From assembly GCA_963739455.1 (NCBI GenBank), contig CAVUAK010000001.1, forward strand, positions 231,300 through 295,299: DNA of 64,000 nt. The letters run 5' to 3'. The notes beneath the pieces were generated by a model. That model did not search any database, was not told the origin of the DNA, and saw nothing but the letters and a program-made list of their open reading frames with translations. Made by a program: the position numbers and the translations under genes. The DNA is from an uncultured Gemmatimonadales bacterium. GTDB taxonomy: Bacteria; Gemmatimonadota; Gemmatimonadetes; Gemmatimonadales; GWC2-71-9. How positions within the stretch are numbered: position 1 is the stretch's first letter; each line of letters opens with the position of its first letter. Positions 1 to 64,000 of this stretch are shown here, piece by piece.

Positions 1-252
1 ATTCCCCAGGCGGACGACGCACGGGCATTTGCCATCGATGGTGCATATTCGGACTCGCTGAGGTTCGGCATTGCAGCCGGCACGACACTGATCGCGCTTC
101 AGGGAGCTGCTGAGCGCCCAGGTCTTTACCATCTCCGCATCGACAAGCAGGGTTACCGCACCTGGACACAGGCCGACGTTCGGGTTTTCGCCGACGCTTG
201 TCATGTGCGGACCGTGCAGGTAACGGCGAGGCTGCAGCCCATCGAGCCGTAG
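1..252 (+). CDS. 3' end of a CDS entering from upstream (last ~83 codons), function unknown
   Basis: Frame 1 is open from base 1 to TAG 250-252. The tail ...GLYHLRIDKQGYRTWTQADVRVFADACHVRTVQV... resembles a carboxypeptidase-regulatory/Ig-like beta-sandwich. No start codon in the window. Confidence 0.35.
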   Translation: MPQADDARAFAIDGAYSDSLRFGIAAGTTLIALQGAAERPGLYHLRIDKQGYRTWTQADVRVFADACHVRTVQVTARLQPIEP

Positions 253-370
253 CGCCGCGTAACACTTCCGTTATGTACCCTTCGCCCAACCCACACACGA
301 CGCGCATGCAGCGGTGACAGCAGCCTCCGAAGTTTCCCGGATACTGGTTTACCCAATCCCGGAGCTTCCC

Positions 371-1930
371 ATGCATGTGCGCTGGATTCTGACCGCCGCC
401 GCCGCTCTCGCGGTCGCGGCCGCGTGTAACAAGGATCAGGACAGCGTCGCCCCAGCGGCCGACGCCGATATCGCGCTCAACAAGGGCCACGACCGCGACC
501 GCGGCTTCCGCACCGAGCAGCCCGCCCAGGCCGAAGCCCTGGTCAGCGGCGCCCGCCTGGTGCCGATCCTTACCACTGGTGACATCCTCCCTGGCAGCAA
601 CCTTCCATGGGCCCCGGTCCCCGACGGGTTGGGTGCCTATCGCGACGGGCGCGGCATTGTCGTCTTCGCCAACCATGAAATCACCGCCAGCGGCGTCTCC
701 TCTTCCAACGGCGGGCCATCCTTCCTCTTCTCGCGCGTCTCCCGCCTCACGCTCGATCCGTCGTCACTCAAGGTGCTGGGCGGCGACTACGCTGAGGATG
801 GGAGCGGCGGCTACATCCGCTTCTGTTCCGCCACCTGGGCCGGCGCGAAGGAAGGCCTCCCCACCGGCTTCTTCCTCACTGGCGAGGAGAATGGCGCAAC
901 CGCCAAGGGCTCCGTCGTGCTCGCCGTCAGCGGTCAGGGACAGAAGACCGAACTGCCGCACCTGGGCGCTTTCAGCCATGAGAACACCGTGCCGATCGAC
1001 GGCTATGACCAGGTGGTCGTGCTGGGCACTGATGACTCGCAGGGCCAGTCGGAGCTGTACATGTACGTGGCCAGGAATGAGCGCGCCTTCCTGAGCGGTG
1101 ACCAGTCGAAGGGCCATCTCTACGTCTTCAAGACCGACGCCAAGTCGGTCGCAGGCAACCCGCTCCACTCCGGCAACCTCCAGGTCGGGGAGACGATCAA
1201 GGGTTACTTCGTTCCCATCGATGACCCTGCCGATCTCGGCGCCGCTCCCGCGGACCGCTATGCCCGGTTGCAGGCGAAGGTCGATGCGCTCGGTGCCATG
1301 CCCTTCGTGCGCCTCGAGGACGCTGACTATGTGCCCGGCCGCCGCCATGCGCGTGGCGAACCCACCGCGTACTTCGTGGACACCGGCGCGGAAAGCACCA
1401 CCGGACGCCCACAGGTGGGCGCCGACTGCGGCGGGCCGTGTGATGCCTACGGCTCGATCTACCGCATCGAGCTCTCCGAGAATGATCCCACGAAGTGGGC
1501 TGAGCTGACGCTCGTCGCCCGCTCCTCCGGGCCGAAGAGTGGATGGTCGTCGCCCGACAACATCGCGATCTCCCGGAAGAGCATCATGATCATGGAAGAT
1601 CCCGCCAACACCCAGTGGGACGGCAGCCGCGCTCCCGGCATCTGGAACGCATCACTCTATCCCCGCGGTCGCGTCGGCGCCTTCCAGGAAGTGGCGCAGG
1701 TGACCCAGGAGTCGCTCATTCCCGGCCCCGGCGGCAAGTGCATCGACGCATCCGGCCTCTGCTGGGAGTCGAGTGGCATCATCAGCACCGATGACCTGCT
1801 CGGTCCCGGCACCTGGCTGTTCGATGTGCAGGCACACACCTTCCCGTTCGCCGTCGGCACTGGCGCCGACGCGAAGCAGTATACGAAGGAGAGCGGCCAG
1901 CTCCTGTACCTCCGCGTCCCGGGCAGCTGA
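371..1930 (+). CDS. DUF839/PhoX-like (beta-propeller phosphatase family) lipoprotein
   Basis: ORF 314..1930. ATG 371 gives a signal peptide plus lipobox, MHVRWILTAAAALAVAAAC. Motifs FCSATWAG..FFLTGEE, LGAFSHEN, FVRLEDADY and SPDNIAIS..MEDP resemble PhoX/DUF839 signatures (recalled from memory, not searched). Confidence 0.5.
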   Translation: MHVRWILTAAAALAVAAACNKDQDSVAPAADADIALNKGHDRDRGFRTEQPAQAEALVSGARLVPILTTGDILPGSNLPWAPVPDGLGAYRDGRGIVVFANHEITASGVSSSNGGPSFLFSRVSRLTLDPSSLKVLGGDYAEDGSGGYIRFCSATWAGAKEGLPTGFFLTGEENGATAKGSVVLAVSGQGQKTELPHLGAFSHENTVPIDGYDQVVVLGTDDSQGQSELYMYVARNERAFLSGDQSKGHLYVFKTDAKSVAGNPLHSGNLQVGETIKGYFVPIDDPADLGAAPADRYARLQAKVDALGAMPFVRLEDADYVPGRRHARGEPTAYFVDTGAESTTGRPQVGADCGGPCDAYGSIYRIELSENDPTKWAELTLVARSSGPKSGWSSPDNIAISRKSIMIMEDPANTQWDGSRAPGIWNASLYPRGRVGAFQEVAQVTQESLIPGPGGKCIDASGLCWESSGIISTDDLLGPGTWLFDVQAHTFPFAVGTGADAKQYTKESGQLLYLRVPGS

Positions 1931-1935
1931 TCCCG

Positions 1936-3744
1936 GTGCACAGTCACTCCCTCCGCCCGGTGCTGTTGTCGCTGGCCTGCGCCCTCTCGGCAGGTTGCGA
2001 GGCAACGACGCCGGCGGCGGGAAGCAGTACTCCGCAGGCCAACATCGCGGCGCAGGCCTTTTATCAGGCCGGCCTCGATTCCCTCGCTGTCCGTACTTCC
2101 GCACTGATCATCGCCATCGACGCCATCGATGGCTCGCCTGCCCGGGCCGACTCGGCCCGGCAGGCGTTTGTTCAGGCTCGCAACTCGTACAAGCGCATCG
2201 AGGCCCAGGCTGAGTACTACTCTGCTACGGCAGTGGAGCCGGTCAACGGTCCCTCGCTCGAGGCGGAGGAAGAAGACGATCCCCGGCTCAGCGTGGCGGC
2301 CGATGGCTTCCAGGGCGTCGAGGAAGGACTGTACCCGGAGGTAGACCCGGCCCGGCGCGATTCGCTGCTGAAGATTGCCGCGATGCTTCAGGCCCAGCTC
2401 CCTACGCTCAAGGAGTACGGCCGCCGCGTCTACATGACCGACGCCACGCTCCTCGATGCGATGCGCCAGGAACTGGTGCGCATCCAGGTACTCACCCTGT
2501 CCGGCTTTGATTCACCACTGGCGCAGCATGGGCTGGAGGAAGCAGTCGCGGCCCTCTCGGGACTTCGCGATCTCGCCTGGCTGGTGGCACCCAACGTCGC
2601 GACAAATGAGCGTGCCGCCTTCCTCCTGGAGCTGGAGCGCACTGCACGCGCCCTCGAGGGCAGCGACTGGGACCGCTTCGACCGGCTGGGGTTCTACCGC
2701 GAGCGCGTCCCGCCACTCTCAACCGCGCTGGCGCAGTTCCGGATCGCGGCCCGCATCCCATCGCCGCCCGACGCCCGCATCTGGCGCGCAGAGGCCTCGT
2801 CGGTGTTCGAGGCTGGTGCCTTCGATCCCTACGCGCCTTCCGAGCAATGGGTGGGACGTCCCGACTCGGCCCGCATCGCCGAGGGCCGCCGGCTGTTCTT
2901 CGATGCCCGCATGTCCGGCAGCGGCGCGCGAAGCTGCAGCACCTGTCACCAGCCCGGGCGCGCCTTCACCGATGGTCTCGCGCGCAGTGCACCGCTCGCG
3001 ACATCGCCTCATGCCGTCCTGCGAAACGCGCCCACTCTCATCAACAGCGGACTGCAGACGTCGAACTTCTACGACCTGCGCACTGAGACCCTCGAAGGAC
3101 AGGTCGGCGAGGTGGTGAGAAACCGGGATGAGATGCACGGCGATCCCCAGGTCAGCAGCGATACTCGGCAGGCGATCGCCGCGTACGTGCGCTCGCTCAC
3201 TTCACTCAACAGCCGCTTCGATCGCTATGTCCGGGGAGAAGATGTGGAGTACACCGCCGAGGAACGCCTCGGCTTCAATCTCTTCATGGGCAAGGGCCTC
3301 TGCGGGACCTGTCACTTCGCACCACTCTTCAATGGCACCGTGCCTCCCGCCTACACCCAGACCGAGTCGGAAGTCATCGGCGTGCCGTCACGTGCGCAGA
3401 CGCGGAACGCCACCATCGACCCCGATCTGGGCCGGATCGCCATTACCCGACGTCCCACGCAGAAGCACGCGTTCAAGACCCCGACGCTTCGCAACGTCGA
3501 ACTCACCGCACCCTATATGCACAATGGGGTTTATCGAACGCTGGAGGAGGTCCTGGACTTCTACAATCGAGGCGGGGGGGTGGGGATCGGAAGCCAGGTA
3601 CCTAACCAGACACTGCCCTTCGACAAGCTGGACCTCACAATCGCAGAGCAGCGCGCGATCATCGCCTTCCTTCGCACACTGACCGACACCACTGGGCTCG
3701 GAGGCAACCTCAAGGTCGTCACTGTCGCGACAACAAAACAGTGA
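1936..3744 (+). CDS. di-haem cytochrome c peroxidase (CCP/MauG family) lipoprotein with a ~300-aa N-terminal extension
   Basis: GTG start 6 nt after the upstream stop. Lipobox LSAGC. Two CxxCH haem motifs (CSTCHQ, CGTCHF). Typical KTPTLRNVELTAPYMHNGVYRTLEEVLDFYNRGGG block. Confidence 0.85.
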   Translation: MHSHSLRPVLLSLACALSAGCEATTPAAGSSTPQANIAAQAFYQAGLDSLAVRTSALIIAIDAIDGSPARADSARQAFVQARNSYKRIEAQAEYYSATAVEPVNGPSLEAEEEDDPRLSVAADGFQGVEEGLYPEVDPARRDSLLKIAAMLQAQLPTLKEYGRRVYMTDATLLDAMRQELVRIQVLTLSGFDSPLAQHGLEEAVAALSGLRDLAWLVAPNVATNERAAFLLELERTARALEGSDWDRFDRLGFYRERVPPLSTALAQFRIAARIPSPPDARIWRAEASSVFEAGAFDPYAPSEQWVGRPDSARIAEGRRLFFDARMSGSGARSCSTCHQPGRAFTDGLARSAPLATSPHAVLRNAPTLINSGLQTSNFYDLRTETLEGQVGEVVRNRDEMHGDPQVSSDTRQAIAAYVRSLTSLNSRFDRYVRGEDVEYTAEERLGFNLFMGKGLCGTCHFAPLFNGTVPPAYTQTESEVIGVPSRAQTRNATIDPDLGRIAITRRPTQKHAFKTPTLRNVELTAPYMHNGVYRTLEEVLDFYNRGGGVGIGSQVPNQTLPFDKLDLTIAEQRAIIAFLRTLTDTTGLGGNLKVVTVATTKQ

Positions 3745-3990
3745 TCAGCGCGTGGAATTTTCGCGGCGCGGCTTGGAGCTGTGATGTAACTGCTTTGGCA
3801 TCGCTAGGTTGCGCGGCCCATGATCCGAGTTCAATCCCCACCATTCGATCGGCTCCGCCCACAGCGCGGCATACGTGCGGGCCAAGCGGATCGCCGATTC
3901 CGTCGAATAGGGCTCGCGGATCTCTTCGATCGTACCGGTCCGCGTTCCGCGCACAACGATGCCCTCGGGGAACCACTCGTCTGTAAGCAT
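3745..3990 (-). CDS. small hypothetical protein, possibly a degenerate DUF433-like remnant
   Basis: 81-aa ORF in a lower-GC spacer. The ...VVRGTRTGTIEEIREPY..AIRLARTYAA string weakly recalls DUF433 (RGTR..EEI..Y). An adjacent frame (3719..4042) may be its shifted N-terminus. Weak support. Confidence 0.2.
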   Translation of the reverse strand: MLTDEWFPEGIVVRGTRTGTIEEIREPYSTESAIRLARTYAALWAEPIEWWGLNSDHGPRNLAMPKQLHHSSKPRRENSTR

Positions 3991-4044
3991 CGCCGATACT
4001 GCAGCCCGGGACTGCGTTCGTCCAGTAGCCCCGATGTAACACTC

Positions 4045-4066
4045 CCCTGTTCCCTGTTCCCTGTTC
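4045..4066. repeat. CCCTGTT heptamer tandem repeat, 3 copies (family A)
   Basis: ccctgtt ccctgtt ccctgtt c read directly. It abuts the TAG stop (4066-4068) of the minus-strand gene. Confidence 0.9.
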
Positions 4067-4626
4067 TACTGCCCCACCTTCGGCATGCTTGGAAGCGGCG
4101 CAATGGCCTCGGACGCCGGGGGCGCCGGCGGACGGGCCATCGCCGTCGTACCGGTGGACCGAACCCGGCGTGGGGCAGCCTCGTGCAATGCGCTGGTGAC
4201 GGCCGGCCGGTGTTGCATCGCCGTCACCGAGTCACGCAGGTGACTCACCTCTATCGAGAGCGAGTCGTACCGCAGGCGAGCCGCCGCCAGCTCGACCGCC
4301 ACCGTCGAGTCGGCTTGTCCATGCTCTTTCCGGCCCGGACGCCCGGCCACCATGCCGATGGCGAACAGGCCCGCAGCCGCAAACGCCAGAGGCACGCCTG
4401 GCCACGTGGTGAGGCCATCGAGCGGTCCTGGCTTGTCCTCGTACAGCTCACCGAACATCGGGCGCACGTCGGCGGTCCGCTTGGTGCTGGGGGCTGCCTT
4501 CGGCGTGAGTGCCCGCAGTTCCTCCAGTTCGACGCGCATGCGTGCTGACTGTCGCGCAATCTGTACGACAGCGATCACGCTCGCCGCGATGGCAGCGACC
4601 CAGAGAAGGAGACTGAAGAGATTCAT
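4066..4626 (-). CDS. hypothetical membrane protein (two predicted TM helices)
   Basis: ORF 4066..4668. An internal ATG at 4626 gives MNLFSLLLWVAAIAASVIAVV (TM1). Second hydrophobic stretch is GVPLAFAAAGLFAIGMVAG. No recognisable family. Confidence 0.5.
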   Translation of the reverse strand: MNLFSLLLWVAAIAASVIAVVQIARQSARMRVELEELRALTPKAAPSTKRTADVRPMFGELYEDKPGPLDGLTTWPGVPLAFAAAGLFAIGMVAGRPGRKEHGQADSTVAVELAAARLRYDSLSIEVSHLRDSVTAMQHRPAVTSALHEAAPRRVRSTGTTAMARPPAPPASEAIAPLPSMPKVGQ

Positions 4627-4744
4627 GACTCGTCCATGTCGGGAGGCCTGAAACAGCCCACCCCACAATTGACAGCCACTTCGTCACGGGAACATCGCCG
4701 CCAAGTCACACACGCATCCCACCCCAGCTGTTCCCTGGTCCGGC

Positions 4745-5911
4745 CTACGCCCTCCGCATCAGCGAAAGCACCAGCTCACTGAGGATGAGCAACACGATGA
4801 TGATCTCGAGCGCTTGCGACCGCGCCGCCACCGCCATGTCGTTCAGTGCCTCGGCCATGGTGCGGGCCAGCATCAGCTTGCGCTCCACACTCTGCCGCCA
4901 TGCCGGTTCATTCATCACGTCGAGGACAGCCCGGTAAATCCTCGCCAGGTAGATGTCATCAGTAATGCGCAGCGCGTTGGTTGCCTGCTCGATCAGGCGC
5001 GAGGTCTTTGCGGTGAGCTGGTGGACTTCCGTCACCAGCCGCTGCGAGCGGCGCGCGAACAGCGCGCCCGGGCCTACACCCATCGCCGTGGCACGGGCTT
5101 CGAGTTGCGGGACCCGGCTTTCCAGGATCGCATCGTACACTTCGAGTTCCAGCAGCTGCGCATTGGCAAACTCGATCAGGAGCTCGACGTCGTGGTCGGT
5201 GGCGTCCGGCTCCACCACAAGAGCGGCGTCGTAGGCAACGATGGTGCGGTCCAGCTGCGTGTATCGAAAGTCTCGCCCGAGCAGGCTCTCGCGCGCCGCC
5301 GGCGCCAGCGCCCGCGGCTCGCCGAGCAGAAGGCGTGGGATATCCGATTCGCCAAAGTCCCCCTCTGGTTCGCGGCTGAGCCGCAGGATGGCATACTCCT
5401 CGTTCACCGGGCTTCGATCCGGCTCCTGGATCGCCGGACCCAGCAATGACTCCACGCTGCTCACGAGCGGATCACTCCAACCCCGTGTGTCAGCCCCGTG
5501 GATCATGTCGGCAATCACGGGTACGAGCTCCGCCCAGCTCTGCTCCGGTTTCCAGGTCAGGATGCGTCGACAGCTCACCACGCCGAAGTCGTAAACCGCG
5601 ACATGCAGCGCCTCCGACCACCCTGAGGGAGCGGCTGCCCCGGATAGGCTGGGCAGCTCCTCCGAGAAGTCGAGAATCAGGGGTGGTACCGGGATCCGGA
5701 TGCTTCCCTTGGCCTCGTTGCGACGCAGCACCGGACGACGACCCGCCCGCCCCGCCGAGCGTATCCGTGCCTCGGCGATCGCAAGATCAATGCGTTCGCC
5801 AACGTCAACCAGCTGTGTCAGGGTGAGCATTCCCGGCGGGGCGATGGGCATCGTGTACGATAGCCACTCAGCCGAACTTGCGCGCCGGAGCCGAATCACG
5901 CCGCCCGTCAT
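4745..5911 (-). CDS. DUF155/RMD1 (YagE)-like protein with a C-terminal TM helix
   Basis: 388-aa ORF. The overall pattern and the C-terminal ...SQALEIIIVLLILSELVLSLMRRA anchor are typical of DUF155 proteins (recalled, not searched). Confidence 0.4.
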   Translation of the reverse strand: MTGGVIRLRRASSAEWLSYTMPIAPPGMLTLTQLVDVGERIDLAIAEARIRSAGRAGRRPVLRRNEAKGSIRIPVPPLILDFSEELPSLSGAAAPSGWSEALHVAVYDFGVVSCRRILTWKPEQSWAELVPVIADMIHGADTRGWSDPLVSSVESLLGPAIQEPDRSPVNEEYAILRLSREPEGDFGESDIPRLLLGEPRALAPAARESLLGRDFRYTQLDRTIVAYDAALVVEPDATDHDVELLIEFANAQLLELEVYDAILESRVPQLEARATAMGVGPGALFARRSQRLVTEVHQLTAKTSRLIEQATNALRITDDIYLARIYRAVLDVMNEPAWRQSVERKLMLARTMAEALNDMAVAARSQALEIIIVLLILSELVLSLMRRA

Positions 5912-5914
5912 CGG

Positions 5915-6292
5915 CTAGTCGCTCCCACCGATCAGGACTGAGATCTCCATGGGCGAGATGCCCTCGCTCGGGAGGTCGAGCGTGGGCGCGTGACACACGT
6001 GGTTGACCTTGACCCAATACCTGCCGGCCGGCACGTTGCGGATCGTCACCATGTAGGAATGCTCCTCCAGGTTGGCGGCGCTCTCCGCACCCTCGTAGCG
6101 CGCCACCACATGCAGGTTGATCTTCTGCCGATGGCGGTTCGCGTGTGCGCTCAACGCCCATCGGCCCATCCCCACGCTGAGGCTGCCGCGCACCACCACC
6201 GTTCCTGGTCCACCTTCCGCTCCCACACTCGGACGCCCAGTCGCTGCTGCGCCAGTCTGGCTCTGGAACTCCGTCGGAAGCCGGTGCGCCAT
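5915..6292 (-). CDS. small hypothetical beta-sandwich-like protein, last gene of the TBDR operon
   Basis: 125-aa ORF whose ATG overlaps the upstream stop as TAATG (6290-6294). The YMVTIRNVPAGRYWVKV strand pattern is CarboxypepD_reg-like. No signal peptide. Confidence 0.5.
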   Translation of the reverse strand: MAHRLPTEFQSQTGAAATGRPSVGAEGGPGTVVVRGSLSVGMGRWALSAHANRHRQKINLHVVARYEGAESAANLEEHSYMVTIRNVPAGRYWVKVNHVCHAPTLDLPSEGISPMEISVLIGGSD

Positions 6293-8397
6293 TACCAGCC
6301 CACCGTCCAGCCGGTGAACCAGGGAACCACGTTGCCTTCGATCGGGGCACCACCCGTGTAGGTGAGCGTCGGATCGAAGAAGCCGGTGATCGGAATCGGT
6401 CCGCCGGTCGATGCCGCGCTACCGGGCATTGGACGGAAGTCGGGCGTGAGCGTCAGGAAGGGTGCGGCAAGGCCGGGGTTAGTCACGATATTGCCGAGTG
6501 ACGGGGTCAGGGCGTACGCCGCCTCATCGATGCAGTCCACATCGTCTGAGAAGTTGGGCTGTCCCTGGAAGAAGATGCTTGCCCGTACCGTGAGGCTGTC
6601 CGCTGTAAGCGCACAGCCTTGTGCCCCATCGATCTGCAGGCCGGCGCCGGAGGTGCGCAGGATGACCGCATTGCTGATCAACCCGCCGGTGCCGTGGCCA
6701 AGCAGCAGTCCCGGCGCATTCGTCTCCGTCCCCAGCGCGCCAATCACCGTGAGGTTGTAGATCGTCGGATACGTGAGGCGACGCGCCGAAGCGCTTCCGT
6801 CCGCGTTGCTCCCCAGCACCGCTGGACTGGCCGAGGCAGGCTGCTGCACGATCACGTTCTGGGCTCGGCCCTGCCATCCGTTGCTCCACCGGAGCCCGGT
6901 GCCAAGGTTGCCGGTCAGGAGCACCGCCCGGAATTCCGCACGGCCGCCCGACACGTACATCCCGTCACCGAAACTGTTGGCCACCTGGATGGTGTCCATG
7001 ACGGTGCCGCTGCCCACGCCAAGCAGCGACAGGCCCGGCGTGATGACGCCCTCTGCCGTCGCCATGCCGGCATTCTCGATCCTCACGTATCGCAGGGTGC
7101 CACTGTTGAACCCGTCCTGGCATCCACCGTAGTAGCCAAGGTTCCCCGGCGACGCTTTCTGCGGACAGGGCTCGATCTCGTTTCCACTGCTCATGCCGTC
7201 ATTGTTGAGCACTCCAGGACCGTTGATGTTGAGCCCGCCCCAGCAGCCGGGATGCATTGATGGCGTGCAGCTGAATACCACCGGCTGCAGTCGGGTGCCG
7301 ATCGCGACGATCTTCGCGCCCCGCAGGACGGCCAGCCTGCCGGCGGTCGCGGTCTGCCCCTCGATGCGCGTCCCGGCCTCGATCGTGAGCGTCACACCGT
7401 TCTCCACGCTCACCACGCCATCGAGTTCGTAGACCGTGTCGCGTCGGAGCGTGCGATCCGCACTGATGACGCCGCTGAGTACCGCACGCAGGCCCGGCAC
7501 CACCCGGCCCGGAATCGGTCGTCCCACAATTGGTGCCGGCTGGCCCACCGACGCATTCGCGATCGCAAGGGCATCGAGCAGGTTGATCACGAACGTTCCG
7601 TTCAGCTCCCGGCCCGGCGGATTCGCATCGTCGGGCTCGCCAAGGCCTGGCAGGTTGGCCGGCTCGACGTTGGCCGCTATGACGTTGTCATTGGCCGCAT
7701 TGGTGATCAGCGACTGGCTCCCGACGCCAACGTCCGCCGCCGCCAGGGCATCGAGCAGGGTGATGGAGCCGTCCAGCGTCGCGTCGCCGTAGATGGTGCC
7801 GGCGCCGGCCACGAACACGATCGACCTGGCCGGCGCCCGCTCACCGAGTTCCACTGCCCAGGCGTTGATGTCCATCATCCGGCCATCGGACCGCGGCAGT
7901 CCATTGTCCACCTCGGTCCCACCATGCACCACCAGGACGACAAGCCGTCCATCCGCCCCGACGCTCAGCGTCGGGCCCAGCCGCAGCGCGTCCGCGTAGC
8001 CCGGCGCGAGCACCCGGAAGGTCAGGACCACCATCCGCTCGGGGAGTGGCCCCAGCCCGAAAGTGATCAGCCGAAGCCGGGAGGACGGTGAGTCCTGCGT
8101 TGCTGCCATGGTGTAGCTGCCGGGTTCCACGATCTGGCCAGCGTACGCGAGCTGGCGCGAATCGAAGAGCAAGTCGGCTTCGAGCCCGCGCAGCCCACGG
8201 TCGAGGCCCCGCGCGCGAATCGCGACGGCGACCACCGCACCGACCGGCGCGGCGCGATCGGACACGACCACTTCGAGCGCAGGGGCATCCGAGGTGGCGT
8301 CAGGCTCCGGCGGCACATCCCGTCCACAACTCGCGAGTGCTATCGCGAGCAGCAGCGAGGCCAACACGCGCGGCGCGGCCAGCGCAGAATGCCTCAC
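6292..8397 (-). CDS. surface lipoprotein: cohesin-like N-domain, dockerin-like EF-hand pair, beta-helix-like C-region (paralog of 9708..12131)
   Basis: 701 aa. Lipobox LAIALASC. GDATLDGSITLLDAL and LNGTFVINLLDAL segments. FGDGMYVSGG..LRWSNGWQGRAQ block shared with the 807-aa paralog. C-terminal VPWFTGWTVGW. GTGA overlap with the upstream gene. Confidence 0.7.
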   Translation of the reverse strand: MRHSALAAPRVLASLLLAIALASCGRDVPPEPDATSDAPALEVVVSDRAAPVGAVVAVAIRARGLDRGLRGLEADLLFDSRQLAYAGQIVEPGSYTMAATQDSPSSRLRLITFGLGPLPERMVVLTFRVLAPGYADALRLGPTLSVGADGRLVVLVVHGGTEVDNGLPRSDGRMMDINAWAVELGERAPARSIVFVAGAGTIYGDATLDGSITLLDALAAADVGVGSQSLITNAANDNVIAANVEPANLPGLGEPDDANPPGRELNGTFVINLLDALAIANASVGQPAPIVGRPIPGRVVPGLRAVLSGVISADRTLRRDTVYELDGVVSVENGVTLTIEAGTRIEGQTATAGRLAVLRGAKIVAIGTRLQPVVFSCTPSMHPGCWGGLNINGPGVLNNDGMSSGNEIEPCPQKASPGNLGYYGGCQDGFNSGTLRYVRIENAGMATAEGVITPGLSLLGVGSGTVMDTIQVANSFGDGMYVSGGRAEFRAVLLTGNLGTGLRWSNGWQGRAQNVIVQQPASASPAVLGSNADGSASARRLTYPTIYNLTVIGALGTETNAPGLLLGHGTGGLISNAVILRTSGAGLQIDGAQGCALTADSLTVRASIFFQGQPNFSDDVDCIDEAAYALTPSLGNIVTNPGLAAPFLTLTPDFRPMPGSAASTGGPIPITGFFDPTLTYTGGAPIEGNVVPWFTGWTVGW

Positions 8398-9677
8398 TGG
8401 AACGTGTCCATGTCTTCGATCCGGGTGAAATTGCCCCGCGCATCCACCACATACAGGATGATGCCGTACACGTCGGTGTACGCGATGCTGTTGCCTAGTG
8501 GCAGGTCGGGCACCTGCGTGCCGAGATAGCCGGGTGTGTTGTAGATGCCGATGTCCTGCTTGCCATCGGGCGGGCCCAGGATCCCGTCCCGCAGCACCGC
8601 CGCCACGAAGAAGCCCACCTGGTCGCCCTCCGGATCCGCAACGGAGAAGTGCGTCTTGAGTACGTCTGGGCCGTTCAGCACCGCGTTGAAATCGCTGACA
8701 CCCGGGCGTGATCCCGCCTCGTCCCGGAGCGGCTGCTCCACCGTCACCGACGTATTGCCGAAGTTGTCGTCCACCCGGAGCGAAGCGCAGCGCCCGGCGA
8801 GCTCTGCGTCCGGCAGCCCGACCTCGAACGCCCCGATGATCGTCGCCGAGTCCGCGAACCCCGTGCGCCCATCGAGCAGCCCGCCCCGCACGCGCACACC
8901 GCCAGGCAGCACTGACGCACCGTGGCAGTCCGTGATGTCCCAGTAGTAGTTGGTCAGGTTTCGGTTGGGTGAGGTGACCCGCGCAATGAAGACGCCCGCC
9001 CCGTCATGGTACGATGGGTTGAACGACAGGATGGAGGGACGCTGCGTCGGCGACGAGCAGATGGCGTTGAAGCTGACGTCGGTCCCGCCATCCTCGCTCA
9101 CGGTCACCGTGCGTGACGAACCGCCGTCGTTCACGAAGGTGCAGTTGCTGCTCACGTGCTGCAGCGAGACGGTATACGTGCCTGCCGGAAGCTCAGGGAG
9201 CAGTACCGCGGAGTTTGCGCCGACCACTCCATGTGCCTCGGCGGCGGCCCCACTCACCTGCCACACATACATGCTGTCGTTCGCGACACCAGTGGTGTTG
9301 ACGGTGATGCTCAGCGACGCACCGCACACCACGAAGAACCGGCTCAGTGCCGTGTTGGTGCCCTCCGGAATGACGAGCACATCCGTCGTGCCGTACCGGC
9401 TGCGGCATTGTGTCGGAAGGTCCTGCAGTTCGATCGAGTAGGTTGACGGCGCTACCGAGAGGATGATGGTGTCGGTCGGCGCCGCCGTGATCGTGGTGTC
9501 GAGCATCTTGAGGGTGGAAAGGTCGCGCACGTGATACCGGTACTGTTGTGCCAGCTGGGTACCCTGCGGCTTTGCCACGATGGCCAGGTACGGTGGTCCT
9601 GCCGATGATGGCTCTGCCGCGTTGCTGCACGCAGCAAGTGCCCCGGCTGTGAAAAGCAGCCGGAGCACCCGCCACAT
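8394..9677 (-). CDS. lipoprotein with Cys-bracketed Ig-like repeats, unknown function
   Basis: ORF 8394..9695 (TTG). ATG 9677 gives MWRVLRLLFTAGALAAC (lipobox). Modules such as PAGTYTVSLQHVSSNC...VSFNAICS. Confidence 0.65.
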   Translation of the reverse strand: MWRVLRLLFTAGALAACSNAAEPSSAGPPYLAIVAKPQGTQLAQQYRYHVRDLSTLKMLDTTITAAPTDTIILSVAPSTYSIELQDLPTQCRSRYGTTDVLVIPEGTNTALSRFFVVCGASLSITVNTTGVANDSMYVWQVSGAAAEAHGVVGANSAVLLPELPAGTYTVSLQHVSSNCTFVNDGGSSRTVTVSEDGGTDVSFNAICSSPTQRPSILSFNPSYHDGAGVFIARVTSPNRNLTNYYWDITDCHGASVLPGGVRVRGGLLDGRTGFADSATIIGAFEVGLPDAELAGRCASLRVDDNFGNTSVTVEQPLRDEAGSRPGVSDFNAVLNGPDVLKTHFSVADPEGDQVGFFVAAVLRDGILGPPDGKQDIGIYNTPGYLGTQVPDLPLGNSIAYTDVYGIILYVVDARGNFTRIEDMDTFQ

Positions 9678-9707
9678 ACACACTGCCTTGTTCAACTGCG
9701 CACTACC

Positions 9708-12131
9708 CTACCGGCCGGTCGGGGTGGACCAGCCCGTCCACCATGGCAGGCTGCCCGGGCCGGTCGCGCCCAGGTAGGTCGCCGAGACGTCGAAGAAACC
9801 GTCGTTGGGTGGCGTGGCACCGGTTGCCGTCGCCGCGGCACCGATCGGCGTGTAGTTCGCGATCGTCGTGAACGGCGACGCGATGAAGCTCGTCGTCGCA
9901 CCCGCCGGAACCGCCATGGCATTGCTCGGGTAGGTGATGGTGCCAGCCAGCCCGTAACCGGGGAGGAGGCTGTAGTCCTGCGTCCCGCCGGTGTACCCGA
10001 TCCACGTCGCTTCCAGGTCGCTGTTAGCGGCGTTCACCGTGTACTGACCACAGACCGTGCCAGGCGTCGGCAGGACTGGGTCCCCGGTGTCACCATCGCC
10101 GTTCGCCGAGTTGCCGAAGAACATGGCGTTGCGGAACGTCAGCGAATCCTTGGCGATCACCTTGCAGATATCCTGCGACAGCACCAGGCCGGCAGTTGCG
10201 CCAGCGGGCTGGTCGATATCGAGACCCGCCTTCCAGCCACCGACCAGGAAGTTGCGCAGCGTCCCGCCGGTGTTCTGGCGCAGGATGACACCCGCCGTAA
10301 CGGAGGAGGTGGTCGGGTCCGGCGCGCCCAGCAGCGTGAAGTTGTAGAGCGTCGGCGCCGAACGCGGCGCTGCTTCCGGGTCGGTCCCGTTGCCGTCGAT
10401 GCCGAAGTTGTCGGCCTCGATGCCACGATCACAGCCGGTCTGGCAGCCGCGCACGATCACGAACTGCGCCTTGCCCCGGTAGCCAGCCACCCAGTCGAAT
10501 CCGTCATCCTGGGTGCGGTTGATCACGAGGTGCTTCACGTTCACGGTGCCGCCGAAGAACTCGACGCCGTCATCCAGGCCGTTGTCGGTGCTTACGTAGT
10601 CGATGGTCGTTCCACTGCCGATGCCCTGCAGCGTGAGCGAGTTGCGCTCGTTCGTTGCCGTGAAGCGCGTACCGGCGTTGACGATGCGAACGTACGTCAG
10701 GCTGCCGCTGTTGTCGGCCGGGTCGTTGCCGCCGTAGGGGCCGGTGTTGCCCTCACCGGTCGGGCAGATGCCGCCCGAGCCCGCACCGCGACCGGCCTGG
10801 TCGCCCGGAACCGTCACGGCCGGACAGGCGGAGCCGTTGTTCACCGGCGCCAATCCGTTGATGTAGACACCGCCGAAGCAGCCGGCGCCGAACGGGCCAC
10901 CGTTGGTGGCCGAGGCCACCGGCTCATAGCAGTTGAACTCGACCGGCTTGAGGAACGTGCCATTCGCGAAGATCTGCGAGTTGCGGTCGATCACCAGCGT
11001 GTTGCTGTCCGACAGCACCAGAGTGCCCGGCCCGATCGTGAGCTTGGCGCCGGTGACGTTGCAGACCGGGTTGGCGCCGGTCGGCTTCGGGATCACCCAC
11101 ACATGCGTGGAATCCCACGTGGTGTTCACCGTGATCGGGCAGCTCACCACCTGCTCCGAGGCCAGCGCGCCGCGGCCGGCGATCTGCTTGCCGGCCACCG
11201 GACGGGTGCCCGGGGCCACCGCTTCGTTCGCAATTTCGAGCGCGTCGATCAGGTTGATCGTGCCCGAGTTCGGGTTGCTGCAGCTCTCGAGGCCGGGACG
11301 GCAGGCACCAGCGAGGCCACCGTTGGTCGGCTGCACGTTCGCCGCCACCACCAGGTCCTTGCGTGATGCACTTCCGATGGCTCCATCAGTGCCCTGGATC
11401 GCGAACAGGTTGCCCACCGCGACGTTGCTGACATCGAGCGCATCGGCGAGGGACACGCCGCCGCTCAGGTTCACGTCACCATACTTGAGGTTGACGAGTC
11501 CCAGGTCGCCCGGGTTGGCGCTGATCGGGCCGGTCGGCCGGTAGCCGGCGTCGAGCAGCCCCTGCCAGTCCTGCACGGTGAGGATGCGGGCCGACTCCGG
11601 CACGCTGAAGTTCCCCACTCGCACTTCCGGATCCACGTTCGCTCGCTTCACGTACAGCAGCTGCTGGCCTGCGGTGCCACCGATCTCATAGTCGAACTTG
11701 AGGCTCGCCGCGTAGTTGGCACGCGTCACTTCGAACAACAGCACCGATGCGTGCTCCGGCAATCCCGCCGGGTTCAGCACGCCCAGCCGCAGGCTGCCCT
11801 CACGCGCCGCGGAGGCGTTGACGATCGTCGCCGTCGAGCGATCCTCCGGCTGGCCCACATAGCGGAGCGCCGCAGGACTGAAATGCAACGTGCCCTGCAG
11901 GGCGCCCAGCGACTTCCCGTCGATCTTCCCGACGCGAAGGGCCACGGCCACGCGCTGGCCGACCGGCGTATTCAGGTTCGAAACCTCGACCGCGAGGTTC
12001 ACATCCTGGCTTGACTCGGGCACCGCCGCCGGCTCGCTCGGCACGCCATGGTCGCTGTTACAGGCAGCGGCCAGGACGAGTCCGGCGGCGACCAGCGCGC
12101 GCTCGAATCGTGAGTTGAGGTGCAATCGCAT
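9708..12131 (-). CDS. surface lipoprotein: cohesin-like N-domain, dockerin-like EF-hand pair, beta-helix-like C-region
   Basis: 807 aa. Lipobox LVLAAAC. GDVNLSGGVSLADAL and NPNSGTINLIDAL segments (D/N-x-N-x-S/D-G-x-I/V-x-x-x-D). DDGVEFFGGTVNVKHLV..DDGFDWVAGYRGKAQF block. C-terminal LPWWTGWSTP. GGAGAA Shine-Dalgarno upstream. Confidence 0.7.
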   Translation of the reverse strand: MRLHLNSRFERALVAAGLVLAAACNSDHGVPSEPAAVPESSQDVNLAVEVSNLNTPVGQRVAVALRVGKIDGKSLGALQGTLHFSPAALRYVGQPEDRSTATIVNASAAREGSLRLGVLNPAGLPEHASVLLFEVTRANYAASLKFDYEIGGTAGQQLLYVKRANVDPEVRVGNFSVPESARILTVQDWQGLLDAGYRPTGPISANPGDLGLVNLKYGDVNLSGGVSLADALDVSNVAVGNLFAIQGTDGAIGSASRKDLVVAANVQPTNGGLAGACRPGLESCSNPNSGTINLIDALEIANEAVAPGTRPVAGKQIAGRGALASEQVVSCPITVNTTWDSTHVWVIPKPTGANPVCNVTGAKLTIGPGTLVLSDSNTLVIDRNSQIFANGTFLKPVEFNCYEPVASATNGGPFGAGCFGGVYINGLAPVNNGSACPAVTVPGDQAGRGAGSGGICPTGEGNTGPYGGNDPADNSGSLTYVRIVNAGTRFTATNERNSLTLQGIGSGTTIDYVSTDNGLDDGVEFFGGTVNVKHLVINRTQDDGFDWVAGYRGKAQFVIVRGCQTGCDRGIEADNFGIDGNGTDPEAAPRSAPTLYNFTLLGAPDPTTSSVTAGVILRQNTGGTLRNFLVGGWKAGLDIDQPAGATAGLVLSQDICKVIAKDSLTFRNAMFFGNSANGDGDTGDPVLPTPGTVCGQYTVNAANSDLEATWIGYTGGTQDYSLLPGYGLAGTITYPSNAMAVPAGATTSFIASPFTTIANYTPIGAAATATGATPPNDGFFDVSATYLGATGPGSLPWWTGWSTPTGR

Positions 12132-12206
12132 GGATCACGTTCTCCAGTCTTCGGGTGATTCCGGACCCGGCCAGTGCTCCTGGCCGGGCCGGAATGAACT
12201 GTTGGT

Positions 12207-14147
12207 TCAGGGCGTGGTCGGGATCGTGGTCGACCCGTCGTTGCCCTGCACGAAGGCGCTCACGTTGATCGTGCCCGTGGTGATCGCGTTGTAGATGTTG
12301 ACGTCGAAGGCCGAGAGCGCGGCGGTGGTGGCCAGCGATGCACCCGGGAGCAGCTCGAACGTGCATGAGCCGATCGGGATGTTGGCGCTGTTGGCGACAC
12401 CAGTGCCTGCCTGGACCGCACCCGGCACCAGCACGCCCGGGGTGGCGGTACCGACGGTGAAGATCGTCCACGCCCGGCCCGGCGCGCAGTTGGACGTCGG
12501 GTCGTTGTCGAGGATCTGGAGGCGCGACGTCGGGTAGGTCGAGTTGAACTGGATCGTGTTCAACCGGTCCGTCGCCGCTTCCGTCGCGTCGTTGCGCGTG
12601 CTCATGTCGATGCGCCACGAGATCGTGATCAGCTGCCGCGCCTGGCCCAGCGCGTTGGTGCCCGCCGTAACCGGGCTCCACGTCGCGTACGCCTGGTAGA
12701 ATGACGGGGCCGGTGAGCAGGTCACCGCGAATGACACCGTCTGCGCCGCCGCGCCGGTGAGCCCGCTGTAGTTGGCCGCCGTCGCACCGGTGAAGCTGGT
12801 CGGCGTGCAGCTGGCCGGAATGCCGGTCACCGACACCGTGCCGGCGCCGCCCGGGGCGACGTACTGCACCGCGCTGCTGAAGGCACCAGCGGCGCTCGGG
12901 CTGATCGTCACCGGCGGAAGGCCGGCACCGGTCGGCGTGATCGTCACCGACGCGCCCGCGAGCGACGGCGCCACGGCCAGGCCACCGGCCAGCGTGACGT
13001 TGATCGTGCCGTTGACGGTGCCGGTCAGGGCGCTGCAGGTGACGCTGACGTCGGGCAGGGAAACAGTGCCGGCAGTGCTGATCGCCGGGACCGCGACGCC
13101 AGCCGGGGCAACGCAGCCGCTCGGCAGGTTGGTCAGCGTCAGCGTGCGCGCCGGACCAGCCGTCACATTGTTGATGATGAGGTTGTACGCCGGGGCGGCC
13201 GCGTTCGTGCTGACGCCGCTGAAGCCGCCGGGGGCGATCGTGCCCGTGGCGCCGGTGATCACGCCGATCTGCGGGGAAGACACCCGTGCCTGCACCGTCG
13301 CCGTCACCGCCGGGCCGCTGTTCTGCAGGTCGGCCGCGGTGAGGATCAGGGAACGGAAGTTGGAAACCGTCGCGTCGATGATGTAGCCGACCGTCTGGGT
13401 CGAGCTGCTCGCCAGCGGCCCGAGCGGGGCGCCGAAGGCCTCGTAGCGATAGCAGTCGTTCGCCGCTGCCGCTGCGCAATCGCTGTCGTTGAACCAGTTC
13501 CACGGCGCGCCGTTGAGCGCCGCGGTACCGTCGCCATTCCAGTCATCGCTCGTGGTCACTTCGCCCCGGTTCGGCATCACGATGATCACTTCGTTCTGGC
13601 TGCCGGTGGCGCCGCCAGTGGTCGTGGTCACGTTGTTGGCGAAGGGGAAGCTGTAGATAGCCTGTGCGGTGAGGCTCGGCGGGGTCGGAAATGCCACGTT
13701 GCTGTTGCCGCCTGGACGGACCAGCTGCACCCCGCTCAGCTTGTTGGTCAGGGTGATGTCGAACGTCACCCGGATCTTGCCCGGGGGGGCGTTCACGCCC
13801 GGCAGGCCGGCGTTGAAGTTGGAGGCCGTGATGTCAATGACGTCACCACCCTGCAGGCCGGCGTTGATGTCCTTCGACACGCCACGACCCTTCCCGGCTG
13901 ACCCGATGCTCCCGCTCAATCCCGTCACGGGCGCCGACACCTTCACCGTCTTCTTCGCGACGTTCACGTCGAACACAAACGCTGCCTGGTTGAACTGCGG
14001 ATTCGGTGCCGGGTCACCCGGAACGTCCGGGCCGGCGGGCGAATCGGACTTCGCGCTGCAAGCGCCGAGTCCGAGTGCGGCGGCGGTGACCAGCATGGTC
14101 ATCGTGCGCGCGTTGACGCCCCGGTTGAGGGGGAAACCGAGAAACAT
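12207..14147 (-). CDS. lipoprotein with Cys-bracketed Ig-like repeats and a C-terminal cohesin-like domain
   Basis: ORF extends to 14294, but ATG 14147 is preceded by AGGAGG and gives MFLGF..MTMLVTAAALGLGAC (lipobox). The C-terminal ...TIFTVGTATPGVLVPGAVQAGTGV... matches a motif in the 801-aa protein. Confidence 0.65.
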   Translation of the reverse strand: MFLGFPLNRGVNARTMTMLVTAAALGLGACSAKSDSPAGPDVPGDPAPNPQFNQAAFVFDVNVAKKTVKVSAPVTGLSGSIGSAGKGRGVSKDINAGLQGGDVIDITASNFNAGLPGVNAPPGKIRVTFDITLTNKLSGVQLVRPGGNSNVAFPTPPSLTAQAIYSFPFANNVTTTTGGATGSQNEVIIVMPNRGEVTTSDDWNGDGTAALNGAPWNWFNDSDCAAAAANDCYRYEAFGAPLGPLASSSTQTVGYIIDATVSNFRSLILTAADLQNSGPAVTATVQARVSSPQIGVITGATGTIAPGGFSGVSTNAAAPAYNLIINNVTAGPARTLTLTNLPSGCVAPAGVAVPAISTAGTVSLPDVSVTCSALTGTVNGTINVTLAGGLAVAPSLAGASVTITPTGAGLPPVTISPSAAGAFSSAVQYVAPGGAGTVSVTGIPASCTPTSFTGATAANYSGLTGAAAQTVSFAVTCSPAPSFYQAYATWSPVTAGTNALGQARQLITISWRIDMSTRNDATEAATDRLNTIQFNSTYPTSRLQILDNDPTSNCAPGRAWTIFTVGTATPGVLVPGAVQAGTGVANSANIPIGSCTFELLPGASLATTAALSAFDVNIYNAITTGTINVSAFVQGNDGSTTIPTTP

Positions 14148-14290
14148 GCGACCTCCTGAAGTTGGTGGGCTGGCGACTGCGGTTACCGCAGCGACCACAA
14201 GATCCCGCCCACCACACACAGCACGGTGATTCCTCTGTAGCACGTTGATAAGCGACGGAGGCGCAATCGGTGACACCGTTGTGATGTCGC

Positions 14291-16696
14291 TCACGGCGCG
14301 GTGAACGTTCCCTCGACCACGCGCGTGAGCGAGCCATAGCTGAAATCACCAGTCGCCGGCGTGCCTAGCAGCGCGCCGAGGATGCTTTGTGTCGTTGTCG
14401 TGGTACCTGGCGCACCAATGACATCGAACTTCACCCGTGCGATCGGTACCACACTCTGGGAGTTCTGCGCGGTCACCGATCCGCTGAAGCTGATGTCACC
14501 CTGCGGCGCGTTCGTGAAGTTGAACCCGCCCGGTGTACCCGAATCGATGTTGAGCGCGAAGAAGCGAAGCACCGCCGGGTCCCACTTGAGGCGCACCACC
14601 GCCCACGCGGCGAGCGCCTCCGGCCCCGGGGTCTGCGGGATATCAGTGGTCAGGTCGAACAGGATGGTCAGCGTCACCTGGCCGTTCACTACCGGCCCGA
14701 AGGACGATGACCAGGTGAAGGGTTGCCCGCCGCCACCTCCTCCGTCGGAGATGGTGACGCCGGCCGTGGCCGAGTTCTGGGCGCCGGAGTTGTCAGTCAC
14801 CGTGAGCGTCGCGGTGTACGAGCCCGCCGCGGCATAGGCATGCGGGGCGACAGCGCCACTGCCCGTGGCACCGTCACCGAAGTTCCAGGCATATGACACG
14901 ATGCTGCCGTCGGGATCGCTCGACGCCGAGCCATCGAACGAAATCGACGCCCCGACTGACCCGGCATACGGGCCGCCCGGACGTGCGATCGGTGGCAGGT
15001 TGCCTCCACCGCCGCCCTCGCTGATCGTCGCCGTCGTCGTCGCCGTCGAGCTGGCACCGAGGTTGTCGGTTACCCGCAGCGACACCGTGAACGGACTGCC
15101 GCTGGTGCTGGTGTACGTATGGCTCGGCGTTGGCCCGATCGCGGTGCCACCGTCGCCGAACGACCACTCATAGGTCGCAATCGTTCCGTCGGGATCCGAC
15201 GATCCCGCGCCGTTGAACGCGATCGGCGATCCCACGGTCCCGCTGTACGGACCACCCGGTGCCGCCACCGGCGGCTGGTTCGTGCTGCCGCCACCAGTCC
15301 CCACCGTCAGCGTCGCTTCCTGCTTGCGCACCTGATCCGAGATGTTGAGCACCTCAGTCGGGTTTGCGGCGGTGTTCGCACTGACCTCGATGCCGGTCGT
15401 CTGCGTCGTGAACGTGGCGCCGTTGGCGGCTCCCGGGAGCACGGTGAAGTACAGCCTTGCCACGGTCACCAGCCCCGGCACGCCAAGGCCCGCCTTCACG
15501 CCGCCCGGGATGACCTGACCCGGGGTTGCCGTGCCGACGACGAAGATCGTGTTCAGCTGGCCCGCCAGCGCACTGTCGTACTGCACCACCGCCTGGTCGA
15601 AGGTGATCGTCGCCTGGGCCGTCGTGGCCCGCTTGTCCGGCTCGGCGCGCAGGTCGAGTTGCACCAGGAGCTCAACCACCGAACCCGCCGGTGATGTCGC
15701 CGGAGTGAAGGTGCTCGTCAGGATGAACGGCTTGTTGCCCGCGTCGGGATCAGTGCAGGTCACCGTGAAGGTGCGTTCGGTGGTCACGCCCGCCGTCACC
15801 GGTACGTCATCCAGCGTGGCCCCACCTTCCACCGTGCAGTTGTCCGGCACCTCCTGCAGCAGCACCTGGTAGCTGCCCGGCCGGAGCCCCGTCAGCAACT
15901 CCGTGCTGTTGGCGCTCGATGTCGTCTGCTCGATCACCACCGCCTGCAGTGAATCGGTGATCCCGACCACCTTGAGGTGATAGTTGGCCGGCAGGTCGTC
16001 GCCCGTCGTCGCGATCGTGAGCTTGAGGTCGCCCAGCGACGGATCGCTGCACGACACGAGGTAGGACACCGCCTGCACCGTGTTGAGCCCCTGGTCCGTG
16101 ACGGTGACATTCCGCTGAAGGCTGTCGACCGGGACACAGTTGGGCGCGAGATCGCCCAGGACGATGTGATACGCGCCCGGCCGGAGCGGCGACACGGTCC
16201 TGGTGCCGGTAGCATCCAGCTGCACGACCGCGGTGTCCGTGGCACTGCTGATGTGCGCCTCGAACCCGTCCGGGTCGAGCGCCACGGCCGGTCCCTGGGT
16301 CTTCGTCTGGATCGTGATGCCCGGCAGCGGCGGGGTGGACGTTCCCGACACCGTGGTGAAGCCGAGGCTCGAGCCCTGGCGATCGATGACCTCGAGCCGG
16401 TAGCCGTAACGCGTGTCCGGCCGGACTGCCTGGTCGAGGTATTCGCTTTGGCTGCGATTGACGTTGTCTGCCAGCAGGTCGAATGGCCCGGTGAGGTTTT
16501 CCCTGCGGTACAGCCGGTAGAAGCTGGCGTCGTCCACCGGGGTCCACCGCACTCGGACTGACCTGAGGTTGAGGGCCTCCGCCGAGAACGGCATCGCGCT
16601 GGGTTCGGGCGCGCTGTCTTCGCCGTGGCATCCCGCAGCGACTAGCAGCAGCAGGCCGACGGTGTACCGGGCAATCGAGCGGAGGCTAGAACGCAT
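14291..16696 (-). CDS. multidomain lipoprotein: FN3, Cys-bracketed Ig-like repeats, two cohesin-like domains, two PKD domains
   Basis: 801 aa. Lipobox LLLVAAGC. FN3-like RVRWTPVDDASFYRLYRR. Two PKD signatures (SSDPDG.I..Y.W.FGDG...H.Y...G.Y...L.VTDN.G). The start overlaps the TBDR stop by 11 nt. Confidence 0.75.
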   Translation of the reverse strand: MRSSLRSIARYTVGLLLLVAAGCHGEDSAPEPSAMPFSAEALNLRSVRVRWTPVDDASFYRLYRRENLTGPFDLLADNVNRSQSEYLDQAVRPDTRYGYRLEVIDRQGSSLGFTTVSGTSTPPLPGITIQTKTQGPAVALDPDGFEAHISSATDTAVVQLDATGTRTVSPLRPGAYHIVLGDLAPNCVPVDSLQRNVTVTDQGLNTVQAVSYLVSCSDPSLGDLKLTIATTGDDLPANYHLKVVGITDSLQAVVIEQTTSSANSTELLTGLRPGSYQVLLQEVPDNCTVEGGATLDDVPVTAGVTTERTFTVTCTDPDAGNKPFILTSTFTPATSPAGSVVELLVQLDLRAEPDKRATTAQATITFDQAVVQYDSALAGQLNTIFVVGTATPGQVIPGGVKAGLGVPGLVTVARLYFTVLPGAANGATFTTQTTGIEVSANTAANPTEVLNISDQVRKQEATLTVGTGGGSTNQPPVAAPGGPYSGTVGSPIAFNGAGSSDPDGTIATYEWSFGDGGTAIGPTPSHTYTSTSGSPFTVSLRVTDNLGASSTATTTATISEGGGGGNLPPIARPGGPYAGSVGASISFDGSASSDPDGSIVSYAWNFGDGATGSGAVAPHAYAAAGSYTATLTVTDNSGAQNSATAGVTISDGGGGGGQPFTWSSSFGPVVNGQVTLTILFDLTTDIPQTPGPEALAAWAVVRLKWDPAVLRFFALNIDSGTPGGFNFTNAPQGDISFSGSVTAQNSQSVVPIARVKFDVIGAPGTTTTTQSILGALLGTPATGDFSYGSLTRVVEGTFTAP

Positions 16697-19394
16697 AGTT
16701 CACCGCCACGTTGAGGTCGACGCCGTAGCGCACCGACCCGGCGATGCGCTGTGCGTCGGAGGCACTCTCGTCATCGGTTTCCAGCAGCACCAGCGCGTTG
16801 GTCAGGTTTTTTCCATCGATCGAGAGCTGCCAGTGCTTGGACAGCCCGAACACGACCTTCGCGTCCAGCGTCTCGTGACCAACCTCGATGTAGTTGGGCC
16901 CCTGGGTCTGCCCGCTCAGCGCGCCGTAGCGGAACACCCGGTTCCCGAACCAGTTGAAGAGCAGCGACGCCGTGATGTTGGGCCGCTCCGCCTGGTAGAT
17001 GAAGTCGATGTTGATGAGGTAGGGTGACTGACCCTGGAACTGCAGGTCGGGCGAGAACACGCCCAGGCTGTCCGGCAGCGTAATCCGCGACCGCAGCAGA
17101 GTGACGTTGGCCTGCAGCAGCAGCCCGCGCAGTGCATGGGAAATGAACCCGAGTGACTTCTGGGCCTCGAGCTCGATGCCAATCGTCGAGCCCCGCGTCG
17201 CGTTGACCGGCAGCGACACGAACTCGCCGCTCTGGTATTGCACCACCGTCACGATCGGGTTGTCGAACTGCTTGTAGAAAACGCTCGCCGAGAGCTGCTC
17301 ACCCGCGCCCGGGTAGGTCTCGAACCGGAGGTCATAGTTGAGGATCGTTCCCGGCTCCAGCGCCGGGTTGCCGATCTCGAAGAGGCCGCCCACCACCGGC
17401 GGATAGCCGCCCGGGGCGAACTCCCTGAGCTCCGGACGCACGACCGTCTGCGAGAACGCCGCGCGAAGGTTGCTCGCCGGCGACACCGCCCACGTCAGGT
17501 TGACGGAGGGAAGCCAGTCGGTACTCGCCTTCGAGGGAACGCTCCCTGCATCGGTGGTATCCGCCAGGCGCACCGTGGCGTTCCACTGCTCCATCCGCAG
17601 GCCTCCCACGAAGCGAAGGCGCGGGAACACCTCCATGTCCGCCATCACGAACGCGGCGAAGACATCGTCGGTGCCGGAGTAGGGAAAGATGATGCCGCTG
17701 GTGGGAACGATCTGGATGAGGCCGTCGCTGCTGGCGCCCATGTTTTCCGGCGCGAACGCCTGTTCCGGCGGCAGCAGGCGCGTGGAAAGCGGAGCTCCGC
17801 CGGTGATCATCTGGTAGGCGGCGCCGTCCAGGTTGCGGTTCGTGAACCGCCCCAGCGCACCCACCTTGAATTCCGCGTCCCCCTCCTCACGCAGGGTGAA
17901 GGGCGTCGCGTACGAGAAGTCGCCCTGCGTGGTGATGTCGGTGAAGTCGTAGTTGTACCGGAAATTGGGAAACTGGTCCAGCAGCTGGAATCCCGGCCCG
18001 CCGGCCTGTGACACATAGGTCAGCTGGCGGTTGTCGTTGTCGCTCCGTCCTGCCCGGCCATACCCGGCCCGCCACTCCAGCCGCCCGTTGGGTAGCAGGT
18101 GCTCCCCCTCGACCAGGCCCTGGTAGATGAACCGCTCGATGAAGAACATCTGGTAGAGCTTGATCGCCGCGTCGTTCGGGTCGATGCGGACGCCCGAGCC
18201 GAGCGTGGAAGTGCTTGTCGATCCCGTGGTGTAGAAATTCTTGAACGACAGCTTGTTGCGGGAGCCAAGCCGGTAACTGAAGTTCGCGATCGCGCCGAAG
18301 TCGGCCAGCGCGGAGGCCACGTTGTAGGTGTACGCCCCCGAGCCCAGTGTGCTGTACAGGTCCGGCACGTACGTCCGCGCCGCCGAGGTGTTGAGCGCCA
18401 GTGAAAGGCCGAAGACATCCGACTGGCCGATGTCGAAGCTTGTGCCGAACGACGCCTGCAGCGATGCCGCGGGCAGCACGGTGCTGCTCGCCGGGGTCCA
18501 CACATTCGCGAATCCCTGCGAGAAGACCACCGGATCCGGGTTGGGCGGCGGCGTGGCACCCGCACCGCGCCAGCCTGGAAAGGGAACGTCCTCGAAGGTG
18601 CCGTTGCTGTTGTAGCCACCCTTCACCTGGAAGGTGAACTCCGTCTCCTCCGGGAACTCCTTGGTGCGGATGTCTGCCGATCCGCCGGCAAAGTCGCCCG
18701 GCCGGTCGGGCGTGGCCGTCTTCTGCACCACGAGTGCCTCGAGCAACGACGACGGGAAGGCATTGAGCGGTACCAGCTGCTTGTCCGGCTCGGGGCTCGC
18801 CACCTCGATGCCGTTCAGTACCGACGTGCTGTATCGCTCCGTGAGTCCACGAATGACGACCTTGTCGGCCAGCACTGCAACGCCGGAGACCCGGGTGATC
18901 GCAGCACCCGCGTCCGAGTCCGGTGTCTTGCTCATGAACTCGGCGCTCACGCCGTCACTCTCCACCGCAGAGTTCTTCTGTTCCGAGAGCAGCCCCGCGT
19001 CAGATGACGCCGCCTCGGGCAACTCGGCCGCGACCGCGAGCTCCTCGAGCTGCACTGTGGCCGTGTTGAGCGCCATGGTGATCACCGTCGTCTGGCCCGC
19101 CGTGACCCGCACGCTGTCCACCCGCGCCGGCTTGAATCCGAGCTGCCGCCCCGTCACCGAGTAGACACCCACCGGTAGTGCCACCGACCGGAAGCGGCCG
19201 TCGAGGTCGGACTCCGCCTTGCCGAGTTGTCCGGTTACCTCGATGGTCACTCCCTGCAGTGGCTTGCCGGAGCCGCCATCCACCACGCGTCCCGCAATCC
19301 TCCCGGTGGCAGCCGGCGCCTGTGCCGCAGCCACACGCGCCAGCCCCAGGCCGATGATCACGAGCCCGGTGAAGACCCGACATGTCACGCGCAT
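16686..19394 (-). CDS. TonB-dependent outer-membrane receptor with an N-terminal carboxypeptidase-regulatory-like domain
   Basis: ORF extends to 19466. ATG 19394 gives signal peptide MRVTCRVFTGLVIIGLGLARVAAAQA. GRIAGRVVD..GKPLQGVTIEV (CarboxypepD_reg). Plug-like ITRVSGVAV..VVIRGL..STSVLNG. Long beta-barrel ending ..VAVNYAF (terminal Phe). Confidence 0.85.
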   Translation of the reverse strand: MRVTCRVFTGLVIIGLGLARVAAAQAPAATGRIAGRVVDGGSGKPLQGVTIEVTGQLGKAESDLDGRFRSVALPVGVYSVTGRQLGFKPARVDSVRVTAGQTTVITMALNTATVQLEELAVAAELPEAASSDAGLLSEQKNSAVESDGVSAEFMSKTPDSDAGAAITRVSGVAVLADKVVIRGLTERYSTSVLNGIEVASPEPDKQLVPLNAFPSSLLEALVVQKTATPDRPGDFAGGSADIRTKEFPEETEFTFQVKGGYNSNGTFEDVPFPGWRGAGATPPPNPDPVVFSQGFANVWTPASSTVLPAASLQASFGTSFDIGQSDVFGLSLALNTSAARTYVPDLYSTLGSGAYTYNVASALADFGAIANFSYRLGSRNKLSFKNFYTTGSTSTSTLGSGVRIDPNDAAIKLYQMFFIERFIYQGLVEGEHLLPNGRLEWRAGYGRAGRSDNDNRQLTYVSQAGGPGFQLLDQFPNFRYNYDFTDITTQGDFSYATPFTLREEGDAEFKVGALGRFTNRNLDGAAYQMITGGAPLSTRLLPPEQAFAPENMGASSDGLIQIVPTSGIIFPYSGTDDVFAAFVMADMEVFPRLRFVGGLRMEQWNATVRLADTTDAGSVPSKASTDWLPSVNLTWAVSPASNLRAAFSQTVVRPELREFAPGGYPPVVGGLFEIGNPALEPGTILNYDLRFETYPGAGEQLSASVFYKQFDNPIVTVVQYQSGEFVSLPVNATRGSTIGIELEAQKSLGFISHALRGLLLQANVTLLRSRITLPDSLGVFSPDLQFQGQSPYLINIDFIYQAERPNITASLLFNWFGNRVFRYGALSGQTQGPNYIEVGHETLDAKVVFGLSKHWQLSIDGKNLTNALVLLETDDESASDAQRIAGSVRYGVDLNVAVNYAF

Positions 19395-20422
19395 CAAGGC
19401 TGGCTCGACGCGGCGGCGCTCACCTGGGTGGCAAAGGGCTCCGGCTTGGCTGCCGACTCCGGCCACTCACCGCGAAGGAAGGTGGCCGCGGCGGTATCGA
19501 ATGCCGGTTCCGCCCCCAGCCAGGGGAAGCCGAACGCCCCGGCGATGAACGCGACACGTGCGTTCGGCAGGTGCTGCGCCCAGCGGGTCGCCGCAGCCTC
19601 CACCATCTCGTTGCCCGATCCCTCGATCACCAGCACCGGTGCCGGGACGTCATTCAGCGCCAGCCGCCAGCTCCAATAGCCCAGCTTCGACAGCACCGCG
19701 TAGTTGATGCGCTCCACCTGCTCGATGCGGTCGTCGGGTGCGCTGCACACGCTCCTGCCCACCGTCCGTGTGTCGGCGCGTGGATCCTTGAGCGTGCCGT
19801 AGAAGAACGTCGGCCACACCACCCGGCATGCACGCGACACACTCTCCCCACGCCGCAGTTGCCCCAGCATCTGGGCCTCTCGGCCACGTCCGGTGGTATC
19901 GGTGCGCTGCATGCCGATCTCAAAGGCGAAGGAGGGGTGTACCACGAAGGGACTGACCATCAGGATGCGAGATACCCGATCCGGATGGCGTATGGCATAG
20001 AGAGCGCCCACCGCTGCACCCCAGTGGTGCCCGACCAGCGTGAGTCGCGAAAGGCCGAAGTGCTGACGCACCGATTCGAGGTCGGCCACGTCGGAATCGG
20101 GCGAGAGGGCAAGCGAGTCGGTCACGGCATCCGACCGCCCGCGTCCCCGCATGTCGTAGTAGATCAGTGTCCGCCCCGCCTGCAGCGCCTGGAGCGGTGC
20201 CTCGAGGTACACATGATCCACACCGGGCCCGCCATGCAGCACGACCACCGTGTCCGGCCCCGATCCAAGCGCGACGTATGACAGTCGAATCCCGCTCGCG
20301 GTTGTGACCGTTCCCTGTTCCCTGTTCCCTGTTCCCTTGGCGGTACACGCGGTTCCCGCCCATACCACGGCACACACGATGGACAGCACGCGTAGCGGAC
20401 TCATTGAATTCCCGGCTGACAT
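19394..20422 (-). CDS. alpha/beta hydrolase (proline iminopeptidase-like) lipoprotein
   Basis: ORF extends to 20500; likely starts are ATG 20422 or 20404 (MSPLRVLSIVCAVVWAGTAC). HGGPG oxyanion motif and GHHWGA nucleophile-elbow-like motif. Its stop shares a base with the TBDR ATG (TGATG, 19392-19396). Confidence 0.7.
   Translation of the reverse strand: MSAGNSMSPLRVLSIVCAVVWAGTACTAKGTGNREQGTVTTASGIRLSYVALGSGPDTVVVLHGGPGVDHVYLEAPLQALQAGRTLIYYDMRGRGRSDAVTDSLALSPDSDVADLESVRQHFGLSRLTLVGHHWGAAVGALYAIRHPDRVSRILMVSPFVVHPSFAFEIGMQRTDTTGRGREAQMLGQLRRGESVSRACRVVWPTFFYGTLKDPRADTRTVGRSVCSAPDDRIEQVERINYAVLSKLGYWSWRLALNDVPAPVLVIEGSGNEMVEAAATRWAQHLPNARVAFIAGAFGFPWLGAEPAFDTAAATFLRGEWPESAAKPEPFATQVSAAASSQP
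20311..20338. repeat. CCCTGTT-family heptamer repeat, 4 copies, inside the hydrolase CDS
   Basis: ttccctg x3 plus ttccctt read directly. On the coding (minus) strand it encodes KGTGNREQGT directly after the lipobox Cys. Confidence 0.9.
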
Positions 20423-20542
20423 GGAGAACGTCGGAAGAGCGCGCCAAGTATCCCCCGCCGCGGCTGCATCAAGTGCAGCGCGCGGTATCGTCCTTGGCAC
20501 GTCTGGGTATCGTGTTCGTTACTTGACGGAAGGCGTACGGAG

Positions 20543-22186
20543 CTATCGGATGCGTGCGATCGCGATACGGGCGGCGAGCAATGGTGCGATGGCCTGGCCG
20601 CCTCCACCCGTCAGGCGCACCGGCACCGCCGCCGCATTGGCCGGCAGCACGAACCGCACATGCTGCCCCGATCCCGCGCGCAGCGTGCCGCTCCGGGCGT
20701 AGCTGGCACCGCTGGTGCTGTCGGGACGGAGCGGATACACCGGTGAGAGCTGCGACATCGTGGCACGCAGGTTGACCGACAGGTACTGCAGTTGTGGTGG
20801 AACCGTGGGAAGCCCCTCGAGATTGTCGAGGTAGTTGGCGAGCTGCCATGCGCCCACCAGCTGGTCGAACGCCGTGCCGGTCACTGCAGCAACATTGTCA
20901 CTGCCGACGACGCTCGTCTGTACCAGCGCGCGGGTAAGCGCCGTTCCCTTCACATCCGCTCCGGCGTACTGGTCCGCCAGCCACCGCACGAAGAGCCACT
21001 GCGCACCCCGCTCCTGCAGGTAGCCCAGTGAACTCCCAGGGTTCACCAGGAAGTAGTTCGCCGGTTCGCCGAAGTAACCCGATGCATTGTAGACGTCGCC
21101 CTGCAGGAACTGGGATTGCCGGGTCGCGGCATCGCCCTGTGCCGCCCCGTCGGGAATGAGCCGGCCGCCGAGTTCCTCGGCGAAGTGGGACAGGCCCTCG
21201 TTCAGCCAGACGTTCTCGGAGCTGCCACCGCGAACCAGCACATGCTGGTTGAAGCTGATCATGTGCTGGAACTCATGAATGAACGTCGGCGCCAGGCCCC
21301 GCAGCACGCGCTCCCGCGTGTGACCGCAGCCTGGATTGGCGGCATCTGGCACCCGGCTGTAGAACACCTCGCCCCCGTTCGATCCCGGCTCGCTCGGCAC
21401 CAGGTCCACCCCGTAGAAGTAGCCCAGGATGACCGACCCGTTGCTGCAGTCGCCGCTCAATGCGTTCACCGCACCCGAAAGGAGGATCGCGACGACCCCG
21501 TTGTCGTCGAGGTCCGATTCCCGTCCGAACGCCGTCGTGTCGATGGGATACATGTAGGTGTCGAAGAGCACGCCCACGTCGGTGATATCCTGGTCGGTCA
21601 GGCCGCCGGCCGGGACAGCGTCATCCACATAGATCGCGCCCTTGGCGCCCACGTAGCGCGCCGTCGCGGCCACCCGGACAAAAGCGGTGCAACTCGTCGT
21701 AGAGCAGACATTGAAGTCGCGATGGTCGCCCACGACCGGAAGGGCGACGAGCCTCGCGGCGCGCGGACCTGCAGGTGGTACGTCGCGAGTCAATCGCGCT
21801 TCCAGGTTCCGGAGTCGCTCGTGAAACGCTCCGTTCGGCTGGGGCGAGCCATCCGGTGAGGTAGCCCGCGCTCGCGTTGGGCTCCGCAGCGACGCCGATG
21901 TGCCTGCACCTGCCGTGAGCGAGTACGTACCACTGATCCCGCTCGTCACCTGCACTCCGTTTGTCGCGATCGCCGCCACGAGATACTCTGCGCCCGCAGG
22001 TCCCGCCGCCGGCAGCACCAGGCACCCCTCCGATAGCGACGGGTCAACCACGCGGTACTCGCCCGCTGCGAGGACAGTGGGTGTGATGGCGTCACATGGG
22101 CTGGCTGGCACCGGATCTGAGCCACCACAGGCAGTGGCAGCGGCGACTACGAGCAGTACGTGGTAGGCACGATGGGAAGAACGCAT
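20543..22186 (-). CDS. secreted zinc metalloprotease lipoprotein (gluzincin-type HExxH..E)
   Basis: ORF extends to 22234. ATG 22186 gives MRSSHRAYHVLLVVAAATAC. HEFQHMISF followed by WLNEGLSHFAEE. Confidence 0.65.
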   Translation of the reverse strand: MRSSHRAYHVLLVVAAATACGGSDPVPASPCDAITPTVLAAGEYRVVDPSLSEGCLVLPAAGPAGAEYLVAAIATNGVQVTSGISGTYSLTAGAGTSASLRSPTRARATSPDGSPQPNGAFHERLRNLEARLTRDVPPAGPRAARLVALPVVGDHRDFNVCSTTSCTAFVRVAATARYVGAKGAIYVDDAVPAGGLTDQDITDVGVLFDTYMYPIDTTAFGRESDLDDNGVVAILLSGAVNALSGDCSNGSVILGYFYGVDLVPSEPGSNGGEVFYSRVPDAANPGCGHTRERVLRGLAPTFIHEFQHMISFNQHVLVRGGSSENVWLNEGLSHFAEELGGRLIPDGAAQGDAATRQSQFLQGDVYNASGYFGEPANYFLVNPGSSLGYLQERGAQWLFVRWLADQYAGADVKGTALTRALVQTSVVGSDNVAAVTGTAFDQLVGAWQLANYLDNLEGLPTVPPQLQYLSVNLRATMSQLSPVYPLRPDSTSGASYARSGTLRAGSGQHVRFVLPANAAAVPVRLTGGGGQAIAPLLAARIAIARIR

Positions 22187-22268
22187 ACACTCCGCGGGCG
22201 CGAGTTGGCGGGTAAGGTCCGCCGTCCGCGTCACGGATCAATGATGGTACCGCAACGTTCGTCTATCT

Positions 22269-22298
22269 CTGTTCCCTGTTTCCCTGTTCCCTGTTCCC
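22269..22298. repeat. CCCTGTT-family heptamer repeat, 4 copies (one unit has an extra t)
   Basis: ctgttcc ctgtttcc ctgttcc ctgttcc read directly. It lies immediately 3' of the sulfatase stop (22300-22302), in the spacer before the metalloprotease gene. Confidence 0.9.
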
Positions 22299-22299
22299 G

Positions 22300-24696
22300 C
22301 TACTTCAAGTACTCGATCGTCGTCTTCCCAATCGTGCCATTGAACGGGAACGGAGCTTGGTCGTAGTAGTCCGCTGATACCGGTGAGTCCAGGTCGGTGC
22401 CGATGTCGAACGTCGCGTTCGACGTGAAGTGAAGCGACATCGCTCGCGGCACCCGGCCCGTCCCCACCACCGCGCCATCCACCCGGAGCGTGATGTCCAT
22501 CGGGCCACCGATCGGGCCGGCCAGCTTCGACTCCACTTCAATCGTGCGTTGGCCCGCTGGCACCCGGCCCTTGGACCGGATCCTGGTGCGCTCCACCTCG
22601 AAGAGGTTGAACTCGTACCAGAGGACATTGTCCTTCAAATAGCTCGTGACACCGCCGGAAAATCCCGCCAGCGCATAGAGCACCCCATTTGCCCTGGCAG
22701 GCACATCCACCTTCATCGTCACCAGGCTGCTGTTCTTGCCCAGCTTTGGTGCTGCCGATTCTGGCATCCGCGTAATCGGCGCATCGAAAGACCAGCTCGT
22801 GGCGGTGGGAGCCGGTGCATCCTCCGGATGGAACAGCGCGGTAGACCACAACCCGCCGCCGATCGGCATGTTCTTGTTCTTCTTCGACTCCTCGATGAAG
22901 AGCGCCTTCATCTCCTCGAGCTTGGCGGGCTCCGCCGCCGCCAGGTCGGTCGCCTGGCTCCAGTCGTCGTCGATGTGGTAGAGCTCCCACTTGTCCGTAA
23001 GTGGCGACCACTCCTTGATCCCCTTCGGGATGCCACCGACCCACGGGTCACGCGGCCCCGGCGCGCTCGCGAACCAGCCGTCGTGGTAGATCCCGCGACT
23101 CGCCATGATGTCGAAGAACTGGGTGTGGCGATGCCCGGCCGCCGCCGGGTCGCCGAACGCGTACACCATGCTGGTGCCCGCGATGGAGTCCTGCGTGAAC
23201 CCGTTCACCACCCGCGGCGGCGTGATCTTCGTCAGTTCATAGATCGTGGGAACGATGTCGATGACATGATGGAACTGAGGGCGCGGCGTCGTATCGTGGG
23301 TAATGTGCCCCGGCCACGCAATCGCCATCGGCTGGCGCGTGCCACCGAAGTACGCCCCCATCAGCTTGGTGCCCTGGTACGGCGTGCTGCCGGCCCACGC
23401 CCACCCCGCGTGGAACATGTTGTCGGTCTTTGGCCCGCCCAGCACCGGCAGCCCGCCGAGCTCCTGCAGCGCCTTGATGTGCTGCGCGATCGTGGTCGGT
23501 ATCCCGTTCTGCGCCAGCTGCTCGCTGATCGTGCCGTTCAGCCCCTCCGATGACGACCCGTTGTCGCCCCAGATGTACAGCACCAGGGTGTTGTCGAGCC
23601 TGCCCTCCTTCTCGATTTCATCGATCACCAGGCCCGCGTTGTAGTCGGCGTGCTCGGCGAAACCCGCCCAGATCTCCATCAGGCGGCGCTGGAACGGCTT
23701 CTCCGATTCCGGGATCGATTCCCACGACGCCATCGTCGTGGCTCGCGGCGTCAGCTTCGCGTCCTGCGGAATCCATCCCTTGGCCTTCGCCCGCTCGAAT
23801 GTCCGCACCCGGTATGCATCCCAGCCGTCGTCGAACTTCCCCTTGTAGCGGTCGGCCCACTCCTTCCACACCTGGTGCGGGCCATGCGCCGCGCCCGGTG
23901 CCCAGTACATGAAGAAGGGCTTGTCAGGTGCGTAGGCCTTCTGCTCGCGGAGCCACCGGATGGCGTCCTGCGCGAGATCCTCCGACAGGTGATAGCGCTT
24001 GGGCCTCTCCTCCGTCACCTGCGTCGTGTTTCGGACGAGCGTCGGTTCGTACTGTGATGCTTCACCAGCGAGGAAACCGTAGAAGTACTCGAACCCGTAG
24101 CCGGTGGGCCAATAGTCGAATGGGCCCTTGTCGGTGATCTGGTCCTCTGGCGTGTTGTGCCACTTCCCCCAGGCCCCCGTGTTGTAGCCGTAGTCCTTGA
24201 GCACCTCGACCATTGTCGCTGAGGTCTTGGGGATGACGCCGCTGAAGCCGTCGAAGTCATTGGCGATCGCGGAGATCTGCCCGTTGCCCACGAAGGTGTG
24301 GTTGCGGCCCGTCAGGAGCGACGCTCGCGTCGGCGAGCACATCGCGGTCGAGTGGAACCGATTGAAGGAGATCCCCATGTTCGCGATGCGGCTGAGCGTC
24401 GGCGTGTTGACCTCGCCGCCATAGGTGGACGGGGTGCCGGGTCCGACATCGTCCATCAGGATGATCAGGATATTTGGCGCATCCGCCGCGAGATGTTTCG
24501 GCTCGACCCGCTTGTGGTAGGTCGAGGTCTCCATCGTCAGTCCCGGAGTGGACGCGGAGGGCGCAGGCGGAAAGGGCAGCACCTCACCCGTCATCACCTG
24601 CTCGGTCCCCTTGCTTGCGGACTCCTTGCAGGCGGTTACGATGGATGCGAAGACCAGGGCGGACGCCAGCCGCCGGTACCGGCAATGGATTCTCAT
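22300..24696 (-). CDS. arylsulfatase (formylglycine-dependent sulfatase family), lipoprotein
   Basis: ORF extends to 24825. ATG 24696 gives MRIHCRYRRLASALVFASIVTAC. Sulfatase signature MCSPTRASLLTGRNH and NILIILMDDVG. Confidence 0.85.
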   Translation of the reverse strand: MRIHCRYRRLASALVFASIVTACKESASKGTEQVMTGEVLPFPPAPSASTPGLTMETSTYHKRVEPKHLAADAPNILIILMDDVGPGTPSTYGGEVNTPTLSRIANMGISFNRFHSTAMCSPTRASLLTGRNHTFVGNGQISAIANDFDGFSGVIPKTSATMVEVLKDYGYNTGAWGKWHNTPEDQITDKGPFDYWPTGYGFEYFYGFLAGEASQYEPTLVRNTTQVTEERPKRYHLSEDLAQDAIRWLREQKAYAPDKPFFMYWAPGAAHGPHQVWKEWADRYKGKFDDGWDAYRVRTFERAKAKGWIPQDAKLTPRATTMASWESIPESEKPFQRRLMEIWAGFAEHADYNAGLVIDEIEKEGRLDNTLVLYIWGDNGSSSEGLNGTISEQLAQNGIPTTIAQHIKALQELGGLPVLGGPKTDNMFHAGWAWAGSTPYQGTKLMGAYFGGTRQPMAIAWPGHITHDTTPRPQFHHVIDIVPTIYELTKITPPRVVNGFTQDSIAGTSMVYAFGDPAAAGHRHTQFFDIMASRGIYHDGWFASAPGPRDPWVGGIPKGIKEWSPLTDKWELYHIDDDWSQATDLAAAEPAKLEEMKALFIEESKKNKNMPIGGGLWSTALFHPEDAPAPTATSWSFDAPITRMPESAAPKLGKNSSLVTMKVDVPARANGVLYALAGFSGGVTSYLKDNVLWYEFNLFEVERTRIRSKGRVPAGQRTIEVESKLAGPIGGPMDITLRVDGAVVGTGRVPRAMSLHFTSNATFDIGTDLDSPVSADYYDQAPFPFNGTIGKTTIEYLK

Positions 24697-24713
24697 GACC
24701 GTATCTTGCTGTC

Positions 24714-25925
24714 GTGAAGGGAAGAACGCCAATGCCTGCGAACGACGACCTTGAAGATGGCAACGACAGTGGCCACGCGATATCCCTGATCCGTGGCGAC
24801 CCGCTCTTCCGCCTCCAGCGTGCAATCGGCCTTATCCCGCCCCAGGGGCTCGGCCTGGTTCGTCGTGCCGTCTTCGCGGCACTGGTCACCTGGCTACCCA
24901 TCGCCATCTGGGCCTGGTGGCGCGGTCACGTCTTCGGCAGCACCATCGATGAACCGCTGCTGCAACACTACGGCGTGCATGTTCGCTGCCTCGTCGCCAT
25001 TCCATTGCTGATTTTCGCCGAGGGCATGGCAAGTGCCGTCTCCCGGCGCTTGCTGCCGCAGTTTGTGCGGGCCGGGATCGTGTCGGAGGACGATGCATTC
25101 CACCAGGTCGTGCGCGACATGGCTCGCCTGCGCGATCGCACCCTCCCCTGGGTCTTCATCGCCGGGGTGGTCGTCGCCTGGATAGTGCTGGAGCCGGCGA
25201 GCCATCAGGCCCATGACCTCTTGTGGGCCGTGGATCCACCGCCGGCCGGCGGCATGGGGTTCGGTGGGTGGTGGTACCTCTACGTCGTGCGCCCCGTCTA
25301 TATCACGCTGGTGCTCGCCTGGATCTGGCGTCTCCTGCTGCTCACCGTGCTGATGTTCCGCGTGTCACGGCTTCCCCTGTCGCTCGTACCAACGCATCCC
25401 GACCGCCAGGCTGGGCTGGGATTCCTTGCGGCGGTTCCGGGCGCGTTCTCGCTCGTGATCCTTGCGCTCTCGTCTGTCCTTGCATCCGGCTGGGCCCACA
25501 ACGTCATGTTCCACGAGGTCACGCTCCTGCAGCTCCGGATCCCCGCCGCTGCCTTTCTCGTGCTGACCACGACGGTCTTCCTGGCCCCCCTCCTCGTGTT
25601 TGCACCGGCACTGGCGCGGACCAGGAAATTCGCCAGGCTCGAATATTCCGCGCTCGTGGCACGACACGGCAGGGCAGTGCGCGAACGCTGGATCAATGGC
25701 AAGCCGGTTGTCGAGGACGAGGCGCTCCTGTCGGCCCCCGAGATAGGTCCCGTCGCCGACACCATCTCCATGTATGACGCCGTCGCGCGCATGCGGCCCC
25801 TGCCCGTGGGGCGCACCAGCCTCCTCTCGGTGCTTGTTCCTGCCATCGTTCCCATGTTCGTCGTCGTGGCGCTGCGCATTCCCATCAAGGACGTTTTCCT
25901 TTCCCTGCTCAAGGCCATCACCTAG
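24714..25925 (+). CDS. polytopic membrane protein of unknown function
   Basis: 403-aa ORF (GTG 24714 or ATG 24732) with about 8 hydrophobic segments. Divergent from the sulfatase gene. No family recognised. Confidence 0.5.
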   Translation: MKGRTPMPANDDLEDGNDSGHAISLIRGDPLFRLQRAIGLIPPQGLGLVRRAVFAALVTWLPIAIWAWWRGHVFGSTIDEPLLQHYGVHVRCLVAIPLLIFAEGMASAVSRRLLPQFVRAGIVSEDDAFHQVVRDMARLRDRTLPWVFIAGVVVAWIVLEPASHQAHDLLWAVDPPPAGGMGFGGWWYLYVVRPVYITLVLAWIWRLLLLTVLMFRVSRLPLSLVPTHPDRQAGLGFLAAVPGAFSLVILALSSVLASGWAHNVMFHEVTLLQLRIPAAAFLVLTTTVFLAPLLVFAPALARTRKFARLEYSALVARHGRAVRERWINGKPVVEDEALLSAPEIGPVADTISMYDAVARMRPLPVGRTSLLSVLVPAIVPMFVVVALRIPIKDVFLSLLKAIT

Positions 25926-27333
25926 CCGAGAGCACCGATTCCGCAGCCGCTATCGCCCGCGCGACATCGCGGGCATTCGTGCGCCAGTTCACCACGCTCA
26001 CGCGCATCGCTCGCCGGCCGCGCCATGTCGTGCCGCTGAAGAACGCCTCGCCCGTCGCATTGATCCCCGCGATCACCGAGTCGGTATAGCGGTCATCATC
26101 CTCCTGCGACGCACCTGCCCGCGGAGCGTGGAACCGCACCAGCCCCTGGTTCAGGTCCGACACCCACAGTGCCTCCGCTCCCTTCAATGCTCCGATGCCG
26201 GTGACAATCGCTCGGCAGTGGTCACAACACCGATCCACCAGTGCCTCGAGGCCCTCGCGTCCGAGCTCCCGTATCGCCGCGTATACCGTGTAACCGCGAC
26301 CACGCCGGGAGAACTCCGGTGTCCAGTCGAGCTGGTCCCGCGCGCGATCGTCGGGAGCCAGGTATGACGCGCTCACCGTCATTGCCGCGCGATGTGCCTC
26401 CCGGTCGCGCACGATCGCGATGCCGCAGTCGAACGGCACGTTGAGCCATTTGTGGCCATCGGTAGCCCAGCTGTCGGCGGTCTCCACGCCTGCCATCAGG
26501 CCGTGCTTGGCCCGGCTCGCGCGCGCGATCAACCCGAACGCGCCATCGACATGCACCCACGCATTCGACGCACGCGCAATCGGGATCAGTTCCTTGAAGG
26601 GATCGAACGCCGCGATGTTGAGGTCCGCTGCGTTTAGCACCACGATGCTCGGCCCCTTCCACTCGGCGAGCGCCCTGGTCAGTGTCTCCGGCGCCAGTTG
26701 CCCCACCTCGTTGCTGGGAAGCACCTGCAGGCTGCTGGTGCCGAAGCCCAGGTAACGCACCGCGCGGTCGATCGTGCTGTGTTTCTGGTCGCTCACGAAG
26801 ATCCGGGTGGCCGGCGCCCCGGTCAGTCCGCTGTGCTCGACATCCCAGCCCACGCGCTGCAGCACCGCGTGCCGCGCCGCCGCGAGGCAGGTGAAGTGGG
26901 CCATCTGGCAGCCCGTCACGAATGCGAACGCTGCCGCGCGGGGAAGGTCCAGCAGTTCCTTGATCCAGGCCCCCGCCACCTCCTCCACCACCGCGGGCGC
27001 CGGGGCCACGGCGAACTGTCCGGCATTGCCATCCCACGCGGAGGTAAGCCAGTCCGCGGCGAGCGCGGCATCGAGTGACCCGCCGATCACCCAGGCGTAG
27101 AACCGCCCGCTCGCCGAGCCGTGATGGCCGCCAGCCGTCTGCGCCACCAGCTCATCGATGATCTGCGCCGGGTCCGTCCCCCGCTCCGGCACGGGCAGGT
27201 GCAACCGCGCGCGCAGTGTCGCGAGATCCGCCCGCGCGCCAACCGGCCTCGTATCGAGACCCGCCAGCCACTCCGAGGCATGATGAACGGCGCGCAGCAG
27301 CGCCGGCGGGGGATTGACCTGTTCACTTGCCAC
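25918..27333 (-). CDS. PLP-dependent decarboxylase (group II, aspartate aminotransferase fold)
   Basis: 471 aa. HVDGAFGL and SWATDGHKWLNVPFDCG (PLP-lysine context) are typical of pyridoxal-dependent decarboxylases. Confidence 0.75.
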   Translation of the reverse strand: MASEQVNPPPALLRAVHHASEWLAGLDTRPVGARADLATLRARLHLPVPERGTDPAQIIDELVAQTAGGHHGSASGRFYAWVIGGSLDAALAADWLTSAWDGNAGQFAVAPAPAVVEEVAGAWIKELLDLPRAAAFAFVTGCQMAHFTCLAAARHAVLQRVGWDVEHSGLTGAPATRIFVSDQKHSTIDRAVRYLGFGTSSLQVLPSNEVGQLAPETLTRALAEWKGPSIVVLNAADLNIAAFDPFKELIPIARASNAWVHVDGAFGLIARASRAKHGLMAGVETADSWATDGHKWLNVPFDCGIAIVRDREAHRAAMTVSASYLAPDDRARDQLDWTPEFSRRGRGYTVYAAIRELGREGLEALVDRCCDHCRAIVTGIGALKGAEALWVSDLNQGLVRFHAPRAGASQEDDDRYTDSVIAGINATGEAFFSGTTWRGRRAMRVSVVNWRTNARDVARAIAAAESVLSAR

Positions 27334-27389
27334 AAACGCTCCGGGTAGGACTCGGCTGTTATTCTAGCCGAACCTCCTTCGTACCGCCT

Positions 27390-27427
27390 CCTGTTTCCTG
27401 CTTTCTGTTCCCCGTTCCCTGTTCCCG
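27390..27427. repeat. degenerate CCCTGTT-family repeat tract
   Basis: cctgtttcctgctttctgttccccgttccctgttcccg lies in the divergent spacer between the decarboxylase and K1. Confidence 0.7.
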
Positions 27428-27517
27428 TATCTGACCACGGCGCATTTCGCAGCGTATGTTCATTGTCAGGCCTGCGAAGCAGGCCGTGGCAATCCAGTTG
27501 CCTGGCACGGAGCCCGC

Positions 27518-30514
27518 TTGAATAGCTTCGATCGCCTCACTGCCGCACTCTCAGACCGCTACCGCATCGAGCGCGAGCTCGGGCACGGGGGCATGGCCAC
27601 CGTCTACCTCGCGCACGACCTCAAGCACGACCGCCGCGTCGCCATCAAGGTGCTCCACCCCGAACTCGCCCACACGCTTGGCCCTGAGCGGTTCCTCCGC
27701 GAGATCACGACGACCGCCCAGTTCGACCATCCGTACATCCTGCCGCTCCTCGACAGCGGCGTTGCTGACTCACGACTGACGACTCACGACTCACGACTGC
27801 TGTTCTACGTCATGCCGTATGTCGAGGGCGAATCCCTCCGCGACCGCCTGAAGCGCGGGAAGCAACTTCCGGTCGATGAGGCGCTCCAGGTCACTCGCGA
27901 AGTCGCGGAGGCGCTCGGCTATGCCCACGCCAGGGGCGTCATTCACCGCGACATCAAGCCGGAGAACATCATGCTCTCGGGCGGCCACGCGCGGGTAGCC
28001 GACTTCGGCATTGCGAGGGCCATCGACGCCGCCGGCAACGAGAAGTTGACAGAAACCGGCCTCGCCATCGGCACACCAGCCTACATGAGTCCGGAACAGT
28101 CCATGGGCGAGCGGCGACCTCGACGGCCGGAGCGATCTCTACGCACTGGGCTGCGTGCTGTACGAGATGCTCGCGGGAGAGCCTCCCTATACCGGGACCC
28201 ACCGCGCAGGCCATCATCGCCAAGCGGATGACGAACCCGGTCCCGTCGGTGCTCACCGTGCGGGAGACGGTGCCGGACTCCGTCGATCGCGCACTGACAC
28301 GTGTGCTCGCCAAGGCCCCTGCTGACCGGTTCCCCACTGCCGCGCGGTTCGTCGATGCGCTGAGCCAGACGGCGACGACTGCGCCGATGGCGGTGAGACG
28401 GCCTGGTGCGCGGAAGAGTGCGAGGATCGTGGGAGCCGGCACCCTTCTGGCGGCAATTCTCTTTGGCGGCTGGCGCTTCGCGCGCGCACACCGGCCACAG
28501 GTCGAGCCATCAGTGTCGGTCATTGCCGTTTTCCCGTTTTCTTCCAGCGGAGACACGGCGCTGGCGCGACTGAGCCGTGACCTCGCCCTCACGATCAGCG
28601 CAAACCTCGACGGGCAGGGCGGCATCCGGACTGTGGACCCCCAACAGGTCTTGGCGAAGGTCGGCGACGGCAGCGGCCAGGGAGCCTCCGACGTGACCGC
28701 GCTCGGGAGGAGCCTCGGTGCCGGAAGCGTGCTCCGGGGCAGCATCGTGAAGGCGGGCTCCGACGCGCAACTCGACCTGAAGCTCGTGTCCACCACCGGT
28801 GACTCCGAGCCGTTGGCGCGGGTATCCCTGCGCAATGCCCCTGACTCCATCAACGCCCTCACGGACTCAATCACCTGGTCCGTGCTCCGGCAGATCTGGC
28901 GCCGGGGCGAGCCGCCCTCTCCGAGCTACGCAAACCTCAGCACCCGATCGGTGCAGTCGCTCCGCGCCTTCCTCGATGGCGAGCGGCTCAGCGTCGCCGG
29001 TCGCTACCCCGAGGCCATCGAGGCTTATTCCGCCGCTATCCAGGCCGACTCGAGTTTCTGGCTGGCCGGCTGGCGATACAATGCGGCGCAGGGATGGATG
29101 AATGATGCCCAGCCCGACTCGAACCTCGAGCGCGGGTATGAATCTCATCTCGCCGCGTTTGGGGAGCGAGATCGAATGCTGATCGAGGCCGAACGAGATG
29201 CCGAAGCTCAGGGTGCCAGGCACCTTGCCAGTATCGCGGCCATCAAGGATCGGTTCCCCACGGACTGGCTCGCCTGGTTCTACTACGCGGACCACCTCTT
29301 TCATGTCGGTGGTGTGCTCGGGCACACGAACGCCGAGACGAGGGACGCGCTGCAGCGCACCGTGGACCTGAATCCCCGAGCTGGTGCCGATGTGGAAGCA
29401 TCTCTTCCAGGCCAGTGTGAGCCACGATTCAGCCCAGAGCGGCCGTGCTCTGAGGGCTATGACCGCACTGGGTCTCTGGTCGGCAGGGTCCGAGGAATCG
29501 AAGCGGGTCGGCTTCGATACAGGGCTGTTCTGGCGCGTGCTCCAGTCGTACGCTGGCGAACCGTCGCTGCCGCTACTCGATAGCCTCGCGGCCAGTGTGG
29601 TCAGCGTGAAATGGCCGGCGCCTCCCACGTTCCTGACGTCAAACGGGTTCCCGGCCGCGCAAGTGCAATTCAACCAGCGCTGGATGCAGCTGGTCCCGAC
29701 TGGCACGCCGATCTGGCGGGCCTGGCGGGGTTCCGCCTATGCGTCGGTGGCCCGCGGCGCGTGGGACTCTGCCCTCGTCATGATGGATCGCTACGCGGCG
29801 GGAAGCCCCGACGACGCGGCAGCCCTCGACATCTATCGACTCGCTGTGATCGGTGCCTGGCTCGGCGGACTCGATACGCTCCGGGCGGCCGAGCGTCGCC
29901 CGGCGGCTGCGAAGTACGTCGCTCGGCTCTCTCCCGACTCCGCCTCCGGCAAGGAGGCGCGCGCGACCTTGGCCTGGAGCGACGGTATGCTCGCAGTGCT
30001 TCGGCGCGACAGGAAATTGCTTTCGACCGCGCGCGAGGCCAACCGGCAGAGTGGCGCCAGCGGGGCCGCGAACACAGGCCGGTTGCTGAGTGCCTTCGAG
30101 GCGCAACTTCGCGAAGAGACGCGAACGGCCGCCGATTCGTTTGCAATGCTGGACATCCCCGACACCACCAGCGCTCTTGCCGAGGTGGATTCGTATACGA
30201 GATCCGTGGCGCACATGAACGCGGCACAGCTGATGCTCGCGCTCGGTGACACAAGCCGGGCCGTTCGCTTGCTGTACTGGCATGAAGCGCACGGCGTCGA
30301 CAAGGATGCCTTTCCCCTCTTTGAGGCACTCGCGTACGACCAGCTGGCCCGCATCGAGGAGGCGCAGGGTAAGGACGACCTCGCCCGCGACCACTACCAG
30401 CAATTCCTCCGACGCTACGATATGCCACCCCCTGCCCATCAGTACATGGTCGACAACGCGAAGGCGGCGCTGCGGCGCCTGTCCGGCCAGAATGACGCTC
30501 CCGCCACAAGGTGA
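27518..30514 (+). pseudogene. Ser/Thr protein kinase K1 (kinase, TM helix, TolB-N-like segment, TPR-like region), interrupted by three +1 frameshifts
   Basis: ORF pieces 27518..28231, 28228..29583 and 29384..30514, plus a short middle frame, join into a ~995-aa protein. Motifs: [41 protein letters not shown]. Extra g at ~28113, extra a at 28197, extra c in the c-run 29374-29377. TTG start. Could be sequencing error rather than true decay. Confidence 0.7.
27767..27799. repeat. GACTCAC-family heptamer tract (about 4.7 units) inside K1
   Basis: gactcac gactgac gactcac gactcac gactgc encodes DSRLTTHDSRL between LLDSG and LFYVMPYVEGESL. Confidence 0.9.
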
Positions 30515-30804
30515 GCGCAGGCAGTACATTCTGTGGCCCCCATGGCCGACAACTCGACCCCACCCGCCGCACTCGCCGCCAGCCTCGCCGACCGCTACCG
30601 GGTCGAGCGCGAGCTGGGCGCCGGCGGCATGGCCACCGTCTACCTCGCTGAAGACCTGAAGCACGGCCGCAAGGTCGCCATCAAGGTCCTCCACCCCGAA
30701 CTCAGTGCCGTCATCGGCGGCGAACGCTTCCTCGCCGAGATCAAGGTCACCGCCGACCTGCAGCACCCCCACATCCTCGGCCTTATCGACTCCGGGGCCG
30801 TTCC

Positions 30805-30862
30805 GTCTGAACTCTGAACTCTCGACCCCTGACCCGTCTGACGACTCACGACTGCCGACTGC
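30805..30862. repeat. degenerate heptamer tract (about 8 units) inside K2, containing a perfect tctgaac duplication
   Basis: g tctgaac tctgaac tctcgac ccctgac ccgtctga cgactca cgactgc cgactgc read directly. Confidence 0.85.
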
Positions 30863-31479
30863 CGGCTTGCTGTATTACGTCATGCCCTTCGTGTCGGGCG
30901 AGTCCCTCCGCGACCGCCTGACCCGCGAGAAACAGCTCCCCGTCGACGATGCGACCCGCCTCGCGAAGGAGGTCGCCTCTGCCCTCGACTATGCCCATCG
31001 CCAGGGCGTCGTCCACCGCGACATCAAGCCCGAGAACATCCTGCTGCAGGAAGGCTCGGCCCTCGTCGCCGACTTCGGCATCGCCCTCGCCGTCCAGCAC
31101 GCCAGCGGCAGTCGCATGACCCAGACCGGCATGTCGCTCGGCACGCCCGTCCTATATGTCGCCCGAGCAGGCAATGGGCGAACGCGTCATCGGGCCGCGC
31201 AGCGATGTGTACGCCCTCGGCGCCATGACCTATGAGATGCTCGTCGGCGATCCGCCCTTCACCGGCAGCACGGTACAGTCGATCGTCGCCAAGGTGATGA
31301 CCGAGAAGCCGCTGCCGCCCTCGCGCATCCGCGACACGATCCCGCCAAACGTCGAGCACGCGGTGATGACGGCGCTGCAGAAGCTCCCCGCCGATCGCTT
31401 CTCCACCGCGAAGGACTTCGCTGACGCGCTCGAGGGCGGACGCTCCGGCACCTACGCCGCGACGGTGGTGACCGGCAAG

Positions 31480-31515
31480 CCTACCCGCCCTCCCCGCCCT
31501 CCCCGCCCTCCCCGC
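31480..31515. repeat. GCCCTCCCC-family nonamer tract (about 4 units) inside K2
   Basis: cctacccg ccctccccg ccctccccg ccctccccg encodes PTRPPRPPRPPR. Confidence 0.85.
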
Positions 31516-33265
31516 GCTTGCGGCGCGCCCTGGCGCTTGCAGGCACTCGGCGCCGCGGCGACGTTCCTCGGCATGCGCACGCGGCAGGCCGCGAGCACCG
31601 AGCGCCGCAAACTCTCCGCTTCACTCTCGGCCTCCCCCCGGACATCCGGATCGCGACCCCGATCACCAACCCGATCGCGATCTCACCCGACGGTGATCTG
31701 GTCGCATTCTCCGGACGGGCCGGCAACGGGCCGCTCCAGATCTTCATCCGACGCATGGACGAACTGGGCGTGGAGGCGATCCCGGGCACCGAGGGCGGCG
31801 AGCAGCCGTTCTTCTCGCCCGACGGCAAGTGGGTCGCGTACTCCGTCAAGCTCCAGCTAAGGAAGGTGGCGGTGACCGGCGGACCCTCGACCGTGCTGGC
31901 CGAGCTGCCCGGTGGCCGCCCGTCGGGTGGCGCATTCGTTCCGGATGGTCGCATTGTCGTCTCACGCGGAAACTCGCTCGCCATCATTCCGGCCGGCGGC
32001 GGCGCGGCGAGACTCCTCTCCGCGACCGACACCGCGACCGACCGCCTGCTGATGAATCCCAAGGTGCTCCCCGACGGCAAGACGGTGATCGTCACCCGCT
32101 GGCGTGGTTCGACGGTGTCGGCGGGCCTCTGGGTGGCCACGATCGGCGAGGGCAAGGCGACCGACCTGGAACTCCCCGGTACCTATGTGCTGGGCATGAT
32201 CGACAGGCACCTCATCTATGACACACAGGCCGGCGTGTTGATGGCGGTTCCCTTCGACATGGCGAAGCGAAAGGTCACCGGACCGCCCGTGTCGTTGCTC
32301 GATGGCATTGCGGTTGGCGCCAATGGCGCGGCCCAGGCCGCGATCTCGGAGAGCGGGACACTGGTCTACCAGACCGGTGCATTGCTCCGGCATGCCCTGA
32401 TCGTCGACCTCCATGGCGCGGTCGTGTCAAAGCTGCTCGACCCGGGCAAGTACGCCGTCCCCCGCTTCTCTCCCGACGGCAGTCGTATCGCCATAGGGCT
32501 GAACAACCAGGGAACCGCGGACATCTGGATGTATGACCTGCGCTCACAGACGCTCAGCCGTATCACGACGGAAGGCGACGTCAACGACCGCCCCGAGTGG
32601 AGCCCCGATGGCAAGCGCATCGTCTTCCGGTCCAATCGGGGCGGACCACTCGCGCTCTGGTCCCAGCCGGCCGACGGCACCGGGAAGGCCGAGTTGGTAT
32701 TTCAGGATCCCAAGGCGGAGATCTGGGAAGGCGTGCCGACGCCTGACGGTGCAAGCATGATCTACCGCACCGGCACCATTGGCACGGCCGACATCTGGCT
32801 GCGGCGGTTGACCGGCGACACCACTCGGCATCCGCTCGCCACGACGCCCTTCACCGAATGGTCCGGCCGGCCGTCACCCGACGGCAAGTGGCTCGCCTAC
32901 GAATCCATCGAGACAGGCGACTTCCAGGTCTACGTTCGTCCCATCGCCGAGGGCGGCGCCCGGCAGCAGGTATCGGTCGACGGCGGTGTCGAGCCAGTGT
33001 GGTCGCCTGACGGTACGACGCTCTACTACCGACACGATGACGAATTCCTGGCCGCTACCCTGACCACCACACCCAGCCTTGCCATCGTCCGGCGCGAGAG
33101 TCTCTTCAAGGGCGACTATCCGGTTACGACGGGCCACGCCAACTACGACATCGCGCCTGACGGAAAACGCCTCCTGCTGTTGCGATCGGTGCCCGACTCG
33201 GTCCACGCGATTGTGGTGCACAACTGGAGCACTGAAGTCCGCGCGAAGCTGGCGGCCGCCGGCAA

Positions 33266-35950
33266 ATGACAATGGACCGCCTCACTGCCTCCCTCGCCGA
33301 CCGCTACCGCATCGAACGCGAACTCGGCCAGGGCGGCATGGCCACCGTCTACCTCGCGCACGACCTCAAGCACGATCGCCCAGTCGCGATCAAGGTCCTC
33401 CGCCCCGAACTCGCTGCCGTCATCGGCGCCGAGCGTTTCCTGAGCGAAATCAAGACCACGGCGAACCTCCAGCACCCTCACATCCTGCCCCTGTTCGACA
33501 GCGGCATCGCCACCCTCGACCCACGACTCACGACTCCACGACCTCTCAACTGCTGCTTCTACGTCATGCCCTTCGTCGAGGGCGAGTCCCTCCGCGATCG
33601 ACTCATACGCGACAAGCAGCTCTCTATCACCGACGCCGTACGCATCGCCACGGAAGTCGCTGGCGCCCTCGACTACGCCCATCGTCGCGGCATCGTCCAT
33701 CGCGACATCAAGCCCGAGAACATTCTGCTGCATGACGGCCGGGCCCTGGTTGCCGATTTCGGCATCGCCCTCGCCGCGAGCAAGGCGGGCGACAGTCGCA
33801 TGACCCAGACCGGCATGTCCCTCGGCACACCCGCCTACATGTCGCCCGAACAGGCCATGGGCGAGCGCGATATCGGCCCCCGCAGCGACATCTATGCGCT
33901 CGGCGCCATGACCTACGAGATGCTCGTCGGTGATCCGCCCTTCACCGGCAGCACCGTGCAGTCGATCGTCGCCAAGGTGATGACCGAGAAGCCGGTGCCG
34001 CCCACGCGCATCCGCGACACTGTGCCGCCCAATGTCGAGCACGCGGTGCTCACCGCACTGCAGAAGCTCCCCGCCGATCGCTTCGCCTCCGCGAAGGAGT
34101 TTGCCGACGCCTTGGCGGACAGTGGACGGTCAGGCAACTACGCGGCGACGGTCGCTACGGGGACAACCCGCCTTCCCCGCCCTCCCCGCCCTCCCCGCCT
34201 CGGACTGATCGCTGCGGTTGCACTCATCTCCACCGCCGCGGGCCTGGCGGGCTGGCTCATGCGCGGAAGCTCGCGCGCGGGTCCTGCCACCTACGACGCC
34301 GCCCTCCCCGACAGCGCCGCCATCACGTTCGGCGCGACGACGTCCACCAGCAGCTTCGGTGCTGCCCGTCGCAACCTGTCGATCTCGCCCAGGGGCGACT
34401 TCGCCGTGTACGCCTCGCGGAGTGGTGACTCGACCCAGTTCTGGTACAGGAGCCTGAAGGATGCGGCGTCGCATCCCATCAGCGGCACCGAGGGAGGTAC
34501 CGGTCCAAGGATTTCTCCCGACGGATCCCGCATCGCGTACACCGCCGGCAATCGAGTCATGCTGATCCCCATTGCGGGAGGCACGCCCCGGATGCTGCTG
34601 GACGCCCAGGTGCCCGACAGCCCGGAATGGATTTCCAATACCGAGCTTTTCCTGCCGCAGCGCACCGGAACCCGCTTCACCCTGCTCGACCCCGAGGGTG
34701 GCGTGACGCATACCGTGGATCAGGCACACCCCTGCCTCGTCGGGCACTGGATTCCTGAGTATCGCGAGGTGATCTGCTCTTACAACGGAACGGCATCGAT
34801 TGTCGACCCGATCTCCCGCGAGGAGTGGAGCCTGCGCGTCGCCCGGCCCGATGGTTCGCCTGGGGCCAGCGTGGCCGGGTTCGGGTTCCGCGTCGTTGAC
34901 GGAGCGTACGTCGTCTACATGTCGGTGGACGGCGTGCTCCGCGCTGCACCCTACGACCACAAGCGACACCTCGTCGGCCGGTCGGTCACGCTCGATGGCG
35001 GAGTTCGCGGTGAGGCGCTGGGCGATGCCCAGATCGACATGGCGCCCAGCGGTACGCTCGTATTCGCCCCGGGAGTGAACGCGGCGGTTGGACACGTGGT
35101 CCGGCTTCGACCAGGACAGGCCCCGGAGCCATTGGTCGCTGAGGCGGCCGCCTTCCAGCGTATCGATATCAGCCGCGACGGCCGCTGGCTCGCCGCCGCG
35201 GTACAGATGGCGGAGGGCCAGGAGCTGCGCATCTACGATCTGCGCGATGGACAGCGCAGCACCATGCTCAGCGCCGAACTGGTTCGCCAGCCGCTGTGGA
35301 GTCCCACCGGAGCCCAGCTCCTCGTGTCCCGGCGCGACTCCAGCCTGAGCTCGATACTGATGACCGTGCCCGGGTCCGGCCACAAGCCCGTCACCCTGCT
35401 GACCGTCGAGGGCGCACCACTGGCGGTCGATCCGATCGACTATCCCGAGGAGCACACCGTCCTCCTGCAGGACTGGGGCGCCAACGTCACCCGCCGCTTC
35501 GACCCAGCGATATCCCCGGCGCAATTCGACACCGTCCTCACGGCGGCGAGGTTTCCTTCCGTGGCACCGGATGGAAAGCACATCATCTATCAGGACGGTG
35601 GAGCATCGGGCGTTCTCGTCACCAGCTATCCCGTGGCCGGCCGGCGCTGGCAGGTCGCCGCTGACGGGGTCGAGCCGCTATGGCTTTCCTCCACCGAGAT
35701 TCTCTGTCGCATCGGCGTCTCCTGGTACCTGACGCGCATCAACCCCGCGACTGGCGAACCGCTCGGGCCCGCGACGCTCTGGGGTCGTGACCCTCGCTTC
35801 AACGACACTGCAGGATGGTCCAACCGCCCCGACTGGCACGGCGGCATCATCTATGTCCAGGGCCCGGCCGAAGTGAGCGCCAGCTTCCTGCGCGTCGTGC
35901 CCAACTGGGTGGCACAGATGAAGAACGCTGTCGCCGCAGCCAATCGCTAA
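33266..35950 (+). CDS. Ser/Thr protein kinase K3 (kinase, PRP linker, TM helix, beta-propeller), intact
   Basis: 894-aa uninterrupted ORF. ATGA overlap with the K2 stop. All Hanks motifs present. TM helix LGLIAAVALISTAAGLAGWLM. C-terminal PD40/TolB-like repeats. Confidence 0.85.
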   Translation: MTMDRLTASLADRYRIERELGQGGMATVYLAHDLKHDRPVAIKVLRPELAAVIGAERFLSEIKTTANLQHPHILPLFDSGIATLDPRLTTPRPLNCCFYVMPFVEGESLRDRLIRDKQLSITDAVRIATEVAGALDYAHRRGIVHRDIKPENILLHDGRALVADFGIALAASKAGDSRMTQTGMSLGTPAYMSPEQAMGERDIGPRSDIYALGAMTYEMLVGDPPFTGSTVQSIVAKVMTEKPVPPTRIRDTVPPNVEHAVLTALQKLPADRFASAKEFADALADSGRSGNYAATVATGTTRLPRPPRPPRLGLIAAVALISTAAGLAGWLMRGSSRAGPATYDAALPDSAAITFGATTSTSSFGAARRNLSISPRGDFAVYASRSGDSTQFWYRSLKDAASHPISGTEGGTGPRISPDGSRIAYTAGNRVMLIPIAGGTPRMLLDAQVPDSPEWISNTELFLPQRTGTRFTLLDPEGGVTHTVDQAHPCLVGHWIPEYREVICSYNGTASIVDPISREEWSLRVARPDGSPGASVAGFGFRVVDGAYVVYMSVDGVLRAAPYDHKRHLVGRSVTLDGGVRGEALGDAQIDMAPSGTLVFAPGVNAAVGHVVRLRPGQAPEPLVAEAAAFQRIDISRDGRWLAAAVQMAEGQELRIYDLRDGQRSTMLSAELVRQPLWSPTGAQLLVSRRDSSLSSILMTVPGSGHKPVTLLTVEGAPLAVDPIDYPEEHTVLLQDWGANVTRRFDPAISPAQFDTVLTAARFPSVAPDGKHIIYQDGGASGVLVTSYPVAGRRWQVAADGVEPLWLSSTEILCRIGVSWYLTRINPATGEPLGPATLWGRDPRFNDTAGWSNRPDWHGGIIYVQGPAEVSASFLRVVPNWVAQMKNAVAAANR
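33515..33550. repeat. degenerate GACTCAC-family tract inside K3
   Basis: ctcgacc cacgact cacgact ccacgac ctctcaa encodes LDPRLTTPRPLN at the same kinase loop position. Confidence 0.7.
34167..34200. repeat. GCCCTCCCC-family nonamer tract inside K3
   Basis: cccgccttccccgccctccccgccctccccgcct encodes RLPRPPRPPRL. Confidence 0.85.
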
Positions 35951-35989
35951 GTCTTTGCCCATCAATACCTTGCTAAACTCACCATGAGC

Positions 35990-36005
35990 ATATAGATTTC
36001 TATAT
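35990..36005. promoter_or_regulatory. perfect inverted repeat ATATAGA-tt-TCTATAT in the AT-rich spacer upstream of vapB (candidate operator)
   Basis: Read directly. It lies 19 nt upstream of the vapB ATG, in the only AT-rich stretch of this region (35951-36023). Confidence 0.5.
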
Positions 36006-36023
36006 CACTTTCTGGACAGCTAG

Positions 36024-36275
36024 ATGGCCATCAGCATCAAGGACGCCGAAACCGACCGCCTCGCCCGCGCACTCGCCGCCGTTACCGGCGAGTCCCTCAC
36101 CGAGGCAATCAGGCGCGCCCTCCACGAACGCCTCGAACGTGAGTCCCATCGCGCACGCCGCGGCATCGATGCAGAGGTCCGCCGAATCCAGGAGCGCGTC
36201 GCTCGCCTGCCAATAGTGGACTCCCGGCCCGCAAGCGAAATTCTGGGCTACGACGAGCACGGCCTGCCGCACTGA
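36024..36275 (+). CDS. vapB: type II antitoxin, VapB family
   Basis: 83 aa, [38 protein letters not shown]... It ends 3 nt before a PIN-domain gene. Confidence 0.8.
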
Positions 36276-36278
36276 ACC

Positions 36279-36671
36279 ATGGTCATTGATACCTCTGCCC
36301 TTGTGGCCATCCTGACACACGAGACGTCAGCCGATCGGCTCGTCGTGGCGCTTGAGGCCGATCGCACGCGCCTCGTGTCCGCGGCAACAGTGGTCGAGGC
36401 ATCGCTCGTCCTGCTCGGGCGCTACGGAGAGGCCGGCGAGGCTCAACTCGATCGATTACTGCGTGGCATCGGGGCGGAAGTCGTTCCGGTCGGGGAGGAA
36501 CAGGTCGTACTGGCACGCGATGCCGCGCTGCGCTTCGGGCGCAGCCGTCATCCGGCTGCGCTCAACTTCGGCGATTGCTTCAGCTACGCCCTCGCCGTCG
36601 CACGGGACGAACCGCTCCTGTTCGTGGGTGACGATTTCTCGAAGACTGATGTCGAGGTCTGCTCCTGGTAG
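36279..36671 (+). CDS. vapC: type II toxin, PIN-domain ribonuclease VapC
   Basis: 130 aa. MVIDTSALVAIL (first acidic residue), ..VSAATVVEASLVL.., ..LNFGDCFSYALA.. are characteristic PIN motifs. Confidence 0.85.
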   Translation: MVIDTSALVAILTHETSADRLVVALEADRTRLVSAATVVEASLVLLGRYGEAGEAQLDRLLRGIGAEVVPVGEEQVVLARDAALRFGRSRHPAALNFGDCFSYALAVARDEPLLFVGDDFSKTDVEVCSW

Positions 36672-36673
36672 GC

Positions 36674-38941
36674 CTGAATGACGTTACGACCCGCCTCACC
36701 GCTGCCCTCGGCGACCGCTATCGCATCGAGCGCGAGCTCGGCCAGGGTGGCATGGCCACCGTCTATCTCGCCCACGACCTCAAGCACGACCGCAAGGTCG
36801 CCATCAAGGTCCTCCGGCCCGAGCTCGCCGCCTCACTCGGCGCTGATCGTTTCCTCTCCGAGATCCGGACAGTCGCCGCACTGAGCCACCCGAATATCCT
36901 GCCACTCTTCGACAGCGGCGTAGCCACCCTCGACCCTGAACGCTTAACTCCTGACTCTCAACTGTTGTTCTACGTCATGCCCTTCATCGAGGGCGAGACC
37001 CTCCGCGCCCGCATGACCCGCGAGAAGGCTCTCCCCGTCGACGAGGCCGTGCGCCTCACCCGCGAGATTGCCGACGCCCTCGCCTATGCCCACGCGCACG
37101 ACGTCATCCACCGCGACATCAAGCCGGAAAACATCCTGCTCCAGTCCGGCCATGCCGTGGTCGCCGATTTCGGTATTGCCCGCGCCGTGAGGACGGCCGG
37201 CGCCGAGCGCATGACGGAGGTGGGCCTGGCCATCGGCACGCCCGCCTACATGAGCCCGGAACAGTCGGCCGGTGAGCGCGACCTGGACGGCCGGAGCGAT
37301 CTCTACGCCCTGGCCAGCGTGCTCTACGAGATGCTTGCCGGCGAGCCGCCGTTCACCGGCGCAACCGTCGAGGCCATCCTGGTCCAGCGCTTCACCCAGC
37401 CGCCCCCGAAGATCACGAAGAAGCGGCCCACCATTCCGCGCGCGATCGAGGCAGCCCTGTACACGGCGATGGCCCGCGCCCCCGAGGAGCGCTTCCCCAC
37501 CGTCGAGCGGTTTGTTGCCTCACTTGAATCGAAGGAGACGTCGAGCACCGAGCTCGAGCGCTCCATTGCCGTGCTGCCCTTCGCCAACATGAGCGGCGAT
37601 CCGGAGAACGAGTACTTCTCCGACGGCATCTCCGAGGAGATCATCAACGCCCTGACCCAGTTGCCGAAGCTTCGCGTCGCGGCACGGACGTCTGCCTTTT
37701 CCTTCAAGGGCAGGAACCTCGACCTCCGGAGCGTCGGCGAGCAGCTGAACGTCGCCACCGTGCTCGAGGGGAGCGTGCGGCGCGCCGGCGGACGGATCCG
37801 CATCACCGCGCAGCTCGTCAATGTCGCCGACGGCTACCATCTCTGGTCCGAGCGCTACGACCGGGAGCTCACCGACATTTTCGCCATTCAGGATGAGATC
37901 GCCACTGCCATCGCCGGGAAGCTGAAGGTGACGCTCGGCGTGGGCAGCGAACGACAGCTGGTCCGTGCCCCTACCACGAACGTCGAGGCGTACGACCTCT
38001 ATCTCAAGGGACATGCCTTCGTGAAACAGCGGGGCCTCGCCCTGCTGCGCGCGGCGGATTGCCTCGAGCAGGCCATCGCACTCGATCCCGACTTCGCGCT
38101 CGCACACGCGGAACTCGCCGAGGCGCTGGTCCTGATGAGCCTGTATGGAATCGTCCTTCCTGCCGACATCCGCGACCGGGCGCGTCACGCCACCTCTCGC
38201 GCGCTGGAGCTCGATCCCGCCCTCGTCACCACCCAGATCGCGCTCGCCCTCTACTCCATCATCGTTGAGTTCGACCAGGCCGGGACGAAAGCGGCCTTCG
38301 CCCGCGCCATCGAGCTTGACCCTGCCGACATCGACGCCCGGACCTTCCAGGCGGCGTTCGACTTTTGCTACATTCGCGGCGAGCACGAACGCGCCGTCGC
38401 GCAACTCCTCGGCGTTGTCGAGTCGGATCCGCTGAGTGCAGTAGCACGCGGTCAGGCCGGTATCGTGCTCGCCTTCGCCGGAAGGCTCGACGAGGCGGAG
38501 GCACAGGCCCGGCGGGGCATCGCGCTCGACCCGGGCGCGTTCTACTCCCACTGGGCCCTGCTCCACGCCTTGATGCTGGGTTCCAGGCCAGCGGCTGGAG
38601 TGCAGGAAGGCCGCGCGATGCTGGCGCGTTTCGGCCGCCACCCGTGGCTCATGATGGGTGTCGCCTATGCCTGCGGAGCGGCGGGGCAGCCGGACAAGGC
38701 CGCGGCCATCTACGCCGAGCTCGAGGCTCGCTCCCGTGGCGAATACGTCCAGCCGGTGTCGCTCGCCGTCTCCGCCCTGGGAGCCGGCCGCCGGGATCTG
38801 GCGTTGCAGCATGTTCGCGAAGCCGGTCGCATCCGTGACCCCATGCTCGCAGCCACCGGTCTCCACGGCCCGATGTTCCCCTCGATCCGTAACGAACCGG
38901 AATACATTGCCATCCTCGAAGAGCTTGGTTGGCACAACTGA
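36674..38941 (+). CDS. Ser/Thr protein kinase K4 (kinase, TolB-N-like segment, TPR), probable CTG start
   Basis: The track ORF starts at ATG 36752, inside the Gly-loop. The frame is open upstream through ..RLTAALGDRYRIERELGQGG. CTG AAT at 36674 aligns with the TTG AAT start of K1. IAVLPFANMSGDPENEYFSDG segment, then TPR-like repeats. Confidence 0.75.
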   Translation: MNDVTTRLTAALGDRYRIERELGQGGMATVYLAHDLKHDRKVAIKVLRPELAASLGADRFLSEIRTVAALSHPNILPLFDSGVATLDPERLTPDSQLLFYVMPFIEGETLRARMTREKALPVDEAVRLTREIADALAYAHAHDVIHRDIKPENILLQSGHAVVADFGIARAVRTAGAERMTEVGLAIGTPAYMSPEQSAGERDLDGRSDLYALASVLYEMLAGEPPFTGATVEAILVQRFTQPPPKITKKRPTIPRAIEAALYTAMARAPEERFPTVERFVASLESKETSSTELERSIAVLPFANMSGDPENEYFSDGISEEIINALTQLPKLRVAARTSAFSFKGRNLDLRSVGEQLNVATVLEGSVRRAGGRIRITAQLVNVADGYHLWSERYDRELTDIFAIQDEIATAIAGKLKVTLGVGSERQLVRAPTTNVEAYDLYLKGHAFVKQRGLALLRAADCLEQAIALDPDFALAHAELAEALVLMSLYGIVLPADIRDRARHATSRALELDPALVTTQIALALYSIIVEFDQAGTKAAFARAIELDPADIDARTFQAAFDFCYIRGEHERAVAQLLGVVESDPLSAVARGQAGIVLAFAGRLDEAEAQARRGIALDPGAFYSHWALLHALMLGSRPAAGVQEGRAMLARFGRHPWLMMGVAYACGAAGQPDKAAAIYAELEARSRGEYVQPVSLAVSALGAGRRDLALQHVREAGRIRDPMLAATGLHGPMFPSIRNEPEYIAILEELGWHN

Positions 38942-38979
38942 CGACTCCCTGACGACTGATGACTGCCGACTGATGACCG
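38938..38979. repeat. CTGACGA/CTGATGA heptamer tract spanning the K4 stop and the next gene's start codon
   Basis: ctgacga ctcc ctgacga ctgatga ctgccga ctgatga ccgac read directly. TGA 38939-38941 and ATG 38973-38975 both lie inside repeat units. Confidence 0.8.
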
Positions 38980-39926
38980 ACATCCGTCCCATCACACTCG
39001 ACGAAATCCGCGCCGCGCGCACCCGCATCGCCGGCACCATCCTGCGCACGCCACTCGTCAAGCTCGAGCTCGGCCCCGGCTATCCCGACATCCGCCTCAA
39101 GCTCGAGAACCTGCAGCCCATCAACTCCTTCAAGCTTCGCGGTGCCGCCAACGCCGTTGCCCTGCTGACAGATGCCGAACGGAAGCTCGGCGTCTGGACC
39201 ATCAGTGCCGGCAACGCCGGCCAGGGTGTGGCGTATGCCGCGCGGCAGGCTGGAGTCCCCTGCACGGTCGTCGTCATCGAGACGGCGCCCGCCTCCAAGG
39301 TCGAGCGCATGAAGGCGCTCGGCGCCAAACTGGTGCTGGTGCCGTTCGCCGTCGCATGGAAGGCGCTCGAGGACCGCACCTATCCCGGCATCGAGGGCAC
39401 CTTCGTGCACCCCTTCGATGACCACAACTTCATCGCCGGCAATGCCACGGTTGGTCTCGAGATTCTCGAGGACGTCCCCGATGTCGCCGTCGTCATCGCT
39501 GCCCTAGGCGGCGGCGGCCTCATCGCCGGCGCCGGCAGCGCAATCAGGCCGCTGCGCCCAGACGTCAGGATCCTCGCCGCCGAACCCGAGACGGCGGCGC
39601 CCATGTCGCTCTCACTCGAGAAGGGCTCGCCCCAGGCGTTTCCCGGCTGGCAGGCCTCCTTCATTGACGGCGCAGGTGGCAAGAGTGTCTTTCCGCGCAT
39701 GTGGGAACGCATGCACGGCCTGCTCGACGGCAGCATTGTGGTCACCCTCGAGCAGGTGAAGGCCGCGGTCCGGCTCATGGCCGAGAAGTCCCGGGTCATC
39801 GCCGAGGGCGCCGGCGCCTTGCCGCTCGCCGCCGCACTCACCGGCAAGGCCGGTCCGGGCCCGATCGTGTGCATCGTCTCCGGTGGCAACATCGACCTCG
39901 ACAAGTTCGCCGAGTTCATCGCATGA
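38973..39926 (+). CDS. PLP fold-type II enzyme (threonine/serine dehydratase-like)
   Basis: In frame with track ORF 38658..39926. ATG 38973 gives MTDIRPITLDEIRAARTRIAG... NSFKLRGA lysine motif, SAGNAGQGVAYAA, GGGGLIAG glycine loop. Confidence 0.8.
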   Translation: MTDIRPITLDEIRAARTRIAGTILRTPLVKLELGPGYPDIRLKLENLQPINSFKLRGAANAVALLTDAERKLGVWTISAGNAGQGVAYAARQAGVPCTVVVIETAPASKVERMKALGAKLVLVPFAVAWKALEDRTYPGIEGTFVHPFDDHNFIAGNATVGLEILEDVPDVAVVIAALGGGGLIAGAGSAIRPLRPDVRILAAEPETAAPMSLSLEKGSPQAFPGWQASFIDGAGGKSVFPRMWERMHGLLDGSIVVTLEQVKAAVRLMAEKSRVIAEGAGALPLAAALTGKAGPGPIVCIVSGGNIDLDKFAEFIA

Positions 39927-41974
39927 GCCTGGACGCGCGCCTTGTTGCCGCCCTTGCTGATCGCTACCGCATCGAGCGCGAGCTCGGTGAGGGCGGCATG
40001 GCTACCGTCTACCTCGCCCACGACCTCAAGCACAACCGTCCCGTCGCGATCAAGGTCCTCCGCCCCGAACTCGCCGCCGCACTCGGGGCAGACCGATTCC
40101 TCCGCGAAATCGAGACGACGGCTAATCTCCGCCACCCGAACATCCTCCCATTGTTTGACAGTGGTGCACTGCCGACTGACTCACGACTGCCGACTGACGA
40201 CTCACGACTGCTGTACTACGTCATGCCCTTCATCGACGGCGAGTCGCTCCGAGATCGCTTGAAGCGCGAGGGACAGCTGTCGATTCCCGATGCCCTCCAG
40301 GTCGCCCGCGAAGTGGCCGATGCCCTCGGGTATGCCCACAGCCGCAATGTCATCCATCGCGACATCAAGCCCGAGAACATCCTTCTCGAGCGGGGACATG
40401 CCGTCGTCGCTGATTTCGGCATCGCCCGGGCCGCGAGCACCGCTGGCGCCGGGAGGCTCACCCAGACCGGCATGGCTATCGGCACCCCGGCCTACATGAG
40501 CCCGGAGCAGTCAGTGGGCGAGTCGGATGTCGACGCCCGCAGCGACCTGTACGCGCTCGGTTGCGTGCTGTACGAAATGCTGGCTGGTGAGGCACCCTAC
40601 ACCGGGCCGAATGCGCAGGCCATCATCGCCAAGCGTTTCATGGAGCCGGTGCCACGCATCTCCACCTTGCGGAGCACCGTTTCGCCTGCACTCGAGGCGG
40701 CCGTGAGTCGGCTCCTCGCCAGGTCGCCCGCCGATCGCTTTGCGACTGCGGATGAGTTCGTGAGGGCGCTCGACGATCCCGCGCCAGCCACGGTCACGGC
40801 GCCGGTGGTCGTTGAGGAGGGCTTCTGGATCGTGGTGATGCCCTTCCGGTTCAGCGGCGCGAGCACCGAGCTGACCGCACTGGCAGAAGGACTCACCGAT
40901 GAGATCGTGGCTGGGCTGTCACGATTCTCGTATCTCCGCGTTTCGCTCGGCGAGAAGCCCGGCGCGCGCTATGTGATCGAGGGAACCCTTCGTCAGGCAG
41001 GCGCAGCCCTGCGGCTGTCGGTGCAGCTGGTGGACACGAACTCGCGCGCCCACGTGTGGGCCGAGACCTACGATCGTGCCTTCCAGTCGGGGGACATCTT
41101 CGTGCTGCAGGACGATCTCGTCCCCCGCATCGTCTCCACGGTGGCTGACGCACATGGCGCCCTCCCTCATACCCTGAGCGAAGCACTGCGCGGCAGGGAT
41201 CCGGGTCTGCTCACGCCATACGAGGCCGTGTTGCGCAGCTTTGGCTACGGCTATCGCATGACGCCGGAAGAGCACGCTGCCGTGCGGGCCTGCCTGGAGA
41301 GAGCCGTCACGCAGGCGCCCGGCTACGCCGATGCCTGGGGCATGCTGTCGCTCGTGTATGCGGAGGAGTTCTCCAACGGGTTCAATGCGCGGCCCGATCC
41401 GCTCGGGCGTGCACTCCAGGCGGCTCGGCGCGCAGCCGACGCTGCACCGTCAAGCGCCCTGGCATACAACGCCCTGGCCCGGGCACTGTTCTTCCGGAAG
41501 GAGTTCCCCGCCTTCAGGGTCGCGGCGCAGCGTGCCATTGAACTCAATCCTTTCAACGGACCCACGCTCGCCGGCCTGGGTGGCATGGTGGCGTACGCCG
41601 GCGACTGGGAAGCTGGCTGCGCCCACGTCGAGCGGGCGTTGCGGCTCAACCCGCGACACCCCGGCGGCTACTGGTTCCCCCTGTACTACAATGCCTATCG
41701 TCAGGGGGACTACCGCGCTGCGCTGAACTTCGCCCTCAACATCGACCTCCCGGAATTCTTCGCGACGCACGAGGTCCTGGCCGCCGTCTATGGCCAGCTC
41801 GGGGAACGTGACGCGGCCGCGAGGAGCCTGCGGGAACTGCTCCGGCTGAAGCCCGACTTCGCCGCGACGATGCGCGAAGAAACCGGGAAGTGGCTCGATC
41901 GAGACCTCGTCGAGCACCAGGTCGATGGGCTTCGCAAGGCGGGACTGGAGCTTCCCGATGACATTGGACACTGA
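39923..41974 (+). CDS. Ser/Thr protein kinase K5 (kinase, TolB-N-like segment, TPR), intact
   Basis: In frame with ORF 39701..41974. ATG 39923 overlaps the upstream stop (ATGA) and gives MSLDARLVAALADRYRIERELGEGGMATVYLA. All Hanks motifs present. FWIVVMPFRFSG segment and TPR-like C-terminus. Confidence 0.85.
   Translation: MSLDARLVAALADRYRIERELGEGGMATVYLAHDLKHNRPVAIKVLRPELAAALGADRFLREIETTANLRHPNILPLFDSGALPTDSRLPTDDSRLLYYVMPFIDGESLRDRLKREGQLSIPDALQVAREVADALGYAHSRNVIHRDIKPENILLERGHAVVADFGIARAASTAGAGRLTQTGMAIGTPAYMSPEQSVGESDVDARSDLYALGCVLYEMLAGEAPYTGPNAQAIIAKRFMEPVPRISTLRSTVSPALEAAVSRLLARSPADRFATADEFVRALDDPAPATVTAPVVVEEGFWIVVMPFRFSGASTELTALAEGLTDEIVAGLSRFSYLRVSLGEKPGARYVIEGTLRQAGAALRLSVQLVDTNSRAHVWAETYDRAFQSGDIFVLQDDLVPRIVSTVADAHGALPHTLSEALRGRDPGLLTPYEAVLRSFGYGYRMTPEEHAAVRACLERAVTQAPGYADAWGMLSLVYAEEFSNGFNARPDPLGRALQAARRAADAAPSSALAYNALARALFFRKEFPAFRVAAQRAIELNPFNGPTLAGLGGMVAYAGDWEAGCAHVERALRLNPRHPGGYWFPLYYNAYRQGDYRAALNFALNIDLPEFFATHEVLAAVYGQLGERDAAARSLRELLRLKPDFAATMREETGKWLDRDLVEHQVDGLRKAGLELPDDIGH
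40167..40212. repeat. GACTCAC-family heptamer tract (about 6 units) inside K5
   Basis: cactgcc gactgac tcacgac tgccgac tgacgac tcacgac tgctg encodes LPTDSRLPTDDSRL. Confidence 0.85.
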
Positions 41975-43526
41975 TGTTCTCATCGTCGGCGCCGGACCAA
42001 CGGGGCTGATGCTCGCCAATCAGCTCGCTCGCCGCGGCGTCCGCACCATGATCATCGATCGCCATCCTGCACCCGCCCGCGAGTCACGCGCGCTCGGCGT
42101 GCAGGCGCGCACCCTCGAGATCTACTCGCGCCTTGGCATCGTTGATCGCGCCCTCGCCCTCGGCCGCCGCGCGACCGGCGCCAACCTCTGGTCGAATGGA
42201 CGTCGCGCCGCGCGCGTTCCCCTCGGTGACATCGGGCGCGACGTGAGCCCCTATCCCTATCTCCTCATTCTCGGGCAGGACGACAACGAACGGATCCTGG
42301 GTGAGAACCTGGCCCAGTGGGACCTGAAGGTGCAGTGGAATACCGAACTGGTCGGCCTGGCGCAGGACGACAACACGGCGACGGCCACGCTGAAGCACGC
42401 GGATGGAACGCTCCACCAGGTTACCGCCGCGTGGGTGGCAGGGTGCGACGGCGCCCGCAGCGCCGTGCGCAGCCTGACAGGCATCGCGTTCGACGGCGCG
42501 CCGTATGAGCACGTGTTCTTCGTCGCCGATATCGAGGCGACCGGCAACATGGTGCCGGATGAACTCAACATCTACCTGTGGCGGGAGGGGTTTCACCTTC
42601 TCTTCCCGATGCGCGGCACCAACCACTGGCGCCTCGTGGGAATCCTGCCGCCGGAGCTGCGCGACAGGGACGACCTGGTGTTCGACGAAGTCATTCCGTC
42701 GATACACCAGCAGGCGGGAACCGGCTTGGTCTTCAAGTCGTGCGACTGGTTCTCCACCTACCGCATTCACCATCGCCGGGCCGCCCGCTTTCGCGACCGC
42801 CGCTGCTTCCTCCTCGGCGACGCGGCACACATCCACAGTCCCGTGGGTGCACAGGGCATGAACACCGGCCTGCAGGACGCGTACAACCTGGCGTGGAAGC
42901 TTGCCCTCGTCGTGGCGGGTCGCGCGGCGCCCGCGCTGCTCGATTCCTATGAGGAAGAGCGCATTCCAGTCGCCAGGCGACTGCTCGACACCACCGACCG
43001 CGCCTTCTCGCTCATTGTGTCCGCGAGTCCGCTCGCCGCCCTGCTGCGCTCGACCGTACTCGCAAGAGTTGGTGCGTTCGCCATGCGCTTCGAGCGGGTC
43101 CGGATGTTCGCCTTCCTCACCATCTCGCAGACCGGTATCGAGTACCGCGCCAGCTCGTTGTCCCGGACGCTGCCGGGTTTGCCGGCCGCGGCGCCTCAGG
43201 CCGGCGATCGCTTCCCCTGGGTCAGGCTCAAGCTCGAGCAGGATGCTGAGGCCACAAGCCTGTTCGACGAGATCGACGACACGCGCTTCACCCTCCTCCT
43301 GTTTGGCCAGCAGCAACCCACGACAGTCATACCCGAACTCGACGACATGCTCGACACGATTGTGATCCCAGCTGACCTGGCCAACGTCCGGGAACTGGCC
43401 CGCGTCCAGGTTTCCCGGCCTTCGTTCTATCTTCTCCGCCCCGACGGCCACATCGCGCTCGCCGGGACGATATTCGATGCCGCCACAGTGGCCGACTATC
43501 TGGCTGTCATTGCGAGGCCCGCGTAG
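41958..43526 (+). CDS. FAD-dependent aromatic-ring monooxygenase/hydroxylase family protein
   Basis: ATG 41958 (17-nt overlap with K5) gives MTLDTDVLIVGAGPTGLMLA (GxGxxG). CDGARSAVR. LLGDAAHIHSPVGAQGMNTGLQDAYNLAWKL. Confidence 0.85.
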   Translation: MTLDTDVLIVGAGPTGLMLANQLARRGVRTMIIDRHPAPARESRALGVQARTLEIYSRLGIVDRALALGRRATGANLWSNGRRAARVPLGDIGRDVSPYPYLLILGQDDNERILGENLAQWDLKVQWNTELVGLAQDDNTATATLKHADGTLHQVTAAWVAGCDGARSAVRSLTGIAFDGAPYEHVFFVADIEATGNMVPDELNIYLWREGFHLLFPMRGTNHWRLVGILPPELRDRDDLVFDEVIPSIHQQAGTGLVFKSCDWFSTYRIHHRRAARFRDRRCFLLGDAAHIHSPVGAQGMNTGLQDAYNLAWKLALVVAGRAAPALLDSYEEERIPVARRLLDTTDRAFSLIVSASPLAALLRSTVLARVGAFAMRFERVRMFAFLTISQTGIEYRASSLSRTLPGLPAAAPQAGDRFPWVRLKLEQDAEATSLFDEIDDTRFTLLLFGQQQPTTVIPELDDMLDTIVIPADLANVRELARVQVSRPSFYLLRPDGHIALAGTIFDAATVADYLAVIARPA

Positions 43527-43560
43527 CGGGCCGCGGCAATCCCGTGAAATCAGCTTCGAT

Positions 43561-44373
43561 CTAGTTCACCGTAAACACCTGGCTCATCCCCCGCTCGGCA
43601 TGATTCTGCTTCTCTCCTTCCTTCTGGAAGAAGCAGAACATCCGGTACGTGCCCGGCGTGAATGTCGCCGTCATCACTGTCGTGTCCCCCGGGGTCAGGT
43701 CCGCCACGCCGCCGTAATTCTCCCACGGTGACGGCCCCTTCGGGTCGGCGCTGTCGGCCCGCGCCTTCGCCTGCTCCAGCGTGAACCCGTCCTTGAGCCG
43801 GGAAATGATCATTTCGTGCGGCTCGTCGCTCGTGTTGACCGCGCGAATGACCTGGGGCCCCGCGCTGATTGGCTTGGACACATTGAACCCGAAGCTGATC
43901 AGCTGCACCTCCAGGTCCGGTTGGGGCGGGGCGGCCGCGAGCGTCGGACCCCGCACAATGATTTCCCTTATCATGCCCTTCGCGAAGTGCGGCTCATGGT
44001 CGGGCGCGCTGAAGTAGCACAGCATCACGTACACCCCGGGCTCCAGCTTCAAGGTGTAGGTCGGGCTCGTGCCTGACTTCGACGTGACGCCACCACCAAC
44101 CGACTTCACCCACGAGGAGTCGTACGCGCTTTCACCAACCGCCAGCAGGTCGTTGATGCGCTTGCCCTGTTCCAGTCGCAGCAGGTCCAGCACATGCGCC
44201 GCATCGCTGGCCAGCTTGAGCTTCAGGGTGACGGTTCCGGCCGGGATCGTGTCAGGTCCCTGGAAGAAGTAGTCGCCCAGGGTGTACTCGATCACCGGCG
44301 GAGTCTTCACCAGCGGCTCACCCTTGCACGCCAGCACGCTTCCGAGCAGCACCAGGCATACAGTCGCTCGCAT
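43561..44373 (-). CDS. lipoprotein with two cupredoxin-like repeats (putative copper-binding)
   Basis: ORF extends to 44403. ATG 44373 gives MRATVCLVLLGSVLAC. Two similar halves each end in a Cys..His..Met string (YVMLCYFSAPDHEPHFAKGM; YRMFCFFQKEGEKQNHAERGM), with an upstream His (AAHVLDL; EPHEMII). Confidence 0.4.
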   Translation of the reverse strand: MRATVCLVLLGSVLACKGEPLVKTPPVIEYTLGDYFFQGPDTIPAGTVTLKLKLASDAAHVLDLLRLEQGKRINDLLAVGESAYDSSWVKSVGGGVTSKSGTSPTYTLKLEPGVYVMLCYFSAPDHEPHFAKGMIREIIVRGPTLAAAPPQPDLEVQLISFGFNVSKPISAGPQVIRAVNTSDEPHEMIISRLKDGFTLEQAKARADSADPKGPSPWENYGGVADLTPGDTTVMTATFTPGTYRMFCFFQKEGEKQNHAERGMSQVFTVN

Positions 44374-44411
44374 GAATCCTCTTTGTTGAAGTGGCGGAAC
44401 CAAATACTAGC

Positions 44412-44459
44412 GTCCTCCCCGTCCTCCCCGCCCTCCCCGCCCTCCCCGCCATATTATCC
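44412..44459. repeat. GCCCTCCCC/GTCCTCCCC nonamer tandem repeat, 5.3 copies, intergenic
   Basis: gtcctcccc gtcctcccc gccctcccc gccctcccc gccctcccc gcc read directly. It ends 2 nt before ATG 44462. Confidence 0.9.
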
Positions 44460-44461
44460 CC

Positions 44462-45836
44462 ATGCCCAAACCCCGACTCGCCGCCATACTCTCCGACATC
44501 CAGTTCTGGGTCCCCTTCGCCGTCCTGCTCACCGGCGCCCTGATCCTCGTTCTGGGTCAGCCGATGAGTACCTGGCCCGCTGACCTCGACGGACGCCGTC
44601 GCGCGCTCCGCACCGCCGGTCTCCTGAGTGGTGTTGCTGCCGGGGCCTGGCTCGGTGCCGCCGAGGCGCCCGCCAAGCTCGTCGCCACCGGCCTGAGTCC
44701 CGTCACCGTCTCGCTCGTCATGGTGTGCGGCGTCTTCCTCGCCCGCTGGAGCGTGCCCGCCCTGCTGCAGGGAACCTCCGCGGTCGGCGCCGACGTGAAG
44801 CAGGCCCCGCATCTCGTCATCTGGGCCATACTCGCCGGCAGCCTCTGGTCCATCGCCAACACCCTCACCGTCTACGCCATTCGCGATGTCGGCCTGAGCA
44901 TCGCGTTCCCGCTGTGGAACTCGAACAGCCTCCTCGGCATCCTCTGGGGCGCCCTCTTCTTCGGGGAGCTGCGCGGTGCCACCGGCGGCCAGCGCACGCG
45001 CGTCATCGGCGGCACCATCGCGATGTGCATCGGCGCCACGCTCCTCGCACTCGCCTCCACCCACGAGGCGGCGCACGGCTCTGCCGCCCGCGGCGTCATC
45101 GCGGCACTCGGTGCCGGCGCACTCTGGGGAACGATGTACATCCCCTACCGGAAGGCGTACCTCACCGGCATGTCGCCGTTGGCGTTCATCACCTTCTTCA
45201 CCGTGGGTGAGCTCGCCTGCATGGGCATCATCGCCCTCACCATCAATGGCGCATCGGTCACCGCCACCGAGCTCGCCGCCGCCCGCGGCGTCCTCTTCTG
45301 GCTCATGCTCGGCGGCTTCATCTGGGTCATCGGTGACCTCTTCCAGCAGTATGCCGCCAAGTACGTCGGCATCAGCCGCGGCATTCCGCTCTCGAATACC
45401 AACCAGCTCTGGGGACTCCTCTGGGGAACGCTCGTGTTCGGCGAACTCCGCCAGGGCGGCGTCTCCCTGCCCCTCGTCATCATCGGTTCGCTCACCATGG
45501 CCACTCGGCGCCGCCGCCGTTGCCCTCGCCACCACCGGCGATACCGAGCACGGGCGATGGCAGGAGGCCGCTGAGCGCGAAGCCCGTCGCTATGGCGTCG
45601 ATATCGAGTGGGTTCGCGCCCGCCTCCTCGGCACTGCCTCCGAACCCGCGCGACGGACATGGATTGACTGGACCTTGGTGGCAATTTCTACGGCAGTGTT
45701 CGTTTTTCTTGCACGCCAGGCCGAGGCTCCGGCGCTCGCCATGGACCTGCGCTGGGTAGTCATCCTGTGTATTGTGTCGGTCGCGCTGCTCGTGGCTGCG
45801 GGATGGATCCTGTGGCGAACGACCAGGTTCAATTGA
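44462..45836 (+). pseudogene. DMT-superfamily (GRP/RhaT-like) 10-TM transporter with a C-terminal extension, one +1 frameshift
   Basis: ORF 44462..45574 continues in the frame of 44976..45836 after an extra a at ~45503 (..VIIGSLTMA / LGAAAVALATTG..). AIRDVGLSIAFPLWNSNSLLGILWGALFFGE resembles GRP/RhaT family helices (recalled). Confidence 0.45.
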
Positions 45837-45880
45837 GAGTAGGAGGCGGGAGGGCGGGGCGCCCCTCAGGACTGGCGCAG

Positions 45881-45931
45881 CTCACGACTCACGACCCACG
45901 ACTCACGACCCACGACCCACGACCCACGACC
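45881..45931. repeat. CTCACGA/CCCACGA heptamer tandem repeat, 7 copies, intergenic
   Basis: ctcacga ctcacga cccacga ctcacga cccacga cccacga cccacga read directly. It is preceded at 45841-45862 by gaggcgggagggcggggcgcccc, an inverted nonamer-family fragment. Confidence 0.9.
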
Positions 45932-45941
45932 GAGGTTCCGC

Positions 45942-46776
45942 GTGATCGATATCGCCCAGTTCCATCCCCAGTTCGTCCACTTCGTCGTCGCACTCGGCGT
46001 TGCCGGCGTCATTTTTCGCCTCATCTCCCTCACCGGCAAGGCGACGTGGACCAATCCCGCCGCCACCACCCTCCTCCTTGTCGCCGCGCTGTTCAGCATG
46101 GCCGCGGTCAAGTCAGGCGCCGAGGCCCACGGACCCGCCGAGCGCGTCCCTGGCGCTCGTGACGCCGTTGAGGAGCACGAGGAACTCGGCGAGCGCACCC
46201 GCAATCTCTTCCTTCTCGTCGCCGCACTCGAGCTCGCCGCGATCGCCTTCAAGCAGCGCCACAACTGGCAGCGCGGATTTCGCGTCGCTTCCGGCATCGG
46301 TGGCATTGCCGCCGCCTTCACGCTCTACCAGGCCGGCGAGGCGGGCGGCAAGCTCGTCTATTCGTATGCCGGTGGTGTTGGTCTTCGGAGCGGCGACCCC
46401 GCCGACGTCCAGCGCCTCCTCGTGGCCGGCCTCTATCATCAGGCCCGCGCCGCTCGCGCCGCTGGCAAGCACGCCGAGGCCGCGCGCCTCATCGACGAGC
46501 TCGCCCTCCAGCGCCCCGACGATCCGTCGATTGTTTATCTGTCGGTCGAATCCATGATCCGCGATCGCCAGGATGCCGCGGGAGCACTCGTCGTCCTCGC
46601 CGCCCAGGCTCCAGCCGGCCGACAACACCCGCCTCAACATCCAGAAGGGCCTGCTCACCAGCGAGGCCTTCGACTCGCTTGGCCAGCCCGACTCCGCCCG
46701 CGCCACGCTCCAGGCGCTCGCGACCCAGTTCCCCAAGAACCGCTTCATCGCCGAGGCCGTCGCGAAGCACCAATAG
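45942..46776 (+). pseudogene. DUF2231-like membrane protein with a TPR-like C-terminus, one +1 frameshift
   Basis: GTG 45942. FHPQFVHFVVALGVAGVIF and 3-4 TM helices. At ~46616-46620 the frame passes to that of 46573..46776 (..AAQAPA / DNTRLNIQKGLL..AVAKHQ*). Confidence 0.45.
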
Positions 46777-46797
46777 GGGGCCTAGATTCCATCCTCT

Positions 46798-49479
46798 GTG
46801 ACAGCCCCCATTGTCAGGCTCCGAGATGCACTTAGCGACCGCTACCAGCTCGAATCCGAGCTCGGAGCGGGCGGAATGGCCACCGTATATCTCGCACAGG
46901 ACCTGAAGCACGGTCGGCAGGTCGCCATCAAGGTCCTTCACCCAGAGCTCGCGGCCGTCATCGGCGCCGATCGCTTCCTCGCCGAGATCAAGGTCACCGC
47001 CAGCCTCCAGCACCCCCACATCCTGCCGCTCTTCGACAGTGGTGCCATCTCCGCAGATGGACGGCTGTCGACTGACGGCTCACTGACGACTCACGACTCA
47101 CGACTGCTGTTCTACGTCATGCCCTATGTCCAGGGCGAGTCGCTCCGCGGCCGGCTCAACCACGATCGCCAGCTTCCCGTTCCCGACGCTGTCCGGATCG
47201 CGACTGAAGTCGCCAGTGCACTCGACTACGCCCATCGCCGCGGCGTCATCCATCGCGACATCAAGCCCGAGAATATCCTCCTGCACGACGGCACCGCGCT
47301 GGTGGCCGACTTCGGCATCGCGCTCGCCCTCACCGCGGCGGGCGGCGGACGCCTGACGCAGACTGGCCTCTCGCTCGGCACGCCAGCCTACATGAGTCCC
47401 GAGCAGGCCATGGGCGAGCGCGACATTGGCGCACGCAGCGATGTCTACGCCCTTGGCGCCATCACCTACGAGATGCTCACCGGCGAGCCCCCCTTCACCG
47501 GGCCCACGGCACAGGCCATCGTGGCCCGCACACTGACGGAAGCTCCGCGCCCCATCTCGCCGCAGCGCAAGAGCGTGCCGCCGTCGGTCGAGAACGCCGT
47601 GCTCACCGCGCTCGAGAAGCTCCCCGCCGATCGCTACGCGACCGCGAAGGAGTTCAGCGACGCCCTCGCCGACGAGAAGGCAAGACCGCGCTCCGGCAAG
47701 GGGAGCACGGTGCAGATGCGGCAGCACACCTGCCGCTCCTGCCGCCCGGTGGGGGTGGGTGGTGGGCGGTGCCGCCGCCGTTGCCGGTGCGATTGCTCTC
47801 GGCATGGCCCTGGGTCGGAGCACCGGCAACGCTGCCGCCTCCACCGCGGGCCCCGTCCGCTTCAGCCTGCCCGAGCTCAACAACGTCGGGTACTTCTCCG
47901 TCGCACCCGACGGTCGCCAGATCCTCGGCGTCTCGCCCGACTCGAGCGGAGTGCTTCACGGCTGGATCCGGAAGCTCGACGATCTCCAGCCGTCCGGCCC
48001 TCTCTGGCACCGCAGGCGCGGAGCGCGTCTGGCTTTCGCCTGACGGCAAGCAGGTGGTCATGCGCGTCGGCGGAGCGCTCAAGCTCCTGCCGCTGTCTGG
48101 AGGGACAGCCCGCGAACTCGACCCAGGTGCGCGGCTATGTCACCGCCGAGTGGGGACCGCAGGACAGCATCGCGGTGGTGAGTGGAGCCGACCTCCTGCT
48201 CGTGCCGGCGCTGGGCGGGCAGCCGCGGGTCATCGCCACGGTTGATAGCGCGGCAGGAGATATCTCCTTTTACATCCCGCGTTTCCTGCCCGGTGGCCGC
48301 CAGCTCCTGGTTGGCCTACGTCACGCGCTCGACTCCATCGCGCTCTACCAGATGGACATCGCGACCGGCAAGCGCGACCATGTGCTGCCAAACGTCCAGG
48401 AGGCGCGCTTCTACGAACCGGGCCGTCTCCTGTGGCTCGACGCCGATGGGACTGTTCGCTACGCGACGTATGACCCGGGCACGAGGAAGGTTGGCGCCAG
48501 CCAGGTCGGCGTGGCCGAGGGCATGGATGACTTCTACGCCAATGGCGATCTCGTGGTGCTCCGGCCCGGCCTGCCCAACCGCAACCTGCGCTTCTACAAC
48601 GAGCGGCTTGGCACCAGCACCGAGGTCGCGTATCCCGACAGTACGGTCAGCGTTCCGGTGTTCTCGTACGATGGCTCCCGTCTCGCCATGTCGATCACGC
48701 CGAGCACCGAGCTTCGCAGCGTGCAGCGGGCCGATCAGGCGCGGGGCACCGACCTCTGGATCCTCGACCGCGCCACCGGGTTGCGCCGCCGCGTCGCTGA
48801 GCAGGCATTTGGCGCCGCCTGGTCGCCCGACGACCAGCGCATCGCTTTCACGCGCACCAACGTGGGCAGCAGTGACCTCTGGATTGCGCCGTCGGCGGGT
48901 GGCGAACCGGTGCGGATCGGCAACGAGAAGACCCGCAAGTTCGGGCTGACCTTCACGCCAGATGGACAGGCGCTCGTCTATGCCCAGCTGCCGACCAATC
49001 GCATTACGATCCAGCCGCTGGCGGCCAGTGCCCCGGCGACGGCACTGTTCGACGACGACGCCGGTGCGGAGGGCGACGCCACCTTCTCGCCCGACGGGAA
49101 GTGGCTGCTCTACCAGACCTTCGACGGACTGAGTGGGCGCGCGGTGGTGCGGGCCTGGCCCGGTCTCGATCGACGCACCGTCATCATGACGGTGGGAAAC
49201 TGTGGCGCACACTGGGGCGACCACGGCACGCGCATCTATGGCTGCACGCCCGATGGCAAGGTGGCCTGGATCGGGTTCGACCCGGCCACCGGCCGTCCCG
49301 TCGGCTCCCCGCAGCCGGTGCCGCAGGTGACCCAGAGCGAGCCCGACTTCGACGTGAACCCGACCGGCCTCGACATCGCCTGGATCTCTGCCCCACCGCG
49401 CTTCGGCACCGAGCCCGTCGTGCTCGCGCACTGGCTCGCCGACGCCGAGCGTCGCCTTCAGGGACTGGGGAAGAGATGA
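46798..49479 (+). pseudogene. Ser/Thr protein kinase K6 (kinase, TM helix, beta-propeller) with three +1 frameshifts hidden inside an apparently open 893-aa ORF
   Basis: The kinase domain is intact. Between ~47720 and 48120 the annotated frame is Arg/Cys-rich nonsense. The TM helix (VVGGAAAVAGAIALGMAL) and first propeller blades read in frame +1 (47759..48043) and then +2 (47769..48245: LSGTAGAERVWLSPDGKQVV). The sense frame returns to the original at ~48120. Confidence 0.7.
47060..47108. repeat. GACTCAC-family heptamer tract (7 units) inside K6
   Basis: gacggct gtcgact gacggct cactgac gactcac gactcac gactgct encodes DGRLSTDGSLTTHDSRL. Confidence 0.85.
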
Positions 49480-51032
49480 CCGCACCCGCGTCGAGCTGGC
49501 GTGACAATCTCCGCGCCGACCTCCCCGCGTCCCTCGTCGTTTTCCTGGTGGCGCTCCCGCTCTGCCTCGGCGTGGCGCTCGCCTCCGGTGCACCGCTCGT
49601 CGCCGGCCTCATTGCCGGCGTCATCGGCGGCCTCGTCGTCGCACCGCTCAGCGGCTCGAACCTCATGGTCAGCGGCCCCGCCGCCGGCCTCACGGCCGTC
49701 GTCCTCTCCGCCATCGCCAAGCTCGGCGGCTTCGACGTCTTCCTCACGGCACTCGTCCTCGCCGGCGCCATGCAGCTCGGCTTCGGCCTGGCGAAGGCCG
49801 GCTTCATTGCGAAGTACTTCCCCTCGTCCGTCATCAAGGGAATGCTCGCCGCCATCGGCATCACCCTCGTCCTCAAGCAGGTCCCCCACGCCATGGGCTA
49901 CGACGCCGAGGCGATGGGCCTCGAGCAGTTCCAGGCGGTGGGGGACGAGAACACCTTCACCTCCATCCTCCATCTCGCGGGTCGCATCAATCCGACGGCG
50001 GTGGTCCTCTCCGTCGTGTCGCTGCTGATCCTCTTTCTCTGGGACAACCCGCGCTTCAAGGGGCTCAAGCGTGTTCCCGGCGCGCTGGTGGTGGTGCTGC
50101 TCGGCACCATCGGGAACGAGCTCCTCGTCCGCTTCTGGCCCGCGCGCCAGCTTTCGGGTGACGAGCTCGTGCAGGTGCCGGTGGGCGGCATTGCCGCCTA
50201 CGTCGGTGAGGTGACCCTGCCCCGGTGGGACGTGCTGCTGCAGCCGCAGGTGTGGGTCGTGGCCGCGACGATCGCCCTCGTCGCCAGCCTCGAGACGCTC
50301 CTGTCACTCGAGGCCACCGACAAGCTCGATCCGCTCAAGCGGCACTCCTCCGCCGATCGCGAGCTTCGCGCTCAGGGCATCGGCAACTTCCTCGCCGGCA
50401 TGGTGGGTGGCCTGCCGCTCACCGGCGTCATCGTGCGGAGCGCCGCCAACATCGAGTCGGGCGGCCGCACCCGTACCAGCGCCATCGCCCACTCGGTGTG
50501 GCTGCTGATCGCCATGCTGCTCATTCCCGGCGTCCTCAACCGCATGCCGCTCGCGGCACTCGCGGCCATCCTCATTCATGTCGGCTGGAAGCTGGCGCAC
50601 CCGGCCCACCTGCTGAAGGCGTGGCGCATCGGTCGAGACCAGTTCATCCCGTTCACCGTCACCATCGTGGCGATCCTCTTCACCGATCTCCTGGTGGGCG
50701 TCATCATCGGCCTGCTGGTCGGCGCCTTCTTTATCCTGAAGGAACAGGCCGACGCACCTGGGCTCACCGTGCTGAGCCCGCCCGGCGCCGTCCTCACCCG
50801 CTACGCGCTTGGCCAGCAGGCCACGTTCCTTACCAAGGTGCGTATCGAGAAGACCCTCAACGCGCTCCCGGCCGGCTCGCGGGTGGAGATCGATGCCCGC
50901 GATTGCCGCCGCATCGACCCCGACGTGCTGCAGCTGCTCCATGACTTTCGTTACACCGCGGCCGAGCGGAACATTGACTACCGCCTTGTCGCCGTGCCCG
51001 ACCTTGCCGTCATCGGCGCCACCTCACACTGA
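49476..51032 (+). CDS. SulP-family anion transporter with a C-terminal STAS-like domain
   Basis: In frame with ORF 49101..51032. ATG 49476 overlaps the K6 stop (ATGA). DLPASLVVFLVALPLCLGVALASGAPLVAGLIAGVIGG and LMVSGPAAGLTAVV are typical SulP helices. Confidence 0.8.
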   Translation: MTAPASSWRDNLRADLPASLVVFLVALPLCLGVALASGAPLVAGLIAGVIGGLVVAPLSGSNLMVSGPAAGLTAVVLSAIAKLGGFDVFLTALVLAGAMQLGFGLAKAGFIAKYFPSSVIKGMLAAIGITLVLKQVPHAMGYDAEAMGLEQFQAVGDENTFTSILHLAGRINPTAVVLSVVSLLILFLWDNPRFKGLKRVPGALVVVLLGTIGNELLVRFWPARQLSGDELVQVPVGGIAAYVGEVTLPRWDVLLQPQVWVVAATIALVASLETLLSLEATDKLDPLKRHSSADRELRAQGIGNFLAGMVGGLPLTGVIVRSAANIESGGRTRTSAIAHSVWLLIAMLLIPGVLNRMPLAALAAILIHVGWKLAHPAHLLKAWRIGRDQFIPFTVTIVAILFTDLLVGVIIGLLVGAFFILKEQADAPGLTVLSPPGAVLTRYALGQQATFLTKVRIEKTLNALPAGSRVEIDARDCRRIDPDVLQLLHDFRYTAAERNIDYRLVAVPDLAVIGATSH

Positions 51033-51678
51033 TCGGAGCGCCCATGGACGACGCTACCAGCGCCTCTTCGAGAACAACCGCCAGTGGGTTCGCGAGCGCC
51101 TCCAGGCCGACCCCGACTACTTCAAGCGGAACGCCAAGTCGCAGACCCCCGAGTTCCTGTTCATCGGCTGCTCCGACAGCCGCGTGCCGGCAAACGAGAT
51201 CACCGGCACGAACCCGGGCGAGATGTTCGTGCATCGCAACATCGCGAACCAGGTCTTTCCCAACGACATCAACGTCCTGTCGGTGCTCCAGTACGCGGTG
51301 GAAGTGCTCGACGTGAAGCACGTCATCGTCTGCGGGCACTACGAGTGCGGTGGCGTGAAGGCGGCGGCACAGAAGGCGGTGCACTACGGCCTGGTCGACA
51401 ACTGGCTCTCGGAAATCCGCACCATCGAGCGCCTGCACGGCCGCGAGCTCGAGGGCATGAAGGACGAGCATGCCCGCATCAACCGGCTCGGCGAACTCAA
51501 CGTCATCCACCAGGTCTACAACCTCACGCTGACCCCGGTGGTGCGGCAGGCCTGGGAGCGCGGCCAGCGCCCGGTGCTGCACGGATGGATCTACTCGCTG
51601 GAGAACGGCCTGCTCAAGGAACTGGTGCAGGGCGTCGACACCCCCGAAGAGGCCGATCGCCTCCTCCCCATGCTGTAA
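51004..51678 (+). CDS. beta-class carbonic anhydrase (start codon uncertain)
   Basis: FLFIGCSDSRVPANEITG, FVHRNIANQV and VIVCGHYECGGV (Cys-His-Cys zinc ligands). The only in-frame start near the N-terminus is TTG 51004. ATG 51044 is out of frame. Confidence 0.8.
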   Translation: MPSSAPPHTDRSAHGRRYQRLFENNRQWVRERLQADPDYFKRNAKSQTPEFLFIGCSDSRVPANEITGTNPGEMFVHRNIANQVFPNDINVLSVLQYAVEVLDVKHVIVCGHYECGGVKAAAQKAVHYGLVDNWLSEIRTIERLHGRELEGMKDEHARINRLGELNVIHQVYNLTLTPVVRQAWERGQRPVLHGWIYSLENGLLKELVQGVDTPEEADRLLPML

Positions 51679-51701
51679 CCTGTTCCCTGTTCCCTGTTCC
51701 C
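51679..51701. repeat. CCCTGTT-family heptamer repeat, 3 copies
   Basis: cctgttc cctgttc cctgttc cc begins at the base after the carbonic anhydrase TAA (51676-51678). Confidence 0.9.
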
Positions 51702-51806
51702 GCTATTTTCCGGGTCGACACCCCCAATGACCTGAGGTTTAGCGAATGAGCCCGGAGACTCGCCGAGCAGGAAACGCCCACGTCGACAGCGGTCGACTGG
51801 AACGCC

Positions 51807-52837
51807 ATGCTCGCCCCATATCGCCGTCCCGTCATGTGGAAGAGCCTCTTCCAGCTTGTAACGACGGCGGCGCTGCTCGCGGCCTTCTGGTTCGCGATGC
51901 TGTGGAGCCTCGACGTCGGCTACTGGCTCACCCTCCTGCTGGCCGTCCCTGCCGCCTGCATGGTCGTCCGCCTCTTCATGCTCCAGCACGACTGCGGACA
52001 CGGCGCCTTCTTCCGGTCCCAGAAGCTCAACAACGCGCGTCGGCACCGTCCTCGGCGTCTTCACGCTCGTTCCCGTACGACTACTGGCGTAAGACCCACG
52101 CGATTCATCACGCCACCTCGGGCAACCTCGACCTCCGCAGCCTGGGCGACATCGACACGCTCACGGTCAAGGAGTACCTGAGCCGCTCGAAGACGAAGCG
52201 CGTTCTCTATCGCCTCTATCGCCACCCCGCCGTCATGCTGCTCGTCGGCCCGGCGTGGCAGTTCATCCTGAAGCACCGCCTGCCGCTCGATATCCCGCGC
52301 GCCTGGAAGCGCGAGGCCATCAGCGTCCAGGTCACCAACCTCATGCTCGCCGCCCTGCTCGTGGTCATGTGCATGGTGGTCGGCGTGAAGGAATTCTTCA
52401 TGCTCCAGCTGCCGATCACCCTCATCGCGGGCTCGATCGGTGTCTACCTCTTCTACGTGCAGCACCAGTACGAGGACACCTACTGGCGCTACCGCGAGAG
52501 CTGGAACTACTTCGCCGCCGGCCTCGAGGGTGCGTCACATCTCGTCATGCCGAAGCCGCTCCAGTGGCTCACGGCCAACATCGGCTTGCACCACATTCAC
52601 CATGTGTCGAGCCGCATCCCGAACTACAACCTCCAGCGCTGCTACGACTCGCACCCCGAACTCCGGGACGTGACAAAGCTGACGCTCTGGCAGAGCGTGA
52701 AGACCCTCCGGCTGACGCTGTGGGATGAAGACGACCGCAAGCTGGTCGGGTTCCGGGAACTGCGCACCATCCGCCAGCGGCTCGGCTCACCGGTCCTCGC
52801 CACCAAGCCCGAGGTCGTCCCAGCCACTTGGAGGTAG
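51807..52837 (+). pseudogene. membrane fatty-acid desaturase, two +1 frameshifts 37 nt apart
   Basis: His boxes HDCGH, HAIHH and HHIHH. The frame of 51807..52181 passes to that of 51746..52837 via an extra c at 52038 and an extra g at 52075 (..KLNNA / VGTVLGVFTLVP / YDYWRKTH..). Confidence 0.7.
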
Positions 52838-52870
52838 GGAGGGCGGGGGAGGGCGGGGAGGGCGGGGAGG
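52837..52870. repeat. GGGAGGGCG nonamer repeat (inverse orientation of the GCCCTCCCC family), about 3.5 copies
   Basis: gggagggcg ggggagggcg gggagggcg gggagg starts at the last base of the desaturase TAG. Confidence 0.9.
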
Positions 52871-53051
52871 TAACTACAGGGCGGGTCGAATGGGGATGGC
52901 TCCCGAGGCACCGTTGCTCGGCGCGCCGCTATCGAAGACCGAGTGCCCGGACGGTCAAGGCAGCGCCGGCACGTGTGCCGACGGGGCCGCCCCAGAGACC
53001 CGCCGGTAGCGCCAACCTAAAACGTTCAAGCTCAAAATCTTAGCGAAACTC

Positions 53052-53079
53052 AGAACGCGGCCAGCCTTGGCCGCGTTCT
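53052..53079 (+). terminator. perfect 12-bp stem / 4-nt loop hairpin (terminator-like)
   Basis: agaacgcggcca gcct tggccgcgttct is followed by tgctttctg and preceded by an unusually AT-rich 45-nt stretch. The strand assignment is tentative. Confidence 0.45.
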
Positions 53080-53318
53080 TGCTTTCTGCTAGCCCGGATA
53101 TGCCTGTGACCAGCTTGCTGTTGCGGTCTGCAACTCCCGGAGCCCGATGACCTCGTTGCGCCACGAAGACGCCTTCCGCCCTGCCGCTCCAGACCCGCTC
53201 GAACCAGGTCGGGATCGTAACCGCGCTCGCCGCGGTCTACGGCCTCGCCTACCTGGTCTTCGAGCGGGCTGGCGTTGGCAGCCAGGGCCTGCGCGATCTC
53301 CTCGGCAACGTCGCCTTC

Positions 53319-55916
53319 ATGCCGCTCAACATCGCCGTCGCGGCCCTCAACTGGTTCGCCTCGCGCCAGACAGTCCTCGACACCGGCGTCCGCCGTGCCC
53401 TGCGCATCATGTGCTTCGGCGCGCTGAGCGTCTTTATCGGGAACTGCATCTCGGTCTGGTACCTGCTCGTCCTGCACTCGAAGCCCACGGCCTCACCCGC
53501 CGACTTCTTCTACCTCTCCGACAGCATCCTTCTCCTCGTCGGCCTGCTGATGTTCCCGCTCAGCCGCCGGATCCGCGTGGAGCGCTGGAAGCTCGTCCTC
53601 GACGCCGCCATGGTGCTCGCCGGCGGCGTCGTGCTCGTCTGGTACTTCGCCATCCGGCCGTCGGCCGATGCCCAGGGTGACAGCACGACGCTCACCCTGC
53701 TGACCTACGCCTTCCCGCTCACCAGTCTCCTGTTGCTGCTCGGCGTCACCACCGTGCTGCTGCGCGGGCCGCTCGACAAGAACCGCGAGGCGTTCAGCTG
53801 CCTGGTGGGCGGCATCCTGGTCAGCATCGTCAGTGACCTCGCCTTCGACCTGGTGCTGCTCGAGACCGGTGAGCGGAGTGCCAGCTGGACCGATGGCGTC
53901 TACCTGCTCTCCTATCTCCTCCTCATCGCCAGCGCCGAGCTCTACTGGAAGCGGCCGGTCGCGAGGGGATGGACCACCGCCGATCAGGAGCCCCGCGCCC
54001 AGGTCCTGAGCCCCCTGCCGTATCTCGCGGCGGCGGCGGTGTTCTGGCTCCTGTTCACTGATGGCGTGCACCCCTGGATCGACCCCCTGAGCGGGCTCGT
54101 GGCGGGCGCCACCGTGATCACGTTCCTCATGGTCATCCGGCAGGTGGTGGCAGTGCGCCAGAACGTGCGACTGCTCGAGGAAACCGCCGCCCGTCAGGGC
54201 GAGGCGCGCTTCCGCTCGCTGGTCCAGAACTCGTCCGACGTGATCATCCTCGTGAACACCGCGGCCAGCGTCACCTACGTCAGCCCGTCGGCGTCGCGCG
54301 TGCTGCGCTACGATCCCACCGCCCTCATGGATCGCTCGCTGCTTCACGCTCATCGATCCCGACGATCGCGCGCGCGCCGAGTCCTTCTTCCGCGAAGCGA
54401 CGACCTCCCGCGGCGTCAGTGCACCCACCGAGTTGCGCTTCCTGCAGCCCGAGGGTGCGCCGCTGCATGCCGAGGTGATCGCCACCAACCTTCTCGGCGA
54501 CCCGATCGTGAACGGCATCGTGCTCAACACCCGGGACATCTCCGAGCGGAAGCGCTTCGAGCAGCAGTTGCTGCACCAGGCCTTCCACGACCCGCTCACC
54601 GGCCTCGCCAACCGCGCGCTGTTCCGCGATCGCGTGGATCACGCCCTCAAGCTCGCGAAGCGGCAGCGGCACGCGATCACCGTGCTCTTCCTCGACCTCG
54701 ACGACTTCAAGAAGGTCAACGACAGCTTCGGGCACGGCGAGGGCGACAAGCTGCTGGTCGCTGGCCGCCGAGCGCTTCCGCTCCTGTGCCCGCGCCGCCG
54801 ACACCGTGGCCCGGCTGGGTGGCGACGAGTTCGCCATCCTGATCGAGGATTCCACCGGCCCCGAGGAACAGCAGGCCCTGATCGAGCGGCTCACCAGTTC
54901 CATGGCGCAGCCGTTCATGCTGAGCGGCAACGAGGTGTTCGTCACCGCCAGCGTCGGCATCGCCGCCGCCGTCACCGGCGAGAGCGTGAGCGACGTGCTC
55001 CGCAACGCCGACACCGCCATGTACGCCGCCAAGCGCGCCGGCAAGGGCCGCTTCGAGGCCTACGCCTCGCAGATGTCCTCCGACGTGCGCCATCGCCTGG
55101 AGCTCGAGCGCGGCCCTGCGGCGCGCGCTCGAGAAGGGCGAGCTGGTGCTCCACTACCAGCCCATCGTCTCCCTGCACACCGGCAGCATGACCGGCGTCG
55201 AGGCCCTGGTGCGCTGGGAGCACCCGCAGTTCGGTCACCTGCTGCCCGGGCATTTCATCCCCATGGCGGAGGAGACGGGGCTCATTACCCGCGTTGGCAG
55301 CTGGGTGCTCCACGAGGCTTGCCGCCAGGTCGGGCGCTGGCGCCGGGAGCATCCTGCGTTGAACCTGACGGTGGCAGTGAACATCTCCGGGCGCGAGCTG
55401 CACGAGCACAACATCGTGGAAGACGTGCGCATCGCCCTGGCCGAGACCCGCATCGATCCCAAGGCCCTGGTCCTCGAGATCACCGAGAGCGTGCTGATGC
55501 AGGAGACACCGATGGTGCTCGAGCGCCTGCAGCAGCTCAAGGCACTCGGCGTGCAGCTCGCCATCGACGACTTCGGCACCGGGTACTCGTCGCTGAGCTA
55601 CCTGCAGCGGTTCCCCATCGACATCCTCAAGATCGCCAAGCCGTTCATCGACGAAGTCGGCGGCGGCGGCGATCGATCTGCCCTTGCCCGCGCCATCATC
55701 GGCCTGGGCGACACCCTGAAGCTCCGCACCATCGCCGAGGGCATCGAGACACCCGCCCAGGTGGCAGCGCTCCTCGAGCTCGGCTGCAACATGGGCCAGG
55801 GCTATCACTTCTCCACGGCGCTTACCGCCACGCAGCTCGAGCACGCCCTCGCCGGCCGCACATTCCCCGCCCTACCCGCCTCACCCGCCCTCCCCGCCCT
55901 CCCCGCCCTGTTGTAA
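53319..55916 (+). pseudogene. membrane-anchored PAS-GGDEF-EAL (c-di-GMP turnover) protein with three single-G insertions
   Basis: Pieces 53319..54842, 54433..55191, 54806..56200 and 55146..55916. Multi-TM N-terminus; the frame stays open upstream to 53151, with a possible CTG 53181 start. PAS-like FRSLVQNSSDVIILV, RLGGDEFAIL, HYQPIV..VEALVRWEHP..DDFGTGYSSLSYL. Extra g at 54348, 54763 and 55112. Confidence 0.75.
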
Positions 55917-55985
55917 CCTCCCCGCCCTCCCCGCCTTCCCCGCCCTGTTGTAACCTCCCCGCCCTCCCCGCCTTCCCCGCCCTGC
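55862..55985. repeat. nonamer-family tract plus a perfect 37-bp tandem duplication (55905-55941 / 55942-55978)
   Basis: gccctgttgtaacctccccgccctccccgccttcccc occurs twice back to back, then gccctg again. The EAL gene's TAA (55914-55916) lies in copy 1 and is duplicated at 55951-55953. Confidence 0.9.
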
Positions 55986-56001
55986 AGTATCCTTGGGCGC
56001 C

Positions 56002-58518
56002 ATGCAGCGATCCGTTCCAGAACTGCTTTCCCCCGCCGGCACCCTCGACGCCGCGCGCGCTGCCCTCGCCAACGGGGCCAACGCCGTCTATCTCGGCGCT
56101 GAGCGCTTCAACGCCCGTGACGACGGTGCCCAGCTCACCATGGACGAGCTGGAACAGGCCTGCCTCCTGGCGCACGCCCGCGGCGCCCGCATCTACCTGA
56201 CGTTCAACGTGCTCATGAAGCCCGCGGAGCTGCGCGAGGCGCTGGTCCACCTGGGTGACTGCATCGACCGCGGCATCGACGCCGCGATCGTCCAGGACAT
56301 TGGCGCCGTGCGGCTCATCCAGCAGGTCTACCCGGAACTCGAGATCCACGGTTCCACCCAGATGACGGTGCACGATGAGTCCGGTGCGCGGGTAGCGCAG
56401 GAACTGGGTATCGACCGCGTCGTGCTCGCCCGCGAGAACACCCTGGAGGACATCCAGGCCATTCGTCAGGCCGTTCCAGGCCTTGGCCTCGAGAGCTTCA
56501 TTCACGGCGCGCTGTGCATCGCCTACTCCGGGCAGTGCTACATGTCGGGCATGATCTCGGAGCGGAGTGCCAATCGCGGCGCCTGCGCCCAGTCCTGCCG
56601 CAAGGACTACGTGCTCACCGACACCGCCGACGGCGCCGAGCTCGATCGCGGTTACCTCATCTCGGCGAAGGACCTGTCGGCGGCAGAGCATCTCGAGGGC
56701 ATTGCCGACGCCGGCATCGGGTGCATCAAGATCGAGGGACGGAAGAAGAAGCCGGAGTACGTCGCGACCGTCACCCACACCTATCGCAACTTCCTCGATA
56801 GGCTGGCGGAGGGGCACTGGGCCCCGCCCACGCCGGTTGAGACGCAACCGCTGGTACAGATCTTCTCCCGCGGCTTCACTGGTGGCATGTATGGCGGGCG
56901 CGCGGGACGCGACTACATCACCCGCAACCAGCCCGATAATCGGGGCGCCGAGCTTGGGGTTGTGGTCGGTATGGAGGGGAACGAGCTGGTCATTGCTGTC
57001 ACCGAGCCGATCGGCGTGGGTGACGGCCTTGGCTTCGAGCATCCCGATGGCGCCGCGCGCGGTAACACCGGCTTCGCCGTCAGTCGCGTGCGCACCATCT
57101 CCACCCGCGACGGGCGAGTGACGCAGGCGATCCCCGCTGACGAGAAGGTGGCTGCCGGCTGGATCGTCGTGCGCTCCTCCCAGGCGTCACTCATCAATGA
57201 GGCACGGGCCTCATTCTCGGCGGTGGAGAAGCGCGCCGATGCGCCCCGCATCCGGCTCGACGCCGCCGTGAGCGGTATCGCCGGCTCGCCACTCACCTTC
57301 ACGTGTACTACTGGTGACGACACCGTCACTCTTCAGAGCGCCATGCCGCTCGGAGTCGCCGAGAAGCGGCCACTGGATTCAGCGCGCCTTCGCGAGCAGC
57401 TCGGCCGCCTCGGCGAGACGCCGTACACGCTCGGCGCACTGGACATCTCAGGCCTCGCCATCGACGTCTTCCTCCCGGTCAGCGAGCTCAACGAACTACG
57501 CCAGCTCGCAGTCAAGGAGCTACTCTCCCGTCGCGCCGCCGCCGAACAGGCCCGTCTCGATGCGCGCGTCGCGGCCATCGACTCGTCCGTGCGAGGCGTT
57601 CGCGCTGCTGAGTCATTGCGAGGCGTTCGCTTCGCGAACGCCGAAGCAATCCCGCGACCTTCGAGCGGAGTCCTCGTCGCCGAGGTCTTTTCCCTCGACC
57701 AGGCCCGTGCGGCAGCGCCTCACGCCGATGAGATCTCCCTCGACCTGTTCCTTCGACACCCCACCCCGCCCACAACCCGGGTCAAGGCGTTGATCGAGGA
57801 ACTGCACGCCGCCGGCAAGATCCTCCGTCTCCGCACCCCCACCATCGTGCGCCCCGAGGAACGGAAAACGCTCGACAAGTGGCTGGCGCTCGGGACGCCG
57901 GTCGTGAGCGGGCACCTCGGCCTGGTCGCGGAGTTGGCCCGTGCCGGCCGCGATGTCGTCGCCGACTATGCGGTCAATTGCTTCAACCAGCACACTGCCG
58001 CCGAGATTTTCCGCCTCGGCGCAACCCGCATTGTCCCGTCAATCGAACTGACTTTGGAAGAGCTGGCCCAGGTCTCCGCCCCATGGGAGGGCGCGGGCTT
58101 CGAGGTGTTCGTCTACGGCCGGCCGGAGGGGATGACGCTGGAACACTGCGTGCTCTCGGCCGCCTTCGATCGCGAGGTGACTACCTGTCGGGACCTCTGC
58201 GTGCAGAAGCACCCGAATGTGGAACTGACGGATCCTGCGGGATATGTCTTTCCGGTAGCGACCGACTCGGCCTGCCGAAATCGCCTGCTGCACTCCCGCC
58301 CGGTTGACGCCTCGGAATACCTGCCGGCGCTCTGGCTGCACGGCGTCCGCACCTTCCGTCTCGTCTTCAACGTTCCCGGCGACCCCGTGGCCGAGGTTAC
58401 CGCCGCTTACCGTGCCGCGATCGATGCCGTGGCCATTGGCGCCAGACCGGATGTGCGTTCGATCCGCAAGCTCAATGGAACGGCCTTCACCCGAGGCCAC
58501 TTCGCCCGCGCCGTGTAG
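56002..58518 (+). CDS. U32-family peptidase (collagenase-like), long form
   Basis: ORF begins at TTG 55993; ATG 56002 gives MQRSVPELLSPAGTLDAARAALANGANAVYLGAERFNAR, typical of the U32 N-terminus. Cys-rich central block ...ALCIAYSGQCYMSG..GACAQSCR. Confidence 0.8.
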   Translation: MQRSVPELLSPAGTLDAARAALANGANAVYLGAERFNARDDGAQLTMDELEQACLLAHARGARIYLTFNVLMKPAELREALVHLGDCIDRGIDAAIVQDIGAVRLIQQVYPELEIHGSTQMTVHDESGARVAQELGIDRVVLARENTLEDIQAIRQAVPGLGLESFIHGALCIAYSGQCYMSGMISERSANRGACAQSCRKDYVLTDTADGAELDRGYLISAKDLSAAEHLEGIADAGIGCIKIEGRKKKPEYVATVTHTYRNFLDRLAEGHWAPPTPVETQPLVQIFSRGFTGGMYGGRAGRDYITRNQPDNRGAELGVVVGMEGNELVIAVTEPIGVGDGLGFEHPDGAARGNTGFAVSRVRTISTRDGRVTQAIPADEKVAAGWIVVRSSQASLINEARASFSAVEKRADAPRIRLDAAVSGIAGSPLTFTCTTGDDTVTLQSAMPLGVAEKRPLDSARLREQLGRLGETPYTLGALDISGLAIDVFLPVSELNELRQLAVKELLSRRAAAEQARLDARVAAIDSSVRGVRAAESLRGVRFANAEAIPRPSSGVLVAEVFSLDQARAAAPHADEISLDLFLRHPTPPTTRVKALIEELHAAGKILRLRTPTIVRPEERKTLDKWLALGTPVVSGHLGLVAELARAGRDVVADYAVNCFNQHTAAEIFRLGATRIVPSIELTLEELAQVSAPWEGAGFEVFVYGRPEGMTLEHCVLSAAFDREVTTCRDLCVQKHPNVELTDPAGYVFPVATDSACRNRLLHSRPVDASEYLPALWLHGVRTFRLVFNVPGDPVAEVTAAYRAAIDAVAIGARPDVRSIRKLNGTAFTRGHFARAV

Positions 58519-58556
58519 CTGTTTCAGTTCCGCAGTCGCAGCTCCTCCTTACGCAG

Positions 58557-59450
58557 TTACACGTACAGCCTCCTCAACATGTCTGCCGCCGACTCGTCCA
58601 GCAGTTCCTGGCTCCTCAGCTGGTCAAAGATCCCCAGCAGGTTCTCCACCCGCAGGTGCTGCTTCTCCCGCCCACGGATTTCCCGCACGATCCTGCCCCG
58701 GTGCATCATCAGCACCCTGTCGCCCAGTCGCACCGCCTGGTGCATCGAGTGCGTCACCATCAGCGTCGTGAGCCGCTGCCTCGACACCACCCGCTCCGTC
58801 AGCTTCACCACCTGCTCCACGCTCCGCGGATCGAGCGCCGCGGTGTGCTCATCCAGCAGCAGCAGGCTCGGCTTCACGAGCGTCGCCATCAGCAGCGTCA
58901 GCGCCTGGCGCTCTCCCCCGGAGAGAGTCCCCATCTTCGCGTCGAGCCGATCCTCCAGCCCCAGGTGCAGTGTGCTCACCTGCTTGCGCAGTTCCTCCCT
59001 GCGCGACGTTGTCAGCGCCCAGCGCAGCGCGAACGGGCTCTTCTCCCGGTCGAGCGCCAGCGAGAGGTTCTCCGCGATCGTCAGGTTGGGCGCCGTGCCC
59101 TTGAGCGGATCCTGGAACACTCGGCCCACATGCTGTGCCCGCCGGTACTCATCCTGTTTCGTCACGTCGGCGCCATCGAGCTTGATGGTGCCCGAATCCG
59201 GTGGGAACGCTCCCGCCACCGCGTTGAGCAGCGTGGACTTGCCCGACCCGTTCATCCCCACCACCGTCACGAAATCGCCCGGGGCCAGCGTAAGGCTGAC
59301 GTCGATCAGGGCGCGCACCTCATTTGCCGTGCCGCGCTCGAACGTGTGGTTGAGGTCGTGCACTTCGAGGGTCGGCGGCGGTGTCTCCTGCGCCACGCCG
59401 TGCTCGAAGTCGTAGGCCGCATCGCGCGGAGTCGGCGCGGACTCAGGCAT
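58557..59450 (-). CDS. ABC transporter ATP-binding protein
   Basis: Walker A GMNGSGKST, signature LSGGERQ, Walker B LLLLDEHTAALD. 8-nt overlap with the permease gene. Confidence 0.85.
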   Translation of the reverse strand: MPESAPTPRDAAYDFEHGVAQETPPPTLEVHDLNHTFERGTANEVRALIDVSLTLAPGDFVTVVGMNGSGKSTLLNAVAGAFPPDSGTIKLDGADVTKQDEYRRAQHVGRVFQDPLKGTAPNLTIAENLSLALDREKSPFALRWALTTSRREELRKQVSTLHLGLEDRLDAKMGTLSGGERQALTLLMATLVKPSLLLLDEHTAALDPRSVEQVVKLTERVVSRQRLTTLMVTHSMHQAVRLGDRVLMMHRGRIVREIRGREKQHLRVENLLGIFDQLRSQELLDESAADMLRRLYV

Positions 59451-60378
59451 CGGCGGCCTCCGGGCTCAGTCGACGCCGGCGGATCAGGTCCGGAATGATC
59501 AGCACCGCCAGCACCAGCGCCGCCGTCACCAGCTTGAGCGTGTTCGCCGGCAGGCCTGCCGCAATCGCCGCCGCCACGACGAGTCGTAGCAGGATCGAAC
59601 CCAGCACCACACCGCCGATGCGTGCGCTCATAGACCGGCCCCGCAGCAAGCCCTCGTCGATCGCCACCGCAGCCAGGCCCGTCACCAGGTTCCCGATGCT
59701 CATCTGGATGGTGACGAACCCCTGGTACTGCGCGAACAGTGCACCACTCAGCCCGACCAGCCCGTTGGACACTGCGAGCCCGGCGATGAACACCATCGCG
59801 TCATCGATCCCCATCGAGCGCGCCATCTGCGCATTGTCACCGGTGGCGCGCATCGCGAGGCCGAGCGATGTGCGGAAGAATCGGTCCACCAGGAAAACCG
59901 CGGTGCCCACCGCTGGCAGCATGGCGAGGAAGGTGGAGAGCGTGCGGGCGCTCACCTCGGTGCCGAAGATCGTGGCACCCGACTCCGGGCCGCCGAACCA
60001 CTGCCACAGTGCGAACGCCTGCGTCGGCAGCGTGCGGGTGGACGCGAGCGAGATGTCGCCGCCACCCATGATGAGGAGATCCAGCGAGTAGAGCGCCGTT
60101 GCCACCAGCAGGCCCGAGAGCAAGCGACTCACGCCGAGCCGTCGATGGATCATCCCTGACACCGCCCCTGCCAGCATCCCGGCAATGAATCCCGCCGCCG
60201 ATGCCCAGAACGAGGCCATGCCGCGCGCAAGCAGCACCCCCGCCACGACCGCGCCGAATGCGAACGAACCATCCACCGTGAGATCGAAGGTGTCGAGTAC
60301 CCGGTAGGAGATGTAGACGCCGAGGCCGAGCAGCGAGAGCACCAGCCCCATCGAGAGGGCGCCAATGAGGAGGTTCAC
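59443..60378 (-). CDS. ABC transporter permease (branched-chain amino-acid-type fold, COG4120-like)
   Basis: 311 aa with about 8-9 TM helices. GTGA overlap with the upstream gene. Confidence 0.75.
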   Translation of the reverse strand: MNLLIGALSMGLVLSLLGLGVYISYRVLDTFDLTVDGSFAFGAVVAGVLLARGMASFWASAAGFIAGMLAGAVSGMIHRRLGVSRLLSGLLVATALYSLDLLIMGGGDISLASTRTLPTQAFALWQWFGGPESGATIFGTEVSARTLSTFLAMLPAVGTAVFLVDRFFRTSLGLAMRATGDNAQMARSMGIDDAMVFIAGLAVSNGLVGLSGALFAQYQGFVTIQMSIGNLVTGLAAVAIDEGLLRGRSMSARIGGVVLGSILLRLVVAAAIAAGLPANTLKLVTAALVLAVLIIPDLIRRRRLSPEAADA

Positions 60379-61661
60379 GACCCTCCTTCGATCGCCGAGA
60401 CCGGCGATACCCAGCAGATGCCCCGCTGGAACGCGCTCTCGCCTGCGCCCGCGGCACCGCGATCGTCGTGCAGCAGGTGCATGATCGAGCGGAGCGGCTG
60501 CTGCGAGAAGTACTTGGTCATCAGGGGGCGAAGCGCCACCGTGCGGAGCGGCACTGGGCGGAACTCGAAGACGGCGGCGTGAAAGTGTCCCAGGAGATCG
60601 TTCGACACACCAACTGGACGGAGCAGCGGCGCCAGGCGCGGGTCGGGCTGTCGCGATACGACGCCAGTTACCACCGCCACAGTGCCCTCGTGCACTCGTT
60701 CCGGCGTGATGCTGAAGCCGTCGCGCGCTTCAGGCATGGTGAATTTCACCGGCCGCGACGGGTCTGCCGGAGAGCGGCGGAGGCGAGCGCCCACCAGCCC
60801 CGCCACTTCCACCAGCATCACGACGCCAACCGTGGGAGACGACGAATGATCGAGACATACCCGCGCCAGTTCCGACAGCGGCACCGGTTGTCCACCGGGA
60901 CGCTTCGTGAAGCGGCTCAACGTCTCGAAGCCCCCCTCGCACAGGAGCCCGCTCCCGATCACCGCTGGTGCTGGCTCCTCAGTGGTGCCGATGAGGTAGT
61001 CAGGAACCGCGCCACCCTCGGTGGGCTCGTACGCCACCACGCCCGCCGCCGCAATCAGCTCGCCCATGCGCGGCGCGGCGTCGGCGAACTGCGCTCCGAT
61101 GGCGCCGATGCCCAGGCCGAACGCCTCCGGTCCCACCTTGATGCTGCTGGCATGATCGGCATCGATCCCGCCCCGGTCGATCCATGACGCGTCACCCAGC
61201 ACTCGGCAGGAAAGGCTCGCCCCCGGATTCCGCGCGGCACTTTCGTACAGGCCGTGCAGCAGCACCAGCTTCCCCGCCACTCGCCACTCGCTGGTGCCGC
61301 GCAGCGAGTTGAGCCCGCCCGACGATTGCCGGTTCACGGTGGGTGGCGGAGCTTCCGATCCGTGCACCAGCGAACGCGTCAGGTCCGCCGCGTCGAGCTG
61401 GTGCAGGATCGCCTCGTTCGGCGCCGCAATGCTGAGGACCCCCTTCACCATCGCGAACTCGTGCCCGCCCCGCGCCAGCACCTGCATCGCGGGCGTGCTC
61501 ATGTACGACACGCGGCTCATGTCGATGGTGGCTGTTCGCACCCCCTCTCGCAGGAACTGCGCGAGGATGTCCTCGAGGGCCAGGGCCCCCTCGGCGTCGA
61601 GGCGACCTTCCAAACGAACGACGGCGCCACCGGCGCCGTCGTAGGAAGGAACAGCGCGCAC
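60375..61661 (-). CDS. STAS-domain protein with a ~320-aa C-terminal domain of unknown function
   Basis: 428 aa, GTG start 2 nt after the binding-protein stop. The N-terminal VVRLEGRLDAEGALALEDIL..ATIDMSRVSYMSTPAMQVL is anti-sigma-antagonist/STAS-like. No TM helix or signal peptide. I do not recognise the rest of the protein. Confidence 0.55.
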   Translation of the reverse strand: MRAVPSYDGAGGAVVRLEGRLDAEGALALEDILAQFLREGVRTATIDMSRVSYMSTPAMQVLARGGHEFAMVKGVLSIAAPNEAILHQLDAADLTRSLVHGSEAPPPTVNRQSSGGLNSLRGTSEWRVAGKLVLLHGLYESAARNPGASLSCRVLGDASWIDRGGIDADHASSIKVGPEAFGLGIGAIGAQFADAAPRMGELIAAAGVVAYEPTEGGAVPDYLIGTTEEPAPAVIGSGLLCEGGFETLSRFTKRPGGQPVPLSELARVCLDHSSSPTVGVVMLVEVAGLVGARLRRSPADPSRPVKFTMPEARDGFSITPERVHEGTVAVVTGVVSRQPDPRLAPLLRPVGVSNDLLGHFHAAVFEFRPVPLRTVALRPLMTKYFSQQPLRSIMHLLHDDRGAAGAGESAFQRGICWVSPVSAIEGGS

Positions 61662-61663
61662 GG

Positions 61664-62656
61664 CTACTGGGCTGGGGCCGGCGCCGTCGGATTCTCGCCG
61701 GCGACTGACGTCTTCGTCGTTTCCAGCCTGTAGAACGGCACCGTGGCGAGGCTCTCTCCCTTGAGCGCCTTGGCCACCATGCCGCCTGCCACCACGCCGC
61801 CTTCCTGGAAGTCGGGGAAGAACGCCGCGGTGGCACCCTTCACCACCTCGAACGGCGACGGCGAGAACACCGGGACCTTGTTCTCCTTCGCCACCTTGAT
61901 GATGCTCTCGAACGCCGCGTGCGCCGCATTGCCGTAGATCTCGATCGCGCCCACCTTCTTCGCAATCAAGGCCGTCGTCGCTTCCGCACCCTCGGTCGGG
62001 CTGCTGATCGGCACCGCCACCACCGTCAGGCCCGCCGCCTTCGCCGACGCCGTCATCTTGTCCTTCATGCTCACCGCCAGCGGCTCCAGCGGGCTGTACA
62101 GCACCCCGATGCGCTTGGCGTTCGGCGCCACCTTCTGGATCAGCGCCACGCGGGCGCGCTGCTCCGGGTCGCCCAGGCCCGGCGAGTACACGCCGGTGAT
62201 GTTCGGGAGGTGGGACGAGTCGCTCGTGCCCGCGCCAGCTGCGAACGGATCGGACAGGACGTTGAAGACGACCGGCGTGGTCTTCACCCGCTCCACCGCC
62301 GACTTGAGGGTCTCGTCCTGCAGCGCCACGATCACGTCTGCCTTGGCGTCCAGCGCTGCATCGATCAGGCTCGGCAGAGTGGCCAGGTCGCCCTGGGCGC
62401 TGGAGATGGTAAAGACGAAGTCACGGCCCGGTTCCAGGCCTGCTTCCTGAAGGCCGACCTTGAGCGCGTCCTCGCTCCACTCGCTCCCGATCCAGTCGGC
62501 CGCGCGGATGATCGCAACTGTCTTGGGCTTGGGGGCCGCCGAGGCAGCCATCGCGGTGCTGTCAGCAGCTTTCCCGGCATCGCCCTTATTGCAGGCGCCG
62601 AGCCCGGCAACGAGAATCAGGGCCGACGCTGCCAGTGAACCATACCGCTCGAACAT
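61664..62656 (-). CDS. ABC transporter substrate-binding lipoprotein (COG2984/ABC_sub_bind-like)
   Basis: ORF extends to 62692. ATG 62656 gives MFERYGSLAASALILVAGLGAC. The KTVAIIRAADW..DVIVALQDETLKSAV..VVFNVLSDP pattern is typical of this family (recalled). Confidence 0.7.
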   Translation of the reverse strand: MFERYGSLAASALILVAGLGACNKGDAGKAADSTAMAASAAPKPKTVAIIRAADWIGSEWSEDALKVGLQEAGLEPGRDFVFTISSAQGDLATLPSLIDAALDAKADVIVALQDETLKSAVERVKTTPVVFNVLSDPFAAGAGTSDSSHLPNITGVYSPGLGDPEQRARVALIQKVAPNAKRIGVLYSPLEPLAVSMKDKMTASAKAAGLTVVAVPISSPTEGAEATTALIAKKVGAIEIYGNAAHAAFESIIKVAKENKVPVFSPSPFEVVKGATAAFFPDFQEGGVVAGGMVAKALKGESLATVPFYRLETTKTSVAGENPTAPAPAQ

Positions 62657-62747
62657 TGGAAGAACCCCCGGGATAGAACGTGGCAAGATCACGACACGCC
62701 TGAATCTAACACGCCATCAAGTCATCAAGTCTTCACGCCCTCACGCC

Positions 62748-62765
62748 CGGCTACTTCAGTAGCCG
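62748..62765 (-). terminator. 7-bp stem / 4-nt loop hairpin immediately 3' of the TPR gene stop
   Basis: cggctac ttca gtagccg read directly. There is no U-tract, so the terminator function is uncertain. Confidence 0.3.
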
Positions 62766-62766
62766 C

Positions 62767-64000
62767 TCAAACCTCGGATTCCCCTTCAACGACGCGAACG
62801 TCGGGTCGAGCGCCAGGTAGTGTGGCGTCAGGATTCCACCCGATCCTCCGGCTCTCCTCGATGAAGTCGATGGCCCGGTCCTTGTTGCCCAGGACGGTCT
62901 CGATCCGGGCCGCGTTGATCAGGATGTAGAAGTGCTGGGTGGTGGCATTCGGGGCGAGGGCGACCGCCTTTGCCAGCAGCGGACGTGCCTCCGCCGCCTT
63001 GCCCTTGATAGCCAGCATCAGGCCATAGAGCACCTGCAGTTGCGGATCGGTTGGGTTGTCCTCCGCCTGCGTCTTCGACAGCGCCAGCGACGAGTCGGCG
63101 TACGCGCGTGCCTTCACCGAATCGCCCGCCTGCCAGTAGGCCATTGCGAGCGCCTGACCCCACCAGGCCCGGTCATTGTCGAAGGCCGACGGCGTGAGCC
63201 GGAATACCAGCTGCCGCTCCCGGTCTTCCAGGATCCAGGAAATCTCCTGATAGCCGGCGAAGTGCGCCGCAATGGCCGGCGCCGCAACGCCGGACTCGAT
63301 GGCCGCGCGGATCCCAGCCCTGGCCTCCTCCAGCTTGCCCTGCAAAACCCTGGCGATGGCGAGCCATTGGATCGAATTGAGGTCCCCCGGACGCACCAGG
63401 AGTGCGGCTGCCGCGGTCGCTTCACCATCCGCGGGACGGCCCAGGTAGTCGTAGACCTGGGAGAGGGAATACAGGGTGATGTAGGACCGGGGATCGATCT
63501 CCCGGGCCCGCTCGAGCTTCGCCAGCGCCGAGCCCAGGTCGCCGGCGCCCATGTCCGATAGGCCGGCGGCCGAAAGCACCTCGGCGTCGGTGGGCGCCGC
63601 CCGCAGGGCGAGGTCCATTTCGGTGCGCGAGAGCTCCGGATTCCTCGCAACGAGCTGGTTGTACCGCGCCGCGGCGAGATGCGTCCTGGCGGCATCCGGA
63701 TCGAGGGCGACGGTCCGCTCCAGCGCCTCCTTGGCCCGCTGGGCGGTGGCCGCATTGACGAACCCGTTCGCGTAGAGCCGGCTCAGTTGCATGCTGAGAA
63801 AAGCCCAGGCATCGCCGAACGTGGAGTCGAGCGCCACCGCCTGCTCCAGGTATCCCGTCGATGCGCGCAGGCTCGCCGGATCAGGGCCCTCCACCGCGCG
63901 CCCCTTGAGGTAGAGCTGGTACGCCTCCACATTGCCGGTGGGGCGCTTGGTGACTTGCTCCTGCTCGCTGCTTCCCAGCGCCACGCCCAGGGCGCCCGCC
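62767..64000 (-). CDS. 3' part of a TPR-repeat protein continuing beyond the window (probably the sensor half of another kinase/regulator)
   Basis: The frame is open from TGA 62767-62769 to the window edge. ..NVEAYQLYLKGRA.. and the following TPR-like repeats parallel the K4/K5 C-termini (..NVEAYDLYLKGHA..). Confidence 0.6.
   Translation of the reverse strand, partial: AGALGVALGSSEQEQVTKRPTGNVEAYQLYLKGRAVEGPDPASLRASTGYLEQAVALDSTFGDAWAFLSMQLSRLYANGFVNAATAQRAKEALERTVALDPDAARTHLAAARYNQLVARNPELSRTEMDLALRAAPTDAEVLSAAGLSDMGAGDLGSALAKLERAREIDPRSYITLYSLSQVYDYLGRPADGEATAAAALLVRPGDLNSIQWLAIARVLQGKLEEARAGIRAAIESGVAAPAIAAHFAGYQEISWILEDRERQLVFRLTPSAFDNDRAWWGQALAMAYWQAGDSVKARAYADSSLALSKTQAEDNPTDPQLQVLYGLMLAIKGKAAEARPLLAKAVALAPNATTQHFYILINAARIETVLGNKDRAIDFIEESRRIGWNPDATLPGARPDVRVVEGESEV

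Follow-up and report, generated by a model that had tools for sequence, protein, structure and literature searches.

A STAS protein with a domain of predicted decarboxylase-like fold is encoded inside an ABC importer operon and is probably a regulatory or accessory subunit

The window analysed here, a 64,000-nucleotide stretch of the genome of an uncultured Gemmatimonadales bacterium, carries an importer operon of four ORFs on the minus strand, and the gene order (binding protein, STAS-X, permease, ATPase), coordinates and tight junctions reported in an earlier note on this DNA were matched exactly. The first gene (61664..62692) encodes a 342-residue substrate-binding lipoprotein (SBP) of the PF04392/COG2984 type (PF04392 ABC_sub_bind, E 1.1e-35) with a lipobox, LGAC, at residues ~30-33. 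It is followed by the gene for STAS-X (60375..61661), which starts with GTG and encodes a cytoplasmic protein of 428 residues, supported by full-length homologs and an AF2 model. The third gene (59443..60378) encodes a 311-residue permease of the BPD_transp_2/COG4120 type (PF02653, E 4e-21) and the fourth (58557..59450) a 297-residue ABC ATPase (PF00005, E 9e-31), onto which we propose that the STAS domain docks. On reading the ATPase sequence we found the Walker A, Q-loop, LSGGE signature, Walker B and H-loop motifs all intact. Further along the same strand, upstream of the operon, lies a gene for a receptor-type Hanks Ser/Thr kinase, of which the 3′ part (62767..64000) falls within the window; the gene extends past the window end, and this part encodes a TPR-rich C-terminal region, recognised by TPR Pfam matches. 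The encoded region shares 78% identity with residues 495-881 of a 909-residue Pkinase-TM-TPR protein from another locus of our set (L003), where it takes the corresponding position; that protein has one hydrophobic segment, at residues 335-361.

The four genes of the operon are packed closely. The TAG stop codon of the SBP gene is followed by ‘cc’ and then by the GTG of STAS-X, leaving a gap of 2 nt (61662-61663), and the stop of STAS-X overlaps the start of the permease gene as GTGA (60375-60378). The Shine-Dalgarno sequence of the permease, GAAGGAGGG, lies just upstream of its start, within the 3′ end of the STAS-X gene, and the permease and ATPase genes share 8 nt (59443-59450). As read from the sequence, these junctions indicate translational coupling along the operon. 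The combination of a PF04392 SBP, a BPD_transp_2 permease and an ABC ATPase in a single operon is that of the TrpXYZ type, and the PF04392, BPD_transp_2 and ABC_tran domains bear out the earlier description of the locus as an ABC importer operon with an embedded STAS-X gene; the characterised TrpXYZ systems have three genes and three components (PMC9382623). The substrate of the SBP is not assignable as tryptophan because its score against the TrpX equivalog model NF041285 (112 bits) is far under the cut-off of 390. Nor is there a riboswitch clue to the substrate, since an Rfam scan of the operon and a scan for internal promoters and terminators both gave nothing above chance.

STAS-X belongs to a large family. 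The first homolog search returned 377 full-length homologs, and the family comprises about 986 clusters at 50% identity from more than 312 species genomes, with members in phyla and classes that include Gemmatimonadota, Acidobacteriota, Planctomycetota, Acidimicrobiia, Binatia and Eisenbacteria. An artefactual ORF or a pseudogene as the origin of STAS-X is ruled out by these hundreds of full-length homologs together with a confident structural model. Of 75 non-redundant loci, which span at least six phyla, 68 have permease and ATPase genes directly after STAS-X, and the other 7 have no adjacent transporter genes. A PF04392 SBP is encoded immediately before STAS-X at no fewer than 62 of 76 loci. 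This order persists at STAS-X identities of only 33-48%, and the ATPase is 53-62% identical even to orthologs of other phyla. A first impression that many loci have no SBP was dropped: six such loci encode divergent PF04392 proteins directly upstream, and an adjacent SBP is truly missing in only one Gemmatimonadota subclade. Beyond the module itself the neighbouring genes vary from locus to locus, and a survey of them at loci outside Gemmatimonadota revealed no conserved metabolic neighbour or pathway enzyme. The four-gene arrangement is kept in orthologous operons across these phyla, and a functional accessory or regulatory role is therefore favoured for STAS-X.

The full-length AF2 model of STAS-X (pLDDT 88, pTM 0.87) shows an N-terminal STAS domain (residues 1-104; 61350..61661, minus strand) and a two-lobed, β-rich C-terminal domain, termed X (residues 126-428; 60378..61286, minus strand). 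Between them residues 105-125 (61287..61349, minus strand) form a disordered linker, with pLDDT below 50 at residues 107-122 and with length and sequence that vary across the alignment. The division into a STAS domain and a large second domain had been proposed from the translated sequence and is upheld by the Pfam STAS matches and the separately modelled X domain. A membrane or secreted location was considered and rejected: there is no signal peptide, and a single 19-residue stretch (276-294) reaches a hydrophobicity of 1.61 against a threshold of 1.6. We do not read this stretch as a transmembrane helix because it is barely over the threshold and lies within a predicted β-strand (277-289). 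The X domain was seen only in the STAS-X architecture, the best 150 of the 986 clusters all being proteins of ~405-440 residues or fragments.

Residues 9-98 match both PF13466 (36.4 bits, cut-off 29.2) and PF01740 (35.1 bits, cut-off 22.6). The best matches of residues 1-104, in sequence as well as in fold, are SpoIIAA, RsbV and RsfB; the family profile finds SpoIIAA with an E value of 1e-10, and Foldseek superimposes the domain, with its STAS fold of a four-stranded β-sheet and α-helices, on SpoIIAA and RsbV with TM scores of 0.75-0.88 and an rmsd of 1.3-1.9 Å over ~98 residues. Foldseek also matches it to MlaB in structures of MlaFEDB and MlaFB (6xbd_K, 6xgy_B, 7ch7_E). STAS-X is nevertheless not a canonical anti-sigma antagonist: its score of 31.5 bits against TIGR00377, the anti-sigma-factor antagonist family, is under the cut-off of 53.45, and a GHKL kinase or sigma-factor context is missing, with no HATPase_c or sigma-factor Pfam family among the called neighbours at the nine loci L001-L009.

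The alignment shows a Ser55-Thr56 dyad at the β3/α2 junction (61494..61499, minus strand) that is a candidate phosphorylation or interface site. Ser55 is present in 83/83 sequences, and position 56 is Ser or Thr in all 83 as well. In a gapless HMM alignment the dyad falls on D56-S57 of SpoIIAA, and the position of the phospho-Ser in the SpoIIAA-type DSSG motif, Ser58, is taken by Pro or Ala57 in STAS-X. In this alignment the canonical position thus carries no phosphorylatable Ser/Thr, and the invariant Ser-Ser/Thr dyad stands one to two residues upstream. Helix α2 begins at residue 56 in the model, so placed that Ser/Thr56 could be the structural equivalent of the SpoIIAA phospho-Ser. The conservation of the dyad is no evidence of phosphorylation, because it is equally invariant in phyla in which no kinase is linked to STAS-X.

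Residues ~110-428 had been described as belonging to no assignable family. Even with the E-value limit raised to 10, searches with a single sequence and two profiles found nothing in Pfam, NCBIfam, PADLOC or the sequences of the PDB; among the families not matched in Pfam are PF03306 (acetolactate decarboxylase, ALDC) and DUF1907, and no ALDC appeared in the profile search of PDB sequences. The predicted structure is more informative. Modelled alone, the X domain is predicted confidently (pLDDT 87, pTM 0.90), and its best Foldseek match is 1xcr_A (PTD012/C11orf54; E 6.5e-7, TM 0.47-0.48). The ALDC structures 5yho, 1xv2, 5xne, 6j92 and 4bt2 follow with a probability of 1.0, E values of 5e-6 to 4e-5 and TM scores normalised to the target of 0.54-0.70. 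As modelled, X folds like ALDC and PTD012/C11orf54, two Zn-dependent decarboxylases of β-keto acids, a likeness at the level of fold only. Identity is ~10%, and hhalign comparison of the X-domain profile with an ALDC alignment was non-significant in local, global and relaxed modes (probability <1%; 0.7%). That alignment was built from genuine PDB and database sequences, a BudA sequence serving only as bait for retrieval from the PDB. The X domain is thus now placed by its fold, which does not make it a well-known enzyme unrelated to transport.

Several highly conserved residues of the X domain could form a metal site. Among 83 sequences from all phyla, conservation reaches 99% or more at nine residues (H359, H361, H395, E201, D221, R250, E285, D399 and R401), and the H359-x-H361 pair, H395, E201, E285 and R250 are invariant across phyla. 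H359-F-H361 (60579..60587, minus strand), with both His in 83/83 sequences, is a candidate HxH metal-binding motif. Zn is bound in ALDC through an HxH and a third His (PMC9090609) and in C11orf54 through H266, H268 and H278 (PMC12337341). A candidate third ligand lies in the conserved motif H395-L-L-x-D399-D-R401 (60459..60479, minus strand), which also holds conserved acidic and basic residues: H395 is present in 83/83 sequences, D399 and R401 in 82/83. We therefore regard H359, H361 and H395 as a candidate His triad for Zn. The third His is 34 residues past the HxH, compared with 10-11 in ALDC and C11orf54, and the motif around it resembles the GGH-LLD of ALDC, although hhalign instead pairs it, not significantly, with H200-FITDDR. 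Further upstream the alignment shows F181-G-L-G-x-G186 ... R198-x-G200-E201 (61059..61121, minus strand), with G184, G186, G200 and E201 at least 99% conserved across phyla. It resembles FGLGTF...DGE, which is invariant in the ALDC alignment and whose Glu is in the active site of ALDC (PMC9090609). With hhalign non-significant, we infer rather than observe that the two motifs are counterparts.

Within Gemmatimonadota, and there only, the STAS-X module is flanked by Hanks Ser/Thr kinases. They are present at 36 of 48 Gemmatimonadota loci; an upstream Hanks kinase was found at 23 of 37, and one on the same strand, starting less than 400 nt from the operon end, at 19 of 42. At seven paralogous Gemmatimonadota loci a kinase of ~280 residues directly follows STAS-X, replacing the transporter genes, and the SBP is sometimes kept. 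PP2C phosphatase genes lie nearby at five loci (L003, L010, L012, L013 and L015). Outside Gemmatimonadota neither kinases and phosphatases nor GHKL anti-sigma kinases and sigma factors were found linked to STAS-X, which rules out a kinase link as a universal feature of STAS-X; the link hinted at by the kinase-rich neighbourhood of the gene is real, but confined to this phylum.

Taken together, these data suggest that STAS-X probably serves the importer as a regulatory or accessory subunit that has not been described before. More specifically, we put at a little under even odds (about 0.45) the reading in which it is a cytoplasmic fourth component, a regulatory accessory subunit, of a TrpXYZ-family SBP-dependent ABC importer. 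The N-terminal STAS domain would dock by its helical face (α1/α2, including Ser55-Ser/Thr56) onto the nucleotide-binding subunit, in the manner of MlaB on MlaF. The X domain, presumably derived from the ALDC/C11orf54 fold, would use a His3 metal centre formed by H359, H361 and H395, with E201, E285 and R250, to bind, and possibly convert, a small metabolite that carries a carboxylate. Occupancy of this site may alter how the STAS domain engages the ATPase, so that uptake would be tuned to the cytoplasmic level of cargo or product, a feedback comparable to trans-inhibition. In Gemmatimonadota, the window included, there may be a second input, in which the flanking Hanks kinases phosphorylate STAS-X and switch its partner; the kinases we propose for this are the upstream receptor kinase with its TPR ectodomain and, often, a small soluble kinase downstream. 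A fuller version is possible but somewhat doubtful: STAS-X would be a stoichiometric subunit whose Zn-enzyme-derived domain reads or converts the cargo on the cytoplasmic side while the STAS domain relays this to the ATPase, Gemmatimonadota Hanks kinases would also toggle the STAS domain, and the TPR ectodomain could sense the loaded SBP.

The conservation of the putative site can also be read in terms of catalysis, since near-complete retention of candidate catalytic residues would be expected of a working enzyme and is not specific to a sensor. X might act catalytically, as a Zn-dependent lyase- or decarboxylase-like member of a transport metabolon that would convert the cargo on entry, with the STAS domain acting only as a tether or oligomeriser. 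The two nearest folds of X belong to genuine Zn decarboxylases that act on β-keto acids, each active-site element of ALDC has a candidate counterpart in X (three His, two Glu and one Arg, invariant or nearly so across phyla), and STAS-X is co-translated with the transporter subunits. STAS domains of the SulP family also bring in metabolic partners, as YchM/DauA does with acyl carrier protein. We nevertheless consider this unlikely. X matches neither PF03306 nor DUF1907 and has no significant profile-profile match, the spacing of its third His is unlike that of the known enzymes, and no other pathway enzymes are conserved beside the operon. The Gemmatimonadota paralogs are also hard to reconcile with a cargo-processing enzyme, pairing STAS-X with kinases, and sometimes an SBP, in the absence of permease and ATPase; this exchange of transporter for kinase fits a switch or sensor better.

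The same seven loci without transporter genes would suit a partner-switching protein that makes no direct contact with the transporter, has kinases or other regulators as partners and is co-transcribed with the importer for a common nutrient response. The closeness of the STAS domain to SpoIIAA, RsbV and RsfB in sequence and fold agrees with this, as do the pairing of Gemmatimonadota STAS-X with a small soluble kinase, as of SpoIIAA with SpoIIAB, and the PP2C phosphatase genes nearby. Outside Gemmatimonadota, however, signalling genes are not linked and yet the order SBP, STAS-X, permease, ATPase and the overlapping junctions are kept, and a gene that merely shared the regulation of the importer would be unusual in the slot between its SBP and permease across at least six phyla, so that we judge this explanation improbable. 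Less probable still, and by some way, is that STAS-X mainly stabilises the ATPase or aids its association with the permease, X and its metal site being structural. The tight translational coupling of the genes would suit such an assembly factor, and MlaB offers a parallel, being needed for MlaF stability and association with MlaE (PMC7367683), but a 300-residue domain with about ten invariant charged or His residues exceeds the needs of a scaffold, and the characterised TrpXYZ transporters function without one (PMC9382623).

If STAS-X is a regulatory subunit as we propose, the principle of MlaB, a STAS domain docking on the nucleotide-binding subunit, would extend from lipid transporters to classical nutrient importers, Gemmatimonadota would provide a concrete link between Hanks-kinase signalling and nutrient uptake, and X would be a new domain family within the ALDC/C11orf54 superfamily. 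Should the stoichiometric-subunit version apply, it would represent an undescribed mode of ABC importer control that is common in major soil phyla. The X domain merits a family definition even if the regulatory model fails, because automated annotation now reduces these proteins to ‘anti-anti-sigma factor’.

Several known systems share parts of this design. SpoIIAA, RsbV and RsfB resemble residues 1-104, and in Gemmatimonadota STAS-X likewise has protein kinases, and at some loci PP2C phosphatases, as genetic partners. Those proteins use GHKL anti-sigma kinases, whereas the kinases beside STAS-X are of the Hanks type and come with no linked sigma or anti-sigma genes; STAS-X also has an extra large domain and a conserved transporter context. 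Closer to the kinase pairing in Gemmatimonadota is PknD of M. tuberculosis, a Hanks kinase that phosphorylates the STAS protein Rv0516c and thereby alters its partner binding (PMC1847690). In that case the phosphorylated residue is Thr2 of an N-terminal extension and the output feeds sigma-F regulation; unlike for STAS-X, a transporter is not involved. ALDC and C11orf54 have the two-lobed fold in common with the X domain, each with an HxH and a further His, and the X domain and ALDC also agree in the order of their FGLG...GE and HLL-D motifs. The X domain is ~70 residues longer than ALDC and, unlike both enzymes, has a predicted helix inserted between the HxH and the third His. It is always STAS-fused and, as a rule, transporter-linked, and no acetoin or pentose-pathway genes are near. 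A literature search found no paper joining STAS with acetolactate decarboxylase.

Among transporters, TrpXYZ matches the operon in its families (PF04392 SBP, COG4120 permease, COG1101 ATPase) and in their order; the fourth gene, between SBP and permease, is absent from the characterised TrpXYZ systems. From the sequence of the window, a stand-alone STAS subunit coupled to an ABC importer had been supposed to be new, but MlaB, one of our fold matches, provides a precedent by binding the MlaF ATPase (PMC7367683). Like STAS-X, MlaB of the E. coli MlaFEDB system is a stand-alone cytoplasmic STAS protein encoded with an ABC ATPase and a permease. Its helices α1-α3 contact the helical subdomain of MlaF, a conserved Thr at the start of α2 forms the centre of the interface, and MlaF requires MlaB for its stability and activity (PMC7367683). 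A conserved Ser/Thr at the start of α2 is thus found in both proteins. MlaB has been proposed as a regulator of its ATPase (PMC7367683); binding of STAS-X to its ATPase is our proposal. The differences are also clear: MlaB is a single domain of ~100 residues, to which STAS-X adds a 300-residue Zn-fold domain; MlaF grips MlaB through a dedicated C-terminal extension; and MlaB serves an MCE-type phospholipid transporter (MlaE, MlaD, no PF04392 SBP), whereas STAS-X accompanies an SBP-dependent BPD_transp_2 importer.

In function, the nearest parallels are the C2 domain of MetN, ModC and the regulatory domain of MalK, cytoplasmic ligand-binding modules on the nucleotide-binding domain that throttle uptake by trans-inhibition. 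Their folds are unrelated, and each is a C-terminal domain within the ATPase chain; STAS-X would be a separate polypeptide attached through its STAS domain. To our knowledge, only a few ABC importers have been found to be regulated post-translationally, MetNI, ModBC, MalFGK and OpuA. MlaFB is a further case of such control of an ABC transporter (PMC7367683). Beside these, STAS-X combines a putative STAS switch and a domain of Zn-decarboxylase fold in one separate polypeptide, whose conservation extends to hundreds of species in Acidobacteriota, Gemmatimonadota, Planctomycetota and further soil phyla that have likewise been little studied.

The importer operon occupies positions 58557-62692 of the window, where four open reading frames succeed one another on the minus strand. 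The gene at 61664-62692 encodes a 342-aa substrate-binding protein (SBP; PF04392 ABC_sub_bind, E 1e-35, Pfam) with the lipobox LGAC, and is followed by the gene for the 428-aa protein STAS-X (60375-61661), whose residues 9-98 match PF01740 and PF13466, both above the gathering score. The operon is completed by a 311-aa permease (59443-60378; PF02653 BPD_transp_2, E 4e-21) and a 297-aa ATPase (58557-59450; PF00005 ABC_tran, E 9e-31) with complete Walker A, Q-loop, LSGGE signature, Walker B and H-loop motifs. The SBP and STAS-X genes meet at TAG-cc-GTG and the STAS-X and permease genes at GAAGGAGGGTCGTGA, where a Shine-Dalgarno sequence and the GTGA overlap lie within the end of the STAS-X gene; the permease and ATPase genes overlap by 8 nt. 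No promoter-like or terminator-like sites above chance were found inside or upstream of the operon, and an Rfam scan of the operon and its upstream region returned no element.

The context of STAS-X was surveyed by tblastn of the window's four proteins against 89 fetched loci, counting non-redundant loci and, for permease and ATPase, those with sufficient downstream sequence. Permease and ATPase lie immediately 3' of STAS-X in 68 of 75 loci, an SBP was detected directly 5' in 56 of 76, and six further SBP-'negative' loci from other phyla carry a divergent PF04392 protein at the SBP position. On these counts the order SBP, STAS-X, permease, ATPase is near-universal; the exception is one Gemmatimonadota subclade in which the SBP gene is non-adjacent. 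The gene order and tight junctions described in the earlier note are borne out in full by the ORF coordinates, the Pfam matches and the sequence read at the junctions, and its interpretation is supported in part: it was right to propose an accessory role, the four-gene order being kept across phyla. No conserved genes flank the module; the neighbours (a transglycosylase, a GNAT acetyltransferase, unknowns) give no pathway hint. Several Planctomycetota, Acidimicrobiia and Binatia loci carry a tandem pair of SBP genes, suggesting two substrate specificities served by one transporter. Two PF04392-like genes stand 5' of STAS-X in L051, L052, L054, L058, L061, L064, L066, L074, L077 and L082, the last being the sole Acidobacteriota locus among them. 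Operon-gene matches are broken into two pieces in different frames in loci L015, L030, L035, L036 and L059, consistent with long-read MAG frameshift errors rather than biology.

A word-indexed search returned 377 STAS-X homologs, nearly all full length (410-440 aa), and those with names are labelled only 'anti-anti-sigma factor' or 'STAS domain-containing protein'. Relatives are encoded in more than 312 stretches of one-genome-per-species contigs, spread over Gemmatimonadota, Acidobacteriota (Terriglobia, Vicinamibacterales, Pyrinomonadaceae), Planctomycetota (Schlesneria), Acidimicrobiia, Binatia and Eisenbacteria. When a profile built from the C-terminal domain only (X) was scored against 1.84 billion representatives, it matched 986 clusters at E <= 1e-3, of which 439 reached E <= 1e-30. 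In every one of the best 150 of the 986, either the protein has 405-440 aa, with X spanning approximately residues 115-430, or it is a shorter piece of such a protein. Practically all X domains thus form the C-terminal half of a STAS-X protein; a few ORFs encode X alone. Four such X-only proteins of about 285-300 aa (P0157, P0160, P0204, P0254), some with their own N-termini, may reflect gene splits, alternative start calls or fragmentary sequences; P0254, from a low-GC organism, keeps all invariant motifs. Another database protein, P0024 (417 aa), shares 78% identity with STAS-X across 65% of the query, but its precomputed Pfam assignments are MFS transporter families (PF07690, PF12832); a chimera or a wrongly called ORF is possible. 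The STAS-X locus L047 lies on a short, 3.1-kb contig of a MAG labelled 'uncultured Enterobacteriaceae', an assignment that probably reflects a binning error.

An AlphaFold2 model of STAS-X from a 50-sequence alignment (pLDDT 88, pTM 0.87) places a disordered linker at residues 107-122. Residues 1-100 match SpoIIAA and RsbV in a Foldseek search of the PDB (TM 0.75-0.88). Ser55 occurs in every one of 83 sequences, which cover all phyla, and residue 56 is either Ser or Thr in all of them. A gapless HMM alignment to SpoIIAA pairs Ser55 with D56, Ser/Thr56 with S57 and Pro/Ala57 with the phospho-Ser58; since the model has helix α2 starting at residue 56, Ser/Thr56 is a possible structural equivalent of the phospho-site. 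Conservation of this dyad cannot serve as evidence for phosphorylation, because phyla without linked kinases show it just as invariably. Lower-ranked matches include MlaB in the MlaFEDB and MlaFB structures. MlaB is a stand-alone STAS protein whose helices α1-α3 contact MlaF, an ABC ATPase, on its helical subdomain; the interface centres on the conserved Thr52, located where α2 starts, and MlaF stability and activity require MlaB (PMC7367683). A STAS accessory subunit of an ABC transporter therefore has direct precedent. Like MlaB, STAS-X is a separate STAS-fold protein encoded alongside an ABC transporter, and its docking is proposed by analogy. The earlier note had presented such an accessory as new and thereby overstated its novelty.

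The same note could fit the C-terminal domain to no family. Residues ~110-428 indeed gave no match to Pfam, NCBIfam, PADLOC or PDB sequences even at E <= 10, and neither Pfam nor NCBIfam has a family model covering X, but at the level of fold the statement does not hold. A domain-only model (pLDDT 87, pTM 0.90) matched human PTD012/C11orf54 (1xcr; Foldseek E 6.5e-7) and six bacterial α-acetolactate decarboxylase (ALDC) entries (E 5e-6 to 4e-5; TM normalised to target 0.54-0.70), with weaker matches to PPC/DUF296 and AF0104 proteins. Judged from this model, X is a new unannotated family in the ALDC/PTD012 fold group. In ALDC, zinc is bound by an HxH motif and a His 11 residues on, and the substrate is surrounded by a Glu (DGE motif), an Arg and a C-terminal Glu (PMC9090609). 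In 2025 C11orf54 was demonstrated to be the Zn-dependent β-keto-L-gulonate decarboxylase; its residues H266, H268 and H278 superpose on the ALDC triad (PMC12337341). At least 82 of 83 STAS-X sequences, drawn from all phyla, retain each of the residues H359-x-H361, H395, E201, D221, R250, E285, D399 and R401, and this polar, His-rich site is probably a metal centre. Motifs follow the same N-to-C order in both: FGLGxG...R-x-GE(L/I) in STAS-X against FGLGTF...DGEL in ALDC, L-R-R-x-P against T-R-T-V-P, G-H-F-H-A against G-Y-H-E-H, and H395-L-L-x-D against G-G-H-L-L-D. The predicted succession of HxH strand, inserted helix, H395 strand and long C-terminal strand fits the ALDC register. We only infer this correspondence, because profile-profile comparison with a genuine ALDC alignment was non-significant (probability < 1%; sole local match, also non-significant, H395-LLHDDRG against H200-FITDDRKG) and the third His lies 34 residues beyond HxH in STAS-X against 10-11 in ALDC and C11orf54.

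Kinase genes accompany STAS-X in one phylum. A Hanks kinase is present in 36 of 48 Gemmatimonadota loci, starting within 400 nt past the operon on the same strand in 19 of 42 and lying upstream on the same strand in 23 of 37; a few also carry PP2C phosphatase genes. An adjacent kinase was found in 0 of 36 loci of other phyla, so the kinase wiring is a lineage-specific addition to an older STAS-X-transporter module. All seven loci without transporter genes 3' of STAS-X are Gemmatimonadota paralogs. In six (L032, L037, L043, L044, L045, L046) a stand-alone Hanks kinase of about 280-350 aa follows directly, and five also have a large kinase-TPR gene or kinase match upstream. L018, the remaining locus, instead has a 760-aa kinase-TPR gene in convergent orientation immediately 3'; L018 and L044 retain the SBP gene directly 5'. 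In L046 an SBP-permease-ATPase operon lies about 1 kb off, tail-to-tail. Single MAGs with two STAS-X loci (L020/L039, L026/L043, L025/L027, L018/L062) indicate that two or more paralogs are frequent in Gemmatimonadota genomes. Two of these four pairs, L026/L043 and L018/L062, include one copy that has a kinase link but no adjacent transporter genes; the second copy of L026/L043 sits in a transporter operon. In Mycobacterium tuberculosis the Hanks kinase PknD phosphorylates the STAS protein Rv0516c (PMC1847690).

In the window, a partial TPR-rich ORF 5' of the SBP gene, running from 62767 to the window end, shares 78% identity with the C-terminal region of a 909-aa protein that occupies the equivalent position in the related locus L003. 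The layout of the L003 protein, with N-terminal Pkinase, single hydrophobic segment (335-361) and TPR region, suggests a receptor kinase. At least six Hanks-type Ser/Thr kinase genes form a tandem array at 27527-49479 (+), including ORFs at 33266-35950, 36752-38941, 39701-41974 and 46798-49479; two further kinase-domain matches, at 27527-28380 and 30590-31440, are broken across frames, suggesting frameshifts, pseudogenes or assembly indels. An EAL-domain ORF (54433-55916, +) with a PALPALPALL-type proline-rich tail adjoins the operon region; by analogy with L003, it probably forms the end of a PAS-GGDEF-EAL protein. It is followed by the gene for an 841-aa U32 peptidase with DUF3656 (55993-58518, +), convergent with the ATPase gene across a 38-nt gap (58518-58557). 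In the closest relatives, L003 (compared over 11084-13241) and L010, a 449-aa kinase gene follows the ATPase, and in L003 a GT25 glycosyltransferase gene separates it from the U32 peptidase; the direct ATPase/U32 neighbourhood means that both genes are missing in the window.

Across phyla, the STAS-X gene is translationally coupled to the transporter genes and holds a fixed position between SBP and permease, X is never found outside STAS-X bar the few X-only ORFs, and STAS is the one fold known to dock on an ABC ATPase as a separate subunit. For these reasons we favour, at a probability of roughly 0.45, STAS-X as an accessory subunit of the importer: its STAS domain would dock it on the ATPase, the putative metal site of X would read a small molecule, this reading would exert feedback control on uptake and, in Gemmatimonadota only, a phospho-switch would have been added. 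Retention of all ALDC-like catalytic candidates also suits a transport-coupled enzyme in which X processes the cargo, a reading we consider doubtful given the kinase-paired paralogs without permease and ATPase; these paralogs, some with an SBP, are more readily explained by a sensor or switch than by an enzyme that processes cargo. That STAS-X is purely a partner-switching regulator without transporter contact is less probable still, because the operon is kept in phyla without kinases, and a stability factor like MlaB, which would have no need for so conserved a polar site, seems very improbable.

Our literature search found no paper in which STAS and an ALDC-like domain occur together. Several importer ATPases, MetN, ModC and MalK among them, bear ligand-sensing regulatory modules. 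There is thus a precedent for each principle: MlaB on a nucleotide-binding domain, ligand-sensing ATPase modules and a Hanks kinase acting on a STAS protein. TrpXYZ, the characterised relatives of the window's transporter, comprise three genes (PMC9382623), and the SBP scores far under the NCBIfam TrpX equivalog cut-off. Because each single principle has precedent, what is new here is a widespread version of the TrpXYZ-family importer that, in contrast to the three-gene systems, has four components, adding a STAS-Zn-fold subunit.
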